A stretch of DNA of 64,000 bases from an uncultured Bacilli bacterium (GTDB lineage: Bacteria > Bacillota_I > Bacilli_A > RFN20 > CAG-826), in assembly GCA_944358895.1 (NCBI GenBank), contig CALVSB010000006.1, forward strand, positions 8,573 to 72,572, written 5' to 3'. A program made the translations under genes and the position numbers. The notes under the pieces were generated by a model. That model searched no databases. It saw only the letters and a program-made list of their open reading frames with translations, and was not told where the DNA came from. Positions 1 to 64,000 of this stretch are shown here, piece by piece. Numbering within the stretch: the first letter of the stretch is position 1; each line of letters opens with the position of its first letter.

Positions 1-702
1 AGCATTGCCCTCAAGATGGCCGAAAACTACGTAAACGTATTGGCTCACGAGGACATCTTTTCACTTAATGACATTCGAATTCGAAAGGATTATGAAACGG
101 CCAATCGGTTTCTCCGCTCCTATGCTCGGAATATCGGAACGCAAATCTCAAACCAAACGATCATTTCCGACATGGGCGAAGGCTTTGGTGACGAAACGTT
201 CGCTCGATACTTCGCCGCTCTCCAAAGGCTTTATGTAATCGACGAGGTCCGCGCCTGGAACCCCAACTTAAGGAGCAAGACAGCCATTAGGACAAAAAAC
301 ACGCGCTATTTCGTCGATCCTTCCATTCCGGCGAGTCTTATGGGTCTCTCGCCGAAGGCGCTTTACAAAGACATGAAATACTTTGGCTTCCTCTTTGAAT
401 CCTTGGCCATCCGGGACCTCAAGGTTTATGCCGAAGCCAACGATGCCTCTGTTTATCACTATCGGGACAATCGGAACCGCGAGGTTGATGTTGTCATGGT
501 TTTCAAAGACGGCTCCTATGGCCTCTTCGAGGTTAAACTTGGCGATGAGTCCGATATTGAAGAAGCGGCGGCCCACATGACGTCGCTCTCGAAAGATTTC
601 AGTGTCCAGCCTTTGTTCAAATCCGTTATTACCAAGGGACGTTTTGCTTATCGGCGCGACGATGGCGTTTATGTGCTGCCGTTGGCTTGCCTCAAAAATT
701 GA
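1..702 (+). CDS. AAA+ ATPase C-terminal part with DUF4143-like domain (5' end outside window)
   Basis: The frame is open to the window edge upstream of the ATG at 16. The blocks FVDPSIPASL, LFESLAIRDLKVYAE, YHYRD..REVDVV and GLFEVKLG resemble the C-terminal DUF4143 module of predicted AAA+ ATPases. Confidence 0.65.
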   Translation, partial: SIALKMAENYVNVLAHEDIFSLNDIRIRKDYETANRFLRSYARNIGTQISNQTIISDMGEGFGDETFARYFAALQRLYVIDEVRAWNPNLRSKTAIRTKNTRYFVDPSIPASLMGLSPKALYKDMKYFGFLFESLAIRDLKVYAEANDASVYHYRDNRNREVDVVMVFKDGSYGLFEVKLGDESDIEEAAAHMTSLSKDFSVQPLFKSVITKGRFAYRRDDGVYVLPLACLKN

Positions 703-744
703 GAGCGGTCCGAGCGGCTTTTAAAAAAGAGTAACATTGGCCAG

Positions 745-1200
745 ATGGAATATTGGATATACGGAATTATTTATGCCGCGGTTTTAATCCCCCTTTTCTA
801 TCTGATCTGGAAGCTGATAAAAATAATCAAAGCCGACAACAAACTCGATGATTTGAATGGGCCTGAGGGTCTTGGCACAGACGATTTTCTCAAGATGAGA
901 AATTCAACTTTAAGGCATTCCCATCGCAGTCTTTATGGAAGGCAGAATGACTTCGCCGGGGTTTATGCCATCATTAATGAAACAAATGGCCGTTTTTATG
1001 TTGGGAAGTCGTCACATGTTCTCGATGCTGTAAACAAGCAAATTAATGGGTACGGCAATAGATATATTTATAGCGACAGGCAAAAAGGCCACTCATTTAA
1101 TATAAGAACGTTTCCGCTTTCTCATAGCGAATGCCTTACTTTGGAAACTTTAAAAAGAAAGAAGATTGCGGAGTACAAAACGTTTTTAAAGAGCTATTAG
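745..1200 (+). CDS. Membrane-anchored GIY-YIG domain protein
   Basis: N-terminal hydrophobic helix IYGIIYAAVLIPLFYLIWKLI. GIY-YIG-like blocks GVYAIINETNGRFYVGKS and a later LTLETLKRKKIAEY Glu block. AT-rich codon usage unlike the core genes. Confidence 0.55.
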   Translation: MEYWIYGIIYAAVLIPLFYLIWKLIKIIKADNKLDDLNGPEGLGTDDFLKMRNSTLRHSHRSLYGRQNDFAGVYAIINETNGRFYVGKSSHVLDAVNKQINGYGNRYIYSDRQKGHSFNIRTFPLSHSECLTLETLKRKKIAEYKTFLKSY

Positions 1201-1243
1201 AGGCGGGAATTGCGATAGATTTTGAAGAAGACTTATAAAAAGG

Positions 1244-1648
1244 CTAATTGTCCTCGACTACTTTGGCATTGCGGGCAAGCGCTAAAGCTTGAAGGCTATC
1301 GAGTTGGCGATGCTCTTTCGATTTTATTATTTCGCAATGATAAGGATTGGTGGCCGATGGTAGCGTGGCGATTATTGCTTTAACGTCCATGCATGTCTTG
1401 ACGTCTACTGCAAATATTAATCCGTGCAGACGCTTTTTCATGAAAGCAACTGATTCCTTGACTGAGCGATTGGCTTGGCGGTCAACCGAACAACCTCTCG
1501 GGTCAGTGAAAGCAGCTGAAGAAAGGCGTGGTTTCTCTCCTTCCATGCTAAGCCAAAGATTTGGTTTGACTTCAGGACTCCAAACCGCGCGGAAGAGCAA
1601 TTCCTGTTCGTCCGTGAAATTTTGATCAATTAGAGGTTTTTGCGGCAT
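1244..1648 (-). CDS. Hypothetical protein, 134 aa (last gene of overlapping three-gene cassette)
   Basis: Intact ORF in an AT-rich region. Its ATG lies 23 nt inside the upstream gene. No family recognised by eye. Confidence 0.5.
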   Translation of the reverse strand: MPQKPLIDQNFTDEQELLFRAVWSPEVKPNLWLSMEGEKPRLSSAAFTDPRGCSVDRQANRSVKESVAFMKKRLHGLIFAVDVKTCMDVKAIIATLPSATNPYHCEIIKSKEHRQLDSLQALALARNAKVVEDN

Positions 1649-2180
1649 TTCTGTTTAAAAAGTTGTTGATCGCTTCGTTGACTTCGATTTCGCTTCCGCG
1701 CTTTTCTCCGTTATCTCCGTCGGCATACGAATAGAATATTGAGTAATCGTCGTTGAATACGTTAATTTGGAGATAATCGCCATTGCTTTTTTCAAATTCA
1801 ATCTGAACTGACCCGTATGTTGTCGGGACGACAGTTGGCTGTCTCAATTGAAGAGTTTCTATAAGTTTTTTTGCCTTTTCTATTACTTCCTTCGAAAAAG
1901 GCACTGCTCCTTGGCCATCCCAATTGTCTTTGAAGTTCGACATTAGGTTCAGCCTTTTGGCATTGACGCTATATTTGTAGGCCTCGCGTTTCAACTTCTC
2001 TTTAAATTCATTGCAGATGGCTTCGGCATCAATCAGTGAGTAATTGATTATGAAGTCCAAAAGCTGCTTGCTGATGCTATTGACGCGCGGCTTAAAATGT
2101 TTGTTGCTTGTCGGATACGAGTAAAAACTTTTGGTACTGCCGTTGTATTGGGCGTTTATGTTCAGTACTTGCGTTCTCAT
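1626..2180 (-). CDS. Hypothetical protein, 184 aa
   Basis: Its ATG shares one base with the upstream stop (TAATG). The C-terminal block NWDGQGAVPFSKEVIEKAKKLIETL...GSVQIEFEKSNGDYLQINV recurs in uncharacterised phage/plasmid-type proteins as far as I recall; no firm family assignment. Confidence 0.55.
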   Translation of the reverse strand: MRTQVLNINAQYNGSTKSFYSYPTSNKHFKPRVNSISKQLLDFIINYSLIDAEAICNEFKEKLKREAYKYSVNAKRLNLMSNFKDNWDGQGAVPFSKEVIEKAKKLIETLQLRQPTVVPTTYGSVQIEFEKSNGDYLQINVFNDDYSIFYSYADGDNGEKRGSEIEVNEAINNFLNRNAAKTSN

Positions 2181-2593
2181 TACTTGCTCACCGGAATAAT
2201 AAGCGTTTGATCTACTTTTTCGCCGTCGATTACGGCCGAAAGAAGATAATCTCCTACTTCCGGCAATTCGACATTCCTAGCATCGACATTGAGGGTAAGC
2301 GTCTTTGCCTTTGCCAAATTACTCAATGGCTTTTGGCTTTCGCCATTGACCTTTACTTCCAAAGAAAACACTTCTTTGCCAGAGGGGGAATGAATATGAA
2401 GGACAATTTTCGAATCATCAGAAAGTTTCAGGTCATAAAGGCCCAGCCAAAAAGAAAAGCTGAAATTCGATGGTATGAATTTTGGATGTAAGGCAACCAT
2501 AGGATTAATAATGAAAGTGTCGTTTCTGCTTCCGTCGGTTTTAATTCCTTGGATCGTGCTTTCATACATTAGGAATGAAATAACTTTTGCCAT
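2180..2593 (-). CDS. Hypothetical protein, 137 aa
   Basis: Start placed at ATG 2593 (MAKVISFLMYEST), preceded by GGAGG 7 nt upstream, rather than the longest ORF start at 2683. Beta-rich sequence, no family recognised. Confidence 0.6.
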   Translation of the reverse strand: MAKVISFLMYESTIQGIKTDGSRNDTFIINPMVALHPKFIPSNFSFSFWLGLYDLKLSDDSKIVLHIHSPSGKEVFSLEVKVNGESQKPLSNLAKAKTLTLNVDARNVELPEVGDYLLSAVIDGEKVDQTLIIPVSK

Positions 2594-2708
2594 AGTTGTC
2601 CTCCTTTCCCATATTCTACCATATGGAAGAATAGCTAAGTGCCAACACCATAATAGGTAAATATATGGCTTTTTCGCCAGCAAAACCGGTACTTTTTAAA
2701 CTATCCTA

Positions 2709-3905
2709 TCAATCCCGATGATAGACATCGCGGCTGAAAATCTTATCTTTGACGTCGCTAAGATGGCTGGTTACCCGATTGGCGACAATGAGGTCGGCCT
2801 TCTCTTTGAAAGCCGTGAGGTCTTTTTCCAAGGCATTCCCTTCAAATGATTCCCCTTCGAGGGAAGGCTCAAAGATGATAGCCTTCACCCCTTTGGCATT
2901 GAGGCCTCTTAGGAGGTCAAGAGTTGAAGAAGAACGGAGACCGTCACTTCCGGCCTTGCTGCTCAAGCGGTAGAAACCAATCGTCTTCCCGGAGTGCTCC
3001 GCGGCATAGGCAAGGAGGCGGGAGAGAATCTTCTCCTTCCGCATCTCGTTGGATAAATCGACCGTCGGAATGAGCAGGGCGCCATCCTTAACAAGCGTCC
3101 GTCCCAACTCCTTGGTGTCTTTGCTCAGGCAATATCCGCCATAGCCAAAGGAGGGATTGTTGTAGTAGTCCCCGATCCTCGGATCGAGGGAGACGCCATG
3201 GATGATGGCTTTGCTCGATAGCCCATGTTTCAGGGCGAAGCCATCTAACTCATCGAAGAAAGCCACTCGCATGGCCAGATAGGCATTGGAGAAGAGCTTG
3301 ATCGCCTCGGCTTCCTCGGCTTTGACGAAAGCGATGTCGACTTTCTTGCCCTTGAGCGGCGATAGAAGCAGGAAGGCTGCCTCCTCGGCGGCCTTCTTCG
3401 TCTCCCCGTCATCCTTGAGCGTCCCAATGACGAGGCGAGAGGGGGAGAGGGTATCTTTCATCGCTTTGCCTTCCCGGAGGAATTCCGGAATGAAAAGAAG
3501 ATGGTCGAAATTGAGTTTCTCCTGAAGCTTTCGCGTGAAGCCGATCGGAAGGGTCGAGCGGACGAGGCACCAAGCGCTCGGATTCAATTCCTTGACGAGG
3601 CGGACGACGTTTTCTACCGACGAGGCATCGAGCCCTTTCTTGGCCGGGTCGAAATCGGTTGGGGTAGCAACGATGACGAAAGAAGCGTTCCCGTATCCTT
3701 CCTTCGGATCAGAGGTGGCTTTTAGAGATAGCCCTCCCTCATGGAAGGCAGCCTCGATATCTTCGTCTTTGATGGGCGAACGACCCCCATTGACGAGGTC
3801 GACCCTCGTTTCATTGATGTCGACGATCGTGACTTCGTTTTCCCTTGCGAGGAGGACGGCGTTGCTAAGCCCGACGTAACCGGCGCCGGCGACAGTGACT
3901 TTCAT
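2709..3905 (-). CDS. ugd: UDP-glucose 6-dehydrogenase
   Basis: N-terminal Rossmann VAGAGYVGL, catalytic Cys block GYGGYCLSKD and UDPG/GDP-mannose dehydrogenase family layout. Start set at MKVTVAGAGYVG (ATG 3905, GGGGGA SD); the longest ORF would start at 3968. Confidence 0.9.
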   Translation of the reverse strand: MKVTVAGAGYVGLSNAVLLARENEVTIVDINETRVDLVNGGRSPIKDEDIEAAFHEGGLSLKATSDPKEGYGNASFVIVATPTDFDPAKKGLDASSVENVVRLVKELNPSAWCLVRSTLPIGFTRKLQEKLNFDHLLFIPEFLREGKAMKDTLSPSRLVIGTLKDDGETKKAAEEAAFLLLSPLKGKKVDIAFVKAEEAEAIKLFSNAYLAMRVAFFDELDGFALKHGLSSKAIIHGVSLDPRIGDYYNNPSFGYGGYCLSKDTKELGRTLVKDGALLIPTVDLSNEMRKEKILSRLLAYAAEHSGKTIGFYRLSSKAGSDGLRSSSTLDLLRGLNAKGVKAIIFEPSLEGESFEGNALEKDLTAFKEKADLIVANRVTSHLSDVKDKIFSRDVYHRD

Positions 3906-3986
3906 TAAATCCCCCATGGCCATGCGGCTTCTTGGCGCTATCTTAACCGCCTCTATGTCTTCCATCAATGCGGCGGGATATGAGAA

Positions 3987-4010
3987 AAGGGCTCCCAGCT
4001 GGAAGCCCTT
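3987..4010 (-). terminator. Hairpin downstream of the cyclase-like gene (possible terminator)
   Basis: 7-bp stem AAGGGCT/AGCCCTT with a 10-nt loop, followed on the minus strand by TTTCTC. The T-tract is weak. Confidence 0.4.
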
Positions 4011-4025
4011 ATCGGCAGGCGAGGC

Positions 4026-4766
4026 TTACTTGACCTTCTTTTCGATCCAGGCGCCGTAATCGGCATCGAGGAGCGAGGCGTGGTAGCACCACATGTTGAG
4101 CTCTTTCGAGAACTTCCTGGTGAAGAACTCCCAGTAGCCTTGCTTGGCGTTGGCCGCGTAGTTCTTGATGTTGTCGAAGTAGAGGCGGTCGATGACGATT
4201 TCTCCGAAGTCGTCTTTTGCGGCTTGCCGGGCCATCTTCGCCGCGTCGAAGAGAGAATCGCCTACATAAGCCAGAGGGGCATCGCCTTCGCCCGTCTTGA
4301 TGACGAGGCATTCGGAGGTCGAGAGGCCGATCCCAATCTCGAAGGTGGCCATGTTCTTCTTGTCGAGGCTCCGCTGGAGCAACTCGTTGAAGGTGTTCAC
4401 GTAAATCGCGTCCTCGAGGAGGGAGACGAGATCTTCCTGCCCCGGGGTGTTGTAGTAGGCGATCATCTTGTCGCCTTCGATCGTGAGGCGGAGAAGCTTC
4501 TTGTTTCCGCGGAGGATGGCCGCGACCTCCCCATAAAAGGCCCGGACGATCCGTGCGACATCAAGCGGCTCCTCTTCCTTGAAAAGAGGGGCAGCGTTCC
4601 GAATGTCGATGACCATGGCGGCCATCCAGCCTTTGACGCCATTCTCCTTCAGGGCCGCTTCCTTGAGGTCGATGGCATTGACGGTGGCAATTTTGGTGGT
4701 GGAAGACAAGATGGCGTCGACTCTCTTTTTGGAGGCCGCGTAAATCTCCTCGTTGGTCATAGGCAC
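4026..4766 (-). CDS. Class III nucleotidyl cyclase-like protein (stand-alone catalytic-type domain)
   Basis: VIDIRNAAPLF, IEGDKMIAYY, IGIGLSTSECLVIKTG and YVGDSLFDAAKMARQ align by eye to the FxDIxGFT, GD, RIGIHxG and GDxVNxAxR blocks of class III cyclases. Both metal Asp are present; the canonical Asn and Arg of the last block are not conserved. Confidence 0.55.
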   Translation of the reverse strand: MPMTNEEIYAASKKRVDAILSSTTKIATVNAIDLKEAALKENGVKGWMAAMVIDIRNAAPLFKEEEPLDVARIVRAFYGEVAAILRGNKKLLRLTIEGDKMIAYYNTPGQEDLVSLLEDAIYVNTFNELLQRSLDKKNMATFEIGIGLSTSECLVIKTGEGDAPLAYVGDSLFDAAKMARQAAKDDFGEIVIDRLYFDNIKNYAANAKQGYWEFFTRKFSKELNMWCYHASLLDADYGAWIEKKVK

Positions 4767-5193
4767 TTCTCCTCTATTTATTTATCCTTATTCTAACGGC
4801 AACTTTTACTTTTCGTTACTATTTCAAGCAAATCGATGACATTTTTTCCGTTTTGTTACATGGTAAAGACAGTTGCGACGGGGAACTGGATGATGGAGAA
4901 AGCGTTTATAAACCATCGGGCAAACTCATTTTGCTAGCCCTCAGGAGGCTTCGCTATAGCTATCACCGGGTACTGTAGACGGTAAGGATAAAACCCATCG
5001 CGAAGCATGGAAAGACGAACGCTTTGATGGTTCGCGGCTCTTTACAAAATAGTTGTCATAAACGGTCGTCCTTCATTGAAATGAGGGATAGTCGCCGTTC
5101 TTCGATTCTGTTCGTCTTTCTCGTATTTTCAGATGATATCGGTTGTTTTTGCGGAATATTTGTGCAAATTCATCGAAATTCACCCAAAGTCTC

Positions 5194-5209
5194 AAAAAAC
5201 GGGGGATTT
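5194..5209 (+). repeat. Direct repeat copy 1: AAAAAA-CG-GGGGATTT
   Basis: 16-mer that recurs 76 nt downstream with only the two central bases different. Confidence 0.6.
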
Positions 5210-5269
5210 TCTATACACTGTTAATGTTTATATCAAGCCAACCTTGAAAATCAGAAATTAAAATCTTTG

Positions 5270-5285
5270 AAAAAATCGGGGATTT
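5270..5285 (+). repeat. Direct repeat copy 2: AAAAAA-TC-GGGGATTT
   Basis: Second copy of the 16-mer, in the AT-rich region upstream of the fibre operon. Confidence 0.6.
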
Positions 5286-5462
5286 GCAAGGATATTGATT
5301 TTAGGCCTCGACAAGGACTTTCTTTTGCTTGTAGAGCGCTACCGACAATGCAAGAATTGTGCCGGGCAGATGACCCAATAGGGAAGCCGAGCTACTCGTC
5401 ATGAGAGCGCCAGCGGCGGCCCGTTTGCCACCATCGTGCCCGAGCATTCAAAGGAGGTTAGC

Positions 5463-6278
5463 ATGAAAAAGCAAACCAAGCTCGAAAAGCGTCGCAAGAC
5501 TGTACTCGGAGCCGTTCTCGGATTCGGTGCGGTTGCGCTCCTCACCACGGCCACGGCAACCTGGATTATCGCGGTCAACAATTCAACGTTCGATGGTGAC
5601 ATTGGCGTGACGGTGGACACGGTTCAAAACAACTCTGTCAAACTTTCAGTTGTAATTGATAATAACGACAAAGGCCTCAATGTAGCGGAGAATGCCTCGA
5701 GCTTCGATCCCGAAGGACTAATCCAATACACGAGCTCGGATGACACTTTGGCCGTCGATGGTGGAAGCATCTCAATTCCGGACTTCAAGATCAAACTGTC
5801 AACAATCACTGTTGAGTATGGTTCGAATTTCTGCGGTGCTGATGAGAAACTCGTCCTTAATCTTTCACTAAAATATGGCGCGGGTTTGAAGAATAATGGT
5901 TCTAATCTTGCCAAGGAAGCTGACGACTTAATTGGAAAGCGCACTGATGACAGCCCCCTTGCTTTCACTGTTGCGTCTACTGGAGAGGGCGAACCCGATT
6001 CATGGACGTATGTGAAACTGGAAACGACTCAAATCGAGTTGAATACCGGCACTGGCGAAACCACCAAGACATCTACCACCGAAGGCAAGACTGTAACTTT
6101 CACTTGGGGTTCGTTCTTCGACAATAAGTCGCCAGCCACCTATTACAACGAGCTATTCCAAGCCGACACGGCTCAAGTTCAAGACGCTGCCAACATCGAA
6201 AGTGAGCTTGCTAATATGAAGAGCAGGCTGGAACAAGGCCTTGTGCTCACCTGTAGCGTTGCTGTTGTTGATGCCTAA
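5463..6278 (+). CDS. Secreted protein with SipW-cognate-type (TasA/camelysin-like) signal peptide
   Basis: Start at ATG 5463 with AAAGGAGG SD. KR-rich N-terminus plus a hydrophobic core ending ATATWIIAV, similar to the GGGTWAAF region of TasA. Paralog of the next gene, sharing a C-terminal FxWGxxFxxxxPxxY block. Confidence 0.5.
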   Translation: MKKQTKLEKRRKTVLGAVLGFGAVALLTTATATWIIAVNNSTFDGDIGVTVDTVQNNSVKLSVVIDNNDKGLNVAENASSFDPEGLIQYTSSDDTLAVDGGSISIPDFKIKLSTITVEYGSNFCGADEKLVLNLSLKYGAGLKNNGSNLAKEADDLIGKRTDDSPLAFTVASTGEGEPDSWTYVKLETTQIELNTGTGETTKTSTTEGKTVTFTWGSFFDNKSPATYYNELFQADTAQVQDAANIESELANMKSRLEQGLVLTCSVAVVDA

Positions 6279-6295
6279 CCTTCTTGGTACAAACT

Positions 6296-7063
6296 ATGAA
6301 AAGTAAAATCAAGGGTAACAAGAAGTTTGCCTATATTCTTCTCGGCGCGGGCGCCATTGCAATGACTGGAATCGCGTTCTCGGCCTGGATTATTACCGGC
6401 ACTATCACTCAAATTGATGTAGCCAATGTTTCTGTGACGGTTGGCGAGGTTAAGGACCAGCGGTTTGTTGCAACCGTACTCGAAAGTGGACGCGATTACG
6501 ATTTGAGTTTTGACTGCGAAGCTGGTGACGTTACCACACCGATAATTGCCGGAGATGGCGCTAAGGAGGATTTGTCTTTTGGCTTCACGGTCACCATCAC
6601 GAATGCTGTTGACACTTCAACCGGAAATCTTTCTACCGCGTTCACGGGGTACACGCTTGAAACGACTTATCCCGCGGACATCAATGACATTGTTTCAACA
6701 AACAAACTCATTGTTCTGCCCATCGATTCAGGCCGCGTTGAAATTGTGCCCGGTGAGATAACGCTTGCTTCATCTGTGAGGTATAACGCTGACGGAACGG
6801 TTAATAACGAGTCTTCGACATGGTCTGTGACTTACTCGGCCGAAGGCTCGACTCTCAAAGCCGTATTCGTGTTTAGTTTCTTGTGGGGCGACTATTTTAA
6901 CGGGCAAAATCCTGGGAAATATCAAGAATCGGAAATCACAATGCCGTCTGTCAGTGATATCGATGACTTGAAGGCTAAACTGAATCTTCTCAAGACCACT
7001 TTTGGAAGCGAAGGCAGTTTGGCTATGAAACTTACTCCTGAAGTTTCTGCCGGCCAAGATTGA
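6296..7063 (+). CDS. Secreted protein with SipW-cognate-type signal peptide (paralog of 5463..6278)
   Basis: N-terminus MKSKIKGNKKFAYILLGAGAIAMTGIAFSAWIITG and C-terminal FLWGDYFNGQNPGKY block. ATG 6296 preferred over TTG 6284. Confidence 0.5.
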   Translation: MKSKIKGNKKFAYILLGAGAIAMTGIAFSAWIITGTITQIDVANVSVTVGEVKDQRFVATVLESGRDYDLSFDCEAGDVTTPIIAGDGAKEDLSFGFTVTITNAVDTSTGNLSTAFTGYTLETTYPADINDIVSTNKLIVLPIDSGRVEIVPGEITLASSVRYNADGTVNNESSTWSVTYSAEGSTLKAVFVFSFLWGDYFNGQNPGKYQESEITMPSVSDIDDLKAKLNLLKTTFGSEGSLAMKLTPEVSAGQD

Positions 7064-7149
7064 GCTATCAGCAGTTTTTGACTGCTTTCAGTTCTGATGA
7101 TTGGCTTTGGCTTTACCGCTTTGCTTAAAATCGTCATAGAGCCATTCAG

Positions 7150-8127
7150 ATGTCCAGCATTGAAATCCTCTCGCTTATCGTGACGATCGTCGCTCTCGTG
7201 AGCCTCTCGTTCGTCTTCACCTTTCTCTTCCGTAACTATTTCCGCGGAATCATCGAAGCGGTGCAAAGCGGGGAAGAAGATGCTGAACTCATTTATGAAG
7301 AAGCGATGGGCAAGCGGGAAAAGACCGTTGCCCAGAAGATTCTCCACTATAGCGGCAAGGCCCTTTCCTACCTCGTCCTCCTTCTCTTGGTCGGGGTTTT
7401 CACCGGATCCCTTGTCTCACGGTTCATGGGGACCGAGATGAGCATAGGGGGCAATATACCCCTTGTCATTGTCTCGGGCTCGATGTCCTACAAAAACGAC
7501 GCCAACCAATATCTATATACAAACCATCTGGACGACCAGTTCCAGACGTACGACATCATCGTGGTCAACCCGACCGCGAGCCCCGACGACATCGAACTCT
7601 ACGACGTCATCGCTTTCTACTCTTCGGAAGGCACGGTCGTCGTTCACCGGGTCGTCGATATCGTCGATACCTCGGAAGGCAAGATGTTCGTCACCCGCGG
7701 GGATGCGAACAAGGCCAGCGACGCGAATGCCCTCTATGGCGACTACCTGCCTTACCAGCAAGTGGTAGGGGAATACCATGGAGTAAGGCTTCCAGCCGTC
7801 GGTGCCTTCGTCCTCTTCCTTCAATCGGGGGCCGGTGTCGTCTGCGTCATCTCCATCGTCTACTGCTTCGCCATCTTCGAGTTCTATCGCCGGAAGATGG
7901 ACCTCGCCATCGAGGAACGGACCGAGAAACTCCTCTCCTTCCTCACCATCGACGAAGCCGACGAGAATGCCGACGTCAACTTCACGGAAGTCCTGACCTA
8001 CAAGGGCAAGGACTATGTCCTCCCCAACGGGGAACCACCAACTTCTAAGGAGCCTGAAGCGGCTCCCTCCGCCGATAAAGGCGACAAAACAAATATCCAA
8101 GCTACATCCAAGGAGGATCAGCAATGA
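7150..8127 (+). CDS. Signal peptidase I, SipW/Sec11 (ER-archaeal) type, with extra N-terminal TM and acidic C-terminal tail
   Basis: Catalytic Ser box VSGSMSY, His box VVHRVV, TRGDANKASD box and a C-terminal TM helix. Confidence 0.8.
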   Translation: MSSIEILSLIVTIVALVSLSFVFTFLFRNYFRGIIEAVQSGEEDAELIYEEAMGKREKTVAQKILHYSGKALSYLVLLLLVGVFTGSLVSRFMGTEMSIGGNIPLVIVSGSMSYKNDANQYLYTNHLDDQFQTYDIIVVNPTASPDDIELYDVIAFYSSEGTVVVHRVVDIVDTSEGKMFVTRGDANKASDANALYGDYLPYQQVVGEYHGVRLPAVGAFVLFLQSGAGVVCVISIVYCFAIFEFYRRKMDLAIEERTEKLLSFLTIDEADENADVNFTEVLTYKGKDYVLPNGEPPTSKEPEAAPSADKGDKTNIQATSKEDQQ

Positions 8128-9932
8128 AAGGGCTCTTCAAACGCGTCGACGGGATCGCGCTTTCCCTCGTCTTCTTCTATTGCCTCATCGTCGGGTTCGT
8201 CGGGCTTTGCCTCGACCCCAATTCGACGATCGTGATGACCTCGAACCCCATCGCCTCCTTGGCGACGGCCTTAGGCTTTGCCAAGATCGAATCCCTTGGT
8301 ATCCCAAGCGGCATCATGCTGGCGATGATCTTGGTCTACACCTTCCTCTTTGCCCTCGCGGTGATCGTCGAAGTGCGTCTGGCCGAGAATGCGGACGAGA
8401 AACCGTATTCGGCCAAGTGGCTTTCCATCATGGCAGCTTCTTTCGTTGTTCTCTATGGCCTTGGGATCGGCATCGGTTCCGTTTCCCACCTGGCCTTCGA
8501 CGACGGGGTGAGCCTCGTCGCCCAGTCCCTCGCCTATTCGGGCGAAGCGATGCTCCTCGGCCTCGTCATTGCCATCGTCGCCTATCTAGCCATCTTCTTC
8601 CTCGTTCTCCTCGTCTATTGCATCGCCGCCAAGAGCAAACAACCGATCGAAGACGAAGTCTCGCCCGAAAGCGAGGAAGCCAAGAAACTCGAGGAACTCG
8701 AAGAGAAAGTCGACGAGGCCCTCGATGCCCACAATGGCGACGTCGCCTCTTCCTTTGCCGCCCACGGAAGCGGCGAAGGAGTCGGAACCGGCACCGGCCC
8801 GAGCAATCCCGACGACTTCTATGCCCTCGACCGGAACCGGGTCTTCCCCTCCATTTCGCGGGTCGATTCCCGGGCCGACCTCGTGGCTGTCAAGGAATTC
8901 AAGGACGACGAGGCCCTCGACCTCCGCACCTTGAGCGACGATTTCCGCGACTTCCTGGCCGGGAAGGAGGGCCTCTATTACGAAAAGACGGCCGTCCGCG
9001 CCTTCATCGCCGGCCTTTCGGCTTCCCGTCTCATCATTCTCCAAGGCCTTTCCGGCACCGGCAAGAGCTCGATAGCCCGTTACTTCTCGACCTTCATCGG
9101 CGAGAAGTCCTTCTTCGTGCCGGTCCAGACCACCTGGCGCGACCGGACCTCGATCCTCGGCTATTGGAACGACTTCAGCAAGACCTACAACGAGACCGAT
9201 TTCCTCGTTCGCCTCTACGAGGCCACTTACCAGTCGCAGGACATCAACGTCATGGTCCTCGACGAAATGAACATCGCCCGGATCGAGTATTACTTCGCCG
9301 ACTTCCTCTCGATCATGGAGTACCCGGTCGACGAACGCTACCTCAAGATCATGAACGTTCCTTACGATTTCGTGACTCCGGAGCATCTCCCCGACGGCAC
9401 CCTCAAGATCCCGGAGACGACCTGGTTCATCGGCACGGCCAACCGCGACGACTCGACCTACACGATCACCGACAAGGTCTATGACCGCTCGATCGTCATC
9501 TCCTTCAACGAGCGGAACGAGCCTTTTGCCGTCAAACGGATACCAGAACCGTATTCGATCTCCTATTCGAAGCTCATGTCTCTCTACGAAGCCGCCCAGA
9601 AAGACGAGGACAAGAAGATGAACAAGGCCGACTGGGCCAAGTTCCGGAACGTCCTCAACCGGGCCTACGAGGATTTCGAGCTCACCTTCGGCAACCGCGT
9701 CTACCACCAGATCGAACTCTTCGTTCCGGTCTTCGTCGCCTGCGGCGGCACCAAGGAAGAAGCCCTCGACTTCATGTTCGCCGAGAAGATCGCCAACAAG
9801 CTCGAAGGGCGCTACGAGGACTTCGTCAAGGATGCCCTCATTTCCCTCCGGGAAGAAATCGACAAAAACTACGGCAAGAACGGCTTCCCGCTCACCCGCG
9901 AGCGCCTCGCCCACTTGCTCCGGAGATTCTAA
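8124..9932 (+). CDS. Polytopic-membrane McrB-type AAA+ (COG1401-like) protein
   Basis: About five hydrophobic helices in the first ~190 aa, then an acidic linker, Walker A GLSGTGKSS, VMVLDEMNIARIEYYFADFLSIME and FIGTANRDDST. The ATG overlaps the peptidase stop (ATGA). Confidence 0.7.
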   Translation: MKGLFKRVDGIALSLVFFYCLIVGFVGLCLDPNSTIVMTSNPIASLATALGFAKIESLGIPSGIMLAMILVYTFLFALAVIVEVRLAENADEKPYSAKWLSIMAASFVVLYGLGIGIGSVSHLAFDDGVSLVAQSLAYSGEAMLLGLVIAIVAYLAIFFLVLLVYCIAAKSKQPIEDEVSPESEEAKKLEELEEKVDEALDAHNGDVASSFAAHGSGEGVGTGTGPSNPDDFYALDRNRVFPSISRVDSRADLVAVKEFKDDEALDLRTLSDDFRDFLAGKEGLYYEKTAVRAFIAGLSASRLIILQGLSGTGKSSIARYFSTFIGEKSFFVPVQTTWRDRTSILGYWNDFSKTYNETDFLVRLYEATYQSQDINVMVLDEMNIARIEYYFADFLSIMEYPVDERYLKIMNVPYDFVTPEHLPDGTLKIPETTWFIGTANRDDSTYTITDKVYDRSIVISFNERNEPFAVKRIPEPYSISYSKLMSLYEAAQKDEDKKMNKADWAKFRNVLNRAYEDFELTFGNRVYHQIELFVPVFVACGGTKEEALDFMFAEKIANKLEGRYEDFVKDALISLREEIDKNYGKNGFPLTRERLAHLLRRF

Positions 9933-9944
9933 TAGGGAGGAGCC

Positions 9945-11255
9945 ATGGAGGGCTTTGAGAGCCGGTTCGAAAAATCCCTAGCCGCCCTCATCGGGAAAAG
10001 GGCCGCCTATTCCTCCTTCAGCGAGGAAAAGCTTTCCTTTACCTACGTCGATCCTTCGCGGAGCGAAATATCCGAGCTCTCTTCCCTCCTCGATACTTTC
10101 ATGGGCATTGCCGGCTCCCCTCACCGCAAAAGCGAGCCCCACGAAATCGTCGAGCGGAGCGAGCTCGCTTCTTCTTTGACCCCCGACGAGTTTAGGAAGA
10201 CCTACCTCGACTCTTCCTTCTGGCGGCAGAAGAAAGATGGTTCCTTCTATCCGGAATACGTTTACGGTAGCGAGTACGACGACAACCTTCTAACCTACGA
10301 GAACAAGGCGGTTTATTTCATCTTCTGCCTCATCAAGGCCCGCCTCGAGGAACTTTCGACCTCGGTCAAAGAAGAAGGGAACTCCCTCGAGAAGCTTTAT
10401 CAGTCGCCTCTCGCCATCTTCCCGGATGAAGGCCCTCTTTATACGGCCGAGAAGCGGGGCAAAAGCGTCGCCGCCTACCTCCTCAAGAAGAAAGAGGACA
10501 GCTCCGGCGAACTTCTCCTCAAGGCTCTTAGCAAGGCCAAGCGCCTTCTTTCCTCCCAGTTTGCCCGGACGCTCATGAAGGCCAACCACGAAGTGATCCT
10601 GCCCCTCCAGCCGACGAACATCCTGATCCACGATTCCCGTTACAACCGCCTTTATCGTTACTACCTTTCCCATCTCAGCAAGGAAGGCAAAGGACGCCAC
10701 GATTCACCCTATGTCTATCTGGCCTACCGGCTTCTCCAGGAAATGACGAAGGCCGGCTACCGTTTGGCCCAGGAGCCCAATTTCAAATACAAAGACGGAA
10801 CCTTCACCATCACGGCCTTTACCTTCAGCCTCGACGGGTTTCTTTATCACTGCAAGATCGACGAAGACGTCCTTCGGATCGAGATTCTCTACCGCGGAGC
10901 CGTCTACCGGCGGGAAGTCTACCTCTACGACACCTTCCTTCCGACGGCCGATAACCGCGAAGTCCTCGCCCATCATTACGTCGTCTGCTTGAAGAATCTT
11001 TCCTCATCTTACGACGGAATCCTCGAGGTCGATCCTCTCAATAAAGAAGCGGTGTTCCCGCGCCTCTTCGCGGCCCTCTCCCTCGTCCTTCCCCTCGACG
11101 GGAAAGAACTCGACCATTGCCCCGTCTGCGGCTCCTCGGCCCTCGTTTCCTCCGCCAAGAAAGAGTTCCTTTGCCCCAAATGCGAATCGCTTACGGCCCT
11201 CCTCGGGGGCCGGGTCGATCCGGCGATCTGGATCGCTTCGATCAGGGGGAGATAG
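9945..11255 (+). CDS. Zinc-ribbon protein, possible McrC-like partner of the AAA+ protein
   Basis: GGGAGGAG SD, 12 nt after the AAA+ gene. LTYENKAVYF block reminiscent of the ExN motif region of McrC/DUF2357-type partners. C-terminal CPVC-x14-CPKC. No obvious PD-(D/E)xK motif by eye. Confidence 0.45.
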   Translation: MEGFESRFEKSLAALIGKRAAYSSFSEEKLSFTYVDPSRSEISELSSLLDTFMGIAGSPHRKSEPHEIVERSELASSLTPDEFRKTYLDSSFWRQKKDGSFYPEYVYGSEYDDNLLTYENKAVYFIFCLIKARLEELSTSVKEEGNSLEKLYQSPLAIFPDEGPLYTAEKRGKSVAAYLLKKKEDSSGELLLKALSKAKRLLSSQFARTLMKANHEVILPLQPTNILIHDSRYNRLYRYYLSHLSKEGKGRHDSPYVYLAYRLLQEMTKAGYRLAQEPNFKYKDGTFTITAFTFSLDGFLYHCKIDEDVLRIEILYRGAVYRREVYLYDTFLPTADNREVLAHHYVVCLKNLSSSYDGILEVDPLNKEAVFPRLFAALSLVLPLDGKELDHCPVCGSSALVSSAKKEFLCPKCESLTALLGGRVDPAIWIASIRGR

Positions 11256-11257
11256 AC

Positions 11258-12043
11258 ATGAAGATCAAGAAATCCCTCGAAATCGACGTCGACAAGATTG
11301 CGAACGACCTTTCGCAGAATGCCGTCTCCATCGTCGATGTCCATAAATCCTACGGAGACCACGAGGTCCTCAAGGGCGAGAACATCGAAGTCCGCCGCGG
11401 CGAGATTTTCGGGTTGCTTGGCAAAAACGGGGTCGGCAAGTCGACGACCATCGATTGCCTCATCGGGGCCAAGGATTTCGACCAAGGCGAGATCAAGATC
11501 TTCGGCCTTCCGATCGACGAATATCCCCTCGAGGTGAAAAGCCTTTATGGGTATGTGCCGTCCGAGCCGCTTCTCTACGAGCAGATGACCGGCTACGAGT
11601 ACCTTCAGTTCGTGGCCTCAGCCTACGGCCTCAGCCAAGAGGCCTTCGACAAGAACCTCGCCTTCCTCGACGGGGCCTTCCAGCTCGGGGAGGAAGCCCT
11701 TTCCCGCCCGATCGGCGGCTATTCGCACGGCATGAAGCAGAAGGAGGGGCTCATTGCCTCCCTTATCCACAACCCCAAGCTCTGGATTCTCGACGAGCCG
11801 ACGGTCGGCCTCGACGTCATGGCCTACGAAACCCTCCTCGACATGATGAAGCGCTACCGCGACAACGGGAATACCATCGTCTTGACCTCCCACAACATCG
11901 ACCTCATCGCCGACGTGACCGACCGGGTGGCCATCCTGAACGAAGGGAAGGTCGCGACCCTCATCGACTTCCACAAGGAGCCGCAGAAGCGGAAGGACCT
12001 GAAACTCGTCTTCTTCAAGGTCTACGGGGCCAAACTCTCATGA
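11258..12043 (+). CDS. ABC transporter ATP-binding protein
   Basis: Walker A GKNGVGKST, degenerate signature YSHGMKQK, Walker B LWILDEPTVGLD. Start ATG 11258 with GGGGGAG SD, 2 nt after the preceding stop; the track ORF start 11117 is an in-frame extension overlapping the previous gene. Confidence 0.9.
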   Translation: MKIKKSLEIDVDKIANDLSQNAVSIVDVHKSYGDHEVLKGENIEVRRGEIFGLLGKNGVGKSTTIDCLIGAKDFDQGEIKIFGLPIDEYPLEVKSLYGYVPSEPLLYEQMTGYEYLQFVASAYGLSQEAFDKNLAFLDGAFQLGEEALSRPIGGYSHGMKQKEGLIASLIHNPKLWILDEPTVGLDVMAYETLLDMMKRYRDNGNTIVLTSHNIDLIADVTDRVAILNEGKVATLIDFHKEPQKRKDLKLVFFKVYGAKLS

Positions 12044-13656
12044 GTCTTCATATCTTCATCAACGAGCTGAAGGGACTCCTCCCCAAGGGGAGCCTTCTTT
12101 CGCGCGTCTTGAAGATCGCTCTCCTACTTGTCGCCATTGCCTGTTTCCTCGGGCTCGAGGTTTATATCTACCTGGCTCTCGACGGCCAGCTCAAGGACTT
12201 CTCAAGCTTCGGCTCGGGCGATTTCCTGCTTCTCTTCCTTTTCGTCTATTTCTTCCTCTCGGTCCTCGCTTCCTTGCCTTTGGCCGACCGTTGCCTTTAC
12301 CGGAAGCTCGACGAGGAAATCCTCTCGCCCCTCCCGGTGAGCGACGACGACGTCATTCTCGGCAAGGGCCTCTATCTTTATGTCCGCCTCGTCGTCTCGA
12401 CCCTTTTCCTCGCGACGCCCCTTCTCATTGCTTACGGGACGACGTCGAACATGATGCCCCAATACTACGTGTTGGCCGTCCTTTATCCGTTTGTCGTTTC
12501 CTTTGTCGCGATCGGCCTTCTTCTGGCCCTTTTGCCTCTTTATCACCGGCTGGCCCGTTTCATGAAGGGCAAGTTCCTCCTTCAGCTCATCCTCGGGGCC
12601 GGGGTGACGGTCGCTCTCTGTTTCCTATACCAGTACGTCCTCGAGCTCTTCCTGAACATCGTCCAGGGGAGCCGCCTCGATTCCCTCTTCTCGGCCTCGT
12701 TCCTGAGCGGCCTCCACGAAGCCGCTCCGTGGTTCATCCCGGTCAGCAACTACTTTGCCCTCATGAGCGGTGGCGACAAGGTCATCAGTAATCTCCTCTA
12801 CCTCCTCGGGGCCATCCTTCTCATGGCGTTTCTTGGAATCTATCTCCTCACTTACCTCTATCGTTCCAACAAGGAACCGATGGCCGAAGAGAAGAAGAAA
12901 AAGAGAGAAAAGAAAGCCGCTTTGCGGGTGCTTTCGCCCTTCAAGGCCTTGCTCAAGAAAGAATTCATCCTCCTCTTCCGCAACGGAAGCTATCTCTTTT
13001 CCTTCTCCTCGCTCCTCTTCATGCAGCCTTTCCTTTCCTATGTCGTCATCGCTTCCCTCTCGAGGCTTCTCTATAGCAACCTTGCCATCTTCCTCAAGTA
13101 CTTCTCGGAACTTCCCAACGGCGTTTCCCTCCTCTTGCTCCTCCTTTTTGCCTCCATCGTTTCCTCGGGGGCAGCCGACGGCATCACCCGCGAGGAAAAG
13201 GGACGCCTCTTCCTCAAGACCTCGCCCCTCTCCCCTTTCAAGATGACCTTGGCGAAGCTTCTTTTGCCCCTTGGGGTTTCCCTTTTCTCGTTTTATCTCA
13301 GCGCGATCGTCCTCGTGGCGACCGGCGAGATCGGCGTTCCTCTTTTCTTCGTCGCCCTCGTGAGCGGCACCTTCCTTGTGGCCTCGGTCTCGAGCTACGG
13401 CCTTCTTGGGGATCTCGCTTCCTATTCGGCTAGGGTCAAGGGCAAAGGCTTCTTCGGATCGCTTACGGCTATTGTGTCGATCGCCTTCCCTTTGCTCATT
13501 GCCCTCGTCCATTTTGCCCTCATGTTCTATAGCGGCCTTCCTTCTTTTGTTATCTACCTCATCGAGGTGGCCTTCAGCTTCCTCCTTCTCCTTCCGCTTC
13601 CCTTCGTCCCGCGGCGGCTCGACCGCCTGTATCTTGAAATGGAGGCCGGCGTATGA
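12040..13656 (+). CDS. Multi-pass membrane protein, putative ABC exporter permease
   Basis: Start MSLHIFINELKG at ATG 12040, overlapping the ATPase stop (ATGA). Ten or more hydrophobic segments. The part of the track ORF upstream of 12040 is an Arg/Pro-rich artefact. Confidence 0.75.
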   Translation: MSLHIFINELKGLLPKGSLLSRVLKIALLLVAIACFLGLEVYIYLALDGQLKDFSSFGSGDFLLLFLFVYFFLSVLASLPLADRCLYRKLDEEILSPLPVSDDDVILGKGLYLYVRLVVSTLFLATPLLIAYGTTSNMMPQYYVLAVLYPFVVSFVAIGLLLALLPLYHRLARFMKGKFLLQLILGAGVTVALCFLYQYVLELFLNIVQGSRLDSLFSASFLSGLHEAAPWFIPVSNYFALMSGGDKVISNLLYLLGAILLMAFLGIYLLTYLYRSNKEPMAEEKKKKREKKAALRVLSPFKALLKKEFILLFRNGSYLFSFSSLLFMQPFLSYVVIASLSRLLYSNLAIFLKYFSELPNGVSLLLLLLFASIVSSGAADGITREEKGRLFLKTSPLSPFKMTLAKLLLPLGVSLFSFYLSAIVLVATGEIGVPLFFVALVSGTFLVASVSSYGLLGDLASYSARVKGKGFFGSLTAIVSIAFPLLIALVHFALMFYSGLPSFVIYLIEVAFSFLLLLPLPFVPRRLDRLYLEMEAGV

Positions 13657-16046
13657 AGAAAACCCTGCCCGTCCTCTTGCTGGCCCCCTTCGCCGTCGCG
13701 ATCCTCACTTTCGTGTCGATCACCCCGATCCGGAACCTCATCGCGGTCGATATCGACGGCATCTCCTGGGACTACCTCGACAGCGAAGGCTTCAAGGTCG
13801 GGGAATCCTACGAGCTCGAGGCTACCCCGATCTATGATGAGAACTTCACCTTGGCCGACGGGAACGACCTCGTCTGGACGAGCGCGGACGACGAAGTTGC
13901 TGCCATTAAAAGAAGCGGGGATGCCTTCTACCTCGATGCCATCCAGGAAGGCAGCTGCCGGATCACTTGCTCCAACGAGAAAGGGAGCGTCTCGCGGAAT
14001 TTCCTCGCGACCGTCTACGAAGACGGGGCCATCACGATTGTCGATGCCGGGACCCCGGCCTCGGGCGATAGCTTCGAAGACGTCCGGACCTACGGCCAGT
14101 TCGACTATTCCTACGAGGGCGGGACCGCGACGAAGGTCCAGGCGGCCATCACTTTGTCCTTTGGGATCTATAGCGACTATGACGACGACGAGGTCGTGCT
14201 CAAGGAAGCCTCGAGCAACCTTTCCTACGCGGACTCGACCTTGACCGTCAAGGCGCCGGGCGCCTCCTATGCGACCTTCGCCCTCAAGAAGATGCCCTTC
14301 GTTACCGCGACCTATTCCTTCGACGTCCTTGAAGGCGCGGTGAACGTCAAAAGCTACGACGACCTCATGCAGGCGACCAATCTTTCGGAAGAGGGGGAAA
14401 GGATCTGCCTCCAGCGGAATCTTCTTTCCCTCAAGTCAACCTACAAGAGCGATGGCGACGGCGGCTACGTCGACGAGTATTTGAACGCGAATACCCGCCT
14501 TTTCGGGCGTTACGACTTTGGGCGGGAGACGACCTCCTTCGACATCTATGCTTTCGACACCACCTATCCCCACGACTACCTCGACGATTACTTTGCCCAC
14601 AACCCCCCGACGCCAGGGCAAGAGGATTACCTCAAGGTGAGGACCGGCATCCATGTCCAAAAGGATTTCATCGGGAACGGCTTTGCCATCTCTTGCCAGG
14701 AGCTTTGCTACACCTACCACGGCGGCTACCTCGGGAACGGCCGCTGGAGCCCCTCGAGCGACGGGAGTAACGTCAGCGATTACTTCGAAGGGCCGCTTCC
14801 CTTCGTCTTCCTTGGGCCCTACGACCTCCAGGTCATCACTGCCTACGGGCAGGACAACTCGGCGATGTACGTCGAAGGGAACGACATCGAGATCTCTGAT
14901 CTTAAGCTGATGGCCGTCGACAACGTCGACGACTTGAACCTCCTCGAGTACGTCGGCTCGACGATGGACGTCCTCGGGGCAAACGTCACCGTGTCCGACA
15001 CCTACCTCCGGAACGGGCGGACGGCCCTCCGGGTCTACTCCTCCCCGAACTTCCTCCTCGACAATTGCTACCTCAACAACGCCCGCGAGTTCCTCCTTAA
15101 GGTCGGGAGCAACGAAGTGAGCCGCCCCGATCCTTCGACCCGGGTCGACGCCAGTTACGGCGGGGCACTCGCCCACGGAAGCCTCGAAGAGAATTTCGCC
15201 AGCGGCGGCGGGGCTGATCAGATTCTCGATGCCGCCGTCCGGAGTGGAGCCGACATCGCTTCGGCGATGGAAGCGATGAACGCCATCCAGTCCTCGCTCG
15301 ACGCCTCCGAGCCGCTCGATGCCTGGGACATGACGGTGAGGAATACCTATTTCGAGACGAGCGGCCTCTTCTCCATCGCCTTCGAAAGCGTCTTCAACGG
15401 CGGCTATCTCTATAGCGGCGTCCCTTCCTTCGTCTCCGAGCTCCTCGACACCTTCATGGGCATGATGAACCTCAAGTCGGTCCCGCCCGATCGCATCGGC
15501 GGTGTCTCCCGCCCGGTGAACATGACCATCGAGGGCGATACCCGCTTCTACGACTACAAAGACATCTCATCGATCGACGCTAGCTGCCTCATCTACGAGC
15601 AGATCTCGGCCATCCTGGCCGGAATCGGGAGCGACAGCGGGGACCTCACTTTCCCGATCGACAGCTATTTCCCGATCAAGAACCTGCTTCAGACCGCGGC
15701 CGAGCGGGTCGGGTCCAACTACCGGAACGAGGACGGCAACTTCGTCCTCGGGGCCATTGCTTTCTACGGCGGGGGCCTTAACCTATCGACAGTCGATGTC
15801 TCGGGGATGGACGTCTCCCCTCTCGGAGGAGAGCTGAGCGTCGATTACGCAACGGCTTGCCTTTCCGGCATCGGCCTCGCCGAAGGAAACGAGCTCTCGG
15901 CGTATTTGGCCCGCTGCGTGCCCCTGGCCGCCGGGACCAACCCCTTCCGCTTCGTCCTGAGCGGCGACCTCAGGCAAGTCGAGAAGCCTTACCTATTCGG
16001 CGAAGTGGCCGATATCAATGCGCTCAAGGCGCGAGGAGGAAACTAA
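13653..16046 (+). CDS. Large exported/anchored protein with Big_2-like Ig domain and probable beta-helix region
   Basis: N-terminal hydrophobic signal/anchor MKKTLPVLLLAPFAVAILTF. LVWTSADDEVAAIKRSGDAFYLDAIQEGSCRITCS matches Big_2 style. Repetitive N/D/G-rich turns are suggestive of a right-handed beta-helix. Start overlaps the previous stop (ATGA). Confidence 0.7.
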   Translation: MKKTLPVLLLAPFAVAILTFVSITPIRNLIAVDIDGISWDYLDSEGFKVGESYELEATPIYDENFTLADGNDLVWTSADDEVAAIKRSGDAFYLDAIQEGSCRITCSNEKGSVSRNFLATVYEDGAITIVDAGTPASGDSFEDVRTYGQFDYSYEGGTATKVQAAITLSFGIYSDYDDDEVVLKEASSNLSYADSTLTVKAPGASYATFALKKMPFVTATYSFDVLEGAVNVKSYDDLMQATNLSEEGERICLQRNLLSLKSTYKSDGDGGYVDEYLNANTRLFGRYDFGRETTSFDIYAFDTTYPHDYLDDYFAHNPPTPGQEDYLKVRTGIHVQKDFIGNGFAISCQELCYTYHGGYLGNGRWSPSSDGSNVSDYFEGPLPFVFLGPYDLQVITAYGQDNSAMYVEGNDIEISDLKLMAVDNVDDLNLLEYVGSTMDVLGANVTVSDTYLRNGRTALRVYSSPNFLLDNCYLNNAREFLLKVGSNEVSRPDPSTRVDASYGGALAHGSLEENFASGGGADQILDAAVRSGADIASAMEAMNAIQSSLDASEPLDAWDMTVRNTYFETSGLFSIAFESVFNGGYLYSGVPSFVSELLDTFMGMMNLKSVPPDRIGGVSRPVNMTIEGDTRFYDYKDISSIDASCLIYEQISAILAGIGSDSGDLTFPIDSYFPIKNLLQTAAERVGSNYRNEDGNFVLGAIAFYGGGLNLSTVDVSGMDVSPLGGELSVDYATACLSGIGLAEGNELSAYLARCVPLAAGTNPFRFVLSGDLRQVEKPYLFGEVADINALKARGGN

Positions 16047-16047
16047 G

Positions 16048-17151
16048 ATGAAAAGAAGGAACGTCCTATTGGCCCTGGCGGCCTTTGCCCTCGGGGCCGT
16101 CTCGCTCACGAGCTGCGGCTTCTTCGCCGGGAGCGGCACCTATTCGATCGACGAGGTGACGACCTCGACGACGGCCACCGGCGACACGGTGGTGACCATT
16201 TCCTATACGGACACCAGGCTGCCGGCGACGACCTTCACCATCCCCAAGGGCGAGACCGGGGTCGGGATCGCTTCGGCGACGGCGAGCGTCGACGAGGAAA
16301 AGAAGACGGTTACCGTCACCATCACTTACACCGACGACCGGGAGCCGACCGTCTATACCTATCCGATCGTCGAAGGGAACGGGATCGAAAGCGTGGCCCT
16401 CACCTACCAGGAAGGCAGCACGACCCAAGTCTATTCCTTCCACTTCGTCTACACGAACGGCGAGATCAGCGACGAAATCATTCTCCCAAAGGGCAACGGC
16501 ATCGCCTCGATTACGGCGACGGCCAACGAGGAGGACGGCTCCACCGACGTCAAAATCACGATGGACGACGGGAAAGAGGTGACTTTCAACATCCCGAAGG
16601 GCGAGAAAGGCGATCCGGGCGAGGACGGCTTCTCCCCGGAAATCGTCGGGATCAGCCTCGGGGCCGACGGCAAATGGTATCTCTACGTCACCCGGGCCGA
16701 TGGCGGAACCGACCAGAAGCCGATCGACGGGATGCCGACCTGGATCGTCGCCCAGGGCAACCCCAACGACAATCCGACCTATGACGACTACGCGACTGGC
16801 TACATCTACGTCGACACCTTGACGAGAACGATTTATTACAAGACGGCCGATAGCGGCTGGGTCATCTGGGTCGACCTCGGGCAGAAGGCGACCTACACGG
16901 TGACCTTCCACGCCGGCGAGGGCACGATCCCGCCCTCGGAGCTCGTCGGCTTCACCATCGGGGAAGGCAATACCTACAGCCTTACCGTGAAAGAAGGGTC
17001 GACGATCGACCTTCCGACCCCGACCGCTCCCGCCAGTCTTTCCTTTGAAGGATGGTACACGTCGAGCGAGCTCTCCGACCCCAACGTCGGCAAGATGACT
17101 GACCTCACCCCGGTTACGAGAAGCCTCGACCTTTACGCGATTTACGCGTGA
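16048..17151 (+). CDS. Lipoprotein with ~40-aa tandem modules, a collagen-like GEKGDPGEDG tract and a C-terminal Listeria-Bacteroides (Flg_new) repeat
   Basis: Lipobox LTSC. Four repeats ending IPKGE/LPKGN/VEGN followed by GI(A/E)S. C-terminal YTVTFHAGEG...FEGWYT...LYAIY repeat signature. Start 1 nt after the preceding stop. Confidence 0.85.
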   Translation: MKRRNVLLALAAFALGAVSLTSCGFFAGSGTYSIDEVTTSTTATGDTVVTISYTDTRLPATTFTIPKGETGVGIASATASVDEEKKTVTVTITYTDDREPTVYTYPIVEGNGIESVALTYQEGSTTQVYSFHFVYTNGEISDEIILPKGNGIASITATANEEDGSTDVKITMDDGKEVTFNIPKGEKGDPGEDGFSPEIVGISLGADGKWYLYVTRADGGTDQKPIDGMPTWIVAQGNPNDNPTYDDYATGYIYVDTLTRTIYYKTADSGWVIWVDLGQKATYTVTFHAGEGTIPPSELVGFTIGEGNTYSLTVKEGSTIDLPTPTAPASLSFEGWYTSSELSDPNVGKMTDLTPVTRSLDLYAIYA

Positions 17152-17166
17152 GGTCGGGTCTTTCTT

Positions 17167-17174
17167 TGTATAAT
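17167..17174 (+). promoter_or_regulatory. Extended -10 box TGTATAAT, 9 nt upstream of ATG 17184 (leaderless-type arrangement)
   Basis: TGTATAAT-GGCCCTAGC-ATG with no Shine-Dalgarno in between. Confidence 0.45.
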
Positions 17175-17183
17175 GGCCCTAGC

Positions 17184-18314
17184 ATGAAGAAAGCTCTTTT
17201 GATTTTGACGCTCGAAAGCCCGGTTGCCGTGAGCAATGCCGCCCTTTACGGAGCCATCCTCGAAGCCCGGAAATCTTCCTTTATCGAGGGGATTTACGGG
17301 GCAAAACGCGGTTTGGAAGGCCTTTTGAACGACGACATCGTCGACCTTGAGAAGGAAGAAAAGGAAGAAATCGAGAAGCTTCCCTTTCTCCCGGGCTCGG
17401 TTCTCGGAACCTCCTCGATCACCCTTTCCTACAACGACTGCACCGGCGAGATGGCAGCCATTAAAAAGGTCATCGACCGCCTGAATGTCGGCTACTTCCT
17501 CCTCCTCGGGGGCCTCAAGACGGCCGAGCTGGCTCTTTCCTTATCGACGTCCTTCCTCCTCGGGGGAATCGAGGCCTCGGTCCTTTCCCTGCCGCTCAGC
17601 GAGGAAAACGCGGTTCCGATGAGCGACCACTCCCTTGGCTATCCCTCGGCCGCGATGCGCCTCCTTTCGAGCGTCCGCTCGGTCGTCGACGTCGCGCACT
17701 CCATTTCTACGAAGAAGATCTACCTCCTCTCCGTCGAAGGCACGTATAGCGGCTATCTTTCTTCCTCGGCTTTCCTTCTGCCCGAAGCGGCCCGTCCTGA
17801 CCTCATCTACCCCCTCGAAAGCGAAGCCTCGGGCGAAGAAGTCCTCTCCGCCGTCAAGGAAACGCTTGCTTCGAAAGGGCAGGCCATCGTCTTGGCCGAC
17901 CGCGGCTTCCTCGACCGGGTCCATCTCGATGATCTTCCCTTCGAGGCCCCTCTCGAGACGATTCCCCTTTCCTATTTCCACCGGGTCGGCCCGGAGGGCC
18001 TATCCTCCCTCGACGTCTGGGAGGCCGAGTCGGCCGCCCGGCTGGCCGTCCTTTCCTTCAAGAACGGGGAAAGCGGCAAGATGGCCTCGATCGTCCGGGA
18101 AAAGGATGCCCCTTACGAATCGAGCCTGACCCTTGTCCCGCTCGGGCAAGCGGTGGGCACGAGGCGGCCTTTCCCCAAGGAGTGGATCCTTTCCCCGAGC
18201 GAAGGAAGCGACGAGCTCCGCGCCTATCTTTCGCCCCTCGTCTCGGGCGAAGCCAGCGCCCCGTCGACCCTTCCGCTCAAGGCGGCCCCCAACCTTCTTT
18301 ATAAGAAGGTCTAG
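17184..18314 (+). CDS. 6-phosphofructokinase-family protein with degenerate catalytic motifs
   Basis: Collinear with PfkA, but SGGDAPGMN is LESPVAVSN, GGDGS is GGLKT, TIDND is SEENA and MGR is EGT. Confidence 0.7.
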   Translation: MKKALLILTLESPVAVSNAALYGAILEARKSSFIEGIYGAKRGLEGLLNDDIVDLEKEEKEEIEKLPFLPGSVLGTSSITLSYNDCTGEMAAIKKVIDRLNVGYFLLLGGLKTAELALSLSTSFLLGGIEASVLSLPLSEENAVPMSDHSLGYPSAAMRLLSSVRSVVDVAHSISTKKIYLLSVEGTYSGYLSSSAFLLPEAARPDLIYPLESEASGEEVLSAVKETLASKGQAIVLADRGFLDRVHLDDLPFEAPLETIPLSYFHRVGPEGLSSLDVWEAESAARLAVLSFKNGESGKMASIVREKDAPYESSLTLVPLGQAVGTRRPFPKEWILSPSEGSDELRAYLSPLVSGEASAPSTLPLKAAPNLLYKKV

Positions 18315-18350
18315 TTTGCCTATAATGGCAACGCAAAGGAGCAAAGAAAC

Positions 18351-19055
18351 ATGTTACTAGTACTCTGCCGGCACGGGCAAAGCGAGTGGAACCTCAAGAA
18401 CCTGTTCACTGGCTGGACCGACGTCGACCTCTCCGAAAAAGGCGTCGAGGAAGCTAGGGAAGCGGGCAAGGCCCTCAAGGCCAACGGCTTCAGCTTCGAT
18501 GTCGCCTACAGCTCGGTCCTCAAGCGGGCCAACCGCACGATGGATCTCATTCTCGAGGAACTCGGGGAAGAAAACATCGAGAAGCACTATTCCTGGCGGC
18601 TCAACGAGCGCCACTACGGCGCCCTCCAGGGCCTCAACAAGGCCGATAGTGCCAAGAAGTGGGGCGACGAGCAAGTCCACGTCTGGCGCCGCAGCGCCAA
18701 CGTACCGCCGCCTGCCCTCACGAAGGACGATCCGCGGTTCCCGGGCAACGACCCGAAGTACCAAGCCCTCGTCAAGAGCGGCGAGATGAGCGAAGAAGAC
18801 CTCCCGCTCACCGAGTGCCTCGTCGACACCGCCAAGCGCGTCAAGCCGTACTTCGTCGGCACCATCCTCCCGGCTCTCGAAAGCGGGAAGAAGGTTCTCA
18901 TCGCCGCCCACGGCAACAGCCTCCGGGCCCTCGTCATGGAACTCGAGCACCTCACGGCCGACGAAATCGTCTCCGTCGAAATCCCGACCGGGAAGCCTCT
19001 CGTCTACGCACTCGACGACAAGACCCTCGCGGTCAAGAAGAAGTACTATCTCTAA
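18351..19055 (+). CDS. gpmA: 2,3-bisphosphoglycerate-dependent phosphoglycerate mutase
   Basis: [29 protein letters not shown] with the catalytic RHG motif, full-length family match, AAGGAG SD. Confidence 0.95.
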
Positions 19056-19067
19056 AGAGGAGCCAAA

Positions 19068-19094
19068 GAAGGGACCCTTCGGGGTCCTTTTTTT
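19068..19094 (+). terminator. Rho-independent terminator after gpmA
   Basis: GGACCC-TTCG-GGGTCC stem-loop followed by T8. Confidence 0.85.
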
Positions 19095-19241
19095 TCGTCG
19101 GTCTCCTGTTCGAAAGGCCATAAGTAGAAAGCCCGGAAGGCAAGATTCCATGCGGACAATGGCTTTCTGCGCGCGATTTTCGGTTTGCGAACGCCCTTTC
19201 TTTGCCCTAATCTAGGCTTGCATAAACAAGGAGGCTTTCTC

Positions 19242-20294
19242 ATGGCCCGTAAACCTATCGTTGCCCTTATCGCCTCGGCCGCGTTGCTCGCTTCGTGCGG
19301 ACATACGGCGGTGGAATCTTCATCCTCGACCCCGGCGGAAGAGTCGTCTTCCTCTTCCAGCGTCGTCAAGACGCCGGAACAGCAGTTCCAGACCGAGATT
19401 ACCAAAGGCCTCGTCAAGTTCGCCGCGGCCGAGCGGATCCAACTCAACGTCGATCTTGCCCTCTCGGGCAGCGTGACGATGGTGAACTACGCCCTCGACG
19501 AAGACAAGTCGACCGCGGAAGTTCCTGTTTATACCGATCAGATTGCCTCGACCACGGAGATTGACATCAACGAGCTGACGATCGACGGCGACCTCATTGC
19601 CGAGAACATCCAAGGCGACGACGGCGACTTCCGCCTCGGGGCCACCTCGACCGGGGTCCTCGACCTATCGATCCCGATGGGCGACTCGGCGATGGCCATC
19701 AAGGATGACCACCTCGATTTCTCGGCTTACGTTCTTGACGACAAGGTCTACATCGATGCCTCGGGCATTCTCGAGTCCTACATGCCGATCGTAATGATGC
19801 TTCTCCAGCAGCAGGGACTGACCAATCTCCCGCCGCTGACGACTCCTTTCTATATCCAAAGCGACGCCACGACGATGACGGGCATCAAGGAAGGCTTCCT
19901 CACCTACGGCCGGACCCTCTTCACCAACTTCACCGAGGCCTTCGGCGAGCCCGAGTACAGCAACCAGAACCACACGGCCAGCATCGAACTCACGACGCCG
20001 GCTCTCGAAACTCTCCTTCAGGGACTAGATCCGGCTGCTGCCGCCTCCCTTGAAAAGTTGACCTTGGACAACCTCGTTCTCTCCGAGACGTTCACCGATC
20101 CTTCGATGGAATACAGCGTCAACGGCGGAGTGGCCATGGACACGGTCAACCTCGGCAACGGCTCCGGCTTGGCCTTCGACCTCGATCTCGACCTCAAGGT
20201 CGGGATGACTTATAGCGCTCCCGTCCTCAACGTCCCGTCCGACGACGTGCTTGCCACCTATCAGGAATACGTCCCGACCCCGGCGGCGGAATGA
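19242..20294 (+). CDS. Lipoprotein, function unknown (paralog of 20395..21333)
   Basis: Lipobox LASC, Ser-rich linker, AAGGAGG SD. Shares blocks with the next gene, e.g. INELTIDGDL / LNELDATFSL and YVLDDKVYIDAS / YLQDGRMYADLT. Confidence 0.85.
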   Translation: MARKPIVALIASAALLASCGHTAVESSSSTPAEESSSSSSVVKTPEQQFQTEITKGLVKFAAAERIQLNVDLALSGSVTMVNYALDEDKSTAEVPVYTDQIASTTEIDINELTIDGDLIAENIQGDDGDFRLGATSTGVLDLSIPMGDSAMAIKDDHLDFSAYVLDDKVYIDASGILESYMPIVMMLLQQQGLTNLPPLTTPFYIQSDATTMTGIKEGFLTYGRTLFTNFTEAFGEPEYSNQNHTASIELTTPALETLLQGLDPAAAASLEKLTLDNLVLSETFTDPSMEYSVNGGVAMDTVNLGNGSGLAFDLDLDLKVGMTYSAPVLNVPSDDVLATYQEYVPTPAAE

Positions 20295-20394
20295 CCTTAA
20301 CCCCTTGCCCTTCTTCGGAGGGGCTTTTCTTTTAGGCCTCTTCCTCCGCTTTCATTCTTTGTTAAACTAAAACTACCTTCAGGAGGTAAGAATC

Positions 20395-21333
20395 ATGAAA
20401 AAAGCCGCTCTCTTATCGCCCCTCGGCCTCGTCGGCTTGCTCTTCGCTTGCACCCCGAGCCAGGTGACGGTCGCCTTCCCCAGCCAGAAGGGCGAAGCCG
20501 ACTATGCTTCCTTCTCGACCTCGTACGCGGCAGCCAAGGCCACGGCCGAAGCCTCGGATGGCTTCAAGCTCGATGCCAAAGCTACCGGGACGCTTAACTA
20601 TGCAAGTAGCGGCACCAAGCTCGACCTCAACGAACTCGATGCCACCTTCTCCCTCACGGCCGTCGGGCTGAACGAAAAGAAAGTCGATGACCTCGCCCTC
20701 GGCATGACCTCGAAAGGCAAAATCAGGATGGCCGTCGAAGCGGGCTCGGACTCCCTCGACATCGACACCCCGATCGATGCCTCGATTTACCTTCAGGACG
20801 GCCGGATGTACGCCGACCTCACGAAGATCGACTGGGCTTCGATCGCCGGGAATAGCAGCCTCCCGCCCGCCTTGTCCCAAAAGGTCGTGACGACGGCCCT
20901 AACGAGCGACGAGGAAGCGGCCAATATGGTGAGCGAGCTCCGGAGCATGCTGAACGAAGGCTTCTTCAACCTGGGCCCCATGGAGGGCGGAACCTATTAC
21001 GAGTACTCCGACGGATCGGTCGGGCTTGAAATCACCTTGGATAAGGAAAGCCTGGCCATGATCATTGCCATGAATCTTAGCTCTGGTTCGACCATGGAAG
21101 AGACCCAAGCCGCGGCGGATGAAATCGCCAAAAACCTCTCGGTCAGCACTTGCGTCGCCAAGATGGCCTACGGAAACGACGTCGTCCATTCCGCGCTTGA
21201 CATGGACTTCACTTACGGGGCCGAGGGCAACGGAATCAAAGTCGACATGACAGTCGACATCGGAATTGCCTTCTCGGACGAACTCGACGTCTCCTTCCCG
21301 ACCGACCTCGACGCTTACGTCGAAGCCGCCTGA
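20395..21333 (+). CDS. Lipoprotein, function unknown (paralog of 19242..20294)
   Basis: Lipobox LFAC and AGGAGG SD. Confidence 0.85.
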   Translation: MKKAALLSPLGLVGLLFACTPSQVTVAFPSQKGEADYASFSTSYAAAKATAEASDGFKLDAKATGTLNYASSGTKLDLNELDATFSLTAVGLNEKKVDDLALGMTSKGKIRMAVEAGSDSLDIDTPIDASIYLQDGRMYADLTKIDWASIAGNSSLPPALSQKVVTTALTSDEEAANMVSELRSMLNEGFFNLGPMEGGTYYEYSDGSVGLEITLDKESLAMIIAMNLSSGSTMEETQAAADEIAKNLSVSTCVAKMAYGNDVVHSALDMDFTYGAEGNGIKVDMTVDIGIAFSDELDVSFPTDLDAYVEAA

Positions 21334-21341
21334 TTGATTAA

Positions 21342-21380
21342 CAAAAAAAGAAAGTCCATCCTCGCCGGATGGACTTTTCT
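21342..21380. terminator. Bidirectional rho-independent terminator between convergent genes
   Basis: 8-bp stem GTCCATCC/GGATGGAC flanked by an A-run upstream and a T-run downstream. Confidence 0.8.
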
Positions 21381-21385
21381 CATGG

Positions 21386-22627
21386 CTAAAGTTGGTGCCT
21401 GGCGACCGTGTTCACCAGAAGGAGCAAGGCTTGGGCCTCGGGGCTATTGCTGAACAAATCCTTATGGAAGACAGGCTTTTTGCGGTGCTTTTTAGCTCCG
21501 TAGCACGTTAGCAAAAAGCGCTTCATCATCTTTTCCGAGAGCCGGCGGAAGGTGAAGAAATTGCCTTCGTCCTGCGGGGATACCTCGTCTTCGAGGCGGC
21601 CATGGATGAGATAGTCCATCTCGCGGAGGGTGTACTCCTTGAGGGGATCGATCCCCAGGGCCTTGGCGGCCATTTCGGCCGTCTTCATGAGATAGGCCGT
21701 CGCATGGTGCCGCTTGCCAGGATCGAGCCCGAGGGCCGTGGTAATGGCCTCGAAGGAGTAGGGGTCTTTTTTGAAAAGCTGGCGGGCGAAGCGGTCGGCG
21801 ATGTCCTTCTCGCTTTGCTTCACGACGAAGTAGTAGTCGTAGCCTTTGTTGAGCTTCAAGGCTTTCCGGGCATCGAGGTAGCCGAGGGTCATGTTCTCGT
21901 CGAGCCGCTTCCTCGTGAAATCCATGATCGTCCCGATGTCGCGGTTGGGGGCGATGAGGGTCACGTTCGGGAGGCGGGTCAACTCGTAGTTTTGGGGAAT
22001 CTTCGGGATGGCCGGCAGGCAAATGGCGACGATCTCGCTGGCCCCGCGCTTGACCGCGAGGTCGATCGGCAGGTTGTTGGTGAAGCCGCCGTCGACCCAT
22101 TTCTTGCCGTTGTAGGAATGGACGGGGAAAAGCGGGTAGCAGGCCGAGGTGGCTAGGAGCGCTTCCCTGATCTCGTCGGGCGGAAGGCCGTTCAAGGTGA
22201 CGTCGACTTCCTTGAGGGAAGGGTAGGAGGTCACGACGATGTCGATCGGTGTCTTGCAGGCCGAAATCTTCGCATAGTCGATTTCCCGGTCCATCATCTC
22301 CTTGAAAGGCTGGATGTCCGCGCCGCGGTGGGAGATGTAGCTTTTGGCGAAGGCTAGGATCTTGCTCGTTTGGACTTTTCGGGCCTCGTTGAAGAAATTG
22401 GCGGAAAGGGAAAAGCCGTCTTTCATGACGTCGTCGATGTCGACTTGGTCCCAAAGGCGTTGGCACTTGTCGAATTCGTCGAGGGCGACGAAGGCGCCGA
22501 TGAAGGCCCCAATCGAGGTCCCGGCGACATAAGAAAAGCGCTCGCCGGCTTCGCGGAGGGCTTTCCAAGCACCCATTTCGTAGGAGCCAAGAGAGCCACC
22601 ACCGCAGAGGACGAGCGCTTTTTCCAT
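21386..22627 (-). CDS. Patatin-like phospholipase
   Basis: GGGSLGSYEMG oxyanion box, GTSIG nucleophile elbow, DGGFTNNLP catalytic Asp box. Confidence 0.9.
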   Translation of the reverse strand: MEKALVLCGGGSLGSYEMGAWKALREAGERFSYVAGTSIGAFIGAFVALDEFDKCQRLWDQVDIDDVMKDGFSLSANFFNEARKVQTSKILAFAKSYISHRGADIQPFKEMMDREIDYAKISACKTPIDIVVTSYPSLKEVDVTLNGLPPDEIREALLATSACYPLFPVHSYNGKKWVDGGFTNNLPIDLAVKRGASEIVAICLPAIPKIPQNYELTRLPNVTLIAPNRDIGTIMDFTRKRLDENMTLGYLDARKALKLNKGYDYYFVVKQSEKDIADRFARQLFKKDPYSFEAITTALGLDPGKRHHATAYLMKTAEMAAKALGIDPLKEYTLREMDYLIHGRLEDEVSPQDEGNFFTFRRLSEKMMKRFLLTCYGAKKHRKKPVFHKDLFSNSPEAQALLLLVNTVARHQL

Positions 22628-22644
22628 CGCTTTACTTTAACTAA

Positions 22645-23010
22645 TCAGAACTCGCTCTTCCAGAGCCCGTGGAGATTGCAGTATCCATAGGCCGTCCCGT
22701 GCTCGAGGGCCGGGAAGCGGGCTTCCGGCTTTTCGCCCGGGTGGAGATGCTTGACGTAAACGGTGTCGCCCGATTCGATGGCGATCCAGTTGATGAGGTG
22801 GCTCTCGATCATCGGATGCTCGACGGCGCCGACCTTGACGATGAGGGTTTCCCCGTCGCGGATGACTTCCGGAACGTGCTTCTCGGTAGCCGCGTCGACG
22901 CTATTGGCATTGAGGAGCTCCATCTTTTCCCCGCAGCAGACCGGGGTCGGGCCTTTGTCGACGAGGGAGAGAACGACGTTGCCGCAATGTTTGCAGTAAT
23001 AGACTTTCAT
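22645..23010 (-). CDS. dfx: Desulfoferrodoxin (superoxide reductase)
   Basis: N-terminal desulforedoxin cysteines CKHCGN...VCCGEKM, then EKHVPE, HPM, NWI and CNLHGLW neelaredoxin-site blocks. GGAGG SD. Confidence 0.9.
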   Translation of the reverse strand: MKVYYCKHCGNVVLSLVDKGPTPVCCGEKMELLNANSVDAATEKHVPEVIRDGETLIVKVGAVEHPMIESHLINWIAIESGDTVYVKHLHPGEKPEARFPALEHGTAYGYCNLHGLWKSEF

Positions 23011-23076
23011 TTTGTGCTTCCTCCTGAAGTAGTGTCTCCATTATAGAGGGATTGGCCGATTGTTGGCCAAAGACGC

Positions 23077-24267
23077 TCACTCGTCGAAGGGGCGATCCAT
23101 CTTCACCACGAAGTTGACCTTCGGCACGTTGTCCTTGAAAGCCTCCTTCAAGGCTTCGAAGGCCGATTCGAGGGTGACCTTGCTCTCGAAAGGGATGAGG
23201 ATGTCGAAGATCATGTTCATGTGGGTGGGCCCGGAAACGAGACGGAAGTCGTGGAGGGTGACCTTTTCGTCGAGCCCCTTGAGAACCGCGAGGCACTTCT
23301 CCTTGGCTTGGTCGGTCGCTTTGTCACCGATGAGGATCGGGTCCATGTGGATCGAAATCTCGCAGTCGAACTTTTTGCGGATGCCGTCCTCGAGGTTGTC
23401 GATGAGGTCGTGGGCCTCGAGGATATCCATCTTCGCGTCGATCTCGGCGTGGAAGGAAATGAAGGACTTGTTCGGGCCGTAGTTGTGGACGAGGACGTCG
23501 TGGACGCCTTGGATGCCCTTGTGGGTCATCGCGTAGTCGACGACATCTTGGACGAAGCTCTTCTTGGCCGCCTCGCCGAGGAGCGGCTTTGAGGTATCGA
23601 CGATCATCCTGATGCCGGCGATGAGGACGAAGATGCTGACCGCCATGCCGAGGTAGGCATCGAGGAAGCCCCAGTTGAGGGTATAGGTAAGAATGGCCGA
23701 GACGAGGACGGCGGTGGTCGCGAGGCTGTCGGTCAAGGAGTCGACCGAGGTGGCCTTGAGGGCCGGGCTGTCGATGATCTTGCCCATCGTGTAGTTGAAA
23801 TAGCCCTGGAAGAGCTTGAGCAGGATGGCAATCCCGAGGATGACCATCGAGACGATGTCGTAGCTCTGGGTCGTGCCGTCGATGGCTTTCTCAAGCGAGG
23901 ACTTGAAGAGTTCGACGGCCACGAGGACGACGACCATCGAGACGATGAGGCCGGCAATGTATTCGACGCGGCCATGGCCGAAGGGGTGGTCGGCATCGGC
24001 TGGCTTGTTGGAAACCTTGAAGCCGATGAGGGAGACGACGCTCGAAGCCATATCGGTCAAGTTGTTCACCGCGTCGGCGATGAGAGCTACCGAGAAGCCG
24101 CCGGTCGGAAGGGCCAATATGATGGCCGCGGCCGCCTTCAGGACGACGAGGATGAAGTTGGTGACGATGCCGAAGACCGAGGAGAGAATGCCGTGTTCCT
24201 CCCGGACTTTCGGGTCGTGGACGTTTTGATAGTCCTTGATGAACAGTTTTCTTAGAAGCGTAATCAT
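23077..24267 (-). CDS. Cation diffusion facilitator family transporter
   Basis: Six TM segments, ADAVNNLTD and HPFGHGRVEY blocks, C-terminal cytoplasmic domain. Confidence 0.9.
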   Translation of the reverse strand: MITLLRKLFIKDYQNVHDPKVREEHGILSSVFGIVTNFILVVLKAAAAIILALPTGGFSVALIADAVNNLTDMASSVVSLIGFKVSNKPADADHPFGHGRVEYIAGLIVSMVVVLVAVELFKSSLEKAIDGTTQSYDIVSMVILGIAILLKLFQGYFNYTMGKIIDSPALKATSVDSLTDSLATTAVLVSAILTYTLNWGFLDAYLGMAVSIFVLIAGIRMIVDTSKPLLGEAAKKSFVQDVVDYAMTHKGIQGVHDVLVHNYGPNKSFISFHAEIDAKMDILEAHDLIDNLEDGIRKKFDCEISIHMDPILIGDKATDQAKEKCLAVLKGLDEKVTLHDFRLVSGPTHMNMIFDILIPFESKVTLESAFEALKEAFKDNVPKVNFVVKMDRPFDE

Positions 24268-24286
24268 AGCCGCGTAATTATATTCC

Positions 24287-24306
24287 TCTCCTCATAAATG
24301 AGGAGA
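24287..24306. promoter_or_regulatory. Perfect 9-bp inverted repeat TCTCCTCAT-AA-ATGAGGAGA in the CDF / hemolysin-III divergent region (candidate operator)
   Basis: The palindrome lies immediately upstream of a minus-strand TATAAT (24277-24282) that sits 9 nt from the CDF start codon. Confidence 0.4.
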
Positions 24307-24367
24307 AAAGAGTTATCTAGTAATAAAAACTAAATTAACTTGATTAAGTAACTAGAAGGCTTATCAT

Positions 24368-25042
24368 ATGGGCATGACCGTAAGAGAAATCGAACTTCCC
24401 AATTACAGTTTGGCCCAGGAACTGTGGAATGCCATCAGCCACGGTCTTGGAACCCTTATCGCCTTGATCGGCGGGCCCTTTCTCCTCATCAAGTGCGCGG
24501 AGACGGGCGATGCCTGGCGGATCGTTTCCTGTTCGATTTTCCTTTTTGCCATCCTCATCATGTACGTCTTTTCCTGCCTTTACCACGCGATGGGGCGGAA
24601 TGCCGGGAAGAAGGTCCTGCGGGTCATGGACCACGATATGGTCTTCGTCCTCATCATGGGGACCTATACCCCTTACTGCTTGGTTAGCATCCGCGAATAT
24701 TCGCCGGCCTGGGGTTGGTCGATCTGGGGCATCGTGATGACGCTTGGCATCGTCGGAATCGTCCTCAACAGCTGCAACATCAAGAAGTTCGCCATTTTCT
24801 CGATGATCGACTACATCCTGATGGGCTGGGCTTGCGCGATTGCCTTCTACCCTCTCGTCATGGCCCTAGGCTGGTGGCCGGGCACGGCCCTTCTCCTCAT
24901 GGGCGGGATTGCCTATACGGTGGGGGCGGCCCTCTACGGCCTTGGCAAGAAACATTCCCCCTGGTGGCATAGCGTCTTCCATTTCTTCTGCCTGGCCGGA
25001 ACGATCCTGATGTTCATATCCATTTACCTAGCGGTAGCCTGA
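24368..25042 (+). CDS. Hemolysin III / PAQR family membrane protein
   Basis: NAISHGLG, YHAM, MDHDMVF, GTYTPY and HSVFHFF blocks; seven TM segments. Confidence 0.9.
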   Translation: MGMTVREIELPNYSLAQELWNAISHGLGTLIALIGGPFLLIKCAETGDAWRIVSCSIFLFAILIMYVFSCLYHAMGRNAGKKVLRVMDHDMVFVLIMGTYTPYCLVSIREYSPAWGWSIWGIVMTLGIVGIVLNSCNIKKFAIFSMIDYILMGWACAIAFYPLVMALGWWPGTALLLMGGIAYTVGAALYGLGKKHSPWWHSVFHFFCLAGTILMFISIYLAVA

Positions 25043-25058
25043 TGGCACAATCTAGGCC

Positions 25059-26675
25059 GTGAAAAAGTTTGGTCTATGGTCGCTTCTCGTTCTCCCTTTC
25101 CTCGCTTCCTGCGGGCTTGACTTGGGAACGGAAGGCTTTGGCTACCTCGAGGCCGATGCGGCTTTGCCGCAGGCCGCGGAAGTCAATTTGACCTACCACG
25201 ACTTCTTTTACCAGGTCGACGTGGGATCGAGAAAATGCCTGCCCCCGACCGGCGAAAGCCATCTCTTGGTCATTCCGGTTGCCTTCGAGGATTTTCCTTT
25301 CGACCAATACATCGTCCAAGAGCTCGAAGTCGTCTATCAGGCCAAAAACAACAATTATCCATCTGTTTCGTCTTTTTATGAGACTTCTTCCTATGGCCAA
25401 AAACAACTGACGTTTGAAATAGCCCCCGTTTTCGATACCGACCTCACGTTGAAAGAAGCCTTTGACCGAGCAGGGTCGAAGCGTTTATCGTCCTATCTCC
25501 TGCCTTTGGCGGTCAATGCCTACGAAGGCGATCTGACCTCCTTCGATGGCGACCAGGACGGCTATCTCGACGGGGTTGTCCTTGTCTATAGCGCCCCCGA
25601 CTACCAGTCCTACGACTACTCCTCTCTTCTAAGCGAAGATGAGGAGGCTGAGCTTTGGGCCTATACCTACAACCTAAGCGGCCAGCCGGCCAATCACGAA
25701 CGTCCTTCGCCCTTTGCCTATTCCTGGATTTCCTCTTCCTTCATCGGGAAAGGAGCAGCGGGGGGACTATCCTACGACCCTCATACCTTCATTCACGAAA
25801 TGGGACATCTCTTCGGGCTCGACGACTACTATTCGACCGATCGGACCGATCCCTCTTCCTCCGCTCCGGCGAACGAGAAGTACCGCTCGCCCCTCGGGAT
25901 GCTCGACACGATGGACTACGGCCTCCTCGACCACAACGCCTTCAGCAAATGGAGCCTTGGATGGATCAATCCCTACTACGTCGAAGAAGAGACCTTCGGA
26001 GGCAAAGCCTCGATAACCATCGAAGTGAAGGACCTAGTTAATTACGGGGAAGCCATCTGCCTTCCGGCCCGGGGTCATGAATACTTTGGGAATGCTTTTG
26101 GTGAGTATCTTCTCCTCGAACTTTATTCCCCGACGGGTCTCAATGCCTACGATGCCGGGCGGCATTACCAAAGCGGCTACCCCAACGGCTACTCGATGCC
26201 GGGAATCCGCCTTTACCACGTCGATGCCCGGATGTGGGGAAAGGGCCAGGCTTTCGGCAACGCTTACTATGAAGGCAACCCCGCCGACATCAACTGGGGC
26301 CACCTCGGGGCGAACCCCCTCAACGCTTCCTACGATGTCGCCGCCAGCAACACCTACAGTCAGTCTTCCCCGGCTGATCGGCGTTTCAACCTTCTCCATC
26401 TTCTGGAAGCTGATGGAACCTACACCTTCCAAAACGGTGAATTCGAGGAAAAAGGTTATCTTTTCGGGGCTGACAACTCGACTCTTTTCTATCCCGATGC
26501 CTCCCATGGTACCTTCGACATGAAACGTTTCGCCGCTTTCTTCGTCAACGAAGACGACGAGGGTCGAGGCCTCTTCAACGACGGCAGCGCGTTTGGCTAC
26601 GCCATCAGGATCAACGGAATCCGGTCGCTTGAAGAAGGCGGACACGAGGCCTCAATCACCATCTCGCTGGCATAA
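25059..26675 (+). CDS. Lipoprotein zinc metalloprotease (M6/InhA-like HExxH)
   Basis: GTG start, lipobox LASC, FIHEMGHLFGLDDYY zinc-binding block. Confidence 0.75.
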   Translation: MKKFGLWSLLVLPFLASCGLDLGTEGFGYLEADAALPQAAEVNLTYHDFFYQVDVGSRKCLPPTGESHLLVIPVAFEDFPFDQYIVQELEVVYQAKNNNYPSVSSFYETSSYGQKQLTFEIAPVFDTDLTLKEAFDRAGSKRLSSYLLPLAVNAYEGDLTSFDGDQDGYLDGVVLVYSAPDYQSYDYSSLLSEDEEAELWAYTYNLSGQPANHERPSPFAYSWISSSFIGKGAAGGLSYDPHTFIHEMGHLFGLDDYYSTDRTDPSSSAPANEKYRSPLGMLDTMDYGLLDHNAFSKWSLGWINPYYVEEETFGGKASITIEVKDLVNYGEAICLPARGHEYFGNAFGEYLLLELYSPTGLNAYDAGRHYQSGYPNGYSMPGIRLYHVDARMWGKGQAFGNAYYEGNPADINWGHLGANPLNASYDVAASNTYSQSSPADRRFNLLHLLEADGTYTFQNGEFEEKGYLFGADNSTLFYPDASHGTFDMKRFAAFFVNEDDEGRGLFNDGSAFGYAIRINGIRSLEEGGHEASITISLA

Positions 26676-26694
26676 TCGCTATAATTGCATACTC

Positions 26695-27171
26695 ATGGCA
26701 AAGAAAAAGGACAGCGGCCTGCTTCTCGAGAACCGGCGGGCCCATTACGAATACTTCCTCTCGGACTTCCTGACGGCCGGGCTCGTCCTGACCGGGACGG
26801 AAATCAAGTCGCTGCGTCGCCGCGACGCTTCGATCAGCGACGCCTACGTTTTCGTGCGCGACGGGGAAGCCTACGTTGCCAACATGCACATCGCTCCCTA
26901 CAAGGAGGGGAACATTTTCAACGTCGACCACCTCCGGGACCGGAAGCTCCTCCTCAACAAGAAGGAAATAGCGAAACTGGGCGCTTCGCTCAAAGAAGGA
27001 GGTCTGACCTGCGTTCCGACCAAATGTTTCCTTTTCCATGGCCGGGCCAAACTCGAAATTGCCTTGGCCAAGGGCAAGAAACTCTACGACAAACGCCAAT
27101 CGATCAAGGAAAGAGACCTTTCGAGGCGGATCAAGGATGCCCGCAACAGCGGCGGATCGTCTGAGAATTAG
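26695..27171 (+). CDS. smpB: SsrA-binding protein
   Basis: LENRRAHYEYFL, GTEIKSLR and a basic C-terminal tail. Start at ATG 26695, 9 nt after TATAAT (26680-26685). Confidence 0.95.
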   Translation: MAKKKDSGLLLENRRAHYEYFLSDFLTAGLVLTGTEIKSLRRRDASISDAYVFVRDGEAYVANMHIAPYKEGNIFNVDHLRDRKLLLNKKEIAKLGASLKEGGLTCVPTKCFLFHGRAKLEIALAKGKKLYDKRQSIKERDLSRRIKDARNSGGSSEN

Positions 27172-28404
27172 ATGAATTACGCTTCCGCCCTCGCTTATCT
27201 AAGGTCCATCGACCTCACGATGGTCCGTTACGAACGTTCCCATTTCGACGCCTTCGTGAAGGACAAGGGCCTTTCCCTCAAAGTTCCCTTCATCCACATC
27301 GCCGGCAGCAACGGCAAAGGCTCAACGGCCTCTTTTCTCTACCGTTCCTATCTAGCGGCCGGCTACAAAGCGGCTCTTTTCTCGAAGCCGTTCCTCTATG
27401 AAGAGAAGGAAATGATTTCCTACCTCGGGCGGGACATTGCCGACGAGGTCTTCGCTTCCTACGTCGAAAAGATGAAGGGTGACTTCCAGAAATATTCGCT
27501 GAGTGCTTTCGAAGCCCTCGTCGCGGTGGCCTACACCTATTTCAATGACGTCAAGCCGGACATCGCGATCATCGAAACGGGGATGGGCGGCAGGCTCGAC
27601 GCGACGAACATCGAAGGGGCTATTCCGGTCCTTTCGATCGTCACCAGCGTCTCCCTGGAGCACACGCGCTTCCTGGGCGACTCGATTTCCTCGATAGCAT
27701 CGCATAAAGCGGGGATTATCAAAAATGACGTGCCTTTATTGATGGGGGAAGTGCCTTTTGAGGCCCGAAAAGTGCTCGAAATCGAGGCTCGAAAGAAAAA
27801 TTCGCCCGCAAAAGGCGTTTCTAATGTCCAAAACGTCCATTATGAGAGTCCCTATCTTTCCTTTGATTACGGACCCTATCGGAATCTTCTCATCCCGTCG
27901 ATGGCCACCTATTTAGCCATCGACGCAGCGATGGCCATCGAGGCTTTGCTCATGCTCCGCCTCTCTTTCCCGGTTTCAGAGCGGGCCCTTCGCGAAGGCC
28001 TCATGAAAGGCGTCCTTCCTTGCCGAATGGAAAGCCATCCTCCTTTTATCTTCGACGGAGCCCACAACCCGGAAGCGGCCCAAGCATTGGCGGCTTCTTT
28101 GTCCGCGGCTCTTCCGAAGAAGCCGGTTTTGGTCTTTGCTTCCTTCAAAGACAAGAACGTTGCCGAGGAACTCAAGATCCTAGCGCCGGCCTTCGAAGAG
28201 ATTCATCTCACTACTTTTGCCCACAAACGAGCGATGGGGCGATCCGACTTTGCCTACAAAGGCGTCCATTATCCCTTCGACGATGATGTATCGAGCCTTG
28301 TTTCCCACCTGCTTACGAAATGGAGCGACCGGCGCATTGTCTTTGCCGGTTCCATCGCCTTTGCTTCCTATGCCCGGAAGCTCTTTGGAGGAGAAGAAAT
28401 ATGA
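27172..28404 (+). CDS. folC: Folylpolyglutamate synthase / dihydrofolate synthase
   Basis: HIAGSNGKGST P-loop, Mur-ligase family layout. Confidence 0.9.
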   Translation: MNYASALAYLRSIDLTMVRYERSHFDAFVKDKGLSLKVPFIHIAGSNGKGSTASFLYRSYLAAGYKAALFSKPFLYEEKEMISYLGRDIADEVFASYVEKMKGDFQKYSLSAFEALVAVAYTYFNDVKPDIAIIETGMGGRLDATNIEGAIPVLSIVTSVSLEHTRFLGDSISSIASHKAGIIKNDVPLLMGEVPFEARKVLEIEARKKNSPAKGVSNVQNVHYESPYLSFDYGPYRNLLIPSMATYLAIDAAMAIEALLMLRLSFPVSERALREGLMKGVLPCRMESHPPFIFDGAHNPEAAQALAASLSAALPKKPVLVFASFKDKNVAEELKILAPAFEEIHLTTFAHKRAMGRSDFAYKGVHYPFDDDVSSLVSHLLTKWSDRRIVFAGSIAFASYARKLFGGEEI

Positions 28405-29168
28405 AACCCATTTACATGTCGCCGGGACGAAAGCTTGCCTACGGATCCCTTTTCTTGGCGCTGGCAATCGTTTCGACCGGCGTCTTCAAATTGATACCGA
28501 TGGGAAACCTGTACTTCCTGCGCTTTTCTTTGACCCCGTCGATCATTGTTTTCGCTTCCCTTTTCCTCGGCCCCGTCTACGGAGCAGCGGTGGGCGGGCT
28601 TAGCGATCTAATTCCGGCCTTCCTCGTCCCGACGGGCGAATGGAACTTCTTGATTACGATCGTGTATGTCCTTTTTGGGACATTGCCCTGGTGCGTCAAC
28701 GCATTGCTCAAAAAGTATCGATTCCTTAACAGTTCGTTGTCCTTGGTCATCATGTCCTTGGCCGCGACGCTGGTTTTCTATGGTTACGCGATCGCCGAAG
28801 GCGGCCTCCACGCTTTCTTTGGCGAGCAAAGCGACATCTTAACCCCAATAATTCTAGTCCTTGTGGCATTACTCAATGTTGGAGGCTCACTCCTTGCTTT
28901 CCTAAAGCTGAGAAAGCGTCCGATGAAGCGGGCTCTCCTTCTCGACGTTGCGGCAGTCGAACTGCTGGTTGGGTCATTGTTGAAGGCATTGGCTTTCTAT
29001 CTCTACCTTACTCTTTTGGCCAGCTCGCCCTCCCCACTGCCGTTTGTCTTCATCCTTGCCATGCTGTTGATGGGGCTTCCTTTGAACATCGCCTTGGATT
29101 ATTTTTTCGTCAATGTATACGTTTCCGTGGCTTCAAAACTCGGCTTGAATCATGTAGAGGATGACTAG
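28401..29168 (+). CDS. Membrane protein, probable ECF transporter S component (folate family suggested by context)
   Basis: ATG overlaps the folC stop (ATGA). Multi-TM with an LGPVYGAAVGGLSDL block typical of ECF S components. Confidence 0.55.
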   Translation: MKPIYMSPGRKLAYGSLFLALAIVSTGVFKLIPMGNLYFLRFSLTPSIIVFASLFLGPVYGAAVGGLSDLIPAFLVPTGEWNFLITIVYVLFGTLPWCVNALLKKYRFLNSSLSLVIMSLAATLVFYGYAIAEGGLHAFFGEQSDILTPIILVLVALLNVGGSLLAFLKLRKRPMKRALLLDVAAVELLVGSLLKALAFYLYLTLLASSPSPLPFVFILAMLLMGLPLNIALDYFFVNVYVSVASKLGLNHVEDD

Positions 29169-29336
29169 ATGGCAAAAGGTGAAGATAAAAGGGTGGAAAA
29201 AGAGCCCGATTTAGAACCCGAAATGACGCCGGAAGAAAAGCAAAAAGAGCGCGTTTTCTATGTCAAATGGGGCTTATTTTTTGGAATTTTGCTCATTCTG
29301 ATGCTCACTTGTCTCATTGCCATTTTTGCCCTCTGA
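29169..29336 (+). CDS. Small membrane protein, 55 aa (not in ORF track)
   Basis: ATG immediately after the preceding stop. Charged N-terminus MAKGEDKRVEKEPDLEPEMTPEEKQKE then one TM helix WGLFFGILLILMLTCLIAIFAL. Followed by a hairpin and a 16-nt palindrome. Confidence 0.4.
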   Translation: MAKGEDKRVEKEPDLEPEMTPEEKQKERVFYVKWGLFFGILLILMLTCLIAIFAL

Positions 29337-29467
29337 ACATCTTTTTGCTCAAAAATCAACGTGCCTGTTTTTGAGGCAAACTTTTTAAAAAGTTGGCAAA
29401 ATCGGCTTTACAATGCTTGAAATCCCATTCTAGTTCGTCAATGATAAGTCTGGGCACGGAATTTACT

Positions 29468-29818
29468 ATGGACTTTAACAAACCTCGCCGCAGCAATGCG
29501 GTATACGTCGACCTCAAAGGTCGGAAACTAATCTCCGGGCGCAACGCTCAGCTTTTCACCCCGCATGAATGGACGATTCTCGTAGCCCTATGGAATTGCA
29601 TGCCGCATGCCGCCAAACGCAGCGATCTCATCAAAGCCATCTGGGGCGACGTCACCAGCGACAAAGCCACAAGGACGGTCGATGTCCACATTGCGGCCAT
29701 CCGGAAGAAACTCAGTTCCATCGACGTTGGGTCGATCGACTCGATCTATGGTCTTGGCTATCGATTCATCCCCGGTCGCAAGAAGCTGATCTTCAGCGAC
29801 TCCGAAAAGGAGATTTGA
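29468..29818 (+). CDS. Stand-alone OmpR/PhoB-type winged-helix DNA-binding protein (no receiver domain)
   Basis: LFTPHEWTILVALW, RTVDVHIAAIRKKL and YGLGYRF blocks of Trans_reg_C. Start at MDFNK is inferred. Confidence 0.6.
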   Translation: MDFNKPRRSNAVYVDLKGRKLISGRNAQLFTPHEWTILVALWNCMPHAAKRSDLIKAIWGDVTSDKATRTVDVHIAAIRKKLSSIDVGSIDSIYGLGYRFIPGRKKLIFSDSEKEI

Positions 29819-29841
29819 GGCCTGAAAAAGGCCTTTTCTTT
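29818..29841 (+). terminator. Probable rho-independent terminator
   Basis: AGGCC-TGAAAAA-GGCCT followed by TTTTCTTT. Confidence 0.5.
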
Positions 29842-29899
29842 AAACGATGTCCAATTGCCTCCCCTTGATGAAAGAGGCCGGCGGAAAGACAATCTTGCC

Positions 29900-30058
29900 A
29901 TGAGCAACGACAAGCTTCCCATCAAAGAACGCTACTTCGAAGGAGATGACTCCTTCACCAAGGATTACGTGAAGAGCCTCGATACCAACGACGTGCGTTT
30001 CTGGGACGCTTACGCCAAGGCCATCGATCAATACGTTTCCGCCAAAAAGGAAAAGTAG
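29900..30058 (+). CDS. Hypothetical small protein, 52 aa
   Basis: ORF between two terminators, no SD, no family recognised. Confidence 0.3.
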   Translation: MSNDKLPIKERYFEGDDSFTKDYVKSLDTNDVRFWDAYAKAIDQYVSAKKEK

Positions 30059-30075
30059 TTCCCTTCATTCGCTGA

Positions 30076-30100
30076 CGGGGTTTCGACCCCGTTTTCTTTT
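30076..30100 (+). terminator. Rho-independent terminator
   Basis: CGGGGT-TTCG-ACCCCG followed by TTTTCTTTT. Confidence 0.8.
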
Positions 30101-30212
30101 GCGTTGCGTTCTGGACGTAAAAAAACACTTGTGACAGTCTGAAATCGCTAATTTGTTCGTTTTCCGGTCCTTTTATCTTTTTAATTTCCGGCCTCGGGGT
30201 TAATCTATCAGC

Positions 30213-31850
30213 ATGGAACAAAGCAAGCTTTGGCAAAAAGGAATCGTTTACCAGATCTACCCGCGCTCTTTTGCCGACTCCAACGGGGATGGAATCGGCG
30301 ACATCCCGGGAATCATTTCGAAACTCGACTATTTGAAGTCCCTTGGAATTTCCATCCTTTGGCTTTCCCCCGTTTACCCGACCCCCAACGCCGACTTCGG
30401 CTATGACATCTCGGATTACATGGGCATCAATCCCGAGTTCGGGACAATGGACGACTTCGACCGCCTCATCAAGGAAGCCAAGAAGCGGGGCATCCGCATC
30501 GTGATGGATCTCGTCGTCAACCACACCTCGGACGAGCACCCCTGGTTCAAGGCCAGCAAGGACGCCAATTCCCCTTATCACGAGTATTACATCTACAAGA
30601 AAGGCCCTAGGCCTGGGGTTCCGCCCAATAACTGGACGAGCAACTTCGGAGGGCCGGCCTGGGAGTACGTTCCCGAGATCGACGAGTGGTATCTGCACCT
30701 TTTTTCCAAAAAGCAGCCCGACCTCAACTGGCGGAGCGAGAAAGTGATCGAGGAGGTGGAGAAGGTTCTCCGCTTTTGGCTCGATAGAGGCGTCTATGGC
30801 TTCCGCTGCGACGTCATCAACCAAATCTACAAAGAGTCGTTCGAAGACGGCAAATGGAAGCCTTGGCTCATCGGGCAGGAACGCTACCTCATGAAGGAGG
30901 GCAACCACGCGATCCTCAAACGCCTCCACGACGATGTCTTTGCCCACTACGACTGCATGACCGTCGGGGAAACCTACAACGTCGATTTCAAGAATGCCCG
31001 GCGCTTCATGGACGGGGAACTCGACATGGTCTTCCAGTTCGACACGATGAATGCCGACAAGGTCATCGTCCCGATCTTCGTGACGAAGCGGTGGCACAAG
31101 AAATTCAAGAAGACCCTCTCCGATTGGGAAGAGCAGGTCAACTGGAACGCCGTTTACCTCGAGAACCATGACCAGAAACGCTCGGTCTCCCGCTTCGGCA
31201 GCAAGACGAAACACGACCTTTCGGCCAAAATGCTGGCCACTCTTCTCTTGACCCTGAAGGGAACTCCTTTCATTTACCAGGGCGAGGAAATCGGGATGGA
31301 GGACTATCCCCTCTTCAAGAAGAAGGAGTACAAAGACCCGGTCAATTTCTGGCTCTACGGGCTCCTAAGGAAGTTCCACTTCTCCGACAAGCAGTGCCTG
31401 CGCTTCGTCAACAACATGAACCGCGACCATGCGCGGACCCCGATGCAGTGGGACGATGGCCCGGCGGCCGGCTTTTCGAGCAACCAGGCGACGTGGCTGC
31501 CGGTCAATCCCAACTACAAGAAGTACAACGTGAAGGCCGAGGAAGCGAATCCGGACAGCGTCCTTTCCTACTACCGGAAGCTGATCAAACTTCGTTCGAG
31601 CGACGAGGTCCTCGTCCTCGGCTCTTACGAAAAGATGGACACCAAATCCTCGATCTTTGCCTATTACCGCCTCTACGGGGGCAAGATGCATTTCGTCCTC
31701 CTCAATCTCACCGACCGGCGGGTAACCCTTCCGAAAGCCATCCGGGAAATGAAAGGGAAGGTCCTCCTCAGCAACTACGAAGGGGCGGGCTTCACCTACA
31801 AGAAGTTCCTGCGCCCCTACGAGTCGTTGATTGTCGATCTAAGCGAATAA
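30213..31850 (+). CDS. GH13 alpha-glucosidase / oligo-1,6-glucosidase family
   Basis: QIYPRSFADSNGDGIGD, GFRCDVIN nucleophile region, TVGE acid/base, YLENHDQ. Confidence 0.9.
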   Translation: MEQSKLWQKGIVYQIYPRSFADSNGDGIGDIPGIISKLDYLKSLGISILWLSPVYPTPNADFGYDISDYMGINPEFGTMDDFDRLIKEAKKRGIRIVMDLVVNHTSDEHPWFKASKDANSPYHEYYIYKKGPRPGVPPNNWTSNFGGPAWEYVPEIDEWYLHLFSKKQPDLNWRSEKVIEEVEKVLRFWLDRGVYGFRCDVINQIYKESFEDGKWKPWLIGQERYLMKEGNHAILKRLHDDVFAHYDCMTVGETYNVDFKNARRFMDGELDMVFQFDTMNADKVIVPIFVTKRWHKKFKKTLSDWEEQVNWNAVYLENHDQKRSVSRFGSKTKHDLSAKMLATLLLTLKGTPFIYQGEEIGMEDYPLFKKKEYKDPVNFWLYGLLRKFHFSDKQCLRFVNNMNRDHARTPMQWDDGPAAGFSSNQATWLPVNPNYKKYNVKAEEANPDSVLSYYRKLIKLRSSDEVLVLGSYEKMDTKSSIFAYYRLYGGKMHFVLLNLTDRRVTLPKAIREMKGKVLLSNYEGAGFTYKKFLRPYESLIVDLSE

Positions 31851-32002
31851 TAGCCGCAAAAAGCCATTGTTTTATTTGAAAAAAAGTTAAGCGGATTTTG
31901 ATGCGCTCGCTTTTGACTCGAACCGGCTTCTCTTTAGAGAAGAGAAACCCGGCTCTTTGTTGTATACTTCCCTAGCCTAAGCCGGGCTTAGGGGGATTTT
32001 TT

Positions 32003-32485
32003 ATGGAAGAACACCGCAAAGACTATCTAAGCTGGGACGAATACTTCATGGGCATTGCCCTCCTTTCGTCGATGCGGAGCAAAGATCCCTCGACCCAAGT
32101 CGGCGCCTGCATCGTCGATAGCGACAAGAAGGTCGTCTCGATCGGCTATAACGGCATGCCGCGGGGGATCGACGACGACAAAATCCCCTGGGGCCACGGG
32201 GAAGGGCTCGAAAGCAAGTACCTCTACGTTTGCCATGCCGAATTCAACGCCATCCTCAATGCCCGGGGCGGGAGCAACTTGCGGGGCTGCACGATTTACG
32301 TGACGCTCTTCCCCTGCAACGAGTGCGCGAAAGCCATCATCCAGACCGGCATCAAGGAACTCGTCTACCTGAGCGACAAATACGCCGGCGGAACGATCTA
32401 CCTTGCCTCCCGGAAGCTCCTCGAGATGGCCGGGGTCAAAGTCCGGGCCTACGAAGGCAAGGCCTTGGAGATAAAAACCAAATGA
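32003..32485 (+). CDS. dCMP deaminase
   Basis: CHAEFNAI and PCNECAKAI zinc-binding motifs; ComEB/dCMP deaminase size. Confidence 0.9.
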   Translation: MEEHRKDYLSWDEYFMGIALLSSMRSKDPSTQVGACIVDSDKKVVSIGYNGMPRGIDDDKIPWGHGEGLESKYLYVCHAEFNAILNARGGSNLRGCTIYVTLFPCNECAKAIIQTGIKELVYLSDKYAGGTIYLASRKLLEMAGVKVRAYEGKALEIKTK

Positions 32486-32697
32486 ACCCACACTCGCCGC
32501 TCGGAAGACGGATCGTCATCTATCTGATCGTCATCTTCCTGATCCTCGGTTCCTGCTTTGGGATCGTCGCCGGAGCCGTCGGCTTCGACAACTGGGTATC
32601 CTATTTGATCCTCGGGATCGTCGCCTTCCTCATCCTGGCTCTTATCGCCGGAAACGAAATTTACATTTGGCTTTTGCGAAGGAAATCAAAGAAATGA
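32482..32697 (+). CDS. Small two-TM membrane protein, 71 aa
   Basis: ATG overlaps the deaminase stop (ATGA) and its own stop overlaps the ecfA1 start (ATGA). Two hydrophobic helices. Confidence 0.55.
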   Translation: MNPHSPLGRRIVIYLIVIFLILGSCFGIVAGAVGFDNWVSYLILGIVAFLILALIAGNEIYIWLLRRKSKK

Positions 32698-33518
32698 AAG
32701 CATTATCGGTCAACCATCTGTCCTTCGCGTACGCCGAAGGCGACCCCTTGGTCATCTCCGATCTCTCCTTCGATGTGGAGGAAGGGGAATACGTCTCCCT
32801 CATCGGGCATAACGGCTCGGGCAAATCGACCCTGGCCAAAGTCGTGACCGGGCTGTTAGGCTTCCGCTTCCAGGGGAGCGTCGAGGTTTTCGGCCTCTCT
32901 CTTTCCAAAAGCACTGTCCGCGAGGCGCGGAAGAACATCGGCCTCGTCTTCCAGAATCCCGACAACCAGTTCGTCGGCTCGACCGTCGAGGAAGACATTG
33001 CCTTCGGCCTCGAGAACCACTCGGTGCCCCGGGAGAAAATGCAGGGCATCATCGACACCTTCGCCAAGGAAGTCGGGATGGAAGCCTTCCTCAAGAAAGC
33101 GCCGGAAGGCCTTTCCGGCGGCCAGAAGCAGCGGGTGGCCATCGCCGGGGTCCTCGCGATGAATCCGCGCCTCCTCATCCTGGACGAGGCGACGAGCATG
33201 CTCGATCCCTCGGGCAAGAAAGAGATTCTTTCTCTCATTCATCGCCTCAAGAAGGAAAATCCATCCTTGGCCATCCTTTCGATCACCCACGACGTCGAAG
33301 AAGCGGCCAAAAGCGACAAGGTCATCGTCCTCAACGCGGGAAAGAAGATCGAGGAAGGGAAGCCGGTCGACGTCTTCAAAGACCAAAAAGCCCTCGAGGC
33401 CATCCGCCTCGACGCGCCGTTCGTCTATCGGCTGGCCAATGCCCTCCGGGAACGGGGGATCGACGTTCCGTCCGATATCGTGAGCGAAGATGCTCTTGCG
33501 AGGTGGTTATGCCGATAG
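32694..33518 (+). CDS. ecfA1: ECF transporter ATPase component 1
   Basis: GHNGSGKST, LSGGQKQR, LLILDEATSMLD. Position first in the ecfA-ecfA-ecfT module. Confidence 0.9.
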   Translation: MKALSVNHLSFAYAEGDPLVISDLSFDVEEGEYVSLIGHNGSGKSTLAKVVTGLLGFRFQGSVEVFGLSLSKSTVREARKNIGLVFQNPDNQFVGSTVEEDIAFGLENHSVPREKMQGIIDTFAKEVGMEAFLKKAPEGLSGGQKQRVAIAGVLAMNPRLLILDEATSMLDPSGKKEILSLIHRLKKENPSLAILSITHDVEEAAKSDKVIVLNAGKKIEEGKPVDVFKDQKALEAIRLDAPFVYRLANALRERGIDVPSDIVSEDALARWLCR

Positions 33519-34360
33519 CTTATAGGAACGTTTCCTTCGTTTACTCGGCCGGTTCGCCGTTCGAAAGCGCCGCCCTCCGGGGCATCGACTGCGCCATCGA
33601 GCCGGGTTCTTTCCTCGCCCTCGTCGGGCGGACGGGCTCGGGAAAATCGACGATGGTCCAGCTTCTCAACGCCCTTCTTGTCCCAACCGAAGGCGAAGTC
33701 GTGGTCGACGAGTACGTCAATTCGCCCGACAAAAAGCGGAGGACCAAGAAGCTTAAAGGCCTCCGGAAAAAAGTCGGTTACGTTTTCCAGTTCCCCGAAT
33801 ACCAGCTCTTCCTCGACACTGTCGAGAAGGACGTGGCCTACGGGCCGAAGAATTTCGGGGCGACCCCCGAGGAAGCCTTGAAGAAAGCCCACGAAGCCCT
33901 CGGCAAGGTCGGGCTCGATTCTTCTTTCTATGAACGCTCGCCCTTTGCCCTCTCGGGCGGAGAAAAGCGGAAGGTGGCCATGGCTGGGATTCTCGCGATG
34001 GAACCCGACGTTCTCGTCTTGGACGAACCGACGGCCGGCCTCGATCCCGAAGCCAGCCGCGAGATGATCGCCCTCTTCAAGGAAATCAATGCCCAAGGAA
34101 CGACGATTGTCCTCGTCTCCCACGACATGGACCTCGTCCTTGAATGCGCGACCCGCCTCATCGTCCTCGAGAACGGGAAGATCGTCAAAGACGGCGATCC
34201 TTCCTCCCTTTTCGAAGTCGATCTCGAAAGCTACGCCCTCGAGGAGCCGAAGGTCTTCGCCTTCGTCGACGCCTTGAGGAAACTCGGGATGTCGATTTCA
34301 CCCGACGGGATATCCAATGTCGAGACCCTCGCCGAGAAGATCAAGGAGGCCAAAAAATGA
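33509..34360 (+). CDS. ecfA2: ECF transporter ATPase component 2
   Basis: GRTGSGKST, LSGGEKRK, VLVLDEPTAGLD. ATG 33509 preferred over GTG 33503. Confidence 0.9.
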   Translation: MPIAYRNVSFVYSAGSPFESAALRGIDCAIEPGSFLALVGRTGSGKSTMVQLLNALLVPTEGEVVVDEYVNSPDKKRRTKKLKGLRKKVGYVFQFPEYQLFLDTVEKDVAYGPKNFGATPEEALKKAHEALGKVGLDSSFYERSPFALSGGEKRKVAMAGILAMEPDVLVLDEPTAGLDPEASREMIALFKEINAQGTTIVLVSHDMDLVLECATRLIVLENGKIVKDGDPSSLFEVDLESYALEEPKVFAFVDALRKLGMSISPDGISNVETLAEKIKEAKK

Positions 34361-35223
34361 GTACCTCCTTCGCGATGGGGCGTTACGTCCCTTATGACAC
34401 CTTCATCCATCGCCTCGATCCCCGGACGAAGATCTTGACCCTCGTCCTCTTCATGATCGCCATCTTCATGGGGCAGGCCACCTACGTGATGTCCTTCCTC
34501 GTGAGCGGCGTCATTCTCGTCATTGCCTTGGCCCTCTACATCCACAGCCGGATGAAGATCAAGACCCTCCTCAAGTCGATCATGACGATGTGGTTCATGA
34601 TTCTCTTCCTCCTCATTGTCTACATTTTCACTCCGCGTGATGCCTCGACTTCCCATCTGGCCTTCAGCCTCTGGGGCATCGATGTCTATTGGGAGGCCTT
34701 CCTCGACACGGCCCGGATCGTCCTCCGTCTCGTCCTCATGGTGATGTTCTCCCTCATCCTCACGGCCACGACGCGGCCGCTGGACCTCACGGATGCCCTC
34801 GAGTGGTACGTCTATCCGCTCAAATTCATCGGCTTCCCGACCCATATCTTCGCGATGATGCTTTCCTTGGCCCTCCGTTTCATCCCGACCATCATGGATG
34901 ACGTGAGCCGCATCATGAAAGCCCAGACCTCGCGCGGCGTCGACTATTCCCACGGCTCGATCGTGAGCAAGATCAAGGCGATGGTTTCCCTCATCGTCCC
35001 TCTCTTCGTCCAAGCCCTCGTCCGGAGCGACGAGCTGGCCAACGCCATGGAGTCGCGCGGCTACGATCCCAACGCCAAGCGGACCCGTTACCGGAAGCTT
35101 TCCTTTCATCTCGGCGATCTCTTCTCGGCCGTGGCGGTGGCCGCATTTGCCGCCCTCGTCATGTACATCTCGATTTCCGGCTTCGATCCTTTCCTTGCCT
35201 GGGGCGGCATCGCGACATGGTGA
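34357..35223 (+). CDS. ecfT: ECF transporter transmembrane component
   Basis: Start MSTSFAMGRYVP overlaps the ecfA2 stop. Multi-TM, CbiQ/EcfT-type with MKAQTSRG and ESRGYD coupling-helix blocks. Confidence 0.9.
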   Translation: MSTSFAMGRYVPYDTFIHRLDPRTKILTLVLFMIAIFMGQATYVMSFLVSGVILVIALALYIHSRMKIKTLLKSIMTMWFMILFLLIVYIFTPRDASTSHLAFSLWGIDVYWEAFLDTARIVLRLVLMVMFSLILTATTRPLDLTDALEWYVYPLKFIGFPTHIFAMMLSLALRFIPTIMDDVSRIMKAQTSRGVDYSHGSIVSKIKAMVSLIVPLFVQALVRSDELANAMESRGYDPNAKRTRYRKLSFHLGDLFSAVAVAAFAALVMYISISGFDPFLAWGGIATW

Positions 35224-35954
35224 TCAAGGCGCGCGTCGCTTATCTCGGGCGAAATTTCCTCGGCTTCGAACGCCAGAAAGAAGGGCGGACGGTCCAAGGG
35301 ACGCTCGAGCAGGCCCTCAGCGACTACTTCGGGACGGAGATCCTCATCCAGGGCGCCGGGCGGACCGATGCCGGGGTGAATGCCGCGGGGCAGGTCGTCT
35401 CCTTTGTTTCGCCTCGGGACATCGAGAACTTCGAGCGGGAGAAGCGGGCCATCGACCGGCGGCTCCCCAAAGACCTGAGCCTTCTTTCCCTCGAGGAGGC
35501 TCCCTCGGGCTTCCATCCCCGGAAAAGCGCCAAGTTCAAGATCTATGCCTATCGTTTCTCCTTTGCCGAGCGTGACGTTTTTCAGCCCTCCGTCGCTTTC
35601 CTCGAGCGCGAGGACAAGTTCAACCTCACTCTCTTCGAGAAGACGCTGTCCCTTTTCGTCGGCCGCCACAACTTCGCTTCCTTCACGAGCAAGGACGTCG
35701 ATGCCCGGGGGTTCGTCCGGACCATCGAGGCGATCGACGTGGCCAACAAGGGAAAGGAGACGAGCGTCGTCTTCAAGGGCGATGGCTTTTTGACCTACCA
35801 AATCCGCTTCATCGTCGGGGCTGCCTTCAAGGTGGCCTACGGGGAACTGCCGCTCGAGGAGGTCGAAAAGCGGATCGACGCCGAGGAAAGGTCCATTCTC
35901 TCCTATAAAGCGCCGGCCGAAGGGCTTACCCTTGTCTACGTAGGATATGAATAA
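35217..35954 (+). CDS. truA: tRNA pseudouridine(38-40) synthase
   Basis: GAGRTDAGVNA catalytic Asp block, family-length match, canonical position after ecfT. Confidence 0.9.
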   Translation: MVIKARVAYLGRNFLGFERQKEGRTVQGTLEQALSDYFGTEILIQGAGRTDAGVNAAGQVVSFVSPRDIENFEREKRAIDRRLPKDLSLLSLEEAPSGFHPRKSAKFKIYAYRFSFAERDVFQPSVAFLEREDKFNLTLFEKTLSLFVGRHNFASFTSKDVDARGFVRTIEAIDVANKGKETSVVFKGDGFLTYQIRFIVGAAFKVAYGELPLEEVEKRIDAEERSILSYKAPAEGLTLVYVGYE

Positions 35955-36786
35955 GCTAGAGTATTGTTTCCACAGCCATACCAAGCGGTGCGGCCACGCC
36001 TTCGGCGAAGACGAAGAATACGTCAAAGCGGCCATGAAGGCTGGCCTCAAGGCCATGGGCTTTTCCGACCACGCGATGTTCCCTTTCATGAGCCAGCCCC
36101 GGATGAGAGGCGACTACTCCCTCCTCCCGGGTTACGTCGCCTCGGTCCGCGACCTCGAGCGGAAGTACGAGGATGAGATTGCCATCCGCCTCGGCTTCGA
36201 GTCGGAATGGATCGGGAAAGACCGCTCTTCTTATTACGAGACCCTGTACCGGGACTACGGTTTCGACTATTTCATCCTCGGCCACCACATGTGGTTCGAC
36301 GCCGATGCGAGCGGCTGGTTCGCCCACCTCCCGACGAAAGAAGCCTTGAAGCGGTACGTCGACGACATCATCGAGGCCATGCAAAGCGGCTACTTCCTCT
36401 ATCTCGCCCACCCCGACCTCTTCATGAGCTGGCACGGGAGCGACTTCGGGCCCATGGAGGAAGAAGCGAGCGAAAGGCTGATCGACGCGGCCGTGAAGTA
36501 CGACATCCCCCTCGAGCTCAACATGGGCTATTCCCGCTGGGGCGACCTCTACAAGGTCGGCGACGTATTGACTTACCTTTATCCCTACCTGCCGTTCTGG
36601 GACATGGTGAAGGAGAGAGGCGCGAAGGTCGTCATCGGCGTCGATGCCCACGACCCTTCCGACTATCAGGACAGCGATTTCGCCTACTTCGAGAACATTG
36701 TCAACGACAAGAAGCTTCGCTTCCTCGAAAAGGATGAAGTGCTGGCCCGGATCGCCGCCCTCAAGGAGCGGTGGGGCCATCGTTAA
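35947..36786 (+). CDS. PHP-family histidinol-phosphatase-like hydrolase
   Basis: HSHTKRCGHA and GFSDHA metal-binding motifs of the PHP/HisJ family. Confidence 0.85.
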   Translation: MNKLEYCFHSHTKRCGHAFGEDEEYVKAAMKAGLKAMGFSDHAMFPFMSQPRMRGDYSLLPGYVASVRDLERKYEDEIAIRLGFESEWIGKDRSSYYETLYRDYGFDYFILGHHMWFDADASGWFAHLPTKEALKRYVDDIIEAMQSGYFLYLAHPDLFMSWHGSDFGPMEEEASERLIDAAVKYDIPLELNMGYSRWGDLYKVGDVLTYLYPYLPFWDMVKERGAKVVIGVDAHDPSDYQDSDFAYFENIVNDKKLRFLEKDEVLARIAALKERWGHR

Positions 36787-36867
36787 GCGCTTTCGCCCCT
36801 CTTTGCCCCATCTTTAAGGGCCAAAAAGATGAGCATATAATGGGGCGTCCAAATAGGAGAATAACCA

Positions 36868-37581
36868 ATGGGAAGACATTTTGAGGTCCGGGCGGCCGCG
36901 ATGGCCGCGACGGCCAAGGCCAAGAGCGCCATTTACATGCGGGCCAGCAAGGAAATCTATGCGGCCGCGAAAAAGGGCATCCCCGATCCGGCGAGCAACC
37001 TCGCCCTCCGGAGCGCCATCGAAAAGTACCGGAAGAGCTGCCCGCGCGACGTCATCGAACGGGCCATCGAGAAGGCCAAGGGCGGCGACAGCGTCGCCTA
37101 CATCGAAGGACGTTACGAGTTCTTCGGCCCCGGCGGATCCCTCATCATCGTCGACACCATGTCCGACAACGGCAACCGGGCTCTCACCGAGGTCCGGACC
37201 ATCGTCACCCGCAAGGGCGGCAAGCCGGGCAGCGTCCTCTACAACTTCGAGATGAAGTCTCTCATCGACCTCAAGGGCGACGAAAAGGCCCGCGATGCCA
37301 TCGAGGAAGGCCTCATCCTCGGCGACGTCGACGTCACGAGCGTCACCTATGAAGACGGCTATGTCGAGATCACCGCCTCCCCGACCGACCTCGAGAAGGC
37401 CAAGGATGTCCTCAAGGGCCTTGGTTACGACGATTTCGATACGGCCGAAGTCACCTTCGTCCCGAACGATTACGTCACCCTCGAAGGCGACGACCTCGAG
37501 CATTTCAAGAAGATGATGGCCGAACTCAACGAGTGCGAAGACGTCCAGAACGTCTACCACAACGTCGAGAACGCCCAATAA
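36868..37581 (+). CDS. YebC/PmpR family DNA-binding transcriptional regulator
   Basis: Full-length YebC-type sequence (KAKSAIYMRASKEIYAAAKKG.PDP). TATAAT plus AGGAGA upstream. Confidence 0.95.
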   Translation: MGRHFEVRAAAMAATAKAKSAIYMRASKEIYAAAKKGIPDPASNLALRSAIEKYRKSCPRDVIERAIEKAKGGDSVAYIEGRYEFFGPGGSLIIVDTMSDNGNRALTEVRTIVTRKGGKPGSVLYNFEMKSLIDLKGDEKARDAIEEGLILGDVDVTSVTYEDGYVEITASPTDLEKAKDVLKGLGYDDFDTAEVTFVPNDYVTLEGDDLEHFKKMMAELNECEDVQNVYHNVENAQ

Positions 37582-37588
37582 GGGAAAC

Positions 37589-37993
37589 GTGAATTTGAAA
37601 AGCTGCCGAAACCTCGAGCGAGTCCTCGTCTACGGGCTCGTAGCGGTCCTCATGGCGGCTTTTTCTTTTTCCGATCTCTCGATTTCGGAAGCGGTGGCCG
37701 ACCAATACGGGTCGGTCCTCGGCATCCTCGGGGCCCTTTACGCCGAGACGCCGTTCACTTTCCTAAGCGCCGTCTCCGCGGCCATCCTTTTCCGCTTCCG
37801 CCCGCGGGGGAAGCGGTGGATCAACGTCATGACGGGATCCTCTTTCTGGCCTGCCTCCTTGGGCTTTCCTTCTACGGCGGGTATCTCCTCCAGGATTATC
37901 CGGGCGACTACGGGATCGACATCCCGAAATGGGTCGGCTATGTCTTGGCCGCCCCCTATGCCGGGCTCGCCCTCCTTATCGCCTATCGGCTGA
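37589..37993 (+). pseudogene. Membrane-protein N-terminal fragment, probably the frameshifted 5' part of the PAP2 gene
   Basis: GTG-start ORF encodes plausible TM helices up to about ...ILFRFRPRGKR, then turns into Ser/Arg/Pro junk. The PAP2 frame opens at the same place, next to a G5 run (37806-37810). Confidence 0.35.
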
Positions 37994-38514
37994 AACCGGT
38001 CGACAAAGCGGCCCTCAACCGGGCGGCCATCGTCGACCTCCTCTATTTCCTCATCGTCGTGATCGTCCTCATGCTTTCCCTCAAGGCCCTTTGGGGAAGG
38101 CCGCGTTACCGCTTCCTCATCTCGGAGCCTAACGATGGCTATTCCTTTCAGCCTTGGTATGTGATTTCGCCCGCAAATCCCGACTCAAGCAATTGGTATT
38201 CCTTTCCAAGCGGGCACACGATGAACGCGACCGGGATGCTGTGCCTGGCCCTCTTTTATAGGAGCCAGCACCCGGTTTTGGACGAGCGTTACTACCTTCT
38301 GAGGGCGGGTCTATTTGCCTTCATTGCCCTGGTGGCCGTCTCCCGGGTCCGGAACGCGGCCCATTTCGCGAGCGACGTCACCGCCGGCTTTTTCCTCGGC
38401 TATCTCGTCCTCGACCTCCTCGAGACCTTCCTCTATCCGCGCCTTGGGAACTGGATGCCGCCTGAAAGCGGTTTGCCTTTCCCTTCCGTTGATACTCCTT
38501 CCTCCTTGTCCTAG
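37816..38514 (+). CDS. PAP2 family phosphatase
   Basis: KALWGRPRYRF, PSGHT and SRVRNAAHFASDV motifs; multi-TM. The GTG start is tentative (see frameshift note). Confidence 0.8.
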   Translation: MDQRHDGILFLACLLGLSFYGGYLLQDYPGDYGIDIPKWVGYVLAAPYAGLALLIAYRLKPVDKAALNRAAIVDLLYFLIVVIVLMLSLKALWGRPRYRFLISEPNDGYSFQPWYVISPANPDSSNWYSFPSGHTMNATGMLCLALFYRSQHPVLDERYYLLRAGLFAFIALVAVSRVRNAAHFASDVTAGFFLGYLVLDLLETFLYPRLGNWMPPESGLPFPSVDTPSSLS

Positions 38515-38526
38515 GCTAGGACGCGT

Positions 38527-39777
38527 ATGGGGTTGGCGCTTCTTCTTGTCATCTATTTGACCTTCGTGAGCCTGGGCCTTCCCGATAGCGTCCTCGGCTC
38601 CTCTTTTCCGGCCATCGCCGGGAACCTCGGCCTTTCGAGCGACCTTGCCGGCTATATCGGGATGGTGGTGACGGCCGGGACGATCCTCTCGGCCTTTTTG
38701 TCTTCTTTCATCCTCCAGAAACTCAAGGCCAAGTACCTCGTGGCCTTCTCCGTTCTCCTTACGGCGGCCGGCCTTCTCGCCTTTTCCTTCGTCTCCGAGG
38801 GCTACGCCTGGGCCTTCTTCCTCATTGCCATCGTGATGGGGCTTGGGGCCGGAGGCATCGACGCTGCCCTCAACAACTTCGTCGCCCTCCATTACAAGCC
38901 GATCCACATGAACTGGCTTCACTGCTCGTGGGGGATCGGGGCCAGCACCGGCCCCCTTATCCTCGGGGCCTTCATCGACCCGGTGACCGATGCCGGGTGG
39001 AACGACGGGGTCCGGGTCCTCGCCTATATCCAGTTCGGGATCGCCCTCCTCATTTTCCTGACCTTGCCCCTATGGGAGAAAGTCGCGGCCAAAAACGCCG
39101 GGAAGAAGACGCTCGAAGACGAGGCCCCGGTCCAGAAAGGCGACCACCGGAAGCTGCTCCGGGAACCGGTTTTCTACTTCGCGGTCGTCGGCTTCTTCGC
39201 CTATTGCTCCCTCGAGACGACCTCCGGCTTCTGGGCCGCGAGCTTCTTCTCCTACGGGAAGGGCCTCGACTCGGCCCTCTCGGCTTCCTTGGCCTCCCTC
39301 TTCTACATCGGGATCGCGGTCGGCCGCTTCCTGAGCGGCTTCCTCTCTTTGAAGATCAAGCCGAAAGGAATGATCCGGCTCGGGGAAGGCATCTTGGTTG
39401 TCGGGGCTGTCATCGCCCTCCTGCCTGGGGTTCCTTGGCAAGTAGCGGCGGTCGGCTTCATTCTCATCGGCCTCGGGTGTGCCCCGATCTACCCGAGCAT
39501 CATCCTTCTCACCCCGTACCGCTTTTCCAAGCGCCTCTCCCAGACGGCCATGTCGATGGAGATGGCCGTGGCCTACCTCGGGAACCTCGTCGTCTCGCCC
39601 CTTTTCGGCCTCGTGGCCAAAAGCCTCGGGGACGCTTACATCCTCCTTCCGTTCGTGACCCTTTTCTTCGCCCTCCTCATGGTCGTGGTCCACGAGTTCA
39701 TCAACGGCAAGCTGAAGAAGCGCGATGCCGCCTTGAGCGAAGAGGAAAAGGAAGCGTACGGGGTCAACGGCCGCTAG
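38527..39777 (+). CDS. MFS transporter
   Basis: About 12 TM segments; MFS-like loops between TM2-3 and TM8-9. Confidence 0.85.
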   Translation: MGLALLLVIYLTFVSLGLPDSVLGSSFPAIAGNLGLSSDLAGYIGMVVTAGTILSAFLSSFILQKLKAKYLVAFSVLLTAAGLLAFSFVSEGYAWAFFLIAIVMGLGAGGIDAALNNFVALHYKPIHMNWLHCSWGIGASTGPLILGAFIDPVTDAGWNDGVRVLAYIQFGIALLIFLTLPLWEKVAAKNAGKKTLEDEAPVQKGDHRKLLREPVFYFAVVGFFAYCSLETTSGFWAASFFSYGKGLDSALSASLASLFYIGIAVGRFLSGFLSLKIKPKGMIRLGEGILVVGAVIALLPGVPWQVAAVGFILIGLGCAPIYPSIILLTPYRFSKRLSQTAMSMEMAVAYLGNLVVSPLFGLVAKSLGDAYILLPFVTLFFALLMVVVHEFINGKLKKRDAALSEEEKEAYGVNGR

Positions 39778-39810
39778 GCCCTTCCCTAAAGGGAACGCAA
39801 GCAAAAACGC

Positions 39811-39839
39811 TTTACAACGCTTCTCCGCGCGCCTATCAT
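39811..39839 (+). promoter_or_regulatory. Sigma70-type promoter for rplM-rpsI: TTTACA-17 nt-TATCAT
   Basis: Hexamers at 39811-39816 and 39834-39839 with a 17-nt spacer, leaving a ~98-nt leader before rplM. Confidence 0.5.
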
Positions 39840-39937
39840 ACACACCGGCACTGACCTAAAGAGTTAAACCCCGGTAAAGTTCAACGTCTATAGGAAAGGT
39901 CTAACATCGACCGCACTTAGCAAGGAAGTAAAAGAAA

Positions 39938-40378
39938 ATGCAACGTCAAACGACCATGGCTAAGCCGCAAGACATCGAGAGAAAGTGGTATCTCGTCGAC
40001 GCCACCGACATCCCGCTTGGACGGCTCGCCTCGAAAATCGCGATGATCATCTCGGGCAAGAACAAGCCCATCTACACCCCGAACCAGGACCTCGGCGACT
40101 TCGTTATCGTCATCAATGCTTCGAAAGTGAACCTCACTGGTGATGCCGAGCACAAGAAGAACTACTACAACGTTTCCGGCTACAACGGCGGCCTCCGTAC
40201 GCGGAGCGCTGGCGTCATGAAGCGGGAATTCCCGGTCGAGATGGTCGAACGCGCCGTCTGGGGCATGCTGAGCAAAGGCCCGCTCGGACGCAAGATCATC
40301 AAGAAGCTCTTCGTCTACGCCGACGACAAGCACGAGCAAACGGCTCAGCAGCCGGTTGTCCTCGACCTCAGCAAATAA
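39938..40378 (+). CDS. rplM: 50S ribosomal protein L13
   Basis: MAKPQDIERKWYLVDA and full-length L13 match. Confidence 0.97.
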   Translation: MQRQTTMAKPQDIERKWYLVDATDIPLGRLASKIAMIISGKNKPIYTPNQDLGDFVIVINASKVNLTGDAEHKKNYYNVSGYNGGLRTRSAGVMKREFPVEMVERAVWGMLSKGPLGRKIIKKLFVYADDKHEQTAQQPVVLDLSK

Positions 40379-40387
40379 GGAGACACC

Positions 40388-40780
40388 ATGAGCGATAAGA
40401 ACATCTATTATGGGACCGGCCGCCGGAAGAGCTCCGTCGCCCGCGTCTATCTGAGCGAAGGCAAGGGAACGATCACGGTCAACGGCCGCGACGTCAACGC
40501 CTACATGCCTTACGCCACCCTCGTTCAGAACCTCAAGCAGCCCCTTACCCTCCTCGGGGTCGACGGGAAGTACGACATCCGTTGCGAAGCGGATGGAGGC
40601 GGCTTCACCGGACAGGCCGAAGCGATCCGCCTTGGCATCGCCCGCGCCCTCCTCGAAGCCGGCGAAGACCGCAAGACCCTCAAGGTCCACGGCATGCTCA
40701 CCCGGAACGCCCGGGCCAAGGAACGTAAGAAGTACGGTCTCAAGGCCGCTCGTCGCGCTCCGCAGTTCTCCAAGCGTTAA
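40388..40780 (+). CDS. rpsI: 30S ribosomal protein S9
   Basis: [14 protein letters not shown] start and the [17 protein letters not shown]-terminus. Confidence 0.97.
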
Positions 40781-40802
40781 TCGCGAGGAAGCGAAATCCC
40801 AA

Positions 40803-40826
40803 GGTCAGCTTCGGCTGGCCTTTTTT
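40803..40826 (+). terminator. Rho-independent terminator after rpsI
   Basis: GGTCAGC-TTCG-GCTGGCC followed by T6. Confidence 0.85.
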
Positions 40827-40880
40827 CGTGCTTGAAGAGTTGGCCAAATGATAGAGAATTGCCTTTAGCGAGGTAAATCA

Positions 40881-42137
40881 ATGGACAGTGACATCGTTAA
40901 GCTGATCGAAGAAGAGCGGGAACGCCAAAACGGGGGCGTCGAGCTGATCGCAAGCGAGAACTATCCTTCCCGGGCCGTGATGGCGGCCCAGGGGAGCATC
41001 CTGACCGACAAATACGCGGAAGGCTATCCGGGCCGCCGCTATTACGGAGGCTGCGAAGTGGTGGATCAGGTCGAGACGCTGGCCATCGAGCGGGCCAAGA
41101 AACTCTTTGGCGTCGGTTACGCGAATGTCCAGCCCCATAGCGGATCCCAAGCCAACTTCGCGGCTTACCGGGCCATGATCAACCCGGGCGACAAGGTTTT
41201 GGCCCTCACCCTCGACGACGGAGGCCATTTGACCCACGGTTCTAACGTTTCCTTCTCGGGCAACCTTTACGAGTTCCATTTCTATCCCCTCGGGGAAGAC
41301 GGGCGGATCGACTACGACCGCCTCTCCGTCCTCCTCGACGAGGTGAACCCGGCCCTTTTCCTGGCCGGCTACTCGGCCTATCCCTTCGAGATCGATTTCG
41401 CGAGAATGCGCCGCCTCATCGACGAGCACGACGCGCGGAAGGGAACCCATACCTTCTTCATGGTCGACATGGCCCACATCGCCGGCATCGTGGCGGCAGG
41501 GCTATGCGACAGCCCCTGCCAGTACGCGGACGTCGTCACCTCGACGACCCACAAGACCCTTCGGGGACCCCGGGGCGGGCTCATCCTTTCCAACAACGAG
41601 AGGCTCTACAAGAAACTCAATTCGGCGGTCTTCCCCTATGCTCAGGGCGGTCCCTTGGAGCATGTGATCGCCGGGAAGGCCGTGGCCTTCGGGGAAGCCC
41701 TCCACCCTTCTTTCAAGGCTTACATGGAAGCCGTCCTCAAGAATACCTATGCCTGCTCCGACGAACTGGAGAAATGCGGGGCCGAGGTTTCGGGAACGGA
41801 GAACCATCTCTTCCTTTGCAACGTGCTCAAGAGCTACGGGATTACCGGAAAGGAAGCGCAAAACCGCCTCGGATCGATCGGAATCACGGTCAATAAGAAC
41901 ATGATCCACGCCGATACGATGCCGCCTTCGAAGGCCAGCGGTATCCGCGTCGGCTTCGCGGCCGCGACCTCGAGGGGCTGCACCGAGGAGGAAGCCCGGC
42001 ATATTGCCCATATCATCGATTCTGCCCTGCGGACGACCGATCCGGATGAACTTGCTAGGCTCAAAGAAGAGGCTTCCAAGATCGCAAAAGGGTGGAAAGA
42101 TATCGCCTCCCTCGACTATCCGTCGATTGCCGAGTGA
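40881..42137 (+). CDS. glyA: Serine hydroxymethyltransferase
   Basis: TTHKTLRGPRGG PLP-lysine block, full-length SHMT match. Confidence 0.97.
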   Translation: MDSDIVKLIEEERERQNGGVELIASENYPSRAVMAAQGSILTDKYAEGYPGRRYYGGCEVVDQVETLAIERAKKLFGVGYANVQPHSGSQANFAAYRAMINPGDKVLALTLDDGGHLTHGSNVSFSGNLYEFHFYPLGEDGRIDYDRLSVLLDEVNPALFLAGYSAYPFEIDFARMRRLIDEHDARKGTHTFFMVDMAHIAGIVAAGLCDSPCQYADVVTSTTHKTLRGPRGGLILSNNERLYKKLNSAVFPYAQGGPLEHVIAGKAVAFGEALHPSFKAYMEAVLKNTYACSDELEKCGAEVSGTENHLFLCNVLKSYGITGKEAQNRLGSIGITVNKNMIHADTMPPSKASGIRVGFAAATSRGCTEEEARHIAHIIDSALRTTDPDELARLKEEASKIAKGWKDIASLDYPSIAE

Positions 42138-42167
42138 GGGCCTTTCCTCGATTAATGAACTTCCCGC

Positions 42168-42196
42168 TTGCCAGCCGAAGGGCAGAGGTTTATATT
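42168..42196 (+). promoter_or_regulatory. Candidate promoter for tRNA-Ile: TTGCCA-17 nt-TATATT
   Basis: Hexamers at 42168-42173 and 42191-42196; the tRNA starts 21 nt later. Confidence 0.45.
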
Positions 42197-42217
42197 TATC
42201 GAGCACCTCGGTGCGAT

Positions 42218-42294
42218 GGGCCTTTAGCTCAGCTGGTTAGAGCGTGCGCTTGATAAGCGCAAGGTCGATGGTTCGAGCCCATTAAGGCCCACCA
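42218..42294 (+). tRNA. tRNA-Ile (anticodon GAT), CCA encoded
   Basis: Full cloverleaf folded by hand: acceptor GGGCCTT/AAGGCCC, D arm GCTC..GAGC, anticodon arm TGCGC-TTGATAA-GCGCA, T arm GATGG-TTCGAGC-CCATT. Confidence 0.95.
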
Positions 42295-42307
42295 AGGAAG
42301 CAAGAAG

Positions 42308-42333
42308 CGGGTTTGGAAACAAACCCGTTTTTT
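42308..42333 (+). terminator. Rho-independent terminator between the two tRNAs
   Basis: CGGGTTT-GGAAAC-AAACCCG followed by T6. Confidence 0.85.
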
Positions 42334-42364
42334 CGTCCCTTGTCGTCCTTCGAAACAAAAAACC

Positions 42365-42393
42365 TTTGTCGGAGGACCGCTCCGGCCTATAAT
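42365..42393 (+). promoter_or_regulatory. Candidate promoter for tRNA-Val: TTTGTC-17 nt-TATAAT
   Basis: Hexamers at 42365-42370 and 42388-42393. Confidence 0.5.
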
Positions 42394-42424
42394 CATGCAT
42401 GCGCACGCCGCTAGGCGGCTCGTT

Positions 42425-42499
42425 GGGTGTTTAGCTCAGTGGGAGAGCGCTTCCTTCACACGGAAGAGGTCGTGGGTTCGAAACCCGCAACACCCACCA
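42425..42499 (+). tRNA. tRNA-Val (anticodon CAC), CCA encoded
   Basis: Cloverleaf: acceptor GGGTGTT/AACACCC, anticodon arm CTTCC-TTCACAC-GGAAG, T arm GTGGG-TTCGAAA-CCCGC. Confidence 0.93.
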
Positions 42500-42509
42500 T
42501 TGAAATCGC

Positions 42510-42533
42510 CCCCTCTTCAGGGGTTTTCTTTTT
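42510..42533 (+). terminator. Rho-independent terminator after tRNA-Val
   Basis: CCCCT-CTTC-AGGGG followed by TTTTCTTTTT. Confidence 0.7.
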
Positions 42534-42563
42534 ACCCTTCGATGCCTTGACTACAATAGGGAC

Positions 42564-44444
42564 ATGAATGACTTCGACATTGTGATTCTCCACGGGGCGC
42601 CGAGCCTTTATTACAAGGGAATCGGCCTTTTGCGCGACTTCTCCCTCCAGGCTTCTTTGACCCATGGCGGCGAACTTCCCCTTCCTCTCCGCGAGGTGAG
42701 GAAAGAAGAAGGAAAGATTGTCCTCGACTACTCGTTGCTTCCCTTCGAGGAAGTCCTGCTGACCATCGAGGAAGAAAAAGGCCTCCTCGTCATGTCGATC
42801 AAGGCTTCCCTCTCTTCTTTCTCCAAAAGCTTTTCCTCTTATTTCAATGCCCGGAGGACCATCGTCCTCACCTATTTTCCCTTCGAGGAGGGAGGCGATT
42901 TCGCCTCGCTCCGGTTCGACGAGGACCGCGCCTGCTTAGCGACATCCTTTCCTTCTTCCTACAAAGAAGTTCCGCTTCGCTCCGAGCGGCTGCTCCTCCG
43001 CCATGGGGATGGGGTCAGCGGGCTCTTCGCCTTACCGGGAACGCTCGAATGCTCGCTCGGCAAAAACGAAGTGGTCGTTTCCTCGGGACGGGAGTGCCTC
43101 ACCTCGATCGAAGGGTCGTTCCTGGCTCTCGCCCGGGCGAAAGACGTTTCCGCCCTCGTCGCGTCTTTCGAGGATCTCACGGCCGTCCCGCTTTCCACGA
43201 TGATCAAGGGTCCGGCCTATCGCCTTGCCTACTCGCCCTATGAGTTCTACCAGGATCGGTATGAGGAAAAGGACATCCTGAGGCGAGTCGACGAGCTGAT
43301 CGAAGGCGGCATCCTGCTCGATGCCGTCATTCTCCGCGGTTCCTTCTTCCAAGAAGAGAAAGGGGCCCTCGCCGACTTCGAACTCGATCCCTCGCGTTTC
43401 CCTTCTGGGCTGAAGGGCCTCGCAAGTGCCCTGCACGCGCGGAGGCTTTCCCTCCACGTTCGCCTCCCCCTTTCCGGCGGGGCCCGCTTCTTTAGCCCCG
43501 CGGGCGACATCGCCCGGGAACTCGGATCTCATTTCGACACCCTGCCCGGCGGCAATCTTCTCATCAAGCCGGAGCAAGAAGCGGTGGCGGCCGTCTTTTT
43601 CGCCTGCCTTTCGTTCCTTGCCTCTTCGGGCGTCGGCGGCCTCGAGGTCGAGGGTCTCTCCCTCCTTCCCCGTTACTATGCCGGGCTCCTTCCTTCGGAG
43701 AGCCTGGTCGATCTTTTCCTGAAAGGCCTGCTTCCTTCCCTTTCCCTATTTAAGGAAGGGGTGGGCTTTGCCACCTCCTCGTCCAAGGAAGCCCGGCGGT
43801 TCCTGGGCCTGCCTATCGTCTATGACGGCCGCACCTCCCTCACGAGGGAAAAAGGCTTCGAGGAATCGACCTCCGAACTCTTGCTCAGCGCTTCTTCCTT
43901 GAAGGGCCACCCCTTGGTCGGGCCCTCCGTCGTGCCGCTCGGGGAAGATGCCCTCGAGGGGATGGTTCTTTCGCTCCTTCTCGATAGCCCATTGGTCCTG
44001 AGCGGCCCGGCCGGAAGCGGCGACCTTCCTTTCATCAAAGCTTTCCTCCGGAACGGAGCCCCCTACGGGCGGGCCGAAGGTCTCCCTTCTCTCGCCGCCT
44101 CCGATCTCTGGAGCAACGCCCTACTCGAAAACCGGGCGATCAAAGTCATCAGCCAAGCCAAAGGCGGCTATCTATTCGCCTCCTTCTCCAAATGCCCCTC
44201 GCCCCTCAAGCGGGAACTCCGCTACGAGGACTTCCCCTTTGAGGGCGAGTATCTGGCCATTCCCTCCCTCGGCGGGCAGCCTTCTTTCTTCCTTCCTGGC
44301 GTCTCTTTGCCCTATGAAGTGAAGAAAAGCCAGCCGGTTCTTTACGAACTGATCAAACTCGAAGACGGTGCCTGCCGTGTGGTTAATGAAACCAGTTTAC
44401 TCCGTTACGAAGCGACCGCGCCTTTAAAGCGCTTCCTCAAGTGA
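42564..44444 (+). CDS. Cytoplasmic hypothetical protein, 626 aa, distant GH36/GH27-like TIM-barrel segment
   Basis: No signal peptide. DAVILRGSFFQEEKGALADFELDPSRFPSGLKGLASALHARRLSLHVRL resembles the DDGWF...FP.GL...H..GMKFGLW region of alpha-galactosidases, but with the DDGW replaced. Confidence 0.6.
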   Translation: MNDFDIVILHGAPSLYYKGIGLLRDFSLQASLTHGGELPLPLREVRKEEGKIVLDYSLLPFEEVLLTIEEEKGLLVMSIKASLSSFSKSFSSYFNARRTIVLTYFPFEEGGDFASLRFDEDRACLATSFPSSYKEVPLRSERLLLRHGDGVSGLFALPGTLECSLGKNEVVVSSGRECLTSIEGSFLALARAKDVSALVASFEDLTAVPLSTMIKGPAYRLAYSPYEFYQDRYEEKDILRRVDELIEGGILLDAVILRGSFFQEEKGALADFELDPSRFPSGLKGLASALHARRLSLHVRLPLSGGARFFSPAGDIARELGSHFDTLPGGNLLIKPEQEAVAAVFFACLSFLASSGVGGLEVEGLSLLPRYYAGLLPSESLVDLFLKGLLPSLSLFKEGVGFATSSSKEARRFLGLPIVYDGRTSLTREKGFEESTSELLLSASSLKGHPLVGPSVVPLGEDALEGMVLSLLLDSPLVLSGPAGSGDLPFIKAFLRNGAPYGRAEGLPSLAASDLWSNALLENRAIKVISQAKGGYLFASFSKCPSPLKRELRYEDFPFEGEYLAIPSLGGQPSFFLPGVSLPYEVKKSQPVLYELIKLEDGACRVVNETSLLRYEATAPLKRFLK

Positions 44445-44530
44445 GTTGACCCAAAAACGTTGCTTTTTGCCCCAAATGACCCCCAAAATAATTGGCACTA
44501 GGAAAGTGCCGGCCAACATAGGAGGGTTTC

Positions 44531-46648
44531 ATGAAACCAAAGGCTCTTTTGCTCGGGCTTGCAGCCTCGAGCCTCATCCTCGCCGGATGTGGCGGAACGA
44601 CCACTTCGGAGCAATCTTCGTCTTCGACTTCCTCTTCGGAGAGTTCTTCTTCTCTCCCGTCTTCCTCAACCCCTTCTCCCGAGGAAAGCTGGGCTGCGAC
44701 CTATGATTTGAAGACGATCGCCGAGCTTAAGACGCTAGCTGCGGGGCTCTCCGAGCCGAGCGCCGAACGCTACTATGTGGCGGCTACCGTCGACAAAGTG
44801 ACCAACCCGTCCTTCGGCGAGATGGTCATCTCTGACGAAACGGGCACCCTCGACGTCTACGGCACCTATAGCGCCGACGGCGAGACCCGCTACAGCGACC
44901 TCGAAGAGAAGCCGGTCGCCGGCGACAAGGTCCTCCTTTACGGAAATCTCCAGGAATTCAAGGGCGAGGCCGAAATCTACAGCGGCTGGATCATCGATTT
45001 CGTCCACGTCGCTCCGAGCATCGACCCCGACGATTACGAACTTTCCACCCTCGAAGAAGCCCATGCAGCCAAGGAAGGGACGACCCTCAAGGTCACGGGC
45101 ACTGTCCTCACCTTCACCTACAACGCCAGCCAGAGCCCGATCGGCATGATGATCGGCGACGCGACCGGTACCATGTACCTCTACGATTCGCAGCTCGCTC
45201 CGCAGCTGAAGCTCAACGACACCATCACCGTCGTCGCGACGAAGGACTACTGGGTCCTCGACAGTGAGGCCGCGACGGCCGAGAAGCTCGGCTACGCTGG
45301 CGCCAATCAGCTCATCAACGCCACCCTCGTCAGCAAGACCGAGAACGGCACCTTCGATTACGAGGCGGTTGCCGAGGCGACGAGCATCAAGGGCATCATT
45401 GACACGCCGTTCACCGAAGACATCACCGGCACCCTTTACAAGGTTCCGGCCCAAATCGTCAAGCAAGCGGGCAGCGGCTTCACCAACTATTACTTCAACG
45501 ACCTCGACGGGGAGACCGGAAGCTATGTCTACACCCAGGCCAACGGGAATGACTTCTCTTGGCTTGATAAGTACGACCAGCAGCTCCATTACGTCTACCT
45601 TGTCGCCCTCAACGCCAAGATGAGTTCTTCCGGCGGCATCTGGCGTTTCCTCCCGATCAAGGTTGACGAAGCGACCTATTCCTTCGATCTTAAGAACGTC
45701 CCGTCCTTCGTCCTCGACTACTACGCGATGGACCAGTTCGATGCCTCTTACATGGCCGACCCGGAGCTCGAGCTTATCACGAGCGTCGACAATACCGTTA
45801 TCCCCTTCACCGGCGCGACCATTAGCTATTCTTCCAGCGAGCCGACCCGCGTCAGCATCGACGAAGAGAATGGCAAGACCGTTCTCCATGCCCACATCGA
45901 GAACCCGGGCACGGCTGAAATCACCGTGACGGCCCACTACGACGGCGCGACCGATGCTAGCAAGAAAGTGACCATCGCCGTCGAGGATCCCTCCGAGATC
46001 CAGGCCCTTACCGTCAAGGAAGCGGTCGAAGCCGAAGTAAGCGACGAACAGATCCTCGTCCGCGGCATCGTCGGACCGAGCTGTGTCAACCAGCCGGCTT
46101 TCTACCTCATCGATGAGACAGGTGCCGTCGCTGTCCGGATGGCTGACAAGAATCTCTTCGACGGGACCTTTGAGATCGGCGACGAAGTCATCGTCCAAGG
46201 CACCCGCGACATGTGGGGTTCGAACGGCAAGCAGAGCCAGATCGTCATTTCCAACGCGACCATCTACCGGAACCTTTTCGGCGGCGACGGAACCTACCCG
46301 ACCGATAGCTTCATCTCCGGCAAGACCCTAGCCGATCTCGTGGCGATGTCGACCGACGAAACCGTCCACACGGCCGAGGTTTATCTCCTCGAAGACGTCA
46401 CCATCAGCGCCGTCATCCAAGAAAAGTTCACCCGCTACGACCTTGTCCAGGGAGAAACGAAGATGCAACTCTACAGCAGCAGCGGCTCCCAGTACGACAG
46501 CCTTCTCAAGAACTATGCCAACCAGACCGTCGACATGGAACTTGCCCTCTGCAACTGGAACAGCAAGATCACCTTCAAGGGCTGCGTCCTCTCGGTAACT
46601 GACTCCGAAGGCGTGAAGACGTACAACACTCTCAACTTCGCGGCCTAA
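44531..46648 (+). CDS. Surface lipoprotein with three OB-fold-like (YhcR/tRNA_anti-type) modules and an Ig-like domain
   Basis: Lipobox LAGC, Ser-rich linker. The pattern V.G.V......F.I.DETG...VY....GD.V.V.G occurs three times, plus a Big_2-like segment ITVTAHYDGATDASKKVTIAV. No catalytic domain recognised. Confidence 0.8.
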   Translation: MKPKALLLGLAASSLILAGCGGTTTSEQSSSSTSSSESSSSLPSSSTPSPEESWAATYDLKTIAELKTLAAGLSEPSAERYYVAATVDKVTNPSFGEMVISDETGTLDVYGTYSADGETRYSDLEEKPVAGDKVLLYGNLQEFKGEAEIYSGWIIDFVHVAPSIDPDDYELSTLEEAHAAKEGTTLKVTGTVLTFTYNASQSPIGMMIGDATGTMYLYDSQLAPQLKLNDTITVVATKDYWVLDSEAATAEKLGYAGANQLINATLVSKTENGTFDYEAVAEATSIKGIIDTPFTEDITGTLYKVPAQIVKQAGSGFTNYYFNDLDGETGSYVYTQANGNDFSWLDKYDQQLHYVYLVALNAKMSSSGGIWRFLPIKVDEATYSFDLKNVPSFVLDYYAMDQFDASYMADPELELITSVDNTVIPFTGATISYSSSEPTRVSIDEENGKTVLHAHIENPGTAEITVTAHYDGATDASKKVTIAVEDPSEIQALTVKEAVEAEVSDEQILVRGIVGPSCVNQPAFYLIDETGAVAVRMADKNLFDGTFEIGDEVIVQGTRDMWGSNGKQSQIVISNATIYRNLFGGDGTYPTDSFISGKTLADLVAMSTDETVHTAEVYLLEDVTISAVIQEKFTRYDLVQGETKMQLYSSSGSQYDSLLKNYANQTVDMELALCNWNSKITFKGCVLSVTDSEGVKTYNTLNFAA

Positions 46649-46664
46649 GCGGAATCGTGTTTGG

Positions 46665-46690
46665 GGAGGCGGGAAACCGCCTCCTTTTTC
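46665..46690 (+). terminator. Rho-independent terminator
   Basis: GGAGGCGG-GAAA-CCGCCTCC followed by T5. Confidence 0.85.
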
Positions 46691-46944
46691 TTGCTAATGA
46701 ATAGCTGAAATGGTTGCGCGCCTACATCAACGGCTTTTAAGCCGTGGTGGGCGCTTTTAAAAACAAAACAATCAATCGAATTGGCTTTTGCGGCGGATTT
46801 AGCCAAATAAGCAGATGCAGTTGATTATCTAAGAAAGCCTTTGATTTGATGAAAAGACATCGCCTTGTCTCAGCCGCTTTGCCGGGAACGATATTTACAT
46901 TGTTGATGTATGTAGAGTAAGTTAGCGGCAGCGGAGGGCCCTTT

Positions 46945-47502
46945 ATGAAAAGACACTTTGGCTTGGGATTGGCTATATTAGCTACCTTTTCGCTTGGAAG
47001 TTGCATGGGCAATTTCCTTCCTGGAAATGATGAGACTTCCTCCATCCAGGATAGCCAAGCCGTTCCTACCGCCTCTGTCCCTGAGAACATGGAAGATCGG
47101 GCCATGGTCGATGGTTCCAGTACGGTCTTCATGCTGACGGTTCCGGATTCGCTTTTCCGCGATGACGGCGTCCCGACCATTCAATTCAAATTCAACTCTG
47201 TATATCTTTACGTGGCTACTGCCGACAACTCGGCCATCGGCAGCAGCTACTTCCCCTTCGCCGGCACGTCGAGCGAAGCGGGGCAGTACTGCTCGTTCAA
47301 CGAGAAAGCCCACATGATTGAAATCAGGATTCCGACCTCGCAGCTCAAGGCCTACTACGGGCAGCTTCTTAAGGTCAATGGCCCGGATTACACCAACATG
47401 AATCTCTTTGTAGGCATGGAAGAAATCTTCGACTCCGGCGTCCATCGGACGGTAATGGTCACTGACCTCTACGTGACGCCGGAAGTCGCTGGCCTAGCCT
47501 AG
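46945..47502 (+). CDS. Small lipoprotein, function unknown
   Basis: Lipobox LGSC, GGAGGG SD, lower GC than the core genes. Confidence 0.75.
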   Translation: MKRHFGLGLAILATFSLGSCMGNFLPGNDETSSIQDSQAVPTASVPENMEDRAMVDGSSTVFMLTVPDSLFRDDGVPTIQFKFNSVYLYVATADNSAIGSSYFPFAGTSSEAGQYCSFNEKAHMIEIRIPTSQLKAYYGQLLKVNGPDYTNMNLFVGMEEIFDSGVHRTVMVTDLYVTPEVAGLA

Positions 47503-47576
47503 TTGGCTCTTGTTTAATGCCTATCCCTTGGTTTTCGTTTGCACAAATACCATCTTTAATCTAGAGTAATCGTCGT

Positions 47577-47651
47577 GCCGCCTTGGCCTAATGGCATGGC
47601 AATTGATTTGTAATCAATAGGTTGGCGGTTCGAGTCCGTCAGGCGGCACCA
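47577..47651 (+). tRNA. tRNA-Thr (anticodon TGT), CCA encoded
   Basis: Cloverleaf: acceptor GCCGCCT/AGGCGGC, anticodon arm ATTGA-TTTGTAA-TCAAT, T arm GGCGG-TTCGAGT-CCGTC. Confidence 0.93.
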
Positions 47652-47664
47652 TTACTTGAGAACG

Positions 47665-47696
47665 AGTCCGATTCCTAAAGGGAGTCGGACTTTTTT
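47665..47696 (+). terminator. Rho-independent terminator after tRNA-Thr
   Basis: 10-bp interrupted stem GTCCGATTCC/GGAGTCGGAC followed by T6. Confidence 0.85.
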
Positions 47697-47819
47697 GACA
47701 TAGCAAAAAGACTTTGTCACTTGGGATTTCATATAGTGCGTTTGGATGATAGCGGCCCCCCCATAAAGGACTCATCTCAGGCATCTGGATGGCACTCCAG
47801 AGAATTCCTTGGCTTATAC

Positions 47820-47892
47820 GTAACTTCGAAGTTACTTCAAAGTCTACTTCGAGATCACTTCAAAGTCACATTGAAGTAACTTCGTGATCGAG
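47820..47892. repeat. Iteron-like array: five ACTTC cores phased 11-12 bp apart plus two inverted GAAGT copies
   Basis: ACTTC at 47823, 47834, 47846, 47857 and 47879; GAAGT at 47828 and 47873. Includes the perfect 16-nt palindrome GTAACTTCGAAGTTAC (47820-47835). Confidence 0.6.
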
Positions 47893-47930
47893 CCTTTTTC
47901 TACCTATTTCATAATTTGTTCACAATTAAA

Positions 47931-47950
47931 AAAGGCCGCAAAACGGCCTT
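47931..47950 (-). terminator. Hairpin with minus-strand T-run (orphan terminator-like element)
   Basis: GGCCG-CAAAA-CGGCC preceded on the plus strand by A6. No intact minus-strand gene reads into it. Confidence 0.4.
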
Positions 47951-48224
47951 ATCTAATTGAAAATACCACCTATTTCGCCGGGGCAATCATTCTGAGCCTC
48001 GACCACTATGAGGCGGTCGGGGATCACTATCTTTACATTTGCCGCCTCTAGGCCGTTTACTCTGACCCGTCGATAAAGGCCCTCTTCGCCTACGACGGAT
48101 ATGGGCGGATTGCCACGGCCGACTAATTGACTGTCGAAAGAGAGAAGGCGGGGTTCCCGCTTTCTTTTTTTGCCCTTTGCTCAGCCAATGATTGCTACAA
48201 TCACGGGGAAAGGAAGGAAAAGGT

Positions 48225-48692
48225 ATGATGACTTACCGCTGGGCTAGCAAAGACGATCTCGAAGCACTTCTTTCGATCCGGATGGCTGCCTTAAAGGCCA
48301 TCTTTTCCTTCAAGAAAGACATCGATTTCGCGAGCCTCGAAAAGAGCAACCGGGCTTATTATGAACGGCACCTAGATGACGGAAGGCACGTTGCTCTGTT
48401 AGCCTGCGACGAGGAAAAGATCGTAGGCAGCGGCGCAATTTGCTTTGAGGAAGAACTCCCGTCGCCTGACAATCCGAGTGGCCGCTGCGCCTATTTCATG
48501 AACGTCTATGTCCTCCCCGAGGAGCGGGGCAAGGGCCTCGGGACCGAAATCATGAAGCGCCTTCTAGCCCGGGCGAAGGAAGAAGGAGCCGACAAGCTCT
48601 ACCTCGAGTCGACGCCTATCGGGCGGCCGATTTATTACAAACTGGGATTTGTCGACTTTCCTTACCTTCTTCATCTGCCGCCTCGCAACTAG
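48225..48692 (+). CDS. GNAT family N-acetyltransferase
   Basis: VYVLPEERGKGLGTEIMKRLLARAKEEGADKLYLES acetyl-CoA-binding block. Purine-rich SD before ATG 48225. Confidence 0.85.
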   Translation: MMTYRWASKDDLEALLSIRMAALKAIFSFKKDIDFASLEKSNRAYYERHLDDGRHVALLACDEEKIVGSGAICFEEELPSPDNPSGRCAYFMNVYVLPEERGKGLGTEIMKRLLARAKEEGADKLYLESTPIGRPIYYKLGFVDFPYLLHLPPRN

Positions 48693-48750
48693 GGGTTGCG
48701 TGCCTCTTCCTTCGCGTTCCCCTATCCTGTAGGGGAAGAGAGGCCCTGAT

Positions 48751-49398
48751 ATGACACTCGGAGAAAAGATTGCTTCCTTCCGGAAGGAAAAAGGATGGAG
48801 TCAGGAGGAACTGGCCGCCCGGCTTTTCGTGACCCGGCAAGCCGTTAGCAAATGGGAACGGGATCTTTCGGTCCCGGAACTCGATACCTTAAAACGACTG
48901 GCCTCGGAAATGGACATCAGCCTCGTTTCCCTCCTGTCTTCGAACGAGGACCATTTGGAAGAAGAACGCCCTCTTGGCTTCACCGATTTCCGCCTGACGG
49001 CGGTCTACCTTGGAATGGCGGCCATTGTTCTTGCCGTCGGAAGCGGGTTGGCCCTTCTTCCGGAAGCCCGGGAGGAGCTTCCTCTCTTGGCTATGGCTTT
49101 CGTCGTTCTTGGCCTGCTTCTCCTTGAGATTGTCTACCTTCTTCTGAGAACGGCCTTGCCTATTAAAAAGGTTCGCCTTCTTTATAATGGGAATGGACTA
49201 CGCGTTTTCACCTGGAGAGGGGAGAAAGAAATTCCTTTCACTTCTATTAGGAAGGTGGCCGCGAAGACCCATGGCAATTGGAGGCTTGGCAAACTGGTCA
49301 TCGAGACCGAGGGGCAAACTTTCGTCGTTGAATCCATTCGTAACGTTAATGACGTTAAAACGATTATCGACGAGGTTCTTTACCAAAACAAAAATTGA
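48751..49398 (+). CDS. XRE-family HTH regulator fused to two TM helices and a C-terminal domain
   Basis: LGEKIASFRKEKGWSQEELAARLFVTRQAVSKWERD HTH, then hydrophobic helices AVYLGMAAIVLAVGSGLALL and LAMAFVVLGLLLLEIVYLLL. Confidence 0.85.
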   Translation: MTLGEKIASFRKEKGWSQEELAARLFVTRQAVSKWERDLSVPELDTLKRLASEMDISLVSLLSSNEDHLEEERPLGFTDFRLTAVYLGMAAIVLAVGSGLALLPEAREELPLLAMAFVVLGLLLLEIVYLLLRTALPIKKVRLLYNGNGLRVFTWRGEKEIPFTSIRKVAAKTHGNWRLGKLVIETEGQTFVVESIRNVNDVKTIIDEVLYQNKN

Positions 49399-49672
49399 GC
49401 GTTTCCCGGCAAAAAGAAAACCACATAGCGGCCTTTTGCCGTCTTTTTTTGACAATTTGCAGAAATCCAATCACAAAGTTCGGATGGGTTTACCCAATCG
49501 AAATGCGGCTACTCGCATAGTTAAAAAATCGGAATTCACTGAGAATTTATGAATATGCCTTCCATATGAAAATTTATGAAATGGTTAGGAATCATCAAAA
49601 AAAGAAAGGAATTATTCATTTACAAAGGTCGGTTTACTGACAAGATTTAATATCGAAAAAACTAAGTTAAAA

Positions 49673-49686
49673 TGAAAGCGTTTACA
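49673..49686. promoter_or_regulatory. cre box (CcpA operator consensus) TGAAAGCGTTTACA
   Basis: Matches TGWAANCGNTNWCA at every constrained position. Lies in the AT-rich region upstream of the galactan locus. Confidence 0.5.
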
Positions 49687-49800
49687 TGGAAAAATTCTTT
49701 AAATTAACCGGCATTTATCCGGAAATTCCTCATGTTTTGCCGGGGCATAGCCATTGTTTATATATTTATAAAAGATGACACACATATAAATTAATCTTTT

Positions 49801-49814
49801 TGAAAGCCCTTTCA
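49801..49814. promoter_or_regulatory. Palindrome TGAAAG-CC-CTTTCA, cre-like (central CG replaced by CC), 34 nt upstream of the AraC-type gene
   Basis: Perfect 6-bp arms and one mismatch to the cre consensus. Confidence 0.35.
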
Positions 49815-49847
49815 TGTTTTTGAATACGCTCGGCAAAAGGAGAACGA

Positions 49848-50660
49848 ATGGCGTACGAAAACGATGCGGCTAGTTATATCGAACTCTCCCTCCACGAGTG
49901 CGGAAGAGAAGAATGCCTGCCGGACAAAACCTTCCATTTCACCCCGAAGGAGTATCACCTCTTTCACTATGTCCTGCGCGGGAAGGGCATCTTCAGCTAC
50001 AAGGGCTACACCTACAAGCTGAAGCGGGGCGACATCTTTTATATCCCCCCGCGCGAGGTTCCGACCTACCGCCCCGACCCGAGCGACCCTTGGACCTATG
50101 AGTGGATCGGCATCGGCGGAAGCCGAGCGGCCGAGCTGATCGAGAAAGCCCACATCTCGGCTTCGAAACCGGTCTTCCATGACGAGACCCTCGTCTACAA
50201 GACCCACTTCGACGCGATTGCCAACGAGTATCTCTCCAAAGGCAAGCTCAACCTCTATTGCCTCGGGCAGGTCTATTCCCTCTTCGGACGTCTCTTCGGC
50301 AACGAGCTTACCTCGGCCGACCCGACGGTTCAGAAAACGGCCCACCTTCTCGCGGCCAAGGAATACATCCACAACAACTACCAATTCGACATCAGCGTCG
50401 ACGACATCGCCAAGAACGTCGGCATCACCGCCAACTACCTCTCCAGCCTCTTCAATGCCTTCGAGGGCATGTCGACCAAGTTCTATCTCACCAAGGTCCG
50501 GATGGAAGTGGCAGCGACCATCCTCCGTTCCGGGGCTTACCTCATCAAGGATGCCGGCGCCATGGTCGGCTACAAGAACCAACTTCACTTCTCGAGCGAG
50601 TTCCGCAAGTACTACGGAATGTGCCCGAGCGAATTTGCCAAAAAGGAGAAAAAACAATGA
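49848..50660 (+). CDS. AraC family transcriptional regulator (cupin sensor + HTH)
   Basis: N-terminal cupin-like GDIFYIPP and C-terminal ISVDDIAKNVGITANYLSSLF...FRKYYGMCPSEF AraC-type HTH. Confidence 0.9.
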   Translation: MAYENDAASYIELSLHECGREECLPDKTFHFTPKEYHLFHYVLRGKGIFSYKGYTYKLKRGDIFYIPPREVPTYRPDPSDPWTYEWIGIGGSRAAELIEKAHISASKPVFHDETLVYKTHFDAIANEYLSKGKLNLYCLGQVYSLFGRLFGNELTSADPTVQKTAHLLAAKEYIHNNYQFDISVDDIAKNVGITANYLSSLFNAFEGMSTKFYLTKVRMEVAATILRSGAYLIKDAGAMVGYKNQLHFSSEFRKYYGMCPSEFAKKEKKQ

Positions 50661-52777
50661 AGATCAGGCAAATGATTCCCCTCCTCTCCCTTGCCGCGGC
50701 GATGCTGCTCGCCGGCTGCAACGGCGAGACCCCCACGAGCGGCGCGTCGTCCGTCAGCGAGACGGCTGGCTCCTCGACGGCGGAAAGCGATCGGAAAATC
50801 GCCTTCGCTTACGATGACGTCACTTTTGAAAACACCTACGGCGACAAGACAAATGCCGAAGAACACGACTACGAAGGCCTCATCGTCAATCCGCTCACGA
50901 ACAAACTGCGCGACGATTTTGCCTACGGGGTCGATGCCTCGATGATCGGCGAAGTCGAGCGCCTCGGCGGCGTCTTCTACAACGAAGACGGCAAAGAGCA
51001 GGATATCTTCCAAATCCTGGCCAATGACGGCGTCAATTTCTTCCGGGTCCGCCTTTGGAACAAGCCGAGTGACCGTTTCCGCCGCGGCTTCGGCGGCGGC
51101 AACAACGACGCTGCGACCGACATCGAGCTCTGCAAGCGGGCTCAAGCGGTGGGCATGAACATCTGCGTCGACTTCCACTATAGCGACTTCTGGGCCGATC
51201 CCGACAAGCAGCAGATTCCCCAGGAATGGCAAGCCTACGACGCGGACGAAATCCCTGACCTCCTCCACGATTTCACGGTCGATACCTTGAATGAATTCAA
51301 GGAAGCGGGCGTCGAGGTCGACGCCGTCCAGATCGGCAATGAGATCAACAACGGCATGATGGGCCGTTACGGGACGATCGACTGGAACAACATGGACGAG
51401 AGCTTCGAGTACATCTCCTCGCTCCTCAAAAGCGGCATCCAGGGCATGAAGGAAGTCTTCCCGGACGCCTACTCGATCATCCACCTCGCGAACGGGACGA
51501 ACGCCGACGAGTTCGAAACCTACTTCTCTTACCTCGACAAGAACGGCGTCGACTACGACATCGTCGGGGCCTCGTATTACCCGGCCCTCACCGGCGACCT
51601 CTCCCGCCTCCAGGAAAACCTCGACAACATTTCCGAGAAGACCGGCCACCCGGTCATGGTGATGGAAACCTCCTGGGGCTTCACCGACGACTATGTCGAC
51701 GGAGTGACCGCTAACTCCTATTCCTCCGAGGACGAGGATACGGGCGGCTACCTTACTTCCGAGCAGGCCCAGGCTACCTCCCTCCGCGACGTCCTCGACG
51801 TCCTCAGCAAGGTGCCCGATCAAATGGGTCTCGGCTGCTTCTACTGGGAACCCTGCTGGCTCCCGGTGAGCAAGGATGGCGAGGTTGCCGGCTGGGCCAC
51901 CAAGTACGGCCAAAGCTATGCCGACTACGGCGACACGAGCCACAATTCCCTCTATACCGACGGACTCGCCAATTGGTCCAATCAAGGCTGGTTCTCCTAT
52001 TCGGGCAAGGAACTCGCCTCGGCCAAGGTCTATCGCCTTATCCAGGAAGGCGGGGCCAACCTGACGGAGGAAACCTCCCTCTCGGCCCGGGCCACGACCT
52101 ACGCGGCCACCATCAACCTCGCGGCTGACGAAACCCTTCCGACGACCGGCAAGGTCGTGACCAACCTCGACGCCATCCGCGACGCCGAAGTCGTCTGGAA
52201 CGAAGAAGAGGCGGCTGCCTGCGTCGAAGTCGGCGAATACATCGTCCATGGCCTTCTCGACGGCCAATACGAAGTTACCCTCAATGCCGAGTGCATCGAG
52301 AACTACATCGTCGACCCGGGTTTCGAGCTCCAGGGCGGGAACGACGCCCTCAAGGATCCTTGGACGATCCGGAGTGTTACCCCGGAGGGCAACAAGATCG
52401 TGAAACTCGACCGGAAGAGCGACACCCGGACCGGGACGACCGACCTCAACTGGTACTACGGAGCCGGCGACTTCACCTTCGACTTCTACCAGAGCATCGA
52501 AGACATGCCGGCCGGGACCTACGACCTCACGACCTACATCCTCGCCCCGAGCCAAAGCGAATTCGCCCAGACCCTCACCCTCTACGTGAAGATCGACGGC
52601 GTCGAGACGACCTTTGACCTCTCCCCGCTCTGCGTCGGGTGGGGCAGCGGCTATCAGGAAGCCAACCTCCTCGGCCTCGAAATCGAGGAAGGGGCGGACA
52701 TCGAAGTCGGGATCCGCGGCGAGTGCGCCAGCGCCGCTTGGGCCCATAACGACGACTGGAAACTCATCAGGAGATAA
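50657..52777 (+). CDS. Lipoprotein GH53 endo-beta-1,4-galactanase with C-terminal carbohydrate-binding-like extension
   Basis: Lipobox LAGC. GVDASMIGEVE, FFRVRLWNKP, DFHYSDFWADPDKQ, VQIGNEINNG (acid/base Glu) and VMVMETSWGF (nucleophile Glu). The ATG overlaps the AraC-type stop. Confidence 0.9.
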   Translation: MKIRQMIPLLSLAAAMLLAGCNGETPTSGASSVSETAGSSTAESDRKIAFAYDDVTFENTYGDKTNAEEHDYEGLIVNPLTNKLRDDFAYGVDASMIGEVERLGGVFYNEDGKEQDIFQILANDGVNFFRVRLWNKPSDRFRRGFGGGNNDAATDIELCKRAQAVGMNICVDFHYSDFWADPDKQQIPQEWQAYDADEIPDLLHDFTVDTLNEFKEAGVEVDAVQIGNEINNGMMGRYGTIDWNNMDESFEYISSLLKSGIQGMKEVFPDAYSIIHLANGTNADEFETYFSYLDKNGVDYDIVGASYYPALTGDLSRLQENLDNISEKTGHPVMVMETSWGFTDDYVDGVTANSYSSEDEDTGGYLTSEQAQATSLRDVLDVLSKVPDQMGLGCFYWEPCWLPVSKDGEVAGWATKYGQSYADYGDTSHNSLYTDGLANWSNQGWFSYSGKELASAKVYRLIQEGGANLTEETSLSARATTYAATINLAADETLPTTGKVVTNLDAIRDAEVVWNEEEAAACVEVGEYIVHGLLDGQYEVTLNAECIENYIVDPGFELQGGNDALKDPWTIRSVTPEGNKIVKLDRKSDTRTGTTDLNWYYGAGDFTFDFYQSIEDMPAGTYDLTTYILAPSQSEFAQTLTLYVKIDGVETTFDLSPLCVGWGSGYQEANLLGLEIEEGADIEVGIRGECASAAWAHNDDWKLIRR

Positions 52778-52780
52778 ACC

Positions 52781-54613
52781 ATGGGAAAACCCTTCATCCT
52801 CAATCTCGTTCACCGTCTCGAGCTCTCGCCCGAGTACTCGCAGAAGACCAACGGGGCCGGCGGCAAGGAAGATGCCTTCACCGGCGCCCTCACCTCGGAA
52901 TCGGTCGAGATTTTCAAGACCCAGCAGCGCCTTGCCCACGAAAACGGGCTCAAGACGACGATCCAGCTGACTTATGCCTCTCTCTTCTCCGACGAATGCA
53001 TCGAGCTCGCCAAGGCCGACCACGAGAAGTACGGCGACGAGATCAGCCTCTCGCTCCTCGGCCTTCCCTGCCCCGAATTCAAGAGCAAGTACAAGACCAA
53101 GGACTTCTGCATCTGGATGTTCTCGGAGGACGACAAGCGGGCGATCATCGACGATGTCTTCGGCCTCTTCAAAAAGAAACTCGGCTTTTATCCGCATAGC
53201 ACCGGGAGCTACTACCTCGATGCCTATTGCCTCAATTACATCCACGAGAAATATCCCTCGGTGAAGGCGGCGGTGGCCACTTGCTTCGAGGAAGGCCCCA
53301 AGGCTTACCACACCTGCAACAACTCTTGGTACACCTTCCTCGACGGCGGCCCCTGGAATCCTTGGATCCCGAGCAAGGAGAACACCCATTGCCCGGCTTC
53401 CGATGCCAAGGACGACTGCGGCATCGTCTGCATTCCTCACCTCTCGCGGGACGTAATGGCCTGCTTCGACGGGAACGGCAGCAACTTCGGGACCCACCCG
53501 CAGAACGTCCTCCGGGGCATGATCTACGACCACAAGAGACGGATTCCTTACCTCTATAACCTCATCGACCAGTACCGCCATCTCGGCAAGTGGAACCGCT
53601 ATGCCTACAACATGATGTTCGTCGGTCCGGGCTGGATGAACCGCTCGGGCCGCTGGGAAGTCCCCTACGAAGGCCTCTACAAGAGCTACGAGGACGCGAT
53701 GCGCTACTACGGCAAGCTCAAGAAGGAAGGCCTCCTCATCGACATGACGATGGAGGAGTTCGCCGACTTCTACCGGATCGGCCTCGATTACCAGGAGCCG
53801 GAACGCTGCCTCTGGAAAGACATCCTATATGGATCGACCAAGCAGTACTTCTGGTATCTCGATCCCCATTTCCGGACCTGCCTCGACATGAACCAAGGCG
53901 GGGCCATGATCGACCTTCGCCCTTATGCCGCGAAGCTTCCGTGGAAAGTCGGGATCGGGACCCGCTCGGTCTACGATGCCAGCTATCCCTATCTCATCCA
54001 AGCCAACTACCGGGCCGGCTACTTCACCCACTATGCGGGCGAAGGGACGGTCAAGTCCTACAAGGTCAAGCACGGAAGCGAAGCCTATGACGGCTGTCTC
54101 CAGCGGACGATGGCCAGATGCGACGTCCTCGAAAACGGGGACACCCTCCTCACCCTCGACCCGGTGACCTTCGCCTTCTCCGACCTCAGCTGCGACGTCG
54201 TCTCCCGTTTCCTCTTCAAGAAGGGCGAAGGGAAGATCGAAATCACCCGCGAGATCACGCGGATCGAAGGCAAGGGCGAAGTCGAGATCGAGGAATACTT
54301 CACCGGGGCCTTCGGTATCAACGAATACCAAAGCGACATGAGCAAGATCGTGCTCACTAGCGACGGCGAAAGCGGCCATCAGGAAATCCATTACGCCTAT
54401 AAGTGCCGCGCCCTCCATGAGGAAAAAGCCTCGCAAATCGCCGCTCTAATTCCCGATGTCGACACCTTGCTCAGCATGGGAAGCGACGAGATGGTGGCCG
54501 GGAACGTCGAGGAAGGCTATGCCTTCTCGCCGTGCTACCGGCTCGCGCTCAGCAAGAAATTCACCAGCAAAGGAGAACTAAGGACATGGCTCAGTCTAAG
54601 AAAGGCAAGCTGA
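52781..54613 (+). CDS. Cytoplasmic protein of unknown function, 610 aa
   Basis: AGGAGA SD, no signal peptide, no family recognised by eye. Embedded between GH53 genes. Confidence 0.8.
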   Translation: MGKPFILNLVHRLELSPEYSQKTNGAGGKEDAFTGALTSESVEIFKTQQRLAHENGLKTTIQLTYASLFSDECIELAKADHEKYGDEISLSLLGLPCPEFKSKYKTKDFCIWMFSEDDKRAIIDDVFGLFKKKLGFYPHSTGSYYLDAYCLNYIHEKYPSVKAAVATCFEEGPKAYHTCNNSWYTFLDGGPWNPWIPSKENTHCPASDAKDDCGIVCIPHLSRDVMACFDGNGSNFGTHPQNVLRGMIYDHKRRIPYLYNLIDQYRHLGKWNRYAYNMMFVGPGWMNRSGRWEVPYEGLYKSYEDAMRYYGKLKKEGLLIDMTMEEFADFYRIGLDYQEPERCLWKDILYGSTKQYFWYLDPHFRTCLDMNQGGAMIDLRPYAAKLPWKVGIGTRSVYDASYPYLIQANYRAGYFTHYAGEGTVKSYKVKHGSEAYDGCLQRTMARCDVLENGDTLLTLDPVTFAFSDLSCDVVSRFLFKKGEGKIEITREITRIEGKGEVEIEEYFTGAFGINEYQSDMSKIVLTSDGESGHQEIHYAYKCRALHEEKASQIAALIPDVDTLLSMGSDEMVAGNVEEGYAFSPCYRLALSKKFTSKGELRTWLSLRKAS

Positions 54614-54849
54614 ATTACCGCTGCCCCTCGTGCTTCATCCGGGACATCGACATCGACATGTTCTACGACGAGAAAAAGAAGGAATACTACTGCCTCCGGT
54701 GCTGCTTCCACGGCAGCGAGGAAGAAGTCCTCCGCCTCAACGACATGCTGAAGTTCCGCTACAAGTGGATGGAGAAGCGGGTGCTCGATTTCGGGGACGA
54801 CGACAAGGCCCCGAAGGTCGAGGACTATAAAGGCGAGGAAGAAAAATGA
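54586..54849 (+). CDS. Zinc-ribbon mini-protein, 87 aa
   Basis: CPSC-x23-CLRC four-Cys pattern, AAAGGAGAA SD. Start overlaps the upstream gene by 28 nt and its stop overlaps the next start (ATGA). Confidence 0.55.
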   Translation: MAQSKKGKLNYRCPSCFIRDIDIDMFYDEKKKEYYCLRCCFHGSEEEVLRLNDMLKFRYKWMEKRVLDFGDDDKAPKVEDYKGEEEK

Positions 54850-55955
54850 AGCTCGGCGTCGATCTTTCCACCTACCTCGAGGAAAAGGCCCTCGGGGCCA
54901 AGTGGTACGTGAAAGGAACCGAGGTCGATCCCTTCCAAGCCTTCCGCTCCAATGGGGTCGACTATCTCCGCCTCCGGGTTTGGAACAATCCCTATGGCAA
55001 AAGCGGAGCCCCCTTCCTCGGCGGGACCAACGACCGGGAAAAGCTTCTCAAGTGTGCCCTGAAGGGCACGAAGCTCGGTTACGGCATCGTCATCGACTTC
55101 CACTATAGCGACTTCTGGTGCGACCCGGGCAAACAGTACCTTCCCCGGTCGTGGGAACATCTCGATTTCGAGGGAGTTAAGGCCGCTTTGCGGAGATTTA
55201 CCTCCGAAACCCTTCTCCTTCTCAAGGATGCCGGTGTCAAAGTCCATGCCGTCCAGGTCGGGAACGAAATCACCAACGGCTTCCTCTGGCCCCTCGCCAA
55301 ACTGAACGGGGAAGCCCCGAGCCGGACCGGCTACGAAGCTCTCGCCGCCCTCCTCAAGGAAGGCGCCGAAGCGGTGAAGAGCGTCTATCCGGATGCCCTC
55401 GTCATCTTCCATCTCGAGAACAGCGGCAACCGCCTTGTCCTCGACGAGTGGTTCTCGAAAATCACCGAGCTCGGCGTCCCCTTCGACGTCATGGGGCTCT
55501 CCTATTACCCCTACTGGCACGGTCCGATGGCCAACTTCTTCGAAAACGTCATTTATCTGAAAGACAAGTTCAAGAAGGATGTCGCCGTCATGGAAACCGG
55601 CTTCGCCTTCACCCTCAAGGACTACGAGAGCGGGGACAAGGCCCAGCAGCTCGTCGTGAACGAAGAAGCCGCGGCCAAGATGAAGGAAAACCTCCCTTAC
55701 GAGTGTACTCCGGAAGGGCAGCGCCTCTATGTGAAGGACTTCCTTGCCCGCGCCCGGGAAGCCGGCGTGAGCGAGGTCTACTACTGGGAACCGGCTTGGA
55801 TCCCGGTCAAGGGGGCCGGCTGGGCTTCCCTTGAAGGCCAAGCCTACGTCCATCAAGCCGAGATCAAGGAATCCCGGAACGAATGGGCCAACCAGATCCT
55901 CTTCGATTACGAAGGCGAGGCTACCCCGGCCTTCGGCGAATACAAAAACAATTGA
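54846..55955 (+). CDS. GH53 galactanase paralog without signal peptide (cytoplasmic)
   Basis: GVDLSTYLE, YLRLRVWNNP, DFHYSDFWCDPGKQ, VQVGNEITNG and VAVMETGFAF. Both catalytic Glu retained. Confidence 0.9.
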   Translation: MKLGVDLSTYLEEKALGAKWYVKGTEVDPFQAFRSNGVDYLRLRVWNNPYGKSGAPFLGGTNDREKLLKCALKGTKLGYGIVIDFHYSDFWCDPGKQYLPRSWEHLDFEGVKAALRRFTSETLLLLKDAGVKVHAVQVGNEITNGFLWPLAKLNGEAPSRTGYEALAALLKEGAEAVKSVYPDALVIFHLENSGNRLVLDEWFSKITELGVPFDVMGLSYYPYWHGPMANFFENVIYLKDKFKKDVAVMETGFAFTLKDYESGDKAQQLVVNEEAAAKMKENLPYECTPEGQRLYVKDFLARAREAGVSEVYYWEPAWIPVKGAGWASLEGQAYVHQAEIKESRNEWANQILFDYEGEATPAFGEYKNN

Positions 55956-55971
55956 TGGAAAGGAGATCAGC

Positions 55972-57195
55972 ATGAACAAAGCCATCAAAGTCATCTTCCC
56001 GGTCCTCGCGGCCGCCTCCATCCTTGCCTCTTGCACCCCCGAAACCGCGGGCGGCGGCAGCGGTACCATCAACCTCCTCATTTGGGAAGACGCGAGCAAT
56101 ATCGAGACCCTTGAGAAGATTGCCGAGTACTTCAAGGCCGACTACAAGCGCGCCTATCCTCTCGCCCCGGACATCGAGTTCACCTTCGAGGCTCGGAACG
56201 AAGCGGCGGCGGTGAGCGACCTACTCACCATCGGCGAGTCGGGCGAAGGCCCCGACATCGCGGCCATCACGTCCGACACCCTCGCGACGGCCGTCCGGAG
56301 CAACCTCGTGGCCCCCGTTTCCTACGACGAGGAGATCAAAAACTGCTTCGAGCCGGAGGTCGTGAGCAATGTCACGATCGACGGGGACGTCTACGCCTAC
56401 CCGATCACGGCCGAGTCGCAGACGATCATGTACAACAAGGAAGAAGTCACCGATCCCTCGATCTTCGACAGCTTCGAAAGCCTCCTCGCCTCGGGCGAAA
56501 GCATCGCCTGGGACGTCAACGACGAAGACTGTGCCTACTACTGCTTCGGCTTTTTGACCGACGCCGACCTCTTCGGGGAAGACGGGACCGATGCCTCGAG
56601 CCTCGACCTCGATACCGACAAGGGCTCGAAGAACCTCCTCGATGCCTTCACGACCTACCGTTCGGCCATCACCCCGGCCGCGCCGGAAACGGCCGCGGCG
56701 CTCCTTGCCGCCGGCGAAGTCGCGGGCATCGTCACCTCCCCTTTCCTTTACCAGACCCTCGCCAATAGCATCGGGGCCGAAAACGTCGGCCTCCACAAGC
56801 TCCCGACCATCAACGGGGAAGAGATGCGCCCCTTCTCCGGCTATAAGGAATACGTCGTCTCGAGCTACAGCAGCCAGCCGGCCATCGCCCAGATGTTTGC
56901 CAACTACATCGTCAACCCGGACAGCCAGATCGAGCGGATGCTCGACCTCAACTACCTCCCGACCCGTTACGACGGCGACGTCAACGAGTTCCTGACCGAC
57001 AACGAGATTCTCGAAACCTACAAGGCTTCCTACGACCTCTCCAAGCCGATGCCGACGATTGAGCAGATGGGTTACTACTGGTCCCCGATGATCAACTTCT
57101 GCAAGGCGATGTGGAATGCCGGGACCTCGCTTACCCTCGAGCAGGTCAAGACCGGCCTCCAGGAAGTCGAAGACACGATCAAAGGCAACAACTGA
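55972..57195 (+). CDS. ABC sugar-binding lipoprotein (MalE/CycB/GanS-like)
   Basis: Lipobox LASC, family-1 solute-binding protein pattern, GGAGA SD. Confidence 0.9.
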   Translation: MNKAIKVIFPVLAAASILASCTPETAGGGSGTINLLIWEDASNIETLEKIAEYFKADYKRAYPLAPDIEFTFEARNEAAAVSDLLTIGESGEGPDIAAITSDTLATAVRSNLVAPVSYDEEIKNCFEPEVVSNVTIDGDVYAYPITAESQTIMYNKEEVTDPSIFDSFESLLASGESIAWDVNDEDCAYYCFGFLTDADLFGEDGTDASSLDLDTDKGSKNLLDAFTTYRSAITPAAPETAAALLAAGEVAGIVTSPFLYQTLANSIGAENVGLHKLPTINGEEMRPFSGYKEYVVSSYSSQPAIAQMFANYIVNPDSQIERMLDLNYLPTRYDGDVNEFLTDNEILETYKASYDLSKPMPTIEQMGYYWSPMINFCKAMWNAGTSLTLEQVKTGLQEVEDTIKGNN

Positions 57196-58964
57196 TGAAG
57201 AGCGAAGCCGCCACGACATATCGGCCCTCGAACTTCGTCGAACGCATTGCCTTGGCCCTCCACGCCTGGAAGGAAACCTTCAAGGCGACCGACGGCCTCG
57301 GGAAGGCGGGCATGGCCATCAACCTCCCCCTTCCCGGCCTCGGCAGCGCGCTTCTCGGCCGTTTGGAAAAAGGCCTCCTGGCCTTCCTTGCCTATTTCTT
57401 CGTCTGGTTTCTTGCCATCTACGTCGGAATCCAGAAAGGAGCGGGGATCCAACTCGACGATTTCTCCCTCGCCATCCTCTACCTCGTTTTGATCCTGGCC
57501 CTTGGCTTCATGTACGTCTCGGCCTTCCTCACCTCGATCGAGAAAGGCTACGAACGGGCCAAGGACCCGCATCGATACTATCTCGAAAGCTTCTTCCAGC
57601 ATGGCCTTTCTTCTCTCTATAAGGGAACGAAGAAATACTTCGCGGCCTACCTGAAAGCCTATGAGGGCGGGACCAAAAAGGAACAGACGCTTCTATTGAC
57701 CTCCTGGTTCATCATGGGGGTGAGCGAACTCGGCTACCGGCAGTTCGTCCGGGGCCTCGTCTACCTTCTTTCCGAGGCCGGGGTCATCATCTATCTCATC
57801 CTCCGGGGCTTCTACGACATCGGCGTCCTCTTCCGCCTCGATGTCCTTTCCTCCCCGAACGGGGCCTTCGTCTACGGCATCATTGCCCTCTTCCTTGTCC
57901 TCTACCTCGTCTTTGCCTATTTCTCGCACCTCCGGACGGTCCTTTCCCTCACCGAGGCCGAGCAGAAAGGCAAGGCGGAAACCCCGAGGGGCGAGCTTTC
58001 CTCCCTCATCAACGACCGTTTCTCGGTCGTGGGGCTCACCATTCCGGTTCTCGGGGCTATCGCCTTCACGATCATCCCGATTACCTTCATGATCCTCACG
58101 GCCTTCACCAACTACTCCCTCAAGACGGTGAGCGGCTACGAGAACTACGACCCGCACCTCGGGATCCCCCTCCATTGGAGCGGCCTCGAGGCCTTCGAGC
58201 GGCTCTTCGCCAACAGCTCCTCCCTCGTCGACATGGTCAATGTCTTCGGCTGGACGATCGTCTGGGCGACGGTGGCCACCTTCACCTGCTATTTCGGCGG
58301 TCTCCTCTTGGCTCTTCTTCTCAACAAGAAAGCCATCAAGGGCAAGGTCGTCTACCGCTCGATCTTCGTCGTGGCGATGGCCCTTCCCCAGTTCGTCTCC
58401 CTCCTGGTGGTCCGCTCGATGTTTGACCGCTATGGCATCGTGAACAACATCCTCCTCGAGTTGGGATGGCTGACCGAGCGCTTTGACTTCTGGTCCGATG
58501 GGACGGCGGCCAAAATCCTCATCCTCGTAGTCAACATGTGGGTTGGCATTCCCTACTACATGCTTCTCATGAGTGGCCTTCTCCTGAACATCCCGAAGGA
58601 TCAGTACGAAGCGGCCGACATCGAAGGGGCGACCGGTTGGCAGAAGTTCACCTCCATCACCTTCCCGGAGATCTTCTTCATGACGACGCCGGTCCTCATC
58701 ACGAGTTTTGTCAACAACATCAATAACTTCAACGTCATCTGGTTCCTGACCGGTGGGGGTACCGTCTCGACCATTTCAGGAACGGCCGGGAACACGGACA
58801 TCCTGATTACCTGGCTCTACAAACTGACCTTCCAGGCCGGAGCCTCGCCCGATTACAACCTCGCGGCCGTCGTCGGGATCATCATGTTCGTCATCTCGGC
58901 GACCTGCTCCCTCGTCATCTTCCAGCGTTCGAAGGCTTATAGGGCCGAGGAGGAATACCGCTAA
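57195..58964 (+). CDS. ABC sugar permease, MalF/GanP-like with extended N-terminal membrane region
   Basis: EAADIEGATGWQKFTSITFPEI EAA loop, multi-TM. The ATG shares one base with the upstream stop (TGATG). Confidence 0.9.
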   Translation: MKSEAATTYRPSNFVERIALALHAWKETFKATDGLGKAGMAINLPLPGLGSALLGRLEKGLLAFLAYFFVWFLAIYVGIQKGAGIQLDDFSLAILYLVLILALGFMYVSAFLTSIEKGYERAKDPHRYYLESFFQHGLSSLYKGTKKYFAAYLKAYEGGTKKEQTLLLTSWFIMGVSELGYRQFVRGLVYLLSEAGVIIYLILRGFYDIGVLFRLDVLSSPNGAFVYGIIALFLVLYLVFAYFSHLRTVLSLTEAEQKGKAETPRGELSSLINDRFSVVGLTIPVLGAIAFTIIPITFMILTAFTNYSLKTVSGYENYDPHLGIPLHWSGLEAFERLFANSSSLVDMVNVFGWTIVWATVATFTCYFGGLLLALLLNKKAIKGKVVYRSIFVVAMALPQFVSLLVVRSMFDRYGIVNNILLELGWLTERFDFWSDGTAAKILILVVNMWVGIPYYMLLMSGLLLNIPKDQYEAADIEGATGWQKFTSITFPEIFFMTTPVLITSFVNNINNFNVIWFLTGGGTVSTISGTAGNTDILITWLYKLTFQAGASPDYNLAAVVGIIMFVISATCSLVIFQRSKAYRAEEEYR

Positions 58965-59845
58965 TGGCTAGCAAAGTGGCATCCAAGAAGGAAAAGTCCC
59001 TCCGTCGGAGCCGGATCGTCGATGCGGTGTGGAGCAACGCCCTCGTCATCGTCCTCTCGATCCTCTGGCTCATCCCGGTCTTCTTCGTCATCATCTTCTC
59101 CTTCAGCGACCAGAAGACCTTCTTCCTCGCCAACAGCATCCTTCCGACCGGCTATACCTTCGACAACTACATCCGCATTTTCACGGAAGAAGACCGGATC
59201 ATCATGTTCCCCCATTGGTATGGGAACACCTTGATCCTCTCGATCTGCAACTGCGTCCTCGTCACCTTCTTCACCGTCATCACGGCCTTCATCCTCTCGC
59301 GCTTCCGCTTCAAGGGAAGGAAGGCCCTCATGAACATCACGATGGTGCTCGGCATGTTCCCGGGCTTCATGTCGATGGTGGCCGTCTACCTCATCCTTTC
59401 CCTCCTTGGGTTGCTGGGCTCCTACTGGGCGATGCTCGTCTATTGGGTGGCCGGAGCGGGGCTCGGCTACTTCGTGACGAAAGGCTATTTCGATACCATT
59501 TCGAATGACATCGACGAAGCCGCGAAGCTCGACGGCGCCTCCCAGGCCCGCCTCTTCTTCCAGATCTACATCCCACTGGCCAAGCCGGTCATCATCTACA
59601 CGGCTCTCATGGCTTTCATGAGTCCGTGGGCCGACTACATCCTTTCCTCGATCGTCATCTCGAGCAACGAGGCCAGGACCATTGGCTACGGCCTCTACAA
59701 CCTCATGACGCCCGACAACATCAACAACTACTTCACCCGCTTCTGCGCGGCCAGCGTCATCGTGGCCGTGCCGATCGTGGCCCTCTACATCGGTCTCCAG
59801 CGCTTCTTCGTCGCCGGGATCGCGGCCGGGGCCGTCAAGGGATAA
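58964..59845 (+). CDS. ABC sugar permease, MalG/GanQ-like
   Basis: EAAKLDGASQARLFFQIYIPLAKP EAA loop, six TM. Start overlaps the upstream stop (TAATG). Confidence 0.9.
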   Translation: MASKVASKKEKSLRRSRIVDAVWSNALVIVLSILWLIPVFFVIIFSFSDQKTFFLANSILPTGYTFDNYIRIFTEEDRIIMFPHWYGNTLILSICNCVLVTFFTVITAFILSRFRFKGRKALMNITMVLGMFPGFMSMVAVYLILSLLGLLGSYWAMLVYWVAGAGLGYFVTKGYFDTISNDIDEAAKLDGASQARLFFQIYIPLAKPVIIYTALMAFMSPWADYILSSIVISSNEARTIGYGLYNLMTPDNINNYFTRFCAASVIVAVPIVALYIGLQRFFVAGIAAGAVKG

Positions 59846-59849
59846 CGAC

Positions 59850-61592
59850 ATGAAAAAGACTTATTGGCTCTTGCTTCCCCTCTTGGCCCTCGCTTCCTGC
59901 CAGGGCCTTCTCGGGAGCTCCTCGAGCGAAGAAACGGTTTCGTCGAACGAAGCCTCTTCCTCGTCTTCGCCTTTAACGGGATCTTCTTCGGAGGAAGAAG
60001 TGCTCTCTTCGTCCTCCGAGGAAGAATCTTCCTCTTCTTCCAACGAGGAAACCCCGCAAAAAGCCCTTCAAATTGCCGATATCAAGAACATCCTCGTCTA
60101 CTATGGCCTCCTCGACGGATCGGCTCCCTTTGAGCCGGTGGCGCCCGAGGTCAAGGATCAAGACGACAATATCGTTCCTCTCGAGGACGTTACTTTCAGC
60201 TTCGAAGGCGACGATATCCGTTACGAAAACGGGGGCTTCATTGGCCTCCGGGGCGGGACCTCGACGACGGTAACCGCGATCTCGAAAGACGGGGCGACCG
60301 GCACCTTCACGGTGAGCGTCTACAACCGTGAGTACCGGGAAAAGCACGAAACGGCCGCGACCTCGGAAGGGTGGTACGGCGACATCGACATCGACCCGAT
60401 CGCTTCCCTCGAGGAAGGATTCGCCAGCGGGATCGACATCTCCTCGTCTCTTTCCATCTACGAATCGTGCGGCCGTTACTACGGAGCCTTCTACAACGAG
60501 AACGGCGAAGAGCAGTCCCTTTACCAGATCTTGGCCGACAACGGGGTCAACTGGATTCGCCTCCGCCTCTGGGTCGACCCCTATAACCACAATCTCCTCG
60601 ACGAGGATGGGAACCCGACGCCTTACGGCGGCGGCATCTGCGACTACGAGCACGTCGAGTGGATGGCCCACGAGGCCAAGATGGCCGGGCTCAAGGTCCT
60701 CCTCGACTTCCATTACAGCGACTTCTACACCGATCCGAGCAACCAGGTAATTCCCAAGGCTTGGGCCAACATCACCTCAGCCGAGGAAATGGGCAACAAG
60801 ATTTACGAATATACCAATTCGACTCTTCTTAGTCTCAAAGAGGCCGATGCCCTTCCCGATGCCGTCGCCCTCGGCAACGAGACGACGACTGGGATGCTTA
60901 CCCAGCTCCCGGGGACCGACGGGAATAGCCTCACCGGCGACAATCCCGGCTACATCACCGGCAAAAGGAGCGCGCCGAGCAGCATCGCCGGATCGGCCTA
61001 CAGCGATAATTTCCACCTTTACATCCGGAAGGCCAACCAGGCCGTCAAGGACGTGAGCGCGGCCATCCTCACGATGGTCCACATGGCCCGGGGCCTCACG
61101 GCGACCGACAACATCATCGGCTACTATAACGACCTCGCCGGGATCAACTTCGACATCATCGGCCTCTCGGGCTATGTCTATTACCAGTGGCAGAATCCCT
61201 CGACCCTGAGGAACGCCCTGAATACCATCAGCGCGGCTTTCCCGACCAAGAAGATTTCGATTGCCGAGCATAGCTACGGGTTTACCTACGAAAGCGATAC
61301 CCAGGGGAACTTCACCTTCTCCGACTGGCCCGATGCGACGGCCACGGCCGTCTCTTCCTTCGAGGTCTCGATCCAAGGGCAGGCCGATTGCATCAGAACC
61401 CTGACCGAGGCCGTGGCCGATCTCGACAACGGCTGGGGCGCCTTCTACTGGGAGGGCGCGTGGCGGATCCGGACCGGCTGCGGCTGGGCTGACAGCGCCT
61501 CCAAGAATTCCTGGGCCAACCAAGGCCTCTTCTCCTACGACGGGAAGGCTCTCGGCAGTCTCAAGGTCTATTCCTTAATGTGGGGAAACTAA
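59850..61592 (+). CDS. Lipoprotein GH53 endo-beta-1,4-galactanase (third paralog) with N-terminal Ig-like domain
   Basis: Lipobox LASC, Ser/Glu linker. GIDISSSLSIYE, WIRLRLWVDP, DFHYSDFYTDPSNQ, VALGNETTTG and ISIAEHSYGF. Confidence 0.9.
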   Translation: MKKTYWLLLPLLALASCQGLLGSSSSEETVSSNEASSSSSPLTGSSSEEEVLSSSSEEESSSSSNEETPQKALQIADIKNILVYYGLLDGSAPFEPVAPEVKDQDDNIVPLEDVTFSFEGDDIRYENGGFIGLRGGTSTTVTAISKDGATGTFTVSVYNREYREKHETAATSEGWYGDIDIDPIASLEEGFASGIDISSSLSIYESCGRYYGAFYNENGEEQSLYQILADNGVNWIRLRLWVDPYNHNLLDEDGNPTPYGGGICDYEHVEWMAHEAKMAGLKVLLDFHYSDFYTDPSNQVIPKAWANITSAEEMGNKIYEYTNSTLLSLKEADALPDAVALGNETTTGMLTQLPGTDGNSLTGDNPGYITGKRSAPSSIAGSAYSDNFHLYIRKANQAVKDVSAAILTMVHMARGLTATDNIIGYYNDLAGINFDIIGLSGYVYYQWQNPSTLRNALNTISAAFPTKKISIAEHSYGFTYESDTQGNFTFSDWPDATATAVSSFEVSIQGQADCIRTLTEAVADLDNGWGAFYWEGAWRIRTGCGWADSASKNSWANQGLFSYDGKALGSLKVYSLMWGN

Positions 61593-61667
61593 CCGAGATT
61601 CTCCCATATTTTCCTCCTTTGTCTATCAATAGAATGTAACCGCTTTCCTAAAAGCAGAAAGGCTCAT

Positions 61668-62924
61668 ATGAAAAAGAACGTTCTCACGCTTCTACTACCT
61701 GCCCTCCTCGTTTTGGCCGCTTGCGGCGGAACGACGACTTCTTCCTCTGAAGAGATGGCTTCTTCGACCCCGACCGAGGAAACCTCTTCCTCGACTCCGG
61801 ACGTAACCCCTGATTCTTCCAGTGAAGAAATTCCCGCCTCCTCTTCGTCGAGCGCCGAGGAAGAGACTCCGACCTCTTCTTCAAGCGAGGAAGACGACGA
61901 ACCGGTCATCGTCATCCCGACCGTGACCCCGACCATCCACGTGACGGTCGAAGGAATCACCGTCCTCGAGGAAAACGGCATCTACATCGGCTCGCCGAAC
62001 CTCGAAGGCGCGAGCGCCGATGTCTGGGGCTATGCCGAAATGACCCTCGATAGCGACGGCACTTACTCCTATACCTTCCCCGAAACCGAGATCGAGCAGT
62101 ACATCCTCTTCCAGGTCTATGTCCAGAACAAAGAAGGCAACGACTGGTCCGGCGTCCTCTGCGACGAATGCGCCGGGAACAAGGACATTCAAGTCCTCAC
62201 TCTCGAAGGGCAGAACGACTACGACGTGACCGTCACCTTCTCCTCGCAGCCCGATTCGAGCAACGTCGTTAGTGACGTCACCTTTACCCTCACGGCAACC
62301 GACAGCCAAGGGAACCCGATCGACGAAGAAGGGCTCTACATCATTGCCTACGACTCGATCAACGGCGGCGGGGCCGAGACGGTCTGGACCAACAACGGCA
62401 ACGGCGTCTATTCCTACACCTATGACAGCATCCCGGTCGGGGCCTTCACCATCAACCCCTACCTCGAAGCGACCGACGACATCACCAAGATCACTTGGAA
62501 CAAGTCCGATACGCTCGGGGAAGCCGGCTACCACTTCGACATCAAGGCCGGGGTCAATGCCTACAACTTCGCGGCGACCTGGACCAACATCCCGACTCCC
62601 TCGACCGGCGATAGCTACAAGGTGAACATCACCCTTACCCTCACCTCCTCCCTCGGGGAGAACGCTCAGTACCCGCAGATTGTCTTCGACGGTTCGTGGA
62701 TCCCTCTCACCCCGACCGACGACGAGCTCACCTGGACCTACGAAAGCACCTATGCGGAAGGAGCCCACAGCTTCTACTTCTATTGGTGGAACGCCACGGA
62801 AGGCGCCCACGCGATCTACGCGGATGCGAACGGCAGCCTCTTCTCCATCGACCTCACCGGCGACGTCACCCTCGCGGTGACTGGCGCCTTCTCCGGCGAG
62901 ACGAGCGTCGGGACGATGGCTTAA
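61668..62924 (+). CDS. Surface lipoprotein, probable glycan-binding accessory protein
   Basis: Lipobox LAAC, long Ser/Glu/Thr linker, aromatic-rich beta-type repeats. The last gene of the galactan locus. Confidence 0.75.
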   Translation: MKKNVLTLLLPALLVLAACGGTTTSSSEEMASSTPTEETSSSTPDVTPDSSSEEIPASSSSSAEEETPTSSSSEEDDEPVIVIPTVTPTIHVTVEGITVLEENGIYIGSPNLEGASADVWGYAEMTLDSDGTYSYTFPETEIEQYILFQVYVQNKEGNDWSGVLCDECAGNKDIQVLTLEGQNDYDVTVTFSSQPDSSNVVSDVTFTLTATDSQGNPIDEEGLYIIAYDSINGGGAETVWTNNGNGVYSYTYDSIPVGAFTINPYLEATDDITKITWNKSDTLGEAGYHFDIKAGVNAYNFAATWTNIPTPSTGDSYKVNITLTLTSSLGENAQYPQIVFDGSWIPLTPTDDELTWTYESTYAEGAHSFYFYWWNATEGAHAIYADANGSLFSIDLTGDVTLAVTGAFSGETSVGTMA

Positions 62925-63035
62925 TCAACCGTCATGACGGGGCGGCCCTCCGGGGCCGCTTTTTCGTTCCATGGTAGGAAACAATTGTCTATTTCACCTC
63001 AAAGTGCCCATAATGTGCCAATCAAGGAGATAATC

Positions 63036-63587
63036 ATGGTTGAAAAAGGAAAGACGGCCATCATCGTCGTCGACATGCTGAATGATTTCGTCACCGGGGC
63101 TCTTAAGTGCGACCGGGGACTCGCCATCGTTCCCCACGTCAAGAAGCTCATCGAGGCAGCCCGGGAGAGGAACGTCCCCGTTATCTTTGCCAACGATGCT
63201 CATATCAAAGGCATCGACCATGAGCTGAAGCTTTGGGGCGACCACGCGATCGCCGGGACCAAGGGAGCCGAAGTCATTCCCGAACTCGCCCCGACGGAAA
63301 AGGACTATATCGTTCCGAAGCGGCGCTACTCGGGTTTCTTCCACACCGACCTCGACCTCTTGCTCCGGGAGCTTGGCATCACCACGGTCATCATGACCGG
63401 GCTCCATGCCCATATGTGCGTCCGCCACACCTCGGCCGATGCCTATATGCTCGGCTACAAGGTCGTCGTCGCGACCGACTGCACCGATTCCTTCACCAAG
63501 GAAGACTACGAGTACGGCATCAAATACCTTAAGGACGTCTACGGCGCCGAGCTTTATACCGCTGACGAACTGATTGTCCAGTTCTAA
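63036..63587 (+). CDS. Isochorismatase-family cysteine hydrolase (nicotinamidase-like)
   Basis: AIIVVDMLNDF (Asp), VPKRRYSGF (Lys), GLHAHMCVRHT (Cys). AAGGAGA SD. Confidence 0.85.
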   Translation: MVEKGKTAIIVVDMLNDFVTGALKCDRGLAIVPHVKKLIEAARERNVPVIFANDAHIKGIDHELKLWGDHAIAGTKGAEVIPELAPTEKDYIVPKRRYSGFFHTDLDLLLRELGITTVIMTGLHAHMCVRHTSADAYMLGYKVVVATDCTDSFTKEDYEYGIKYLKDVYGAELYTADELIVQF

Positions 63588-63629
63588 GGCGAAAGGCAAA
63601 AAGAAATCCGTTTTGCGCGGATTTTTTGT

Positions 63630-64000
63630 TTAATCGATTTCGGTAACGTTGTCGTCCTCGGGACAGGGGACGTTCACATCATCCGGGCTCAGGTGGCTAT
63701 GCGGGGCGATCGTGTCGAGGGGGAGGAACATATAGAGGGCTTCGCCGCGGGCGAGGAGGACATTGTCCATCGTCCTTATTTCAGCGTGGCCCTTGAAGGT
63801 GAGGCTCGAGATCGAATCGATGACCCCGATGCACTTGAGGGGGACGTCGTAAGGGACGCCCTTGTGGTACTCGATGCTCAGCTTGATGGTGCAACCCCAA
63901 GCCCCCGGCTTCTTGATCCAGATGGCCCGCCCGATTGTCTCGTCGATCATGGCGGTGATCATGCCGCCGTGGGTCCGTTCCGGATATGACTGGTGGCAGC
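63630..64000 (-). CDS. PaaI/hotdog-fold thioesterase (5' end outside window)
   Basis: HGGMITAMIDETIG motif. The frame stays open upstream of the ATG at 63962 to the window edge. Confidence 0.8.
   Translation of the reverse strand, partial: CHQSYPERTHGGMITAMIDETIGRAIWIKKPGAWGCTIKLSIEYHKGVPYDVPLKCIGVIDSISSLTFKGHAEIRTMDNVLLARGEALYMFLPLDTIAPHSHLSPDDVNVPCPEDDNVTEID

Follow-up and report, generated by a model that had tools for sequence, protein, structure and literature searches.

Pycsar cyclases and their effectors

To our knowledge, nearly all that has so far been learned of cUMP and cCMP in bacteria concerns phage-alarm signals, which are produced by cyclases coupled to killer effectors. Canonical class III cyclases possess a transition-state Asn and Arg within the motif GDxVNxAxR, and CyaB (3R5G), Cya2 (2W01) and CyaC (1WC1) carry this Asn/Arg pair together with purine-specifying residues. 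The closest described relatives of the cyclase analysed here are BcPycC (7R65, clade B) and AnPycC (8JSZ, clade D). Both are single-domain class III cyclases of around 230 to 260 amino acids, which start with the PycC N-terminal helix and contain two Asp residues in FxDI and GD blocks, a GIG block and a Lys in place of the Arg. The metal-binding Asp pairs are formed by D102 and D146 in EaPycC and by D62 and D106 in AnPycC, and the positions for the choice of the base, in this case the selection of uracil, are Y50, D94 and R97 in BcPycC and F60, K104 and F109 in AnPycC (PMC11224242). The effectors of PycC clades C and E are TM proteins, and earlier searches for such systems were confined to defence islands (PMC13069673). 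In the PycC+PycTM systems of Firmicutes and Actinobacteria, for instance those of Lactococcus lactis (pUC06D) and Mycobacterium marinum (pRAW), the cyclase gene overlaps or abuts a gene for a PycTM protein of 160 to 190 amino acids. These systems are often borne by plasmids or islands and in one case by a phage. No description of orphan or solo Pycsar cyclases was found in our literature search.

The cyclase described here resembles BcPycC and AnPycC in its domain architecture, its length, the N-terminal helix, the two Asp blocks, the GIG block and the Lys; however, it is only about 16% identical to them, has a Phe instead of the last-motif Asn, is devoid of the ND/NE dyad and, unlike these two enzymes, is encoded without an adjoining effector gene. 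It shares the PADLOC model PDLC02368, a similar length, a C-terminal Y...W motif and the tolerance of residues other than Asn and Arg with the PycC+PycTM systems, to whose cyclases it is 20 to 36% identical. In contrast to these systems, the gene is chromosomal, core-like in composition, apparently monocistronic and partnerless. CyaB, Cya2 and CyaC have the fold and the two-metal Asp pair in common with the cyclase, whereas the match of the cyclase to the Pfam model for these enzymes is below the threshold.

The cyclase gene and its flanking elements

The window, by which we mean the whole 64-kb stretch of DNA that was analysed, derives from an uncultured Bacilli (Firmicutes) bacterium of the chicken gut. 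Its ORF list contains a 246-amino-acid ORF, which runs on the minus strand from GTG 4766 to 4026, and an earlier note on this DNA had quoted four peptide blocks from it, all of which are found in the translation. Since the Shine-Dalgarno sequence GGAGAAG abuts GTG 4766 and the homologues all begin with MTNEE or MGNEE, which matches ATG 4760, the cyclase most likely starts at ATG 4760 and comprises 244 amino acids. Residues are numbered from this start throughout. The features of the gene and its surroundings are as follows:

4026..4760, minus strand: coding sequence of the 244-amino-acid PycC-type class III cyclase, based on the ORF list, PADLOC PDLC02368, AlphaFold/Foldseek and dN/dS; the alternative start GTG 4766 gives 246 amino acids
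4605..4607, minus strand: codon of the predicted metal-binding Asp 1, D52 in VIDIRN, which corresponds in alignments to EaPycC D102 and to the FVDI block of the family and BcPycC
4470..4472, minus strand: codon of the predicted metal-binding Asp 2, D97 in IEGDKM, which aligns with D146 of EaPycC and the GD block of the family
4236..4250, minus strand: F171-D172-A173-A174-K175, counterpart of N-x-A-x-R, based on profile alignments to BcPycC, AnPycC, PaPycC and CyaB
3987..4010, minus strand: terminator-like hairpin 3' of the cyclase stop codon, based on sequence and RNA fold
4767..5462, no strand: divergent intergenic region of 696 nt, based on composition and four-lineage alignment

The hairpin at 3987-4010 is located between the stop codon of the cyclase gene and the next gene. 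It consists of a GC-rich stem of 10 bp and a loop of 4 nt (AAGGGCUUCC-AGCU-GGGAGCCCUU), is followed by the U-rich tail UUCUCAU and reaches about -20 kcal/mol for the stem in the RNA fold. A consensus terminator scan left it uncalled, since its loop and tail rules were narrowly missed. Thus, the hairpin from which the note had concluded that the gene is probably transcribed alone is present, but its function as a terminator is plausible rather than proven, and because the scan did not call it, the same holds for a separate transcription of the cyclase gene. The downstream neighbour, which had been named as ugd, is a ugd-like nucleotide-sugar dehydrogenase according to TIGR03026 (281 bits, cutoff 190) and probably begins at ATG 3905.

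On the other side of the gene, the gap to the divergent operon has the length of 696 nt and the AT-rich composition that had been described, with a GC content of 43% in 4767-5462 versus 56% over the whole window. In the four-lineage alignment, all lineages that carry the cyclase share a conserved block at around 5290-5345, and a promoter-like sequence, TTGAAA-18-GATATT, is found at 5267-5296. The region should hold the promoter of the cyclase gene as well as the promoter and the leader of the operon. Within 4767-5462, no credible ORF, no similarity to PycTM and no match to an Rfam family or riboswitch was detected.

Family and fold of the cyclase

The Pfam family Guanylate_cyc matches the cyclase with 15 bits, which is under the cutoff of 21.9, and a search of the PDB with the single cyclase sequence yielded a best match of only E=0.45. 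As both searches left the cyclase unassigned, a family profile was required. An exhaustive profile search retrieved 573 representative relatives, most of which have a length of 240 to 250 amino acids, and the family profile was built from 53 of them. This profile matches BcPycC (7R65; 3e-14, full length), AnPycC (8JSZ; 2e-13) and PaPycC (6YII), with canonical class III cyclases next in rank. The PycC model of PADLOC, PDLC02368, matches the cyclase with 2e-48 and 163 bits, spanning residues 7-242 of 244 and profile positions 6-233 of 234, and it is also the PADLOC match of all aligned family members (53 of 53).

An AlphaFold model generated from 12 diverse sequences reached a pLDDT of 87.1 and a pTM of 0.85, while a model from 4 close sequences with a pLDDT of 50 was discarded. 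The PycC-type N-terminal helix is formed by residues 3-19 of the retained model. In a Foldseek search with this model, 7R65 ranks first (E 1.8e-13, TM 0.75/0.80, 237 aligned columns) and 8JSZ second (TM 0.73/0.69, 256 aligned columns), and Cya2, CyaB and CyaC rank below these two. Among 154 matches to PDB structures at E<=0.001, the best 50 are all class III cyclases. The product of 4026-4760 is therefore a true class III cyclase and belongs to the PycC family. The motif blocks had led the earlier note to propose a class III cyclase with kinship to Pycsar enzymes, and fold recognition had been named as the check. The assignment of a cyclase fold by Foldseek, the PycC profile match and the position of 7R65 and 8JSZ as the best matches in both sequence and structure bear out this proposal. 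The clade to which the cyclase belongs is probably clade C. An enzymatic activity of any member of this clade was not found in the literature covered, which did not include Tal et al. 2021 (Cell).

Catalytic residues and base pocket

Residues D52 and D97 of the cyclase align with D102 and D146 of EaPycC and with the equivalent Asp residues of BcPycC and CyaB, which points to a role as the metal-binding pair. Neither these two residues nor the GIG block vary within the subfamily to which the cyclase of the window belongs, whose lineages are only 58% identical overall. Phe171 and Lys175 are found at the positions of the canonical Asn and Arg, and the Asn/Arg pair that is otherwise typical of class III is hence absent. 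This replacement had been put forward as the distinguishing feature of the protein. Phe and Lys are indeed present, but they are not peculiar to this cyclase, and the Lys corresponds to the norm among PycC enzymes. In the solved PycC structures, the last motif reads WIGRAANYAAKL, GKPINMAAKL and GDPANHAAKL, and the profile alignment places a Lys at the Arg position of BcPycC, AnPycC and PaPycC. When 126 clade members were compared, the Asn position was occupied by Asn in 38 and by V, T, S, I or F in most others (Phe in 8 of the 126), and the commonest residues at the Arg position were Lys (49) and Asn (35). In members which are part of complete PycC+PycTM operons, the Asn position holds V, I, T or A and the Arg position N or K. 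Since the solved PycCs and the PycTM-linked members carry similar changes, the substitutions do not, as judged from these alignments, mark the cyclase as defective; they are common in the PycC family.

Other positions set the window subfamily apart from the rest of the clade. The near-universal ND dyad ahead of the WIG motif is changed to AP or SP and is accompanied by a deletion of three residues, which could impair catalysis. Furthermore, the subfamily departs from the clade consensus around both metal-binding positions: F is replaced by V, S or A two residues ahead of Asp1, R by E or Q two residues ahead of Asp2, C by K just past Asp2, and Y, W or F by I three residues past Asp2. At the base-choice positions, where BcPycC has Y50, D94 and R97 and AnPycC has F60, K104 and F109, the cyclase contains V50, E95, K98 and I100. 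The base pocket is thus remodelled in the window subfamily, with the metal site retained. The prediction of a substrate from the pocket residues was attempted and abandoned, as the positions fit no characterised specificity set. An unusual product, which had been suggested as one possible reading, receives some support from these subfamily-specific changes. A metal-binding Asp has demonstrably been lost in 30 of the 126 clade members, so inactivation is frequent in the clade.

Orphan status and genomic contexts of relatives

Outside the lineage of the window, 15 independent genomic contexts of relatives were collected. PycTM partners were recognised with a local PycTM profile, which recovers 10 real partners at 1e-21 to 1e-67, with Pfam PF18967 or from the RefSeq name 'Pycsar system effector family protein'. 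A PycTM gene abuts or overlaps the cyclase gene in 10 of the 15 contexts. These comprise the metagenomic loci L006, L009 and L012, a Ruminococcus phage and plasmids of Lactococcus lactis, Bacillus velezensis, Mycobacterium marinum, Limosilactobacillus reuteri, Anoxybacillus and Paenarthrobacter. In one further context (L015), a gene for a 280-amino-acid partner with C-terminal TM helices is located one base upstream of the cyclase gene; this partner was recognised neither by Pfam nor by the local PycTM profile, which indicates that effectors can escape detection.

The remaining 4 of the 15 relatives, from the Paenibacillus chromosome (L007/L008), the metagenomic locus L010 and plasmids of Priestia (L027) and Mycolicibacterium (L026), are solo PycC-like genes of the same clade, next to which no PycTM gene was detected. 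The solo copies of Paenibacillus (FVSIR/IRSNS) and L010 (YRNG) have lost a metal-binding Asp, whereas those on the Priestia and Mycolicibacterium plasmids, for which 2 kb of the flank was covered, look intact. The kind of decay seen in Paenibacillus and L010 is absent from the window subfamily, which is intact in three lineages, is under purifying selection and has pocket substitutions of its own.

The PycTM profile matched nothing in the window of 64 kb, and likewise nothing in the cyclase-bearing loci L001, L003, L004 and L005, whose flanks were covered over as much as 10 kb in both directions (the L004 contig ends around 0.5 kb past the cyclase gene). The genes neighbouring the cyclase contain no effector domain (PycTM, TIR or cNMP-binding) detectable by PADLOC or Pfam, in agreement with the earlier statement that no effector gene is adjacent. 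Similarly, among the 150 ORFs of the window, no PycTM, TIR or cNMP family was found within the best 25 of 67 Pfam families and the best 25 of 51 PADLOC families; the orphan call leans more on the local PycTM profile than on these whole-window lists. The orphan status of the cyclase is confirmed for the region covered, and such a status is unusual in the clade, although not unique. Because an adjacent PycTM or PycTIR gene, by which a Pycsar system is recognised, is missing, a classification of the cyclase as a Pycsar system is not warranted. A patatin phospholipase encoded at 21386-22627, which gave a weak match of the CBASS-effector type, was considered as a distant effector and rejected, since it is located 17 kb away and is devoid of a nucleotide-binding domain.

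The divergent SipW-type operon

The cyclase gene faces away from an operon on the plus strand, whose annotated features are:

5463..17151, plus strand: neighbouring operon, based on Pfam, NCBIfam and PADLOC scans; given only as context of the cyclase gene
7150-8127, plus strand: SipW-type signal peptidase (TIGR02228, above cutoff)
8124-9932, plus strand: membrane-anchored McrB-like AAA_5 ATPase
listed between the AAA_5 ATPase and the ABC ATPase, plus strand: 436-amino-acid operon protein
ending at 12043, plus strand: ABC ATPase
around 12040-13656, plus strand: permease of the 12-TM type
listed after the permease, plus strand: 797-amino-acid protein
listed last in the operon, plus strand: Flg_new-domain protein

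The operon additionally encodes two exported proteins of around 260 amino acids, which are fast-evolving (32 to 39% identity between lineages) and have a GC3 of about 0.5; over 5,000 homologues of the operon ATPase exist. In every cyclase-bearing lineage (L003, L004 and L001/L005), the cyclase gene is divergent from this same operon. The cyclases of these three lineages are 96% (L003), 60% (L004) and 58% (L001/L005) identical to the copy of the window. The far flank of the cyclase gene is rearranged: ugd adjoins in the window and in L003, and a glycosyltransferase/polysaccharide cluster is inserted in L001 and L005. The whole operon is also present in four more distant genomes (L016 to L019; opD 46 to 51% identical), in each of which the upstream gene is a different one, and no cyclase homologue was found within 8 kb of the operon in these genomes. 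The operon, which is complete in these genomes and thus does not need the cyclase, is by this comparison ancestral and self-sufficient, and the cyclase gene joined its 5' boundary in a single sublineage. For the same reason, an obligate link between the cyclase and the operon is unlikely. The scans revealed neither a cNMP-binding domain in the proteins of the operon nor a known riboswitch or RNA family in the leader.

Selection, composition and expression

Comparison with the L003 copy gave a dN/dS of 0.044 at a dS of 0.55 for the cyclase gene, and the values against more distant lineages are 0.17 to 0.33 at saturated dS. The codon composition of the gene is native, with a GC3 of 0.81, compared to 0.82 for opD and 0.85 for gpm. 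In spite of this core-gene composition and the conserved synteny of the locus, a low-GC island with defence-like matches is located 1.3 kb from the cyclase gene. The genes of this island, at 745-2683, have a GC3 of 0.40 to 0.50, and the island is missing from L003, whose cyclase is 96% identical. In an RNA-type library from bird gut, contigs of a strain with around 93% identity span 4073-4755, which is nearly the entire ORF, and do not extend over the intergenic region. These contigs hint weakly at expression of the cyclase gene, as they indicate presence only and a carry-over of DNA is possible. Together, the dN/dS, the core-like GC3 and the RNA-library contigs argue for a long-resident functional gene rather than a decaying remnant.

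Possible roles of the cyclase

The evidence tips the balance slightly towards a domesticated, catalytically competent, homodimeric PycC cyclase, which has lost its linked effector and whose signal is read by an unlinked or unrecognised receptor. The cyclase would descend from a PycC+PycTM pair, of which the linked PycTM effector has been lost. By homology, it may act as a head-to-tail homodimer, in which D52 and D97 together with two divalent metal ions would cyclise an NTP to a 3',5'-cyclic mononucleotide. By analogy to the family, this product would be a cyclic pyrimidine, most likely cUMP or cCMP, yet its identity is uncertain because the base pocket is remodelled. The gene would be a long-term chromosomal resident, which is transcribed alone, and since a linked PycTM partner is absent, we infer that the receptor, if there is one, is either encoded elsewhere or of an unrecognised type. 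A rather unlikely variant is that a lineage of gut Bacilli has turned PycC, with its catalytic metals retained and its base pocket remodelled, into a housekeeping signalling enzyme, which produces a cNMP other than that of the PycTM-linked relatives or puts the same cNMP to a new use, acts through a new type of receptor and possibly controls the SipW-dependent operon.

A functional coupling to this operon, in which the cNMP would govern how the exported proteins are expressed or assembled, for instance via the 696-nt region or a membrane protein of the operon, is unlikely. The earlier note had named such a regulator of the surface operon as one option. In its favour, the divergent layout has been kept in all three cyclase-bearing lineages, with cyclases of 58 to 96% identity, while the opposite flank was rearranged, and the shared intergenic region contains a block conserved in all of them. 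However, the adjacency is limited to one narrow lineage, where it could be inherited synteny, and the four genomes that carry the operon without a cyclase homologue within 8 kb, the operon proteins without a cNMP-binding domain and the leader without a known riboswitch or RNA family all speak against a coupling. It appears equally doubtful that the cyclase fold has been kept for binding or scaffolding after nucleotide synthesis was lost. The change of the transition-state Asn to Phe, the loss of the ND dyad with its three-residue deletion, the four base-pocket positions that depart from the clade consensus and the frequent loss of a metal-binding Asp in the clade would fit such a pseudo-enzyme. 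In contrast, both metal-binding Asp residues and the GIG block are invariant at 58% identity, the degenerate solo relatives are those that have lost a metal-binding Asp, and PycTM-linked clade members are devoid of Asn and Arg as well. The idea of a pseudo-enzyme, which had also been raised before, is disfavoured since the two Asp residues are invariant and dN/dS is as low as 0.044.

RefSeq calls relatives of the cyclase 'adenylate/guanylate cyclase domain-containing protein', and canonical adenylate and guanylate cyclases also match the model structurally. The cyclase is nevertheless very unlikely to be a housekeeping adenylate or guanylate cyclase of the ordinary kind with no more than a resemblance to PycC, as the sub-threshold Guanylate_cyc score contrasts with the 163 bits of the PycC model, PycC enzymes are the best matches in sequence and structure with the N-terminal helix included, and the Asn/Arg pair of purine cyclases is missing. 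We consider it most improbable that the locus is a complete two-component defence system of the Pycsar type, with an adjacent effector that is unrecognisable. The 280-amino-acid TM partner in L015, which escapes both Pfam and the PycTM profile, and the defence-like genes in the low-GC island 1.3 kb away would be compatible with a hidden effector. On one side of the cyclase gene, however, the hairpin is followed by the sugar dehydrogenase, and on the other side there is the 696-nt gap without a credible ORF; moreover, the low-GC island is absent in L003, the flank beyond the cyclase gene varies by lineage, and the composition of the gene is core-like and does not resemble that of a mobile defence module.

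Significance for cyclic pyrimidine signalling and annotation

A solo PycC is a modest variation on the known Pycsar theme. A conserved PycC with intact catalytic residues that has lost its effector would be a candidate for cyclic-pyrimidine signalling outside defence, or for an immune system whose sensor and effector are encoded apart. Should the cyclase simply be a remnant that still acts together with an effector encoded elsewhere, the finding would be an ordinary one. The altered Asn and Arg, the most striking features of the earlier note, fall within the norm of the family, and the connection with the surface operon is a weak one. Two consequences for annotation arise. Defence-finding tools pass over solo cyclases of this kind because the partner gene is missing, and a reading of the motifs against canonical adenylate cyclases mislabels normal features of PycC enzymes as defects.

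The divergent surface-protein operon

About ten genes at window 5463-17151 (+), transcribed divergently from the solo PycC-type cyclase gene, form an operon that is kept across many uncultured gut Bacillota. It is present in the related lineages L001, L003 and L004, which carry the cyclase beside it, and in four more distant genomes that have no cyclase homologue within 8 kb of it (L016-L019). The operon encodes:

two to five paralogous exported proteins, about 250 amino acids each
a SipW-type signal peptidase
a membrane-anchored McrB-like AAA_5 ATPase
a partner protein of about 440-480 amino acids
an ABC ATPase
a 12-TM permease
a protein of about 800 amino acids
a Flg_new-domain protein

The AAA_5 ATPase has more than 5,000 homologues, most of which are unnamed, and the operon as a whole resembles a machine for surface fibres or export that is still uncharacterised. 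Its first two genes, opA and opB (window 5463-7063), share only 32-39% identity between lineages whose ATPase is 76% identical, and their GC3 is about 0.5 versus about 0.8 for the remaining operon genes. The low identity and low GC3 suggest that opA and opB, as genes for exposed surface proteins, are under diversifying selection or have been replaced repeatedly.

Spurious long overlapping ORFs are common in the GC-rich window; the mechanical ORF 11455-13656 (733 amino acids), for example, covers part of the ABC ATPase gene in a different frame. Comparison with related loci indicates that 11117-13656 comprises two predicted genes: one for the ABC ATPase, about 265 amino acids long and with its end at 12043, and one for the permease, with its start near 12040.

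All cyclase-bearing lineages share a block, TTTGCnnnGATATyG followed by TCTTTTnCTTG, located about 120-170 nt upstream of the first operon gene:

window, about 5267-5345
L001, 9636-9650
L003, 9429-9443
L004, 9553-9567

No exact match to this pattern was found in operon copies lacking the cyclase. The block likely represents the promoter of the operon together with the beginning of a leader.

The PycC clade

One or both metal-binding aspartates are missing in 30 of the 126 PycC clade members, among them P0024, P0034, P0056, P0061, P0080, P0087, P0093, P0127 and P0160, and inactivated pseudo-cyclases are thus common in the family. The two of these members whose genomic context was examined are both solo genes.

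Several canonical pairs of PycC and the membrane effector PycTM are directly adjoined by a second, more divergent cyclase-like gene (profile E-values of 1e-9 to 1e-25):

L009, 3552-4499
L022, 3743-4813
L023, 937-2376

Such three-gene sets are absent from the standard description of Pycsar as a two-gene system. The PycC-PycTM pair of L023 (record 1967-3281) is phage-borne, residing in Ruminococcus phage NatCom_28274.

Other features of the window

A patatin-like phospholipase of 413 amino acids (21386-22627, -) weakly matches (5e-7) the PADLOC model of a CBASS-type phospholipase effector. It has no detected domain for nucleotide sensing and is probably a housekeeping enzyme.

A low-GC island at 16-2683, with a GC3 of 0.40-0.50 for the genes at 745-2683, encodes:

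a DUF4143 ATPase fragment (PADLOC PDC-S01 match, 4e-30)
a GIY-YIG-like protein
a protein with a PDC-M32A-like C-terminus
a DUF6941-like protein

The 96%-identical relative L003 lacks this island, which probably represents a variable region of defence or mobile genes.

Follow-up and report, generated by a model that had tools for sequence, protein, structure and literature searches.

The name CoCoPALM has been given to McrBC-like GTPases found in association with "pilus assembly" genes of the signal-peptidase family (Bell et al. 2024; PMC11090510). In the CoCoPALM GTPase, the NxD signature is shortened and in most cases continues with D or E, and the protein is fused to an FtsB-like single transmembrane (TM) segment and a coiled coil, coiled coils being present on both proteins (PMC11090510). 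With regard to SipW-dependent fibers, a functional link between their export and type IV pilus proteins has been found in Clostridium perfringens (PMC11580942). Here, we analyzed an operon from an uncultured Bacilli bacterium in which a predicted McrB-type GTPase and its McrC-like partner are encoded next to a SipW-type signal peptidase, within a window of 64,000 nucleotides (the whole stretch of DNA under analysis). To our knowledge, CoCoPALM has not been described any further since its naming in 2024.

Nine forward-strand ORFs, g1 to g9, span positions 5463-17151 of the window (ORF coordinates) and are separated, from g1 to g9, by gaps of 17, 86, -4, 12, 2, -4, -4, and 1 nt, with ATGA overlaps at three junctions (g3/g4, g6/g7, and g7/g8). 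These nine ORFs and eight junction figures reproduce exactly those of an earlier note on this DNA. The features of the locus are the following:

4767..5462, + strand: upstream non-coding region of 696 nt, with a sigma-70-like site at 5267-5296 and AAAGGAGG ahead of the g1 ATG
5463..6278, + strand: g1, 271 aa, member of the F12 family, predicted secreted subunit
5583..7149, + strand: hypervariable cassette, running from the mature part of g1 through g2 and the g2-g3 spacer
6296..7063, + strand: g2, 255 aa, distant paralog of g1 that shares its N- and C-terminal motifs
7064..7149, + strand: g2-g3 spacer of 86 nt, with a 7-bp hairpin at about 7070-7087 followed by a U-poor tail
7150..8127, + strand: g3, 325 aa, predicted signal peptidase I of the SipW/archaeal type, with three TM segments
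8124..9932, + strand: g4, 602 aa, predicted McrB-type AAA+ GTPase with four N-terminal TM helices
9945..11255, + strand: g5, 436 aa, predicted cytoplasmic McrC-like partner
11258..12043, + strand: g6, 261 aa, predicted ABC transporter ATPase of the DrrA/ABC-2 type
12040..13656, + strand: g7, 538 aa, predicted permease with about 12 TM segments
13653..16046, + strand: g8, 797 aa, predicted N-terminal TM anchor and large ectodomain
16048..17151, + strand: g9, 367 aa, predicted lipoprotein with the lipobox LTSC and short PKGxxG-type repeats

The non-coding region ahead of g1, in which no Rfam element was found and which retains 88-93% nucleotide identity across strains of the same species, is likely to be the promoter/leader of the operon, and Shine-Dalgarno-like sequences precede g1, g4, g5, g6, g8, and g9. 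A consensus scan for terminators returned within the operon only weak terminator-like matches, all inside ORFs, the first convincing one on the + strand lying at 20307-20324. The hairpin of the g2-g3 spacer has a fold z-score of -1.67, which is not significant; speculatively, it might act as a transcription attenuator placed between the subunit genes and those of the machinery. In the window, the operon is flanked by glycolysis genes and not by a defense island.

To assess gene order, 80 species genomes were considered, 58 of which harbor complete loci. In all 58 complete loci, which belong to as many different species, the core genes g3 to g9 run collinearly on a single strand (peptidase, AAA+ protein, partner, ABC ATPase, permease, 797-aa protein, and lipoprotein), and this order is still kept where the identity of g4 falls to 38%. 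Two to eight paralogs of the g1/g2 family (F12) precede this core per locus, and the same layout recurs in most of 80 metagenome loci, no F12 gene being detectable upstream of g3 in L103-L105, L116, and L146, which counts against the surface-structure reading proposed below. With at least 545 matches in a one-genome-per-species collection, the nine-gene unit retains its order in hundreds of species of uncultured gut Bacilli, and the view of the earlier note that the nine genes are one functional unit is supported; an insertion of the AAA+ pair or of the ABC genes in this strain only was looked for across relatives and is ruled out.

Such conservation bears on the possibility that the F12 genes and the SipW-type peptidase, the McrBC-like pair, and the ABC genes with g8 and g9 were merely brought side by side by chance or history, without sharing a function. 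Looser arrangements that would be expected from such an origin do occur, as g4-g5 is found without the other modules in L046, L142, L148, L150, L163, and L169, and as g9 directly follows g5 in L156 and L159, g6-g7 lying further downstream in L156. However, two of the module borders, g3/g4 and g7/g8, are bridged by overlapping start and stop codons and 2 nt separate g5 from g6, the collinearity of the 58 loci withstands the divergence of g4 noted above, and the identities of the operon genes co-vary with that of g4 (Spearman 0.54-0.82). Moreover, the block is conserved while its flanking genes are not, these being kept in the three closest relatives only and differing elsewhere, which argues that the juxtaposition is not fortuitous. 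A purely historical assembly is therefore made unlikely by these computations, and we grant it a very small probability.

The first two genes encode proteins that are only 23% identical in the family alignment. In g1, a K/R-rich N-terminus is followed by a hydrophobic segment of ~20 aa ending in TATA↓TW, and the C-terminus carries the conserved motif F-x-W-G-S-F-F...SP..YYN. Of 214 F12 members, 163 retain the signal end G-F-A/S-x-W, which, taken with gene adjacency, suggests that g1 and g2 may be SipW substrates. The earlier note had called these two proteins "TasA-like," a label that finds no support here: 30 F12 family members had no Pfam match at E≤0.5, g1 and g2 matched no NCBIfam model and nothing in a PDB profile search, and a Foldseek comparison of the g1 model with the PDB gave a best E of 0.13, with no TasA among the best 50 matches. 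By these sequence comparisons, F12 appears to be a new protein family, whose AlphaFold2 model (pLDDT 70 for g1, the N-terminal 105 residues being poorly modeled) predicts a compact alpha/beta domain rather than a pilin-like fold.

The adjacent peptidase, g3, scores 57.8 bits against TIGR02228 (cutoff 51.85) and carries the catalytic motifs SGSM, VHRV, and GDAN, which are kept in 68-79 of 79 orthologs, so that it is predicted to be catalytically intact. Compared with classical SipW, it adds an N-terminal TM segment with a cytoplasmic loop as well as a C-terminal tail of ~85 aa. Because its score against the SipW equivalog model is below the cutoff (69.5 bits against 190), g3 would be a relative rather than an ortholog of the Bacillus SipW.

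The subunit genes form a hypervariable cassette. Across the cassette, strains of the same species are without nucleotide similarity except at the signal-peptide codons of g2 (6295-6401), and F12 alleles fall to 32-45% amino acid identity when strains with 88-99% identical machinery are compared. Strains with divergent F12 alleles have g4 proteins that are 98-99% identical and flanks at 93-95% nucleotide identity. The GC3 of the cassette (0.49-0.53) is atypical when compared with the remaining operon (0.72-0.85), and clustering at 90% left g1 in a cluster of 4 members versus 48-80 members for g3-g9.

As for the AAA+ protein, the N-terminal 170 residues of g4 form four predicted TM helices, followed by a linker that passes from E/K-rich to G/S-rich and then by the AAA+ domain, with the Walker A motif GLSGTGKS, the Walker B motif VLDEMN, and the signature GTANRDD (NxD-D/E type). 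GTANKD[DE] or GTANRDD is found in 78 of 82 g4 orthologs, N440 and D442 being invariant. An hhalign comparison with the Escherichia coli McrB covers Walker A through NTAD (probability 87.7%, E 3.4e-6), and matches were obtained to AAA_5 (22.1 bits) and to the NCBIfam McrB model (2.3e-5). No DNA-binding family was matched by the N-terminal part of g4, and five N-terminal regions of the g4 family gave no Pfam match to FtsB/DivIC at E≤0.1, a relation for which the CoCoPALM authors used HHpred.

In its partner g5, the DUF2357-type N-terminal region displays the motifs RSE, D..(L/F)W(K/R), PEYV, and YEN. DUF2357 matches 12 of 29 g5 orthologs (best 39.8 bits, E 3.9e-10; cutoff 23.3) and falls below threshold for the g5 of the window itself, though the latter aligns throughout; hhalign of g5 against the E. 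coli McrC was negative (probability 0.2%). In the C-terminal half, the CxxC...CxxC cysteines of a zinc ribbon are the sole invariant residues. Outside DUF2357 and these four cysteines, no acidic/lysine motif of the PD-(D/E)xK kind is conserved in the 29 orthologs, and no nuclease Pfam family matches them. The AlphaFold2 model of g5 is poor (pLDDT 52.6) and its long helices are of low confidence. On sequence grounds, g4-g5 is an McrB-type GTPase of the NxD branch with a McrC-like DUF2357 partner free of nuclease motifs; the earlier note had recognized neither these features of g5 nor the association named CoCoPALM.

The genomic contexts of this pair extend beyond the operon. In other lineages, L046, L163, and L169 carry the g4-g5 pair within type IV pilus operons and L142 and L148 carry it beside the gene of a collagen-repeat protein, and enlarged relatives of the pair adjoin Wzy_C/epimerase (polysaccharide) genes in L165-L168. 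In L163, class III leader subunits, an A24 prepilin peptidase, and PilB/PilC all adjoin g4-g5, as they partly do in L046. Since complete PilB/PilC/PilD sets stand beside the pair in pilus loci, g4-g5 cannot be the sole assembly motor there, and these neighbors favor a regulatory or guarding role.

A guarding role would be the starting point of a defensive interpretation, in which g4-g5 is a nuclease-free, CoCoNuT-like surveillance module that senses or blocks phage entry at the membrane, the rest of the operon merely making the surface structure used as phage receptor. The nearest relatives of the g4-g5 pair are defense systems, which speaks against a reading in terms of surface-structure assembly: the g4 GTPase domain is 33-40% identical to the CoCoNuT CnuB GTPases, its closest relatives being CoCoNuT systems in defense islands on plasmids, and the PADLOC candidate PDC-M26A matches g4 at 2.9e-38. 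The movement of g4-g5 among four kinds of surface-polymer loci, including pilus operons endowed with their own ATPase, and the hypervariability of the neighboring F12, as expected in a receptor arms race, point in the same direction. Against this, neither a nuclease nor another effector is present, g5 lacks conserved catalytic residues, and none of the 29 g5 orthologs matches a PADLOC model. Defense systems are usually patchy in their distribution, whereas this pair is present in hundreds of species with small genomes, keeps there its order and its translational coupling to g3, and follows vertical descent; in the window, the neighbors are glycolytic. Overall, we consider defense improbable as the function of the pair.

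McrB is by ancestry a nucleic acid-dependent translocase, and this raises a further scenario in which a surface fiber captures DNA or another polymer that the McrB-derived membrane ring and its zinc-ribbon partner pull inward. Such uptake would make sense of this ancestry, of the invariant zinc ribbon of g5, and of the association of g4-g5 with type IV (competence-like) pilus operons. This purely speculative idea seems very unlikely to be correct, as the conserved block contains no DNA-binding domain, no nuclease, and no ComEC/ComEA-like gene, and as the associations with collagen-like and polysaccharide loci do not fit it.

Downstream of the pair, g6 matches ABC_tran (2.4e-21) and orthologs of g7 match the Pfam family 12TM_1 (PF09847), the g7 of the window having no Pfam match itself; through these orthologs, g6-g7 would be an exporter made of an ABC_tran ATPase and a PF09847 permease. 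With the McrB-type GTPase g4 and the ABC ATPase g6, the operon has the NTP-driven parts of its own that had been attributed to it. The ectodomain of g8 is Ig-like around residues 60-150 and resembles a beta-helix in its central part; 3 of 28 g8 orthologs match the generic Beta_helix model (best E 3.3e-5), and no match to NosD was found in g8 and 27 orthologs. The C-terminus of g9 bears a Flg_new (Listeria-Bacteroides repeat) domain. At 797 and 367 aa, g8 and g9 were overstated as "giant" surface proteins. In NosDFYL-like modules, a NosD-family beta-helix protein is associated with an ABC-2 transporter and a lipoprotein, which g6-g9 resemble in architecture only.

Variable secreted proteins, a peptidase of their own, a membrane GTPase, and an ABC transporter in one operon point most likely to a variable surface structure. 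The surface or envelope role initially proposed for the locus gains support from the export signals of g1, g2, g8, and g9, the hypervariable subunits, and the occurrence of the pair near surface-polymer loci. The association with "pilus assembly" genes noted independently by Bell et al. (2024) points the same way. That this vertically inherited nine-gene operon builds and maintains a variable protein structure at the cell surface, most likely a filament, is a proposal whose chances we see as evenly balanced. Under such a model, F12 precursors would enter the membrane via Sec by their K/R-rich, hydrophobic N-termini and be cleaved by g3 at G-F-(A/S)↓x-W, as suggested by motif conservation, gene adjacency, and the -3/-1 rule. 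Contacts among subunits, or between subunits and the machine, could then be made by the mature N-terminal strand and the C-terminal FxWGSxF...NP..YYN block, both of them conserved, and the middle of F12 would be exposed and diversifying, given the conservation pattern and the observed strain-to-strain replacement of the cassette. By homology, g4 may assemble into a ring resembling that of McrB and anchored in the membrane through the four TM helices of each protomer, on which g5 would dock via DUF2357 as McrC does on McrB, controlling GTP hydrolysis. Having lost the DNA-binding domain and the nuclease, g4-g5 might be a switch or motor that is driven by GTP and coupled to the assembly of an extracellular polymer, and g6-g7, g8, and g9 could, from synteny, provide this structure with an extracytoplasmic platform or exporter powered by ATP.

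Because F12 has no recognizable pilin, TasA, or Ig-pilin fold and its model is moderately confident, its polymerization is putative, and a nonfilamentous coat or an anchored antigen would suit equally well. The carrier lineages include many peptidoglycan-deficient species (PMC10868615), for which F12 proteins that stay attached or form a 2-D array could provide a surface layer or membrane-anchored variable antigens, coating cells with a reduced or absent wall, with the ABC transporter, g8, and g9 exporting or remodeling a glycan or lipid partner. The compact F12 domain devoid of pilin-like fold, the resemblance of g8 to carbohydrate-active beta-helix proteins, and the presence of enlarged g4-g5 relatives in polysaccharide loci are in keeping with such a coat. 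On the other hand, 2-8 paralogs per locus with conserved termini and a variable middle are the usual pattern of major and minor filament subunits, and g4-g5 elsewhere accompanies genuine pilus operons as well as a collagen-like fiber protein; we regard the coat as a rather doubtful alternative. Returning to a filament, the fullest version of the model, in which an McrBC-derived membrane GTPase ring and its nuclease-free McrC-like partner form the energy-transducing core of an unrecognized surface-filament machine, with SipW-processed hypervariable subunits of new fold and an ABC/beta-helix outer platform, can as a whole be put forward only tentatively. If true, this machine would be distinct from the type IV, sortase, chaperone-usher, and TasA systems, would be universal in a major uncultured gut lineage, and would clearly exemplify the exaptation of a restriction motor to envelope biogenesis.

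The carriers (RFN20, RF39, and Acholeplasmatales relatives) are gut bacteria that are abundant, remain uncultured, and have small genomes, and an operon of roughly 12 kb kept intact in such small genomes must matter to them. Host IgA or phages are likely to target the strain-specific subunit cassette, which also offers a means of typing strains. The analysis further defines no fewer than three families of proteins without current annotation (F12, g5, and g8). For the McrBC field, the locus would provide a concrete, widely conserved, nuclease-free case in which a "restriction" GTPase has been redirected toward the membrane and extracellular polymers, through which the barely described CoCoPALM idea becomes testable.

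When compared with known systems, the locus shares with tapA-sipW-tasA of Bacillus and sipW-bsaA-bsaB-bsaC of C. perfringens a dedicated SipW-type peptidase beside at least two secreted paralogs, whose signal peptides end in a family-specific motif, and the tie between fibers and pili in C. perfringens echoes the pilus-locus variants of g4-g5. However, F12 shows no homology to TasA/camelysin proteins in the tests run, and both operons lack the GTPase pair, the ABC transporter, and g8/g9, additions by which the present unit exceeds the tapA-sipW-tasA layout, as had been anticipated. With type IV pili and competence pseudopili, the operon shares an overall logic in which several subunit paralogs keep their N-terminus and vary in the body, and in which a leader peptidase devoted to them is accompanied by a membrane platform and by an NTPase ring in the cytoplasm; in contrast with type IV pili, it has no N-methylation motif, A24 prepilin peptidase, or PilB/PilC, and g3, a type I (Ser/His) enzyme, should cut after rather than before the hydrophobic segment.

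With McrBC and CoCoNuT systems, g4 has in common the AAA+ GTPase core, the Walker A/B motifs, and the Nx(x)D signature, and g5 the N-terminal DUF2357 domain of McrC and the zinc ribbon of several CnuC proteins, whereas four TM helices replace the DNA- or RNA-binding N-terminal domain, PD-(D/E)xK and HEPN nucleases are lacking, and the pair resides outside defense islands, in a housekeeping-like operon conserved across the whole lineage. CoCoPALM would differ from the present system by its single TM segment where g4 has a four-TM domain without FtsB/DivIC Pfam match, and the paper that named it makes no mention of F12-type subunits, the ABC/12TM_1 module, the beta-helix protein, the lipoprotein, or this lineage. 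Both nonetheless share the NxD followed by D/E, a membrane-anchored GTPase, an adjacent DUF2357 McrC homolog without active nuclease, and a neighboring gene of the signal-peptidase family, the stop codon of g3 overlapping the start of g4 in the window and the two genes being adjacent in 58/58 complete loci, along with a presumed link to the assembly of surface filaments.

The best-supported reading of the nine-gene operon is that its products build a variable structure, probably a filament, on the surface of the cell, a reading that we hold with about even confidence. Its layout of nine consecutive + strand ORFs was borne out by ORF calling, and all eight junctions agree with those of the earlier note (from 5' to 3', 17 nt, 86 nt, ATGA overlap, 12 nt, 2 nt, ATGA overlap, ATGA overlap and 1 nt). 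The features concerned are the following:

5463-17151, + strand: the operon, encoding two predicted secreted subunits of protein family F12 (g1, g2), a peptidase (g3), the GTPase pair made of an AAA+ protein (g4) and its partner (g5), an ABC ATPase (g6), a permease (g7), a 797-aa ectoprotein (g8) and a 367-aa lipoprotein (g9)
17148-18314: pfk-like gene, 3' of g9, as the longest ORF from a GTG overlapping the g9 stop
42218-42291: tRNA gene (Rfam)
42425-42496: tRNA gene (Rfam)
47577-47648: tRNA gene (Rfam)

Good Shine-Dalgarno sequences precede g1, g4, g5, g6, g8, and g9, and upstream of g1 lies a 696-nt non-coding stretch with a sigma-70-like site (5267-5296), the preceding gene being on the opposite strand. 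An Rfam search of the window returned no riboswitch or leader RNA upstream of the operon, its only matches being the three tRNAs, all outside the operon. Within the block, a terminator scan found weak consensus matches only, all inside ORFs, and no + strand terminator is convincing before the one at 20307-20324. The idea of an attenuator in the 86-nt g2/g3 gap gained no support, the fold of the 7-bp hairpin present there being not significant against shuffles (z -1.67). As far as these signals go, a single mRNA for g1-g9 is plausible. The Pfam alignment places the likely start of the pfk-like gene at ATG 17184, which leaves a gap of just 32 nt after g9, so that read-through is possible; its product reaches 169 bits with the model for the PPi-PFK subfamily, whose cutoff is 273, and is therefore a divergent phosphofructokinase. 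The region's best sigma-70-like match (18298-18326, TTTATA-17-TATAAT, 10/12) is found just 5' of gpmA (18351-19055) and points to an internal promoter beyond the 3' end of the operon. Over positions 4000-22000, terminator-like consensus matches are commoner than in shuffles (38 vs 21.8 +/- 5.1), most of them being weak hairpins in T-rich sequence coding for membrane proteins. The good terminator at 20307-20324 separates two adjacent lipoprotein genes (19239-20294 and 20395-21333) whose weak paralogy shows as 24% identity over 205 aa (E 0.002), and a convergent terminator is present at 21377-21351.

In a protein collection searched with g4, its full-length relatives fall into more than 5,000 clusters, and a one-genome-per-species scan returned at least 545 stretches encoding a relative, from which 80 loci with 10-kb flanks were retained. 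All their carriers are uncultured gut or rumen Bacilli (labeled Mollicutes, Acholeplasmatales, Anaeroplasma, Ca. Onthovivens, Ca. Enteromonas, and similar), and peptidoglycan-deficient species are numerous in the orders to which these carriers belong (PMC10868615). When every window protein was searched by tblastn, the core g3-g4-g5-g6-g7-g8-g9 showed identical order and strand in 58 of the 58 loci having all seven genes; the remaining 22 of the 80 are mostly cut by contig ends, L046 alone being clearly devoid of the rest of the block. The AAA+ and ABC genes are thus no one-strain insertion, which disposes of the chance juxtaposition that the earlier note had named as an outcome speaking against it, and that the block is an assortment of independent modules appears very improbable. 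The identity of g4 declines from 92% to 38% across loci and that of the other genes co-varies with it (Spearman 0.54-0.82), the flanking genes of the window (pfk, gpmA, and two upstream genes) being present in the three closest relatives only. An iterated g1/g2 HMM detected two to eight F12 paralogs per locus 5' of g3, with often one more 3' of g9, and the layout is unchanged in most of 80 further metagenome loci.

Some loci depart from this layout. L103-L105, L116, and L146 harbor the full core with no F12 gene detectable 5' of g3; their F12 genes may be located at another site, or may have diverged beyond what the HMM detects. The block is rearranged in L156 (1-12137) and L159 (1-7963), with g9 directly after g5, and g6-g7 are located further downstream in L156, past two unrelated ORFs. 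A secreted protein of ~850-1000 aa without Pfam match is encoded by a recurrent accessory gene (L015:7326-9980, L022:7311-9980, L026:7444-9960, L006:6849-9956, and ~20 other loci), located between g3 and g4 in some species and 5' or 3' of the block in others; no homolog of it was found in the window.

The g1/g2 region is a hypervariable cassette. Compared with the closest species genome (L002, g4 92% identical), the window retains 81-88% nt similarity on either side of the cassette, and this similarity vanishes from 5582 to 7150, the g2 signal-peptide codons excepted. The pattern recurs with two same-species contigs (L089 and L090; flanks 93-95% nt, g4 98-99% aa, g3 88-98% aa), whose g1 and g2 alleles are respectively 40-45% and 32-37% identical to those of the window, similarity ending within the first 35-60 g1 codons and restarting exactly at the g3 start codon. 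Clustering at 90% identity gives 4 members for g1 vs 48-80 for g3-g9, and GC3 amounts to 0.53 in g1 and 0.49 in g2 vs 0.72-0.85 in g3-g9 and the neighboring glycolysis genes. Conserved ends around a replaced middle are what exposed antigens, pilins and flagellins among them, display, which argues for surface exposure of the F12 products and for an exchange of their alleles by recombination. The data fit a coat and a filament alike, and a non-filamentous coat or a set of anchored antigens is to us an alternative of modest probability. As for base composition, GC is 42-48% at 1-2500 and 4500-7100, the latter stretch coinciding with the cassette and its upstream region, vs 55-62% in the intervening 3-4.5 kb and in the profiled 7.5-24 kb, the whole-window average being 56%.

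The g1 and g2 proteins are distant paralogs (23% identity in the family alignment), with BLASTP significant over the first 85 residues only. F12 members display a K/R-rich N-terminus, then a hydrophobic segment of ~20 residues ending in G-F-(A/S)-(T/A/S)-W-(I/V)-(I/V), a signal end found near residue 30 in 163 of 214 members and, by the -3/-1 rule, likely cleaved after the A of G-F-A-x-W. They also share an alternating strand (V.V..V) and a C-terminal block (F-x-W-G-S-x-F...N-P..Y-Y-N) followed by a helix and a last strand. No Pfam match, TasA family included, was obtained among 30 F12 members, nor any NCBIfam or PDB sequence match for the family, and Foldseek matched an AlphaFold2 model from 43 sequences (pLDDT 70; confident from residue 110, poor in the first 105) to nothing in the PDB (best E 0.13, no TasA among the 50 best-ranked matches) or in BFVD. 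The earlier note's view of a single unit with a surface role reaching beyond tapA-sipW-tasA stands, and the homology of g1/g2 to TasA does not, all the Pfam, NCBIfam, PDB profile, and Foldseek (PDB and BFVD) searches being negative: "TasA-like" is an analogy, in that several paralogs with a motif in their signal peptide accompany a dedicated SipW. A match of g9 to the F12 HMM was dismissed as a signal-peptide/composition artefact (alignment accuracy 0.45).

The peptidase g3 belongs to the SipW/archaeal type of signal peptidase I (TIGR02228, 57.8 bits, cutoff 51.85) and scores 69.5, well under cutoff, against the Bacillus SipW equivalog model. Its SGSM, HR, and GDxN motifs are retained in 68-79 of 79 orthologs, and it has three hydrophobic segments instead of two and a long C-terminal tail. 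A literature search returned no paper connecting SipW with Mollicutes-like lineages.

In g4, four N-terminal TM segments are followed by a charged and then a G/S-rich linker, and the AAA+ domain aligns to Escherichia coli McrB from Walker A through the NTAD signature (hhalign probability 87.7%). Its own signature, GTANKD[DE] or GTANRDD in 78 of 82 orthologs, is exactly the feature by which Bell et al. (PMC11090510) delimit one major branch of McrB proteins, whose NxD motif is "usually followed by E or a second D". The domain is 33-40% identical to the GTPases of textbook plasmid-borne CoCoNuT operons, those compared encoding PP2C, kinase, helicase, CnuB, and a DUF2357 protein, and 29-30% identical to type I-B-like CoCoNuT systems of Bacillus and Lactiplantibacillus; the PADLOC candidate PDC-M26A matches g4 at 2.9e-38, and the g4 profile had no match among PDB sequences at E<=0.01. 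The g5 protein has no TM segment and, in the window, Pfam matches to zinc ribbons only. DUF2357, the McrC N-terminal domain, matches 12 of 29 g5 orthologs in a Pfam scan (best 39.8 bits, E 3.9e-10) over residues ~50-150, the region of the RSE, D..LWK, PEYV, and YEN motifs; past residue 233, just the four cysteines of the C-terminal CxxC...CxxC ribbon are invariant. Because of these DUF2357 matches, the lack of a conserved PD-(D/E)xK motif in g5 orthologs, and a negative hhalign to E. coli McrC, g5 reads at the sequence level as an McrC-like partner without recognizable nuclease; as a full McrC it was rejected, its PDB profile matching a zinc ribbon only. A word-based search retrieved 5 relatives of g5 only, and an AlphaFold2 model from a six-sequence alignment (pLDDT 52.6) was unusable, its Foldseek matches being meaningless.

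The pair also occurs at other surface-polymer loci. L046 (1-19700), L163 (1-9500), and L169 (190-11130) carry it without SipW, F12, or ABC genes, respectively among a T2SSE ATPase and six large proteins with near-identical type IV pilin leaders, directly 3' of a complete type IV pilus operon (two N_methyl pilins, A24 prepilin peptidase, T2SSF, and T2SSE), and downstream of a pilin-like gene. At L142 (1874-6966), L148 (6968-12035), and L149, it lies directly 3' of the gene for a 631-641-aa membrane protein whose sequence contains collagen triple-helix repeats (PF01391, 2.8e-9). L165-L168 encode an enlarged pair (g4-like, 800-870 aa; g5-like, 1047-1190 aa, with DUF2357 and an inserted GNAT acetyltransferase domain) that has the gene for a Wzy_C-like membrane protein on one side (L165:7456-16510) and, on the other, genes that resemble gatA/gatB and an epimerase gene, as judged by their N-terminal sequences only. 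None of these neighbors is homologous to F12, g3, or g6-g9; the L046 pilins, also compared with F12, g8, and g9, were rejected as homologs, and the L046 protein gave no match when metagenomes were scanned with it alone. The common denominator of the pair's loci is an extracellular polymer, not DNA, and a DNA uptake function seems highly unlikely to us. A guarding or defense role of g4/g5 would be favored by their relatives and by their presence beside self-sufficient pilus operons; however, no effector accompanies them and they are vertically conserved lineage-wide, and we consider this role improbable.

Turning to the remainder of the core, g6 is a DrrA-type ABC ATPase and g7 a permease with ~12 TM segments, whose orthologs match Pfam 12TM_1, a family for which a literature search returned no relevant paper. 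A single N-terminal TM segment precedes the conserved ectodomain of g8, whose N-terminal part weakly resembles Ig domains; Beta_helix matches 3 of 28 orthologs (3.3e-5), and the profile retrieved only noise from the PDB (nanobodies; polygalacturonase at E 0.26). An analogy with NosDFYL gained no support from a search of g8 and its orthologs. Finally, g9 combines an LTSC lipobox, short repeats, and a Flg_new domain. The analysis demonstrates sequence features, homologies, synteny, variability of the cassette, and recurrent associations of the pair, from which we infer cleavage, polymerisation, ring formation, and coupling. Under the surface-structure reading, F12 subunits would be exported by Sec, trimmed by g3, and assembled via their conserved ends, g4/g5 would serve as a GTP switch or motor, derived from McrBC and anchored in the membrane, and g6-g9 would form an ATP-driven outer platform or exporter.

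With regard to known systems, the export of SipW-dependent BsaA fibres in Clostridium perfringens is linked to type IV pilus proteins (PMC11580942), which is an experimental precedent for cross-talk between SipW fibres and type IV pili. Closer to the window operon, Bell et al. 2024 (PMC11090510) mention a large clade of NxD GTPases that carry a fused TM/coiled-coil domain resembling FtsB and that occur with "pilus assembly factors" of the signal peptidase family, a clade which they named CoCoPALM while deferring its description; our literature search found the term in that work only (two versions), and its supplement does not list the systems. Like CoCoPALM, the window operon combines a peptidase with an NxD GTPase that is anchored in the membrane and has a DUF2357 partner, but its g4 bears a four-TM domain with no FtsB/DivIC match and it includes components absent from that paper. 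On this basis, we regard it as a putative variant of, or sister to, the CoCoPALM kind. To this kind, named merely in passing in 2024, the present analysis adds new protein families, the hypervariable subunit cassette, and the modular GTPase pair.

Follow-up and report, generated by a model that had tools for sequence, protein, structure and literature searches.

A membrane-anchored McrB-type GTPase-like protein within a conserved signal peptidase operon of uncultured gut Bacilli

The window analysed here is a stretch of 64,000 nucleotides from an uncultured Bacilli bacterium. It carries an operon in which a SipW-type signal peptidase, a membrane-anchored protein with an AAA+ core, a McrC-type partner and the components of an ABC transporter follow one another on the same strand (Table 1). 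The start codon of the gene for the 602-aa AAA+ protein shares the letters ATGA with the TGA stop of the peptidase gene and is preceded, 7-8 nt upstream, by a GGAGG; this open reading frame and its overlap are as given in a preliminary description of the locus.

Table 1. Features of the operon, in nucleotide positions of the window
Feature	Position	Strand	Basis or remark
Secreted 'A-type' protein, ~271 aa from ATG	5463..6278	+	ORF as listed starts at GTG 5436
Secreted 'B-type' paralog of A-type, ~256 aa from ATG	6293..7063	+	ORF starts at TTG 6284
SipW/SEC11-type (ER/archaeal-type) signal peptidase I, 325 aa	7150..8127	+	NCBIfam, PDB match, TM segments, catalytic residues
Membrane-anchored McrB-type (NxD branch) AAA+ GTPase-like protein, 602 aa	8124..9932	+	ATG overlaps peptidase stop
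N-terminal 4-TM membrane domain, aa 1-172	8124..8639	+	Hydropathy, AlphaFold2, exhaustive phmmer
Variable linker, aa 173-236	8640..8831	+	Acidic helix ~184-204, then Gly-rich disordered stretch
McrB-type AAA+ NTPase domain and C-terminal helical lid, aa 237-602	8832..9929	+	Motifs, profile matches
McrC-type partner, 436 aa	9945..11255	+	DUF2357-like N-terminal region, zinc ribbon
DUF2357-like region of partner, aa ~45-274	10077..10766	+	Matches in homologs, hhalign
C4 zinc ribbon of partner (C392, C395, C410, C413)	~11112..11189	+	Four conserved Cys
ABC transporter ATP-binding protein, 261 aa, DrrA/GldA-like ABC-2 type	11258..12043	+	Pfam, NCBIfam
Polytopic permease, 538 aa, ~12 TM	12040..13656	+	TM segments, operon position
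Signal-anchored extracellular protein, 797 aa	13653..16046	+	N-terminal TM; kept in 74/83 loci
Lipoprotein, lipobox L-T-S-C	16018..17151	+	Likely start ATG 16048; kept in 65/83 loci

Kyte-Doolittle hydropathy places four strong TM segments in the N-terminal domain of the 602-aa protein (residues ~9-31, 60-84, 98-120 and 142-168). The AlphaFold2 model of the protein (mean pLDDT 79.9) has helices at 7-30, 60-89, 97-120 and 128-172, with pLDDT values of 85-95, and a short amphipathic helix at 42-49. The N-terminal membrane anchor proposed in the preliminary description is supported by both methods, but its count of 'about five' hydrophobic helices is reduced to four TM helices and one short amphipathic one. 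Positive charges are located at the N-terminus, in the loop 85-98 and after TM4, so both termini, and hence the NTPase domain, are predicted to be cytoplasmic (N-in/C-in topology). The 4-TM domain is specific to this family: in an exhaustive phmmer search, all matches were family members or fragments. One related locus (L069) has a separate, paralogous copy of the domain. No DNA-binding domain was detected on the protein by Pfam or NCBIfam, and neither its N-terminal 248 aa nor TM4 with the linker matched DivIC/FtsB in Pfam, even at E 10. The linker, which contains the acidic stretch EDEVSPESEEAKKLEELEEK, has a median identity of 26% in the co-divergence comparison across loci.

Judged by its motifs, the AAA+ core is of the McrB type and falls within the 'NxD' branch of these GTPases. 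It contains the Walker A motif GLSGTGKSS (G308-S316), the segment VMVLDEMNIARIEYYFADFLSIME (residues 377-400), with Walker B at D380-E381, and FIGTANRDDST (residues 435-445). Within the latter, the sensor/signature N440-R-D442-D443 corresponds to NxD followed by D; in the homolog alignment N440 and D442 do not vary, and D or E occupies position 443. The three motifs, like the acidic linker, had been pointed out previously and are present in the protein; the motifs are invariant or nearly so among 67 homologs. The McrB signature was also borne out by profile searches: the best NCBIfam match was McrB (E 2e-5), the Pfam match was AAA_5, and the only match among PDB sequences was E. coli McrB (E 4e-5, residues 283-455). 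The block DEMN...YF..FLS had been taken as characteristic of McrB motors; it is typical of the NxD/CoCoNuT-like sub-branch rather than general to McrB. By Foldseek, the NTPase domain is equally near McrB and MoxR-class chaperones (NorQ, CHU_0153, RavA and CbbQ), a result that fits a McrB-type core but does not discriminate between the two.

Among PADLOC models, the candidate PDC-M26A matched the 602-aa protein with E 3e-38, over the NTPase core only (profile positions 274-430 of 724). The score of a CoCoNuT-like Deinococcus protein against this model is about the same. Membership of PDC-M26 was rejected, as the match is confined to the core, and the partner and neighbours match no PADLOC model.

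In the McrC-type partner, DUF2357 was detected in 14 of 31 homologs (best E 2e-9), and hhalign comparison with the DUF2357 proteins of CoCoNuT-like loci gave probabilities of 95% and 97%. Conservation is confined to the DUF2357 region and the four cysteines, and residues 246-385 are poorly conserved (mean column identity 0.14). The alignment contains no conserved PD-(D/E)xK set and no invariant D, E or K outside the DUF2357 region, and no nuclease family matched the partner or its homologs. Because the AlphaFold model is poor (pLDDT 51), an inactivated or divergent nuclease fold may nevertheless lie within residues 246-385; the same low-confidence model includes long helices at 118-152 and 186-213. 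The zinc ribbon could bind nucleic acid. A MoxR-VWA chaperone pair was considered and rejected: the sequence matches are specific to McrB, and the partner combines DUF2357 with a zinc ribbon, no VWA domain being found in it.

The assignment of the upstream gene to a SipW-type peptidase was upheld by matches with TIGR02228 (E 1e-15) and SipW (E 3e-19, under the equivalog cutoff) in NCBIfam, and with SEC11A as the best PDB match. The enzyme has three TM segments, with an extra N-terminal TM and cytoplasmic loop, and a C-terminal tail in the cytoplasm. Ser111, His166 and Asp185, the catalytic residues, are invariant among 75 homologs, and the enzyme looks active.

The A-type protein begins with a K/R-rich n-region and an h-region of ~16 hydrophobic residues, followed by the site G-F-A↓(T/A)-W-(I/V)-(I/V), which is conserved and obeys the -3/-1 rule. 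The B-type protein has an N-terminal signal and site of the same kind (IAFSA↓WII), and both proteins possess a C-terminal F-x-W-G...NP..Y motif. A family HMM showed that 76 of 83 loci have one to eight tandem copies of A/B genes directly upstream of the peptidase gene; their products are the presumed substrates of the peptidase. The A-type protein had no match in Pfam, NCBIfam or PDB sequences. A profile of 28 A/B proteins did not find TasA among PDB sequences, and its sole pilin match was borderline (Natrinema PilA2, E 0.018). As no similarity to TasA, camelysin, pilin or SipW-cognate signal models was detectable in Pfam, NCBIfam or PDB sequences, we infer a fibre built of A/B proteins solely from their context.

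Downstream of the partner, a homolog of the permease (locus L003) carries the Pfam domain 12TM_1 (PF09847). Beta_helix (PF13229) was detected in 5 of 23 homologs of the 797-aa extracellular protein (best E 3e-5), which probably contains a right-handed beta-helix region, and the C-terminus of the lipoprotein matches the Listeria-Bacteroides repeat (Flg_new) domain (PF09479, E 1e-6).

A survey of neighbourhoods showed the linkage of the McrB-like gene to the sipW-like, partner and ABC genes to be strikingly conserved. Down to 37% identity, about 80 genomes of uncultured gut Bacilli, each representing a species, have the same order: one to eight secreted paralogs, sipW, McrB, McrC, ABC ATPase, 12-TM permease, ~800-aa beta-helix protein and ~370-aa lipoprotein. 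The median gap at each of the six junctions lies between 1 and 5 bp. The peptidase gene is directly upstream of the McrB-like gene in 79 of 83 loci (median gap 2 bp), the partner gene follows at a median of 4.5 bp, and the tightest junction is that between partner and ABC ATPase, which are neighbours in 80 of 83 loci (median 1 bp, 89% within 30 bp). In two lineages (L069 and L077), the TM-McrB and partner pair has no adjacent peptidase or ABC gene; the pair is therefore separable from the rest, at least positionally. Full-length homologs of the 602-aa protein make up more than 5000 database clusters; together with the conserved neighbourhood, this goes well beyond what chance would produce. 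At least 582 GTDB species representatives have a relative. MAGs labelled Acholeplasmatales or Anaeroplasmataceae have the cluster as well. All carriers of the operon are uncultured.

Across 80 loci, GTPase-domain identity ranged from 44 to 83%, with a median of 51%, comparable to that of the ABC ATPase (53%), and the operon genes co-diverge with the GTPase domain (r = 0.62-0.87). Neither 72,556 plasmids nor 50,697 phage records yielded a full-length, TM-bearing match, and the genes flanking the operon are housekeeping genes (PFK, gpmA, UDP-glucose dehydrogenase). These comparative data favour an operon that is neither mobile nor part of a defence island.

The canonical McrBC systems (E. coli, T. 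gammatolerans; PDB 6hz4, 6ut6 and 6ut3) share with this locus an AAA+ core of the helix-2-insert clade with McrB-specific motifs, and a DUF2357-containing McrC-type gene that is paired with the McrB gene and follows it. They differ in their NxxD signature, where NxD is found here; in an N-terminal DNA-reader domain, replaced here by the 4-TM anchor; in the PD-(D/E)xK nuclease of McrC, whose residues are not conserved in the present homolog; and in not being embedded in a secretion operon. The NxD signature, the absence of a DNA reader and the absence of a conserved PD-(D/E)xK set separate the locus from a canonical McrBC restriction system.

Among soluble proteins, the nearest relatives are coiled-coil McrB proteins of the NxD type, with DUF2357 proteins encoded after them, in CoCoNuT-like loci (CnuB/CnuC; L084, L085 and L086) on plasmids and a gut phage-like contig. 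Their GTPase domains are 33-40% identical to ours and have the motifs GxSGTGKSS, VLDEMN.ARIEYYF.DFL, GTANxD(D/E)ST and FGNR in common with it, and their partners likewise combine DUF2357 with C-terminal zinc ribbons. CoCoNuT GTPases, however, are soluble, with long N-terminal coiled coils (~420-480 aa) in place of a membrane anchor; the partners are longer (630-705 aa, compared to 436 aa here); and, unlike the present operon, these predicted defence systems are accompanied by UPF1-like helicases and nucleases.

Under the name CoCoPALM, Bell et al. (eLife 2024, PMC11090510) group McrB GTPases that are fused to TM/coiled-coil segments and linked to signal-peptidase-family genes. The architecture is therefore not wholly undescribed, and the preliminary description, which recognised no described system of this kind, is corrected in this respect, although the class is only named there, in one paragraph (section 7) that defers its analysis. 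Going by the description in that paragraph, our operon is probably of the same kind. The likeness consists of an NxD-branch McrB GTPase, close to those of CoCoNuTs and with the motif followed by D/E (the NxD(D/E) variant of section 7); an N-terminal fusion with TM and helical segments; an associated signal-peptidase-family gene, in a large clade; and a McrC homolog without an obvious nuclease. The CoCoPALM fusion is reported as homologous to FtsB (one TM plus coiled coil), whereas four TM helices are found here, and coiled coils are 'usually' on the McrB homolog as well as on that of McrC, whereas the McrB-like protein of the window has a helix of only ~20 residues. The ABC transporter, permease, beta-helix protein, lipoprotein and tandem substrate paralogs do not figure in the CoCoPALM paragraph, nor does lineage-wide vertical conservation of the operon.

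With tapA-sipW-tasA of B. subtilis and archaeal TasA-like/SipW loci, the operon shares a dedicated ER-type peptidase beside presumed substrates, which are several paralogs with a conserved cleavage-site motif. The tasA operon, in contrast, has no NTPase, McrC-like protein or ABC transporter, all of which are present here, and the A/B proteins lack the detectable TasA/camelysin similarity of its products. The resemblance to type IV filament machines (PilB/PilC/PilD with major and minor pilins) is a functional analogy only, no component being homologous: a cytoplasmic NTPase that is hexameric (presumably so here), a polytopic membrane platform and a dedicated leader peptidase are combined with paralogous subunits most conserved in their N-terminal hydrophobic region. 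The NTPase is of the AAA+ McrB type here and a PilB/secretion ATPase there, and the peptidase is a serine SPase I instead of an aspartyl prepilin peptidase.

We give about even credence to the reading in which the 602-aa protein serves as motor subunit in a McrBC-type complex that lacks a nuclease, is anchored in the membrane and has been co-opted as a fixed part of a surface-protein secretion/assembly operon, not as a free-standing restriction system. By analogy with McrBC structures, the NTPase hexamer would gather 24 TM helices, and the DUF2357 partner would plug the central pore and stimulate GTP hydrolysis. Since the protein has no DNA-binding N-domain and the complex no recognisable nuclease, the GTPase cycle would direct its work to the membrane, passing it via the linker to the membrane domain and neighbouring membrane proteins; the recipients would be the peptidase, with its conserved cytoplasmic extensions, and/or the ABC transporter. 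The complex would drive or gate the steps by which SipW-cleaved subunits are extracted, processed and assembled into a surface structure; its role would be analogous, not homologous, to that of the ATPase and its platform in type IV filament machines. A bolder and rather doubtful extension is that the operon encodes a hitherto unrecognised kind of machine for surface-filament or surface-layer assembly, a vertically inherited core trait of RF39-like gut bacteria, in which an exapted, nuclease-less McrBC ring with its 24 TM helices would act as motor. Together with a dedicated SipW-type peptidase and an ABC extractor, it would draw one to eight paralogous subunits from the membrane and polymerise them, as a non-homologous counterpart of the type IV filament machinery.

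A non-canonical role had been suggested from the outset, and is strengthened by the lack of nuclease residues in the partner, the lack of full-length copies on plasmids and phages, and the co-divergence of the operon; the comparative evidence favours surface-protein handling over defence. An anti-phage or anti-plasmid system of the CoCoNuT-like kind is nonetheless conceivable, if unlikely. Its membrane domain would either act as the effector, through membrane damage or abortive infection, or sense perturbation of the envelope or a pilus, and the linkage to secretion would mean that the system guards a structure used as phage receptor. Defence systems commonly have TM effectors, and the McrBC ancestry is clear, but the operon encodes no nuclease or recognisable effector and is flanked by housekeeping genes. 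The GTPase core matches PDC-M26A and the zinc ribbon is common to CoCoNuT McrC homologs, yet the partner has no PADLOC match. Although the nearest soluble relatives reside on plasmids and a phage-like contig, no full-length copy does. Bell et al. place CoCoPALM in their census of type IV restriction systems (PMC11090510); however, a fixed gene order in ~80 species with co-divergence is atypical of defence islands, and the GTPase domain is conserved to the same degree as the ABC ATPase.

Nor do we think it probable that the protein is a MoxR-like regulatory or chaperone GTPase for the ABC transporter, or for maturation or insertion of the beta-helix protein and lipoprotein, with no filament and with the A/B proteins as ordinary secreted proteins. 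The Foldseek result would accommodate this, but the sequence matches point to McrB, not MoxR, and to a DUF2357 partner instead of a VWA protein. The tight junction between partner and ABC ATPase and the lack of filament-protein homology in A/B speak for such a role, whereas a dedicated substrate set better explains why the gene overlaps that of the peptidase and why there are tandem paralogs that share a conserved processed N-terminus. Very improbable, finally, is a function in cell division or sporulation, with an FtsB/DivIC-like TM-plus-helix region and an operon that builds a spore-surface or septum-associated structure. SipW and TasA of B. subtilis were initially linked to spores, but genes for division or sporulation are missing from the conserved cluster. 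Sporulation is predicted for RF39 (PMC10868615), yet the cluster extends to the Acholeplasmatales- and Anaeroplasmataceae-labelled MAGs. Against the FtsB homology reported for the CoCoPALM fusion (PMC11090510) stand the four TM helices, instead of one, and the absence of a DivIC/FtsB match.

For the CoCoPALM class as named in that paragraph, the composition of the operon, its nuclease-less zinc-ribbon partner and the conservation data are an addition that enables specific experiments. McrBC is the textbook GTP-driven restriction motor. If co-option for surface-protein secretion or assembly is the true reading, an immune motor would have been recruited to envelope work across hundreds of species, having lost its DNA reader and nuclease; if the operon serves defence instead, a defence system would be wired to a secretion apparatus. 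Uncultured gut Bacilli of the RF39/Acholeplasmatales type, the host lineage, have small genomes, are abundant in human and animal guts and have, to our knowledge, almost no characterised surface biology. For that reason, a conserved surface operon of 8 to 12 genes offers a concrete handle on how these bacteria interact with their surroundings.

The ATG of the McrB-like gene and the TGA of the peptidase ORF (7150..8127) overlap in the tetranucleotide ATGA, with a GGAGG 7-8 nt ahead of this ATG. All of the sequence motifs quoted in the preliminary description were found in the 602-aa product, and they are invariant or nearly so across 67 full-length homologs. That description had also counted about five helices. 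Hydropathy analysis gave four strong hydrophobic segments (residues ~9-31, 60-84, 98-120 and 142-168), and an AlphaFold2 model built from the 67-sequence alignment (mean pLDDT 79.9) placed helices at 7-30, 60-89, 97-120 and 128-172 (pLDDT 85-95), with an extra short amphipathic helix at 42-49. The count is thus four transmembrane (TM) helices plus one short helix, and the rest of the observation (ORF, overlap and motifs) was borne out. In the model, residues 173-236 form a disordered linker rich in acidic residues and Gly, which includes a helix at 184-204 and leads into the AAA+ domain. Positive charges lie at K2/K6/R7, R85...K98 and K170/K172, so that by the positive-inside rule both termini are predicted to be cytoplasmic; for the C-terminus, this would fit the side an NTPase must occupy. 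An exhaustive phmmer search of the TM-plus-linker region against 1.84 billion representatives matched solely family members and their fragments, which argues for a family-specific anchor. Three further ORFs overlapping the real genes in alternative frames (203-489 aa, Arg/Pro/Gly-rich) were rejected as genes, because such spurious frames are typical of coding DNA at 56% GC.

Coordinates of the features discussed, in the window and at related loci
Record	Position	Strand	Feature
Window	16..702		small gene upstream of operon
Window	745..1200		small gene upstream of operon
Window	1626..2683	-	small gene upstream of operon
Window	4026..4766	-	small gene upstream of operon
Window	8124..9932	+	McrB-like gene, 602 codons (ORF reading of the window)
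Window	9945..11255		McrC-type partner gene, 436 aa, directly after the McrB-like gene
Window	8015..9484	+	ORF, rejected
Window	8586..9914	-	ORF, rejected
Window	7513..8124	-	ORF, rejected
Window	19185..20294, 20395..21333		two adjacent lipoproteins (lipoboxes LASC, LFAC)
Window	42218..42499		tRNA-Ile(GAT) and tRNA-Val(CAC) in tandem
Window	47577..47651		tRNA-Thr(TGT), 5 kb beyond the tRNA-Ile/tRNA-Val pair
Related locus L018	19532..20179		extra A/B copy
Related locus L025	20237..20857		extra A/B copy
Related locus L048	19106..19738		extra A/B copy
Related locus L058	19318..19944		extra A/B copy
Related locus L069	8116..9297, 9404..11098		region of the McrB-like/partner pair
Related locus L077	9431..12486		region of the McrB-like/partner pair
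Related locus L086 (MT835511.1)	46..8334		UPF1-like helicase 726 aa; 535-aa protein; coiled-coil NxD McrB 824 aa (GTANQDEST); DUF2357 protein 689 aa with several zinc ribbons

The claim of a McrB-type AAA+ core was upheld by sequence matches. E. coli McrB was the only PDB sequence match (E 4e-5, residues 283-455), McrB was the best NCBIfam model (E 2e-5), and in Pfam AAA_5 was matched at its threshold. A Foldseek search of the full model against PDB returned NorQ, BrxL, MCM, a MoxR, RavA and Thermococcus McrB, all at about E 1e-3. As far as the model goes, these compatible matches confirm the helix-2-insert AAA+ clade; because this search cannot tell McrB from MoxR, the McrB assignment is based on the sequence matches and the partner. 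After the sensor strand comes the signature N440-R-D442-D443, in which N440 and D442 never vary and residue 443 is D or, occasionally, E. This is the variant given in section 7 of Bell et al. (eLife 2024; PMC11090510), where 'NxD, usually followed by E or a second D' defines a major uncharacterised branch of McrB GTPases. The strongest library match was the PADLOC candidate PDC-M26A (E 3e-38), over the NTPase core only (profile positions 274-430 of 724); a literature search on PDC-M26 found no relevant paper.

The partner sequence alone matched no family. When 31 homologs from related loci were aligned, DUF2357, the N-terminal domain of McrC, was matched in 14 (best E 2e-9). Profile comparison aligned residues ~45-274 with DUF2357 proteins from two sources, a plasmid locus in Deinococcus (Prob 95%, E 3e-8) and a phage-like contig from the gut (Prob 97%, E 1e-11); all of these proteins have the motifs P-E-Y-V, Y-E-N and T-N-I-L-x-x-D-x-x-Y-N in common. 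Conservation is limited to the DUF2357 region and a C-terminal C4 zinc ribbon (C392, C395, C410, C413); over residues 246-385, mean column identity is 0.14 with no invariant acidic or basic residue, and CoCoNuT-type relatives are 200-270 residues longer. The partner is thus a predicted McrC-type plug in which a nuclease is not recognisable and a degenerate fold is possible. Its AlphaFold2 model, made from only 8 sequences, had a pLDDT of 51, too poor to judge such a fold, and a word-indexed search for relatives gave just 5-7. We are highly confident of what the two proteins are: an NTPase of the McrB type whose catalytic motifs are intact, and a DUF2357 partner of the McrC type. A membrane anchor takes the place of the DNA-reader domain, and the pair has no recognisable nuclease.

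Full-length homologs of the McrB-like protein (~600-615 aa, 45-50% identical) form more than 5000 clusters at 90% identity in public data, and among GTDB species representatives, at least 582 have a relative. The MAGs holding the 80 best loci are labelled uncultured Bacilli/Firmicutes, Candidatus Onthovivens, Enteromonas, 'Staphylococcus sp. CAG:324', Acholeplasmatales or Anaeroplasmataceae, and some Christensenellaceae or Clostridia; several of these names presumably belong to GTDB order RF39. Down to 37% identity, the order peptidase, McrB-like protein, partner, ABC ATPase, permease, ~800-aa protein and ~370-aa protein is conserved. Over 83 loci (the 80 best plus three from contig look-ups), the partner was present at 82, the ABC ATPase at 80, the peptidase at 79, the permease at 77, the ~800-aa protein at 74 and the ~370-aa protein at 65, so the linkage to sipW-like, partner and ABC genes, noticed at first in one genome, is kept among homologs. 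At the six junctions, the genes are separated by a median of -1 to 4.5 bp. Across loci, percent identities to the window proteins are correlated with that of the GTPase domain (r = 0.62-0.87). The GTPase domain and the ABC ATPase are equally conserved (median identity 51% and 53%), and the TM domain (30%), linker (26%) and partner (27%) evolve faster. The genomic flanks vary between genomes; those of the window are housekeeping genes, with UDP-glucose dehydrogenase upstream and phosphofructokinase and phosphoglycerate mutase downstream. A promoter and terminator scan found promoter-like sites at chance level and no terminator-like site assignable to an operon boundary. On these data, the pair is an integral member of the operon and co-evolves with its other genes, all of which encode membrane or secreted proteins. 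The finding is genuine, is not due to chance and is biologically unusual.

Two loci in 'Bacillales bacterium UBA6449/UBA6380' MAGs (L069 and L077) have the pair but neither a peptidase nor an ABC gene next to it. At L069, a separate paralog of the TM domain is encoded beside the McrB-like gene: it belongs to a 393-aa protein (BLASTP E 1e-5 with the anchor) that precedes the pair and itself comes after a 536-aa surface protein and a collagen-like GxY-repeat ORF.

The peptidase is of the ER/archaeal (SipW/SEC11) type, and its Ser111, His166 and Asp185 do not vary among 75 homologs; at the N-terminus it carries a TM segment that SipW lacks. Its loop 30-67 and C-terminal tail 248-325, with conserved G41, D44, R257 and L261, are cytoplasmic by topology and could contact the cytoplasmic GTPase complex. 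Directly upstream of its gene, the A/B family HMM found one to eight tandem paralogs, mostly two, at 76 of the 83 loci. The A/B N-terminus consists of a K/R-rich n-region, a hydrophobic region of ~16 residues and the conserved G-F-A|(T/A)-W-(I/V)-(I/L/V), with small residues at -3 and -1. This motif reads as a site for type I signal peptidase, after which the mature protein would begin with a conserved hydrophobic stretch; within the family, conservation is highest over the first 45 columns (0.47 versus 0.33). Searches of the A/B proteins against Pfam, NCBIfam and PDB sequences matched no family, TasA, pilin and SipW-cognate similarity included; a borderline archaeal pilin match (E 0.018), due largely to the hydrophobic segment, was rejected as a sign of a pilin. 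An extra family copy sometimes follows the last operon gene: such shorter members (~205-215 aa) were seen in at least eight lineages, and the first 22 kb of the window gave no such copy. Among the other products, the ABC ATPase is DrrA/GldA-like and the permease has ~12 TM segments, its homolog at the related locus L003 matching Pfam 12TM_1. The 797-aa protein is signal-anchored and probably holds a right-handed beta-helix, as suggested by Pfam Beta_helix matches in 5 of 23 homologs, and the 377-aa protein is a lipoprotein with a Listeria-Bacteroides repeat; PDB sequence searches with these two gave nothing usable. Literature searches on RF39 with SipW, and on SipW with Mollicutes, found no relevant paper.

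Elsewhere in the window, the small genes upstream of the operon have little or no annotation (among them a C-terminal DUF4143 fragment truncated at the window start, a weak match to DUF6941 and a 246-aa protein without family match), and this patch could be a variable or accessory region. Just downstream of gpmA lie two apparently paralogous lipoproteins with no Pfam match. Besides the three tRNAs listed, no Rfam family reached its gathering score over the whole 64 kb.

The nearest relatives outside the family, found by tblastn in plasmid and phage records, are 33-40% identical over residues ~240-587 only. These relatives are soluble, ~800 aa long and carry extended coiled coils at the N-terminus; each has a DUF2357 protein of 630-705 aa after it and large helicase-like genes before it, as in CoCoNuT-like loci, and no full-length TM-bearing match was found among these records. 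A complete CoCoNuT-like four-gene locus, L086, is on a gut phage-like contig ('Bacteriophage sp.', human faeces), and similar loci (L084, L085) are on Deinococcus and Polaromonas plasmids. The preliminary description was essentially right in reading a membrane-anchored McrB-type motor with a non-canonical role, but not in supposing that nothing like it had been described: in one paragraph, Bell et al. 2024 (PMC11090510) give the name CoCoPALM to a clade that probably includes it, deferring analysis of the clade to a later publication. No later paper mentioning CoCoPALM was found by literature search, and no CoCoPALM entries or taxa in the supplement of PMC11090510. Since the window system has the NxD motif, the CoCoNuT relatedness and the signal-peptidase association of the published description, it is filed, by comparison with that description, under this named but uncharacterised kind. 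Agreement in the FtsB-like and coiled-coil features is uncertain, the window protein having four TM helices and only a short helix. From canonical McrBC it differs in three defining features, namely NxxD, the DNA-reader domain and the nuclease.

How such a pair might work is suggested by McrBC structures (PDB 6ut6, 7vsr; Niu et al. 2020, as summarised in PMC11090510): the NTPase would form a hexamer, and the DUF2357 domain of the partner would enter its pore and stimulate GTP hydrolysis. Since there is nothing to cut and no DNA reader, the GTPase cycle would be passed on via the linker to the membrane, that is, to 24 TM helices and neighbouring membrane proteins, where it may drive or gate the extraction, SipW cleavage and assembly of A/B subunits, possibly with the ABC transporter as extractor. 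To this non-defence, envelope-assembly reading we give about an even chance. It resembles type IV filament machines in logic (hexameric NTPase, polytopic platform, dedicated leader peptidase, major and minor subunits), although no operon part is homologous to theirs.

An anti-phage or anti-plasmid defence system would agree with the predicted defence role of all close relatives and with the zinc ribbon retained in the partner. However, the synteny and co-divergence of the operon genes, their conservation level, the absence from plasmid and phage collections and the want of any effector make it unlikely, and a plain defence island was ranked lower for these reasons. The NTPase might instead act on the ABC transporter or on surface proteins as a regulator or chaperone in the manner of MoxR, with no filament; the fold matches and the very tight partner-ABC junction are compatible with this, but peptidase coupling and tandem substrate paralogs are less well explained, and we consider it doubtful. 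A division or sporulation role via an FtsB-like region, whose sole basis is the statement in Bell et al. (PMC11090510), is very improbable, as hmmscan (E 10) found no FtsB/DivIC similarity in the N-terminus of the McrB-like protein.

Relative to the published sentence, what is new is the full conserved operon, with ABC transporter, permease, beta-helix protein, lipoprotein and one to eight substrate paralogs that share a defined cleavage motif; a zinc-ribbon partner devoid of a recognisable nuclease and the four-TM topology; and a lineage-wide, vertically coherent conservation. Tempered by the prior naming and by a function read from sequence, the relevance of the system is high for the evolution of AAA+ and defence systems and for the cell biology of gut Bacilli.
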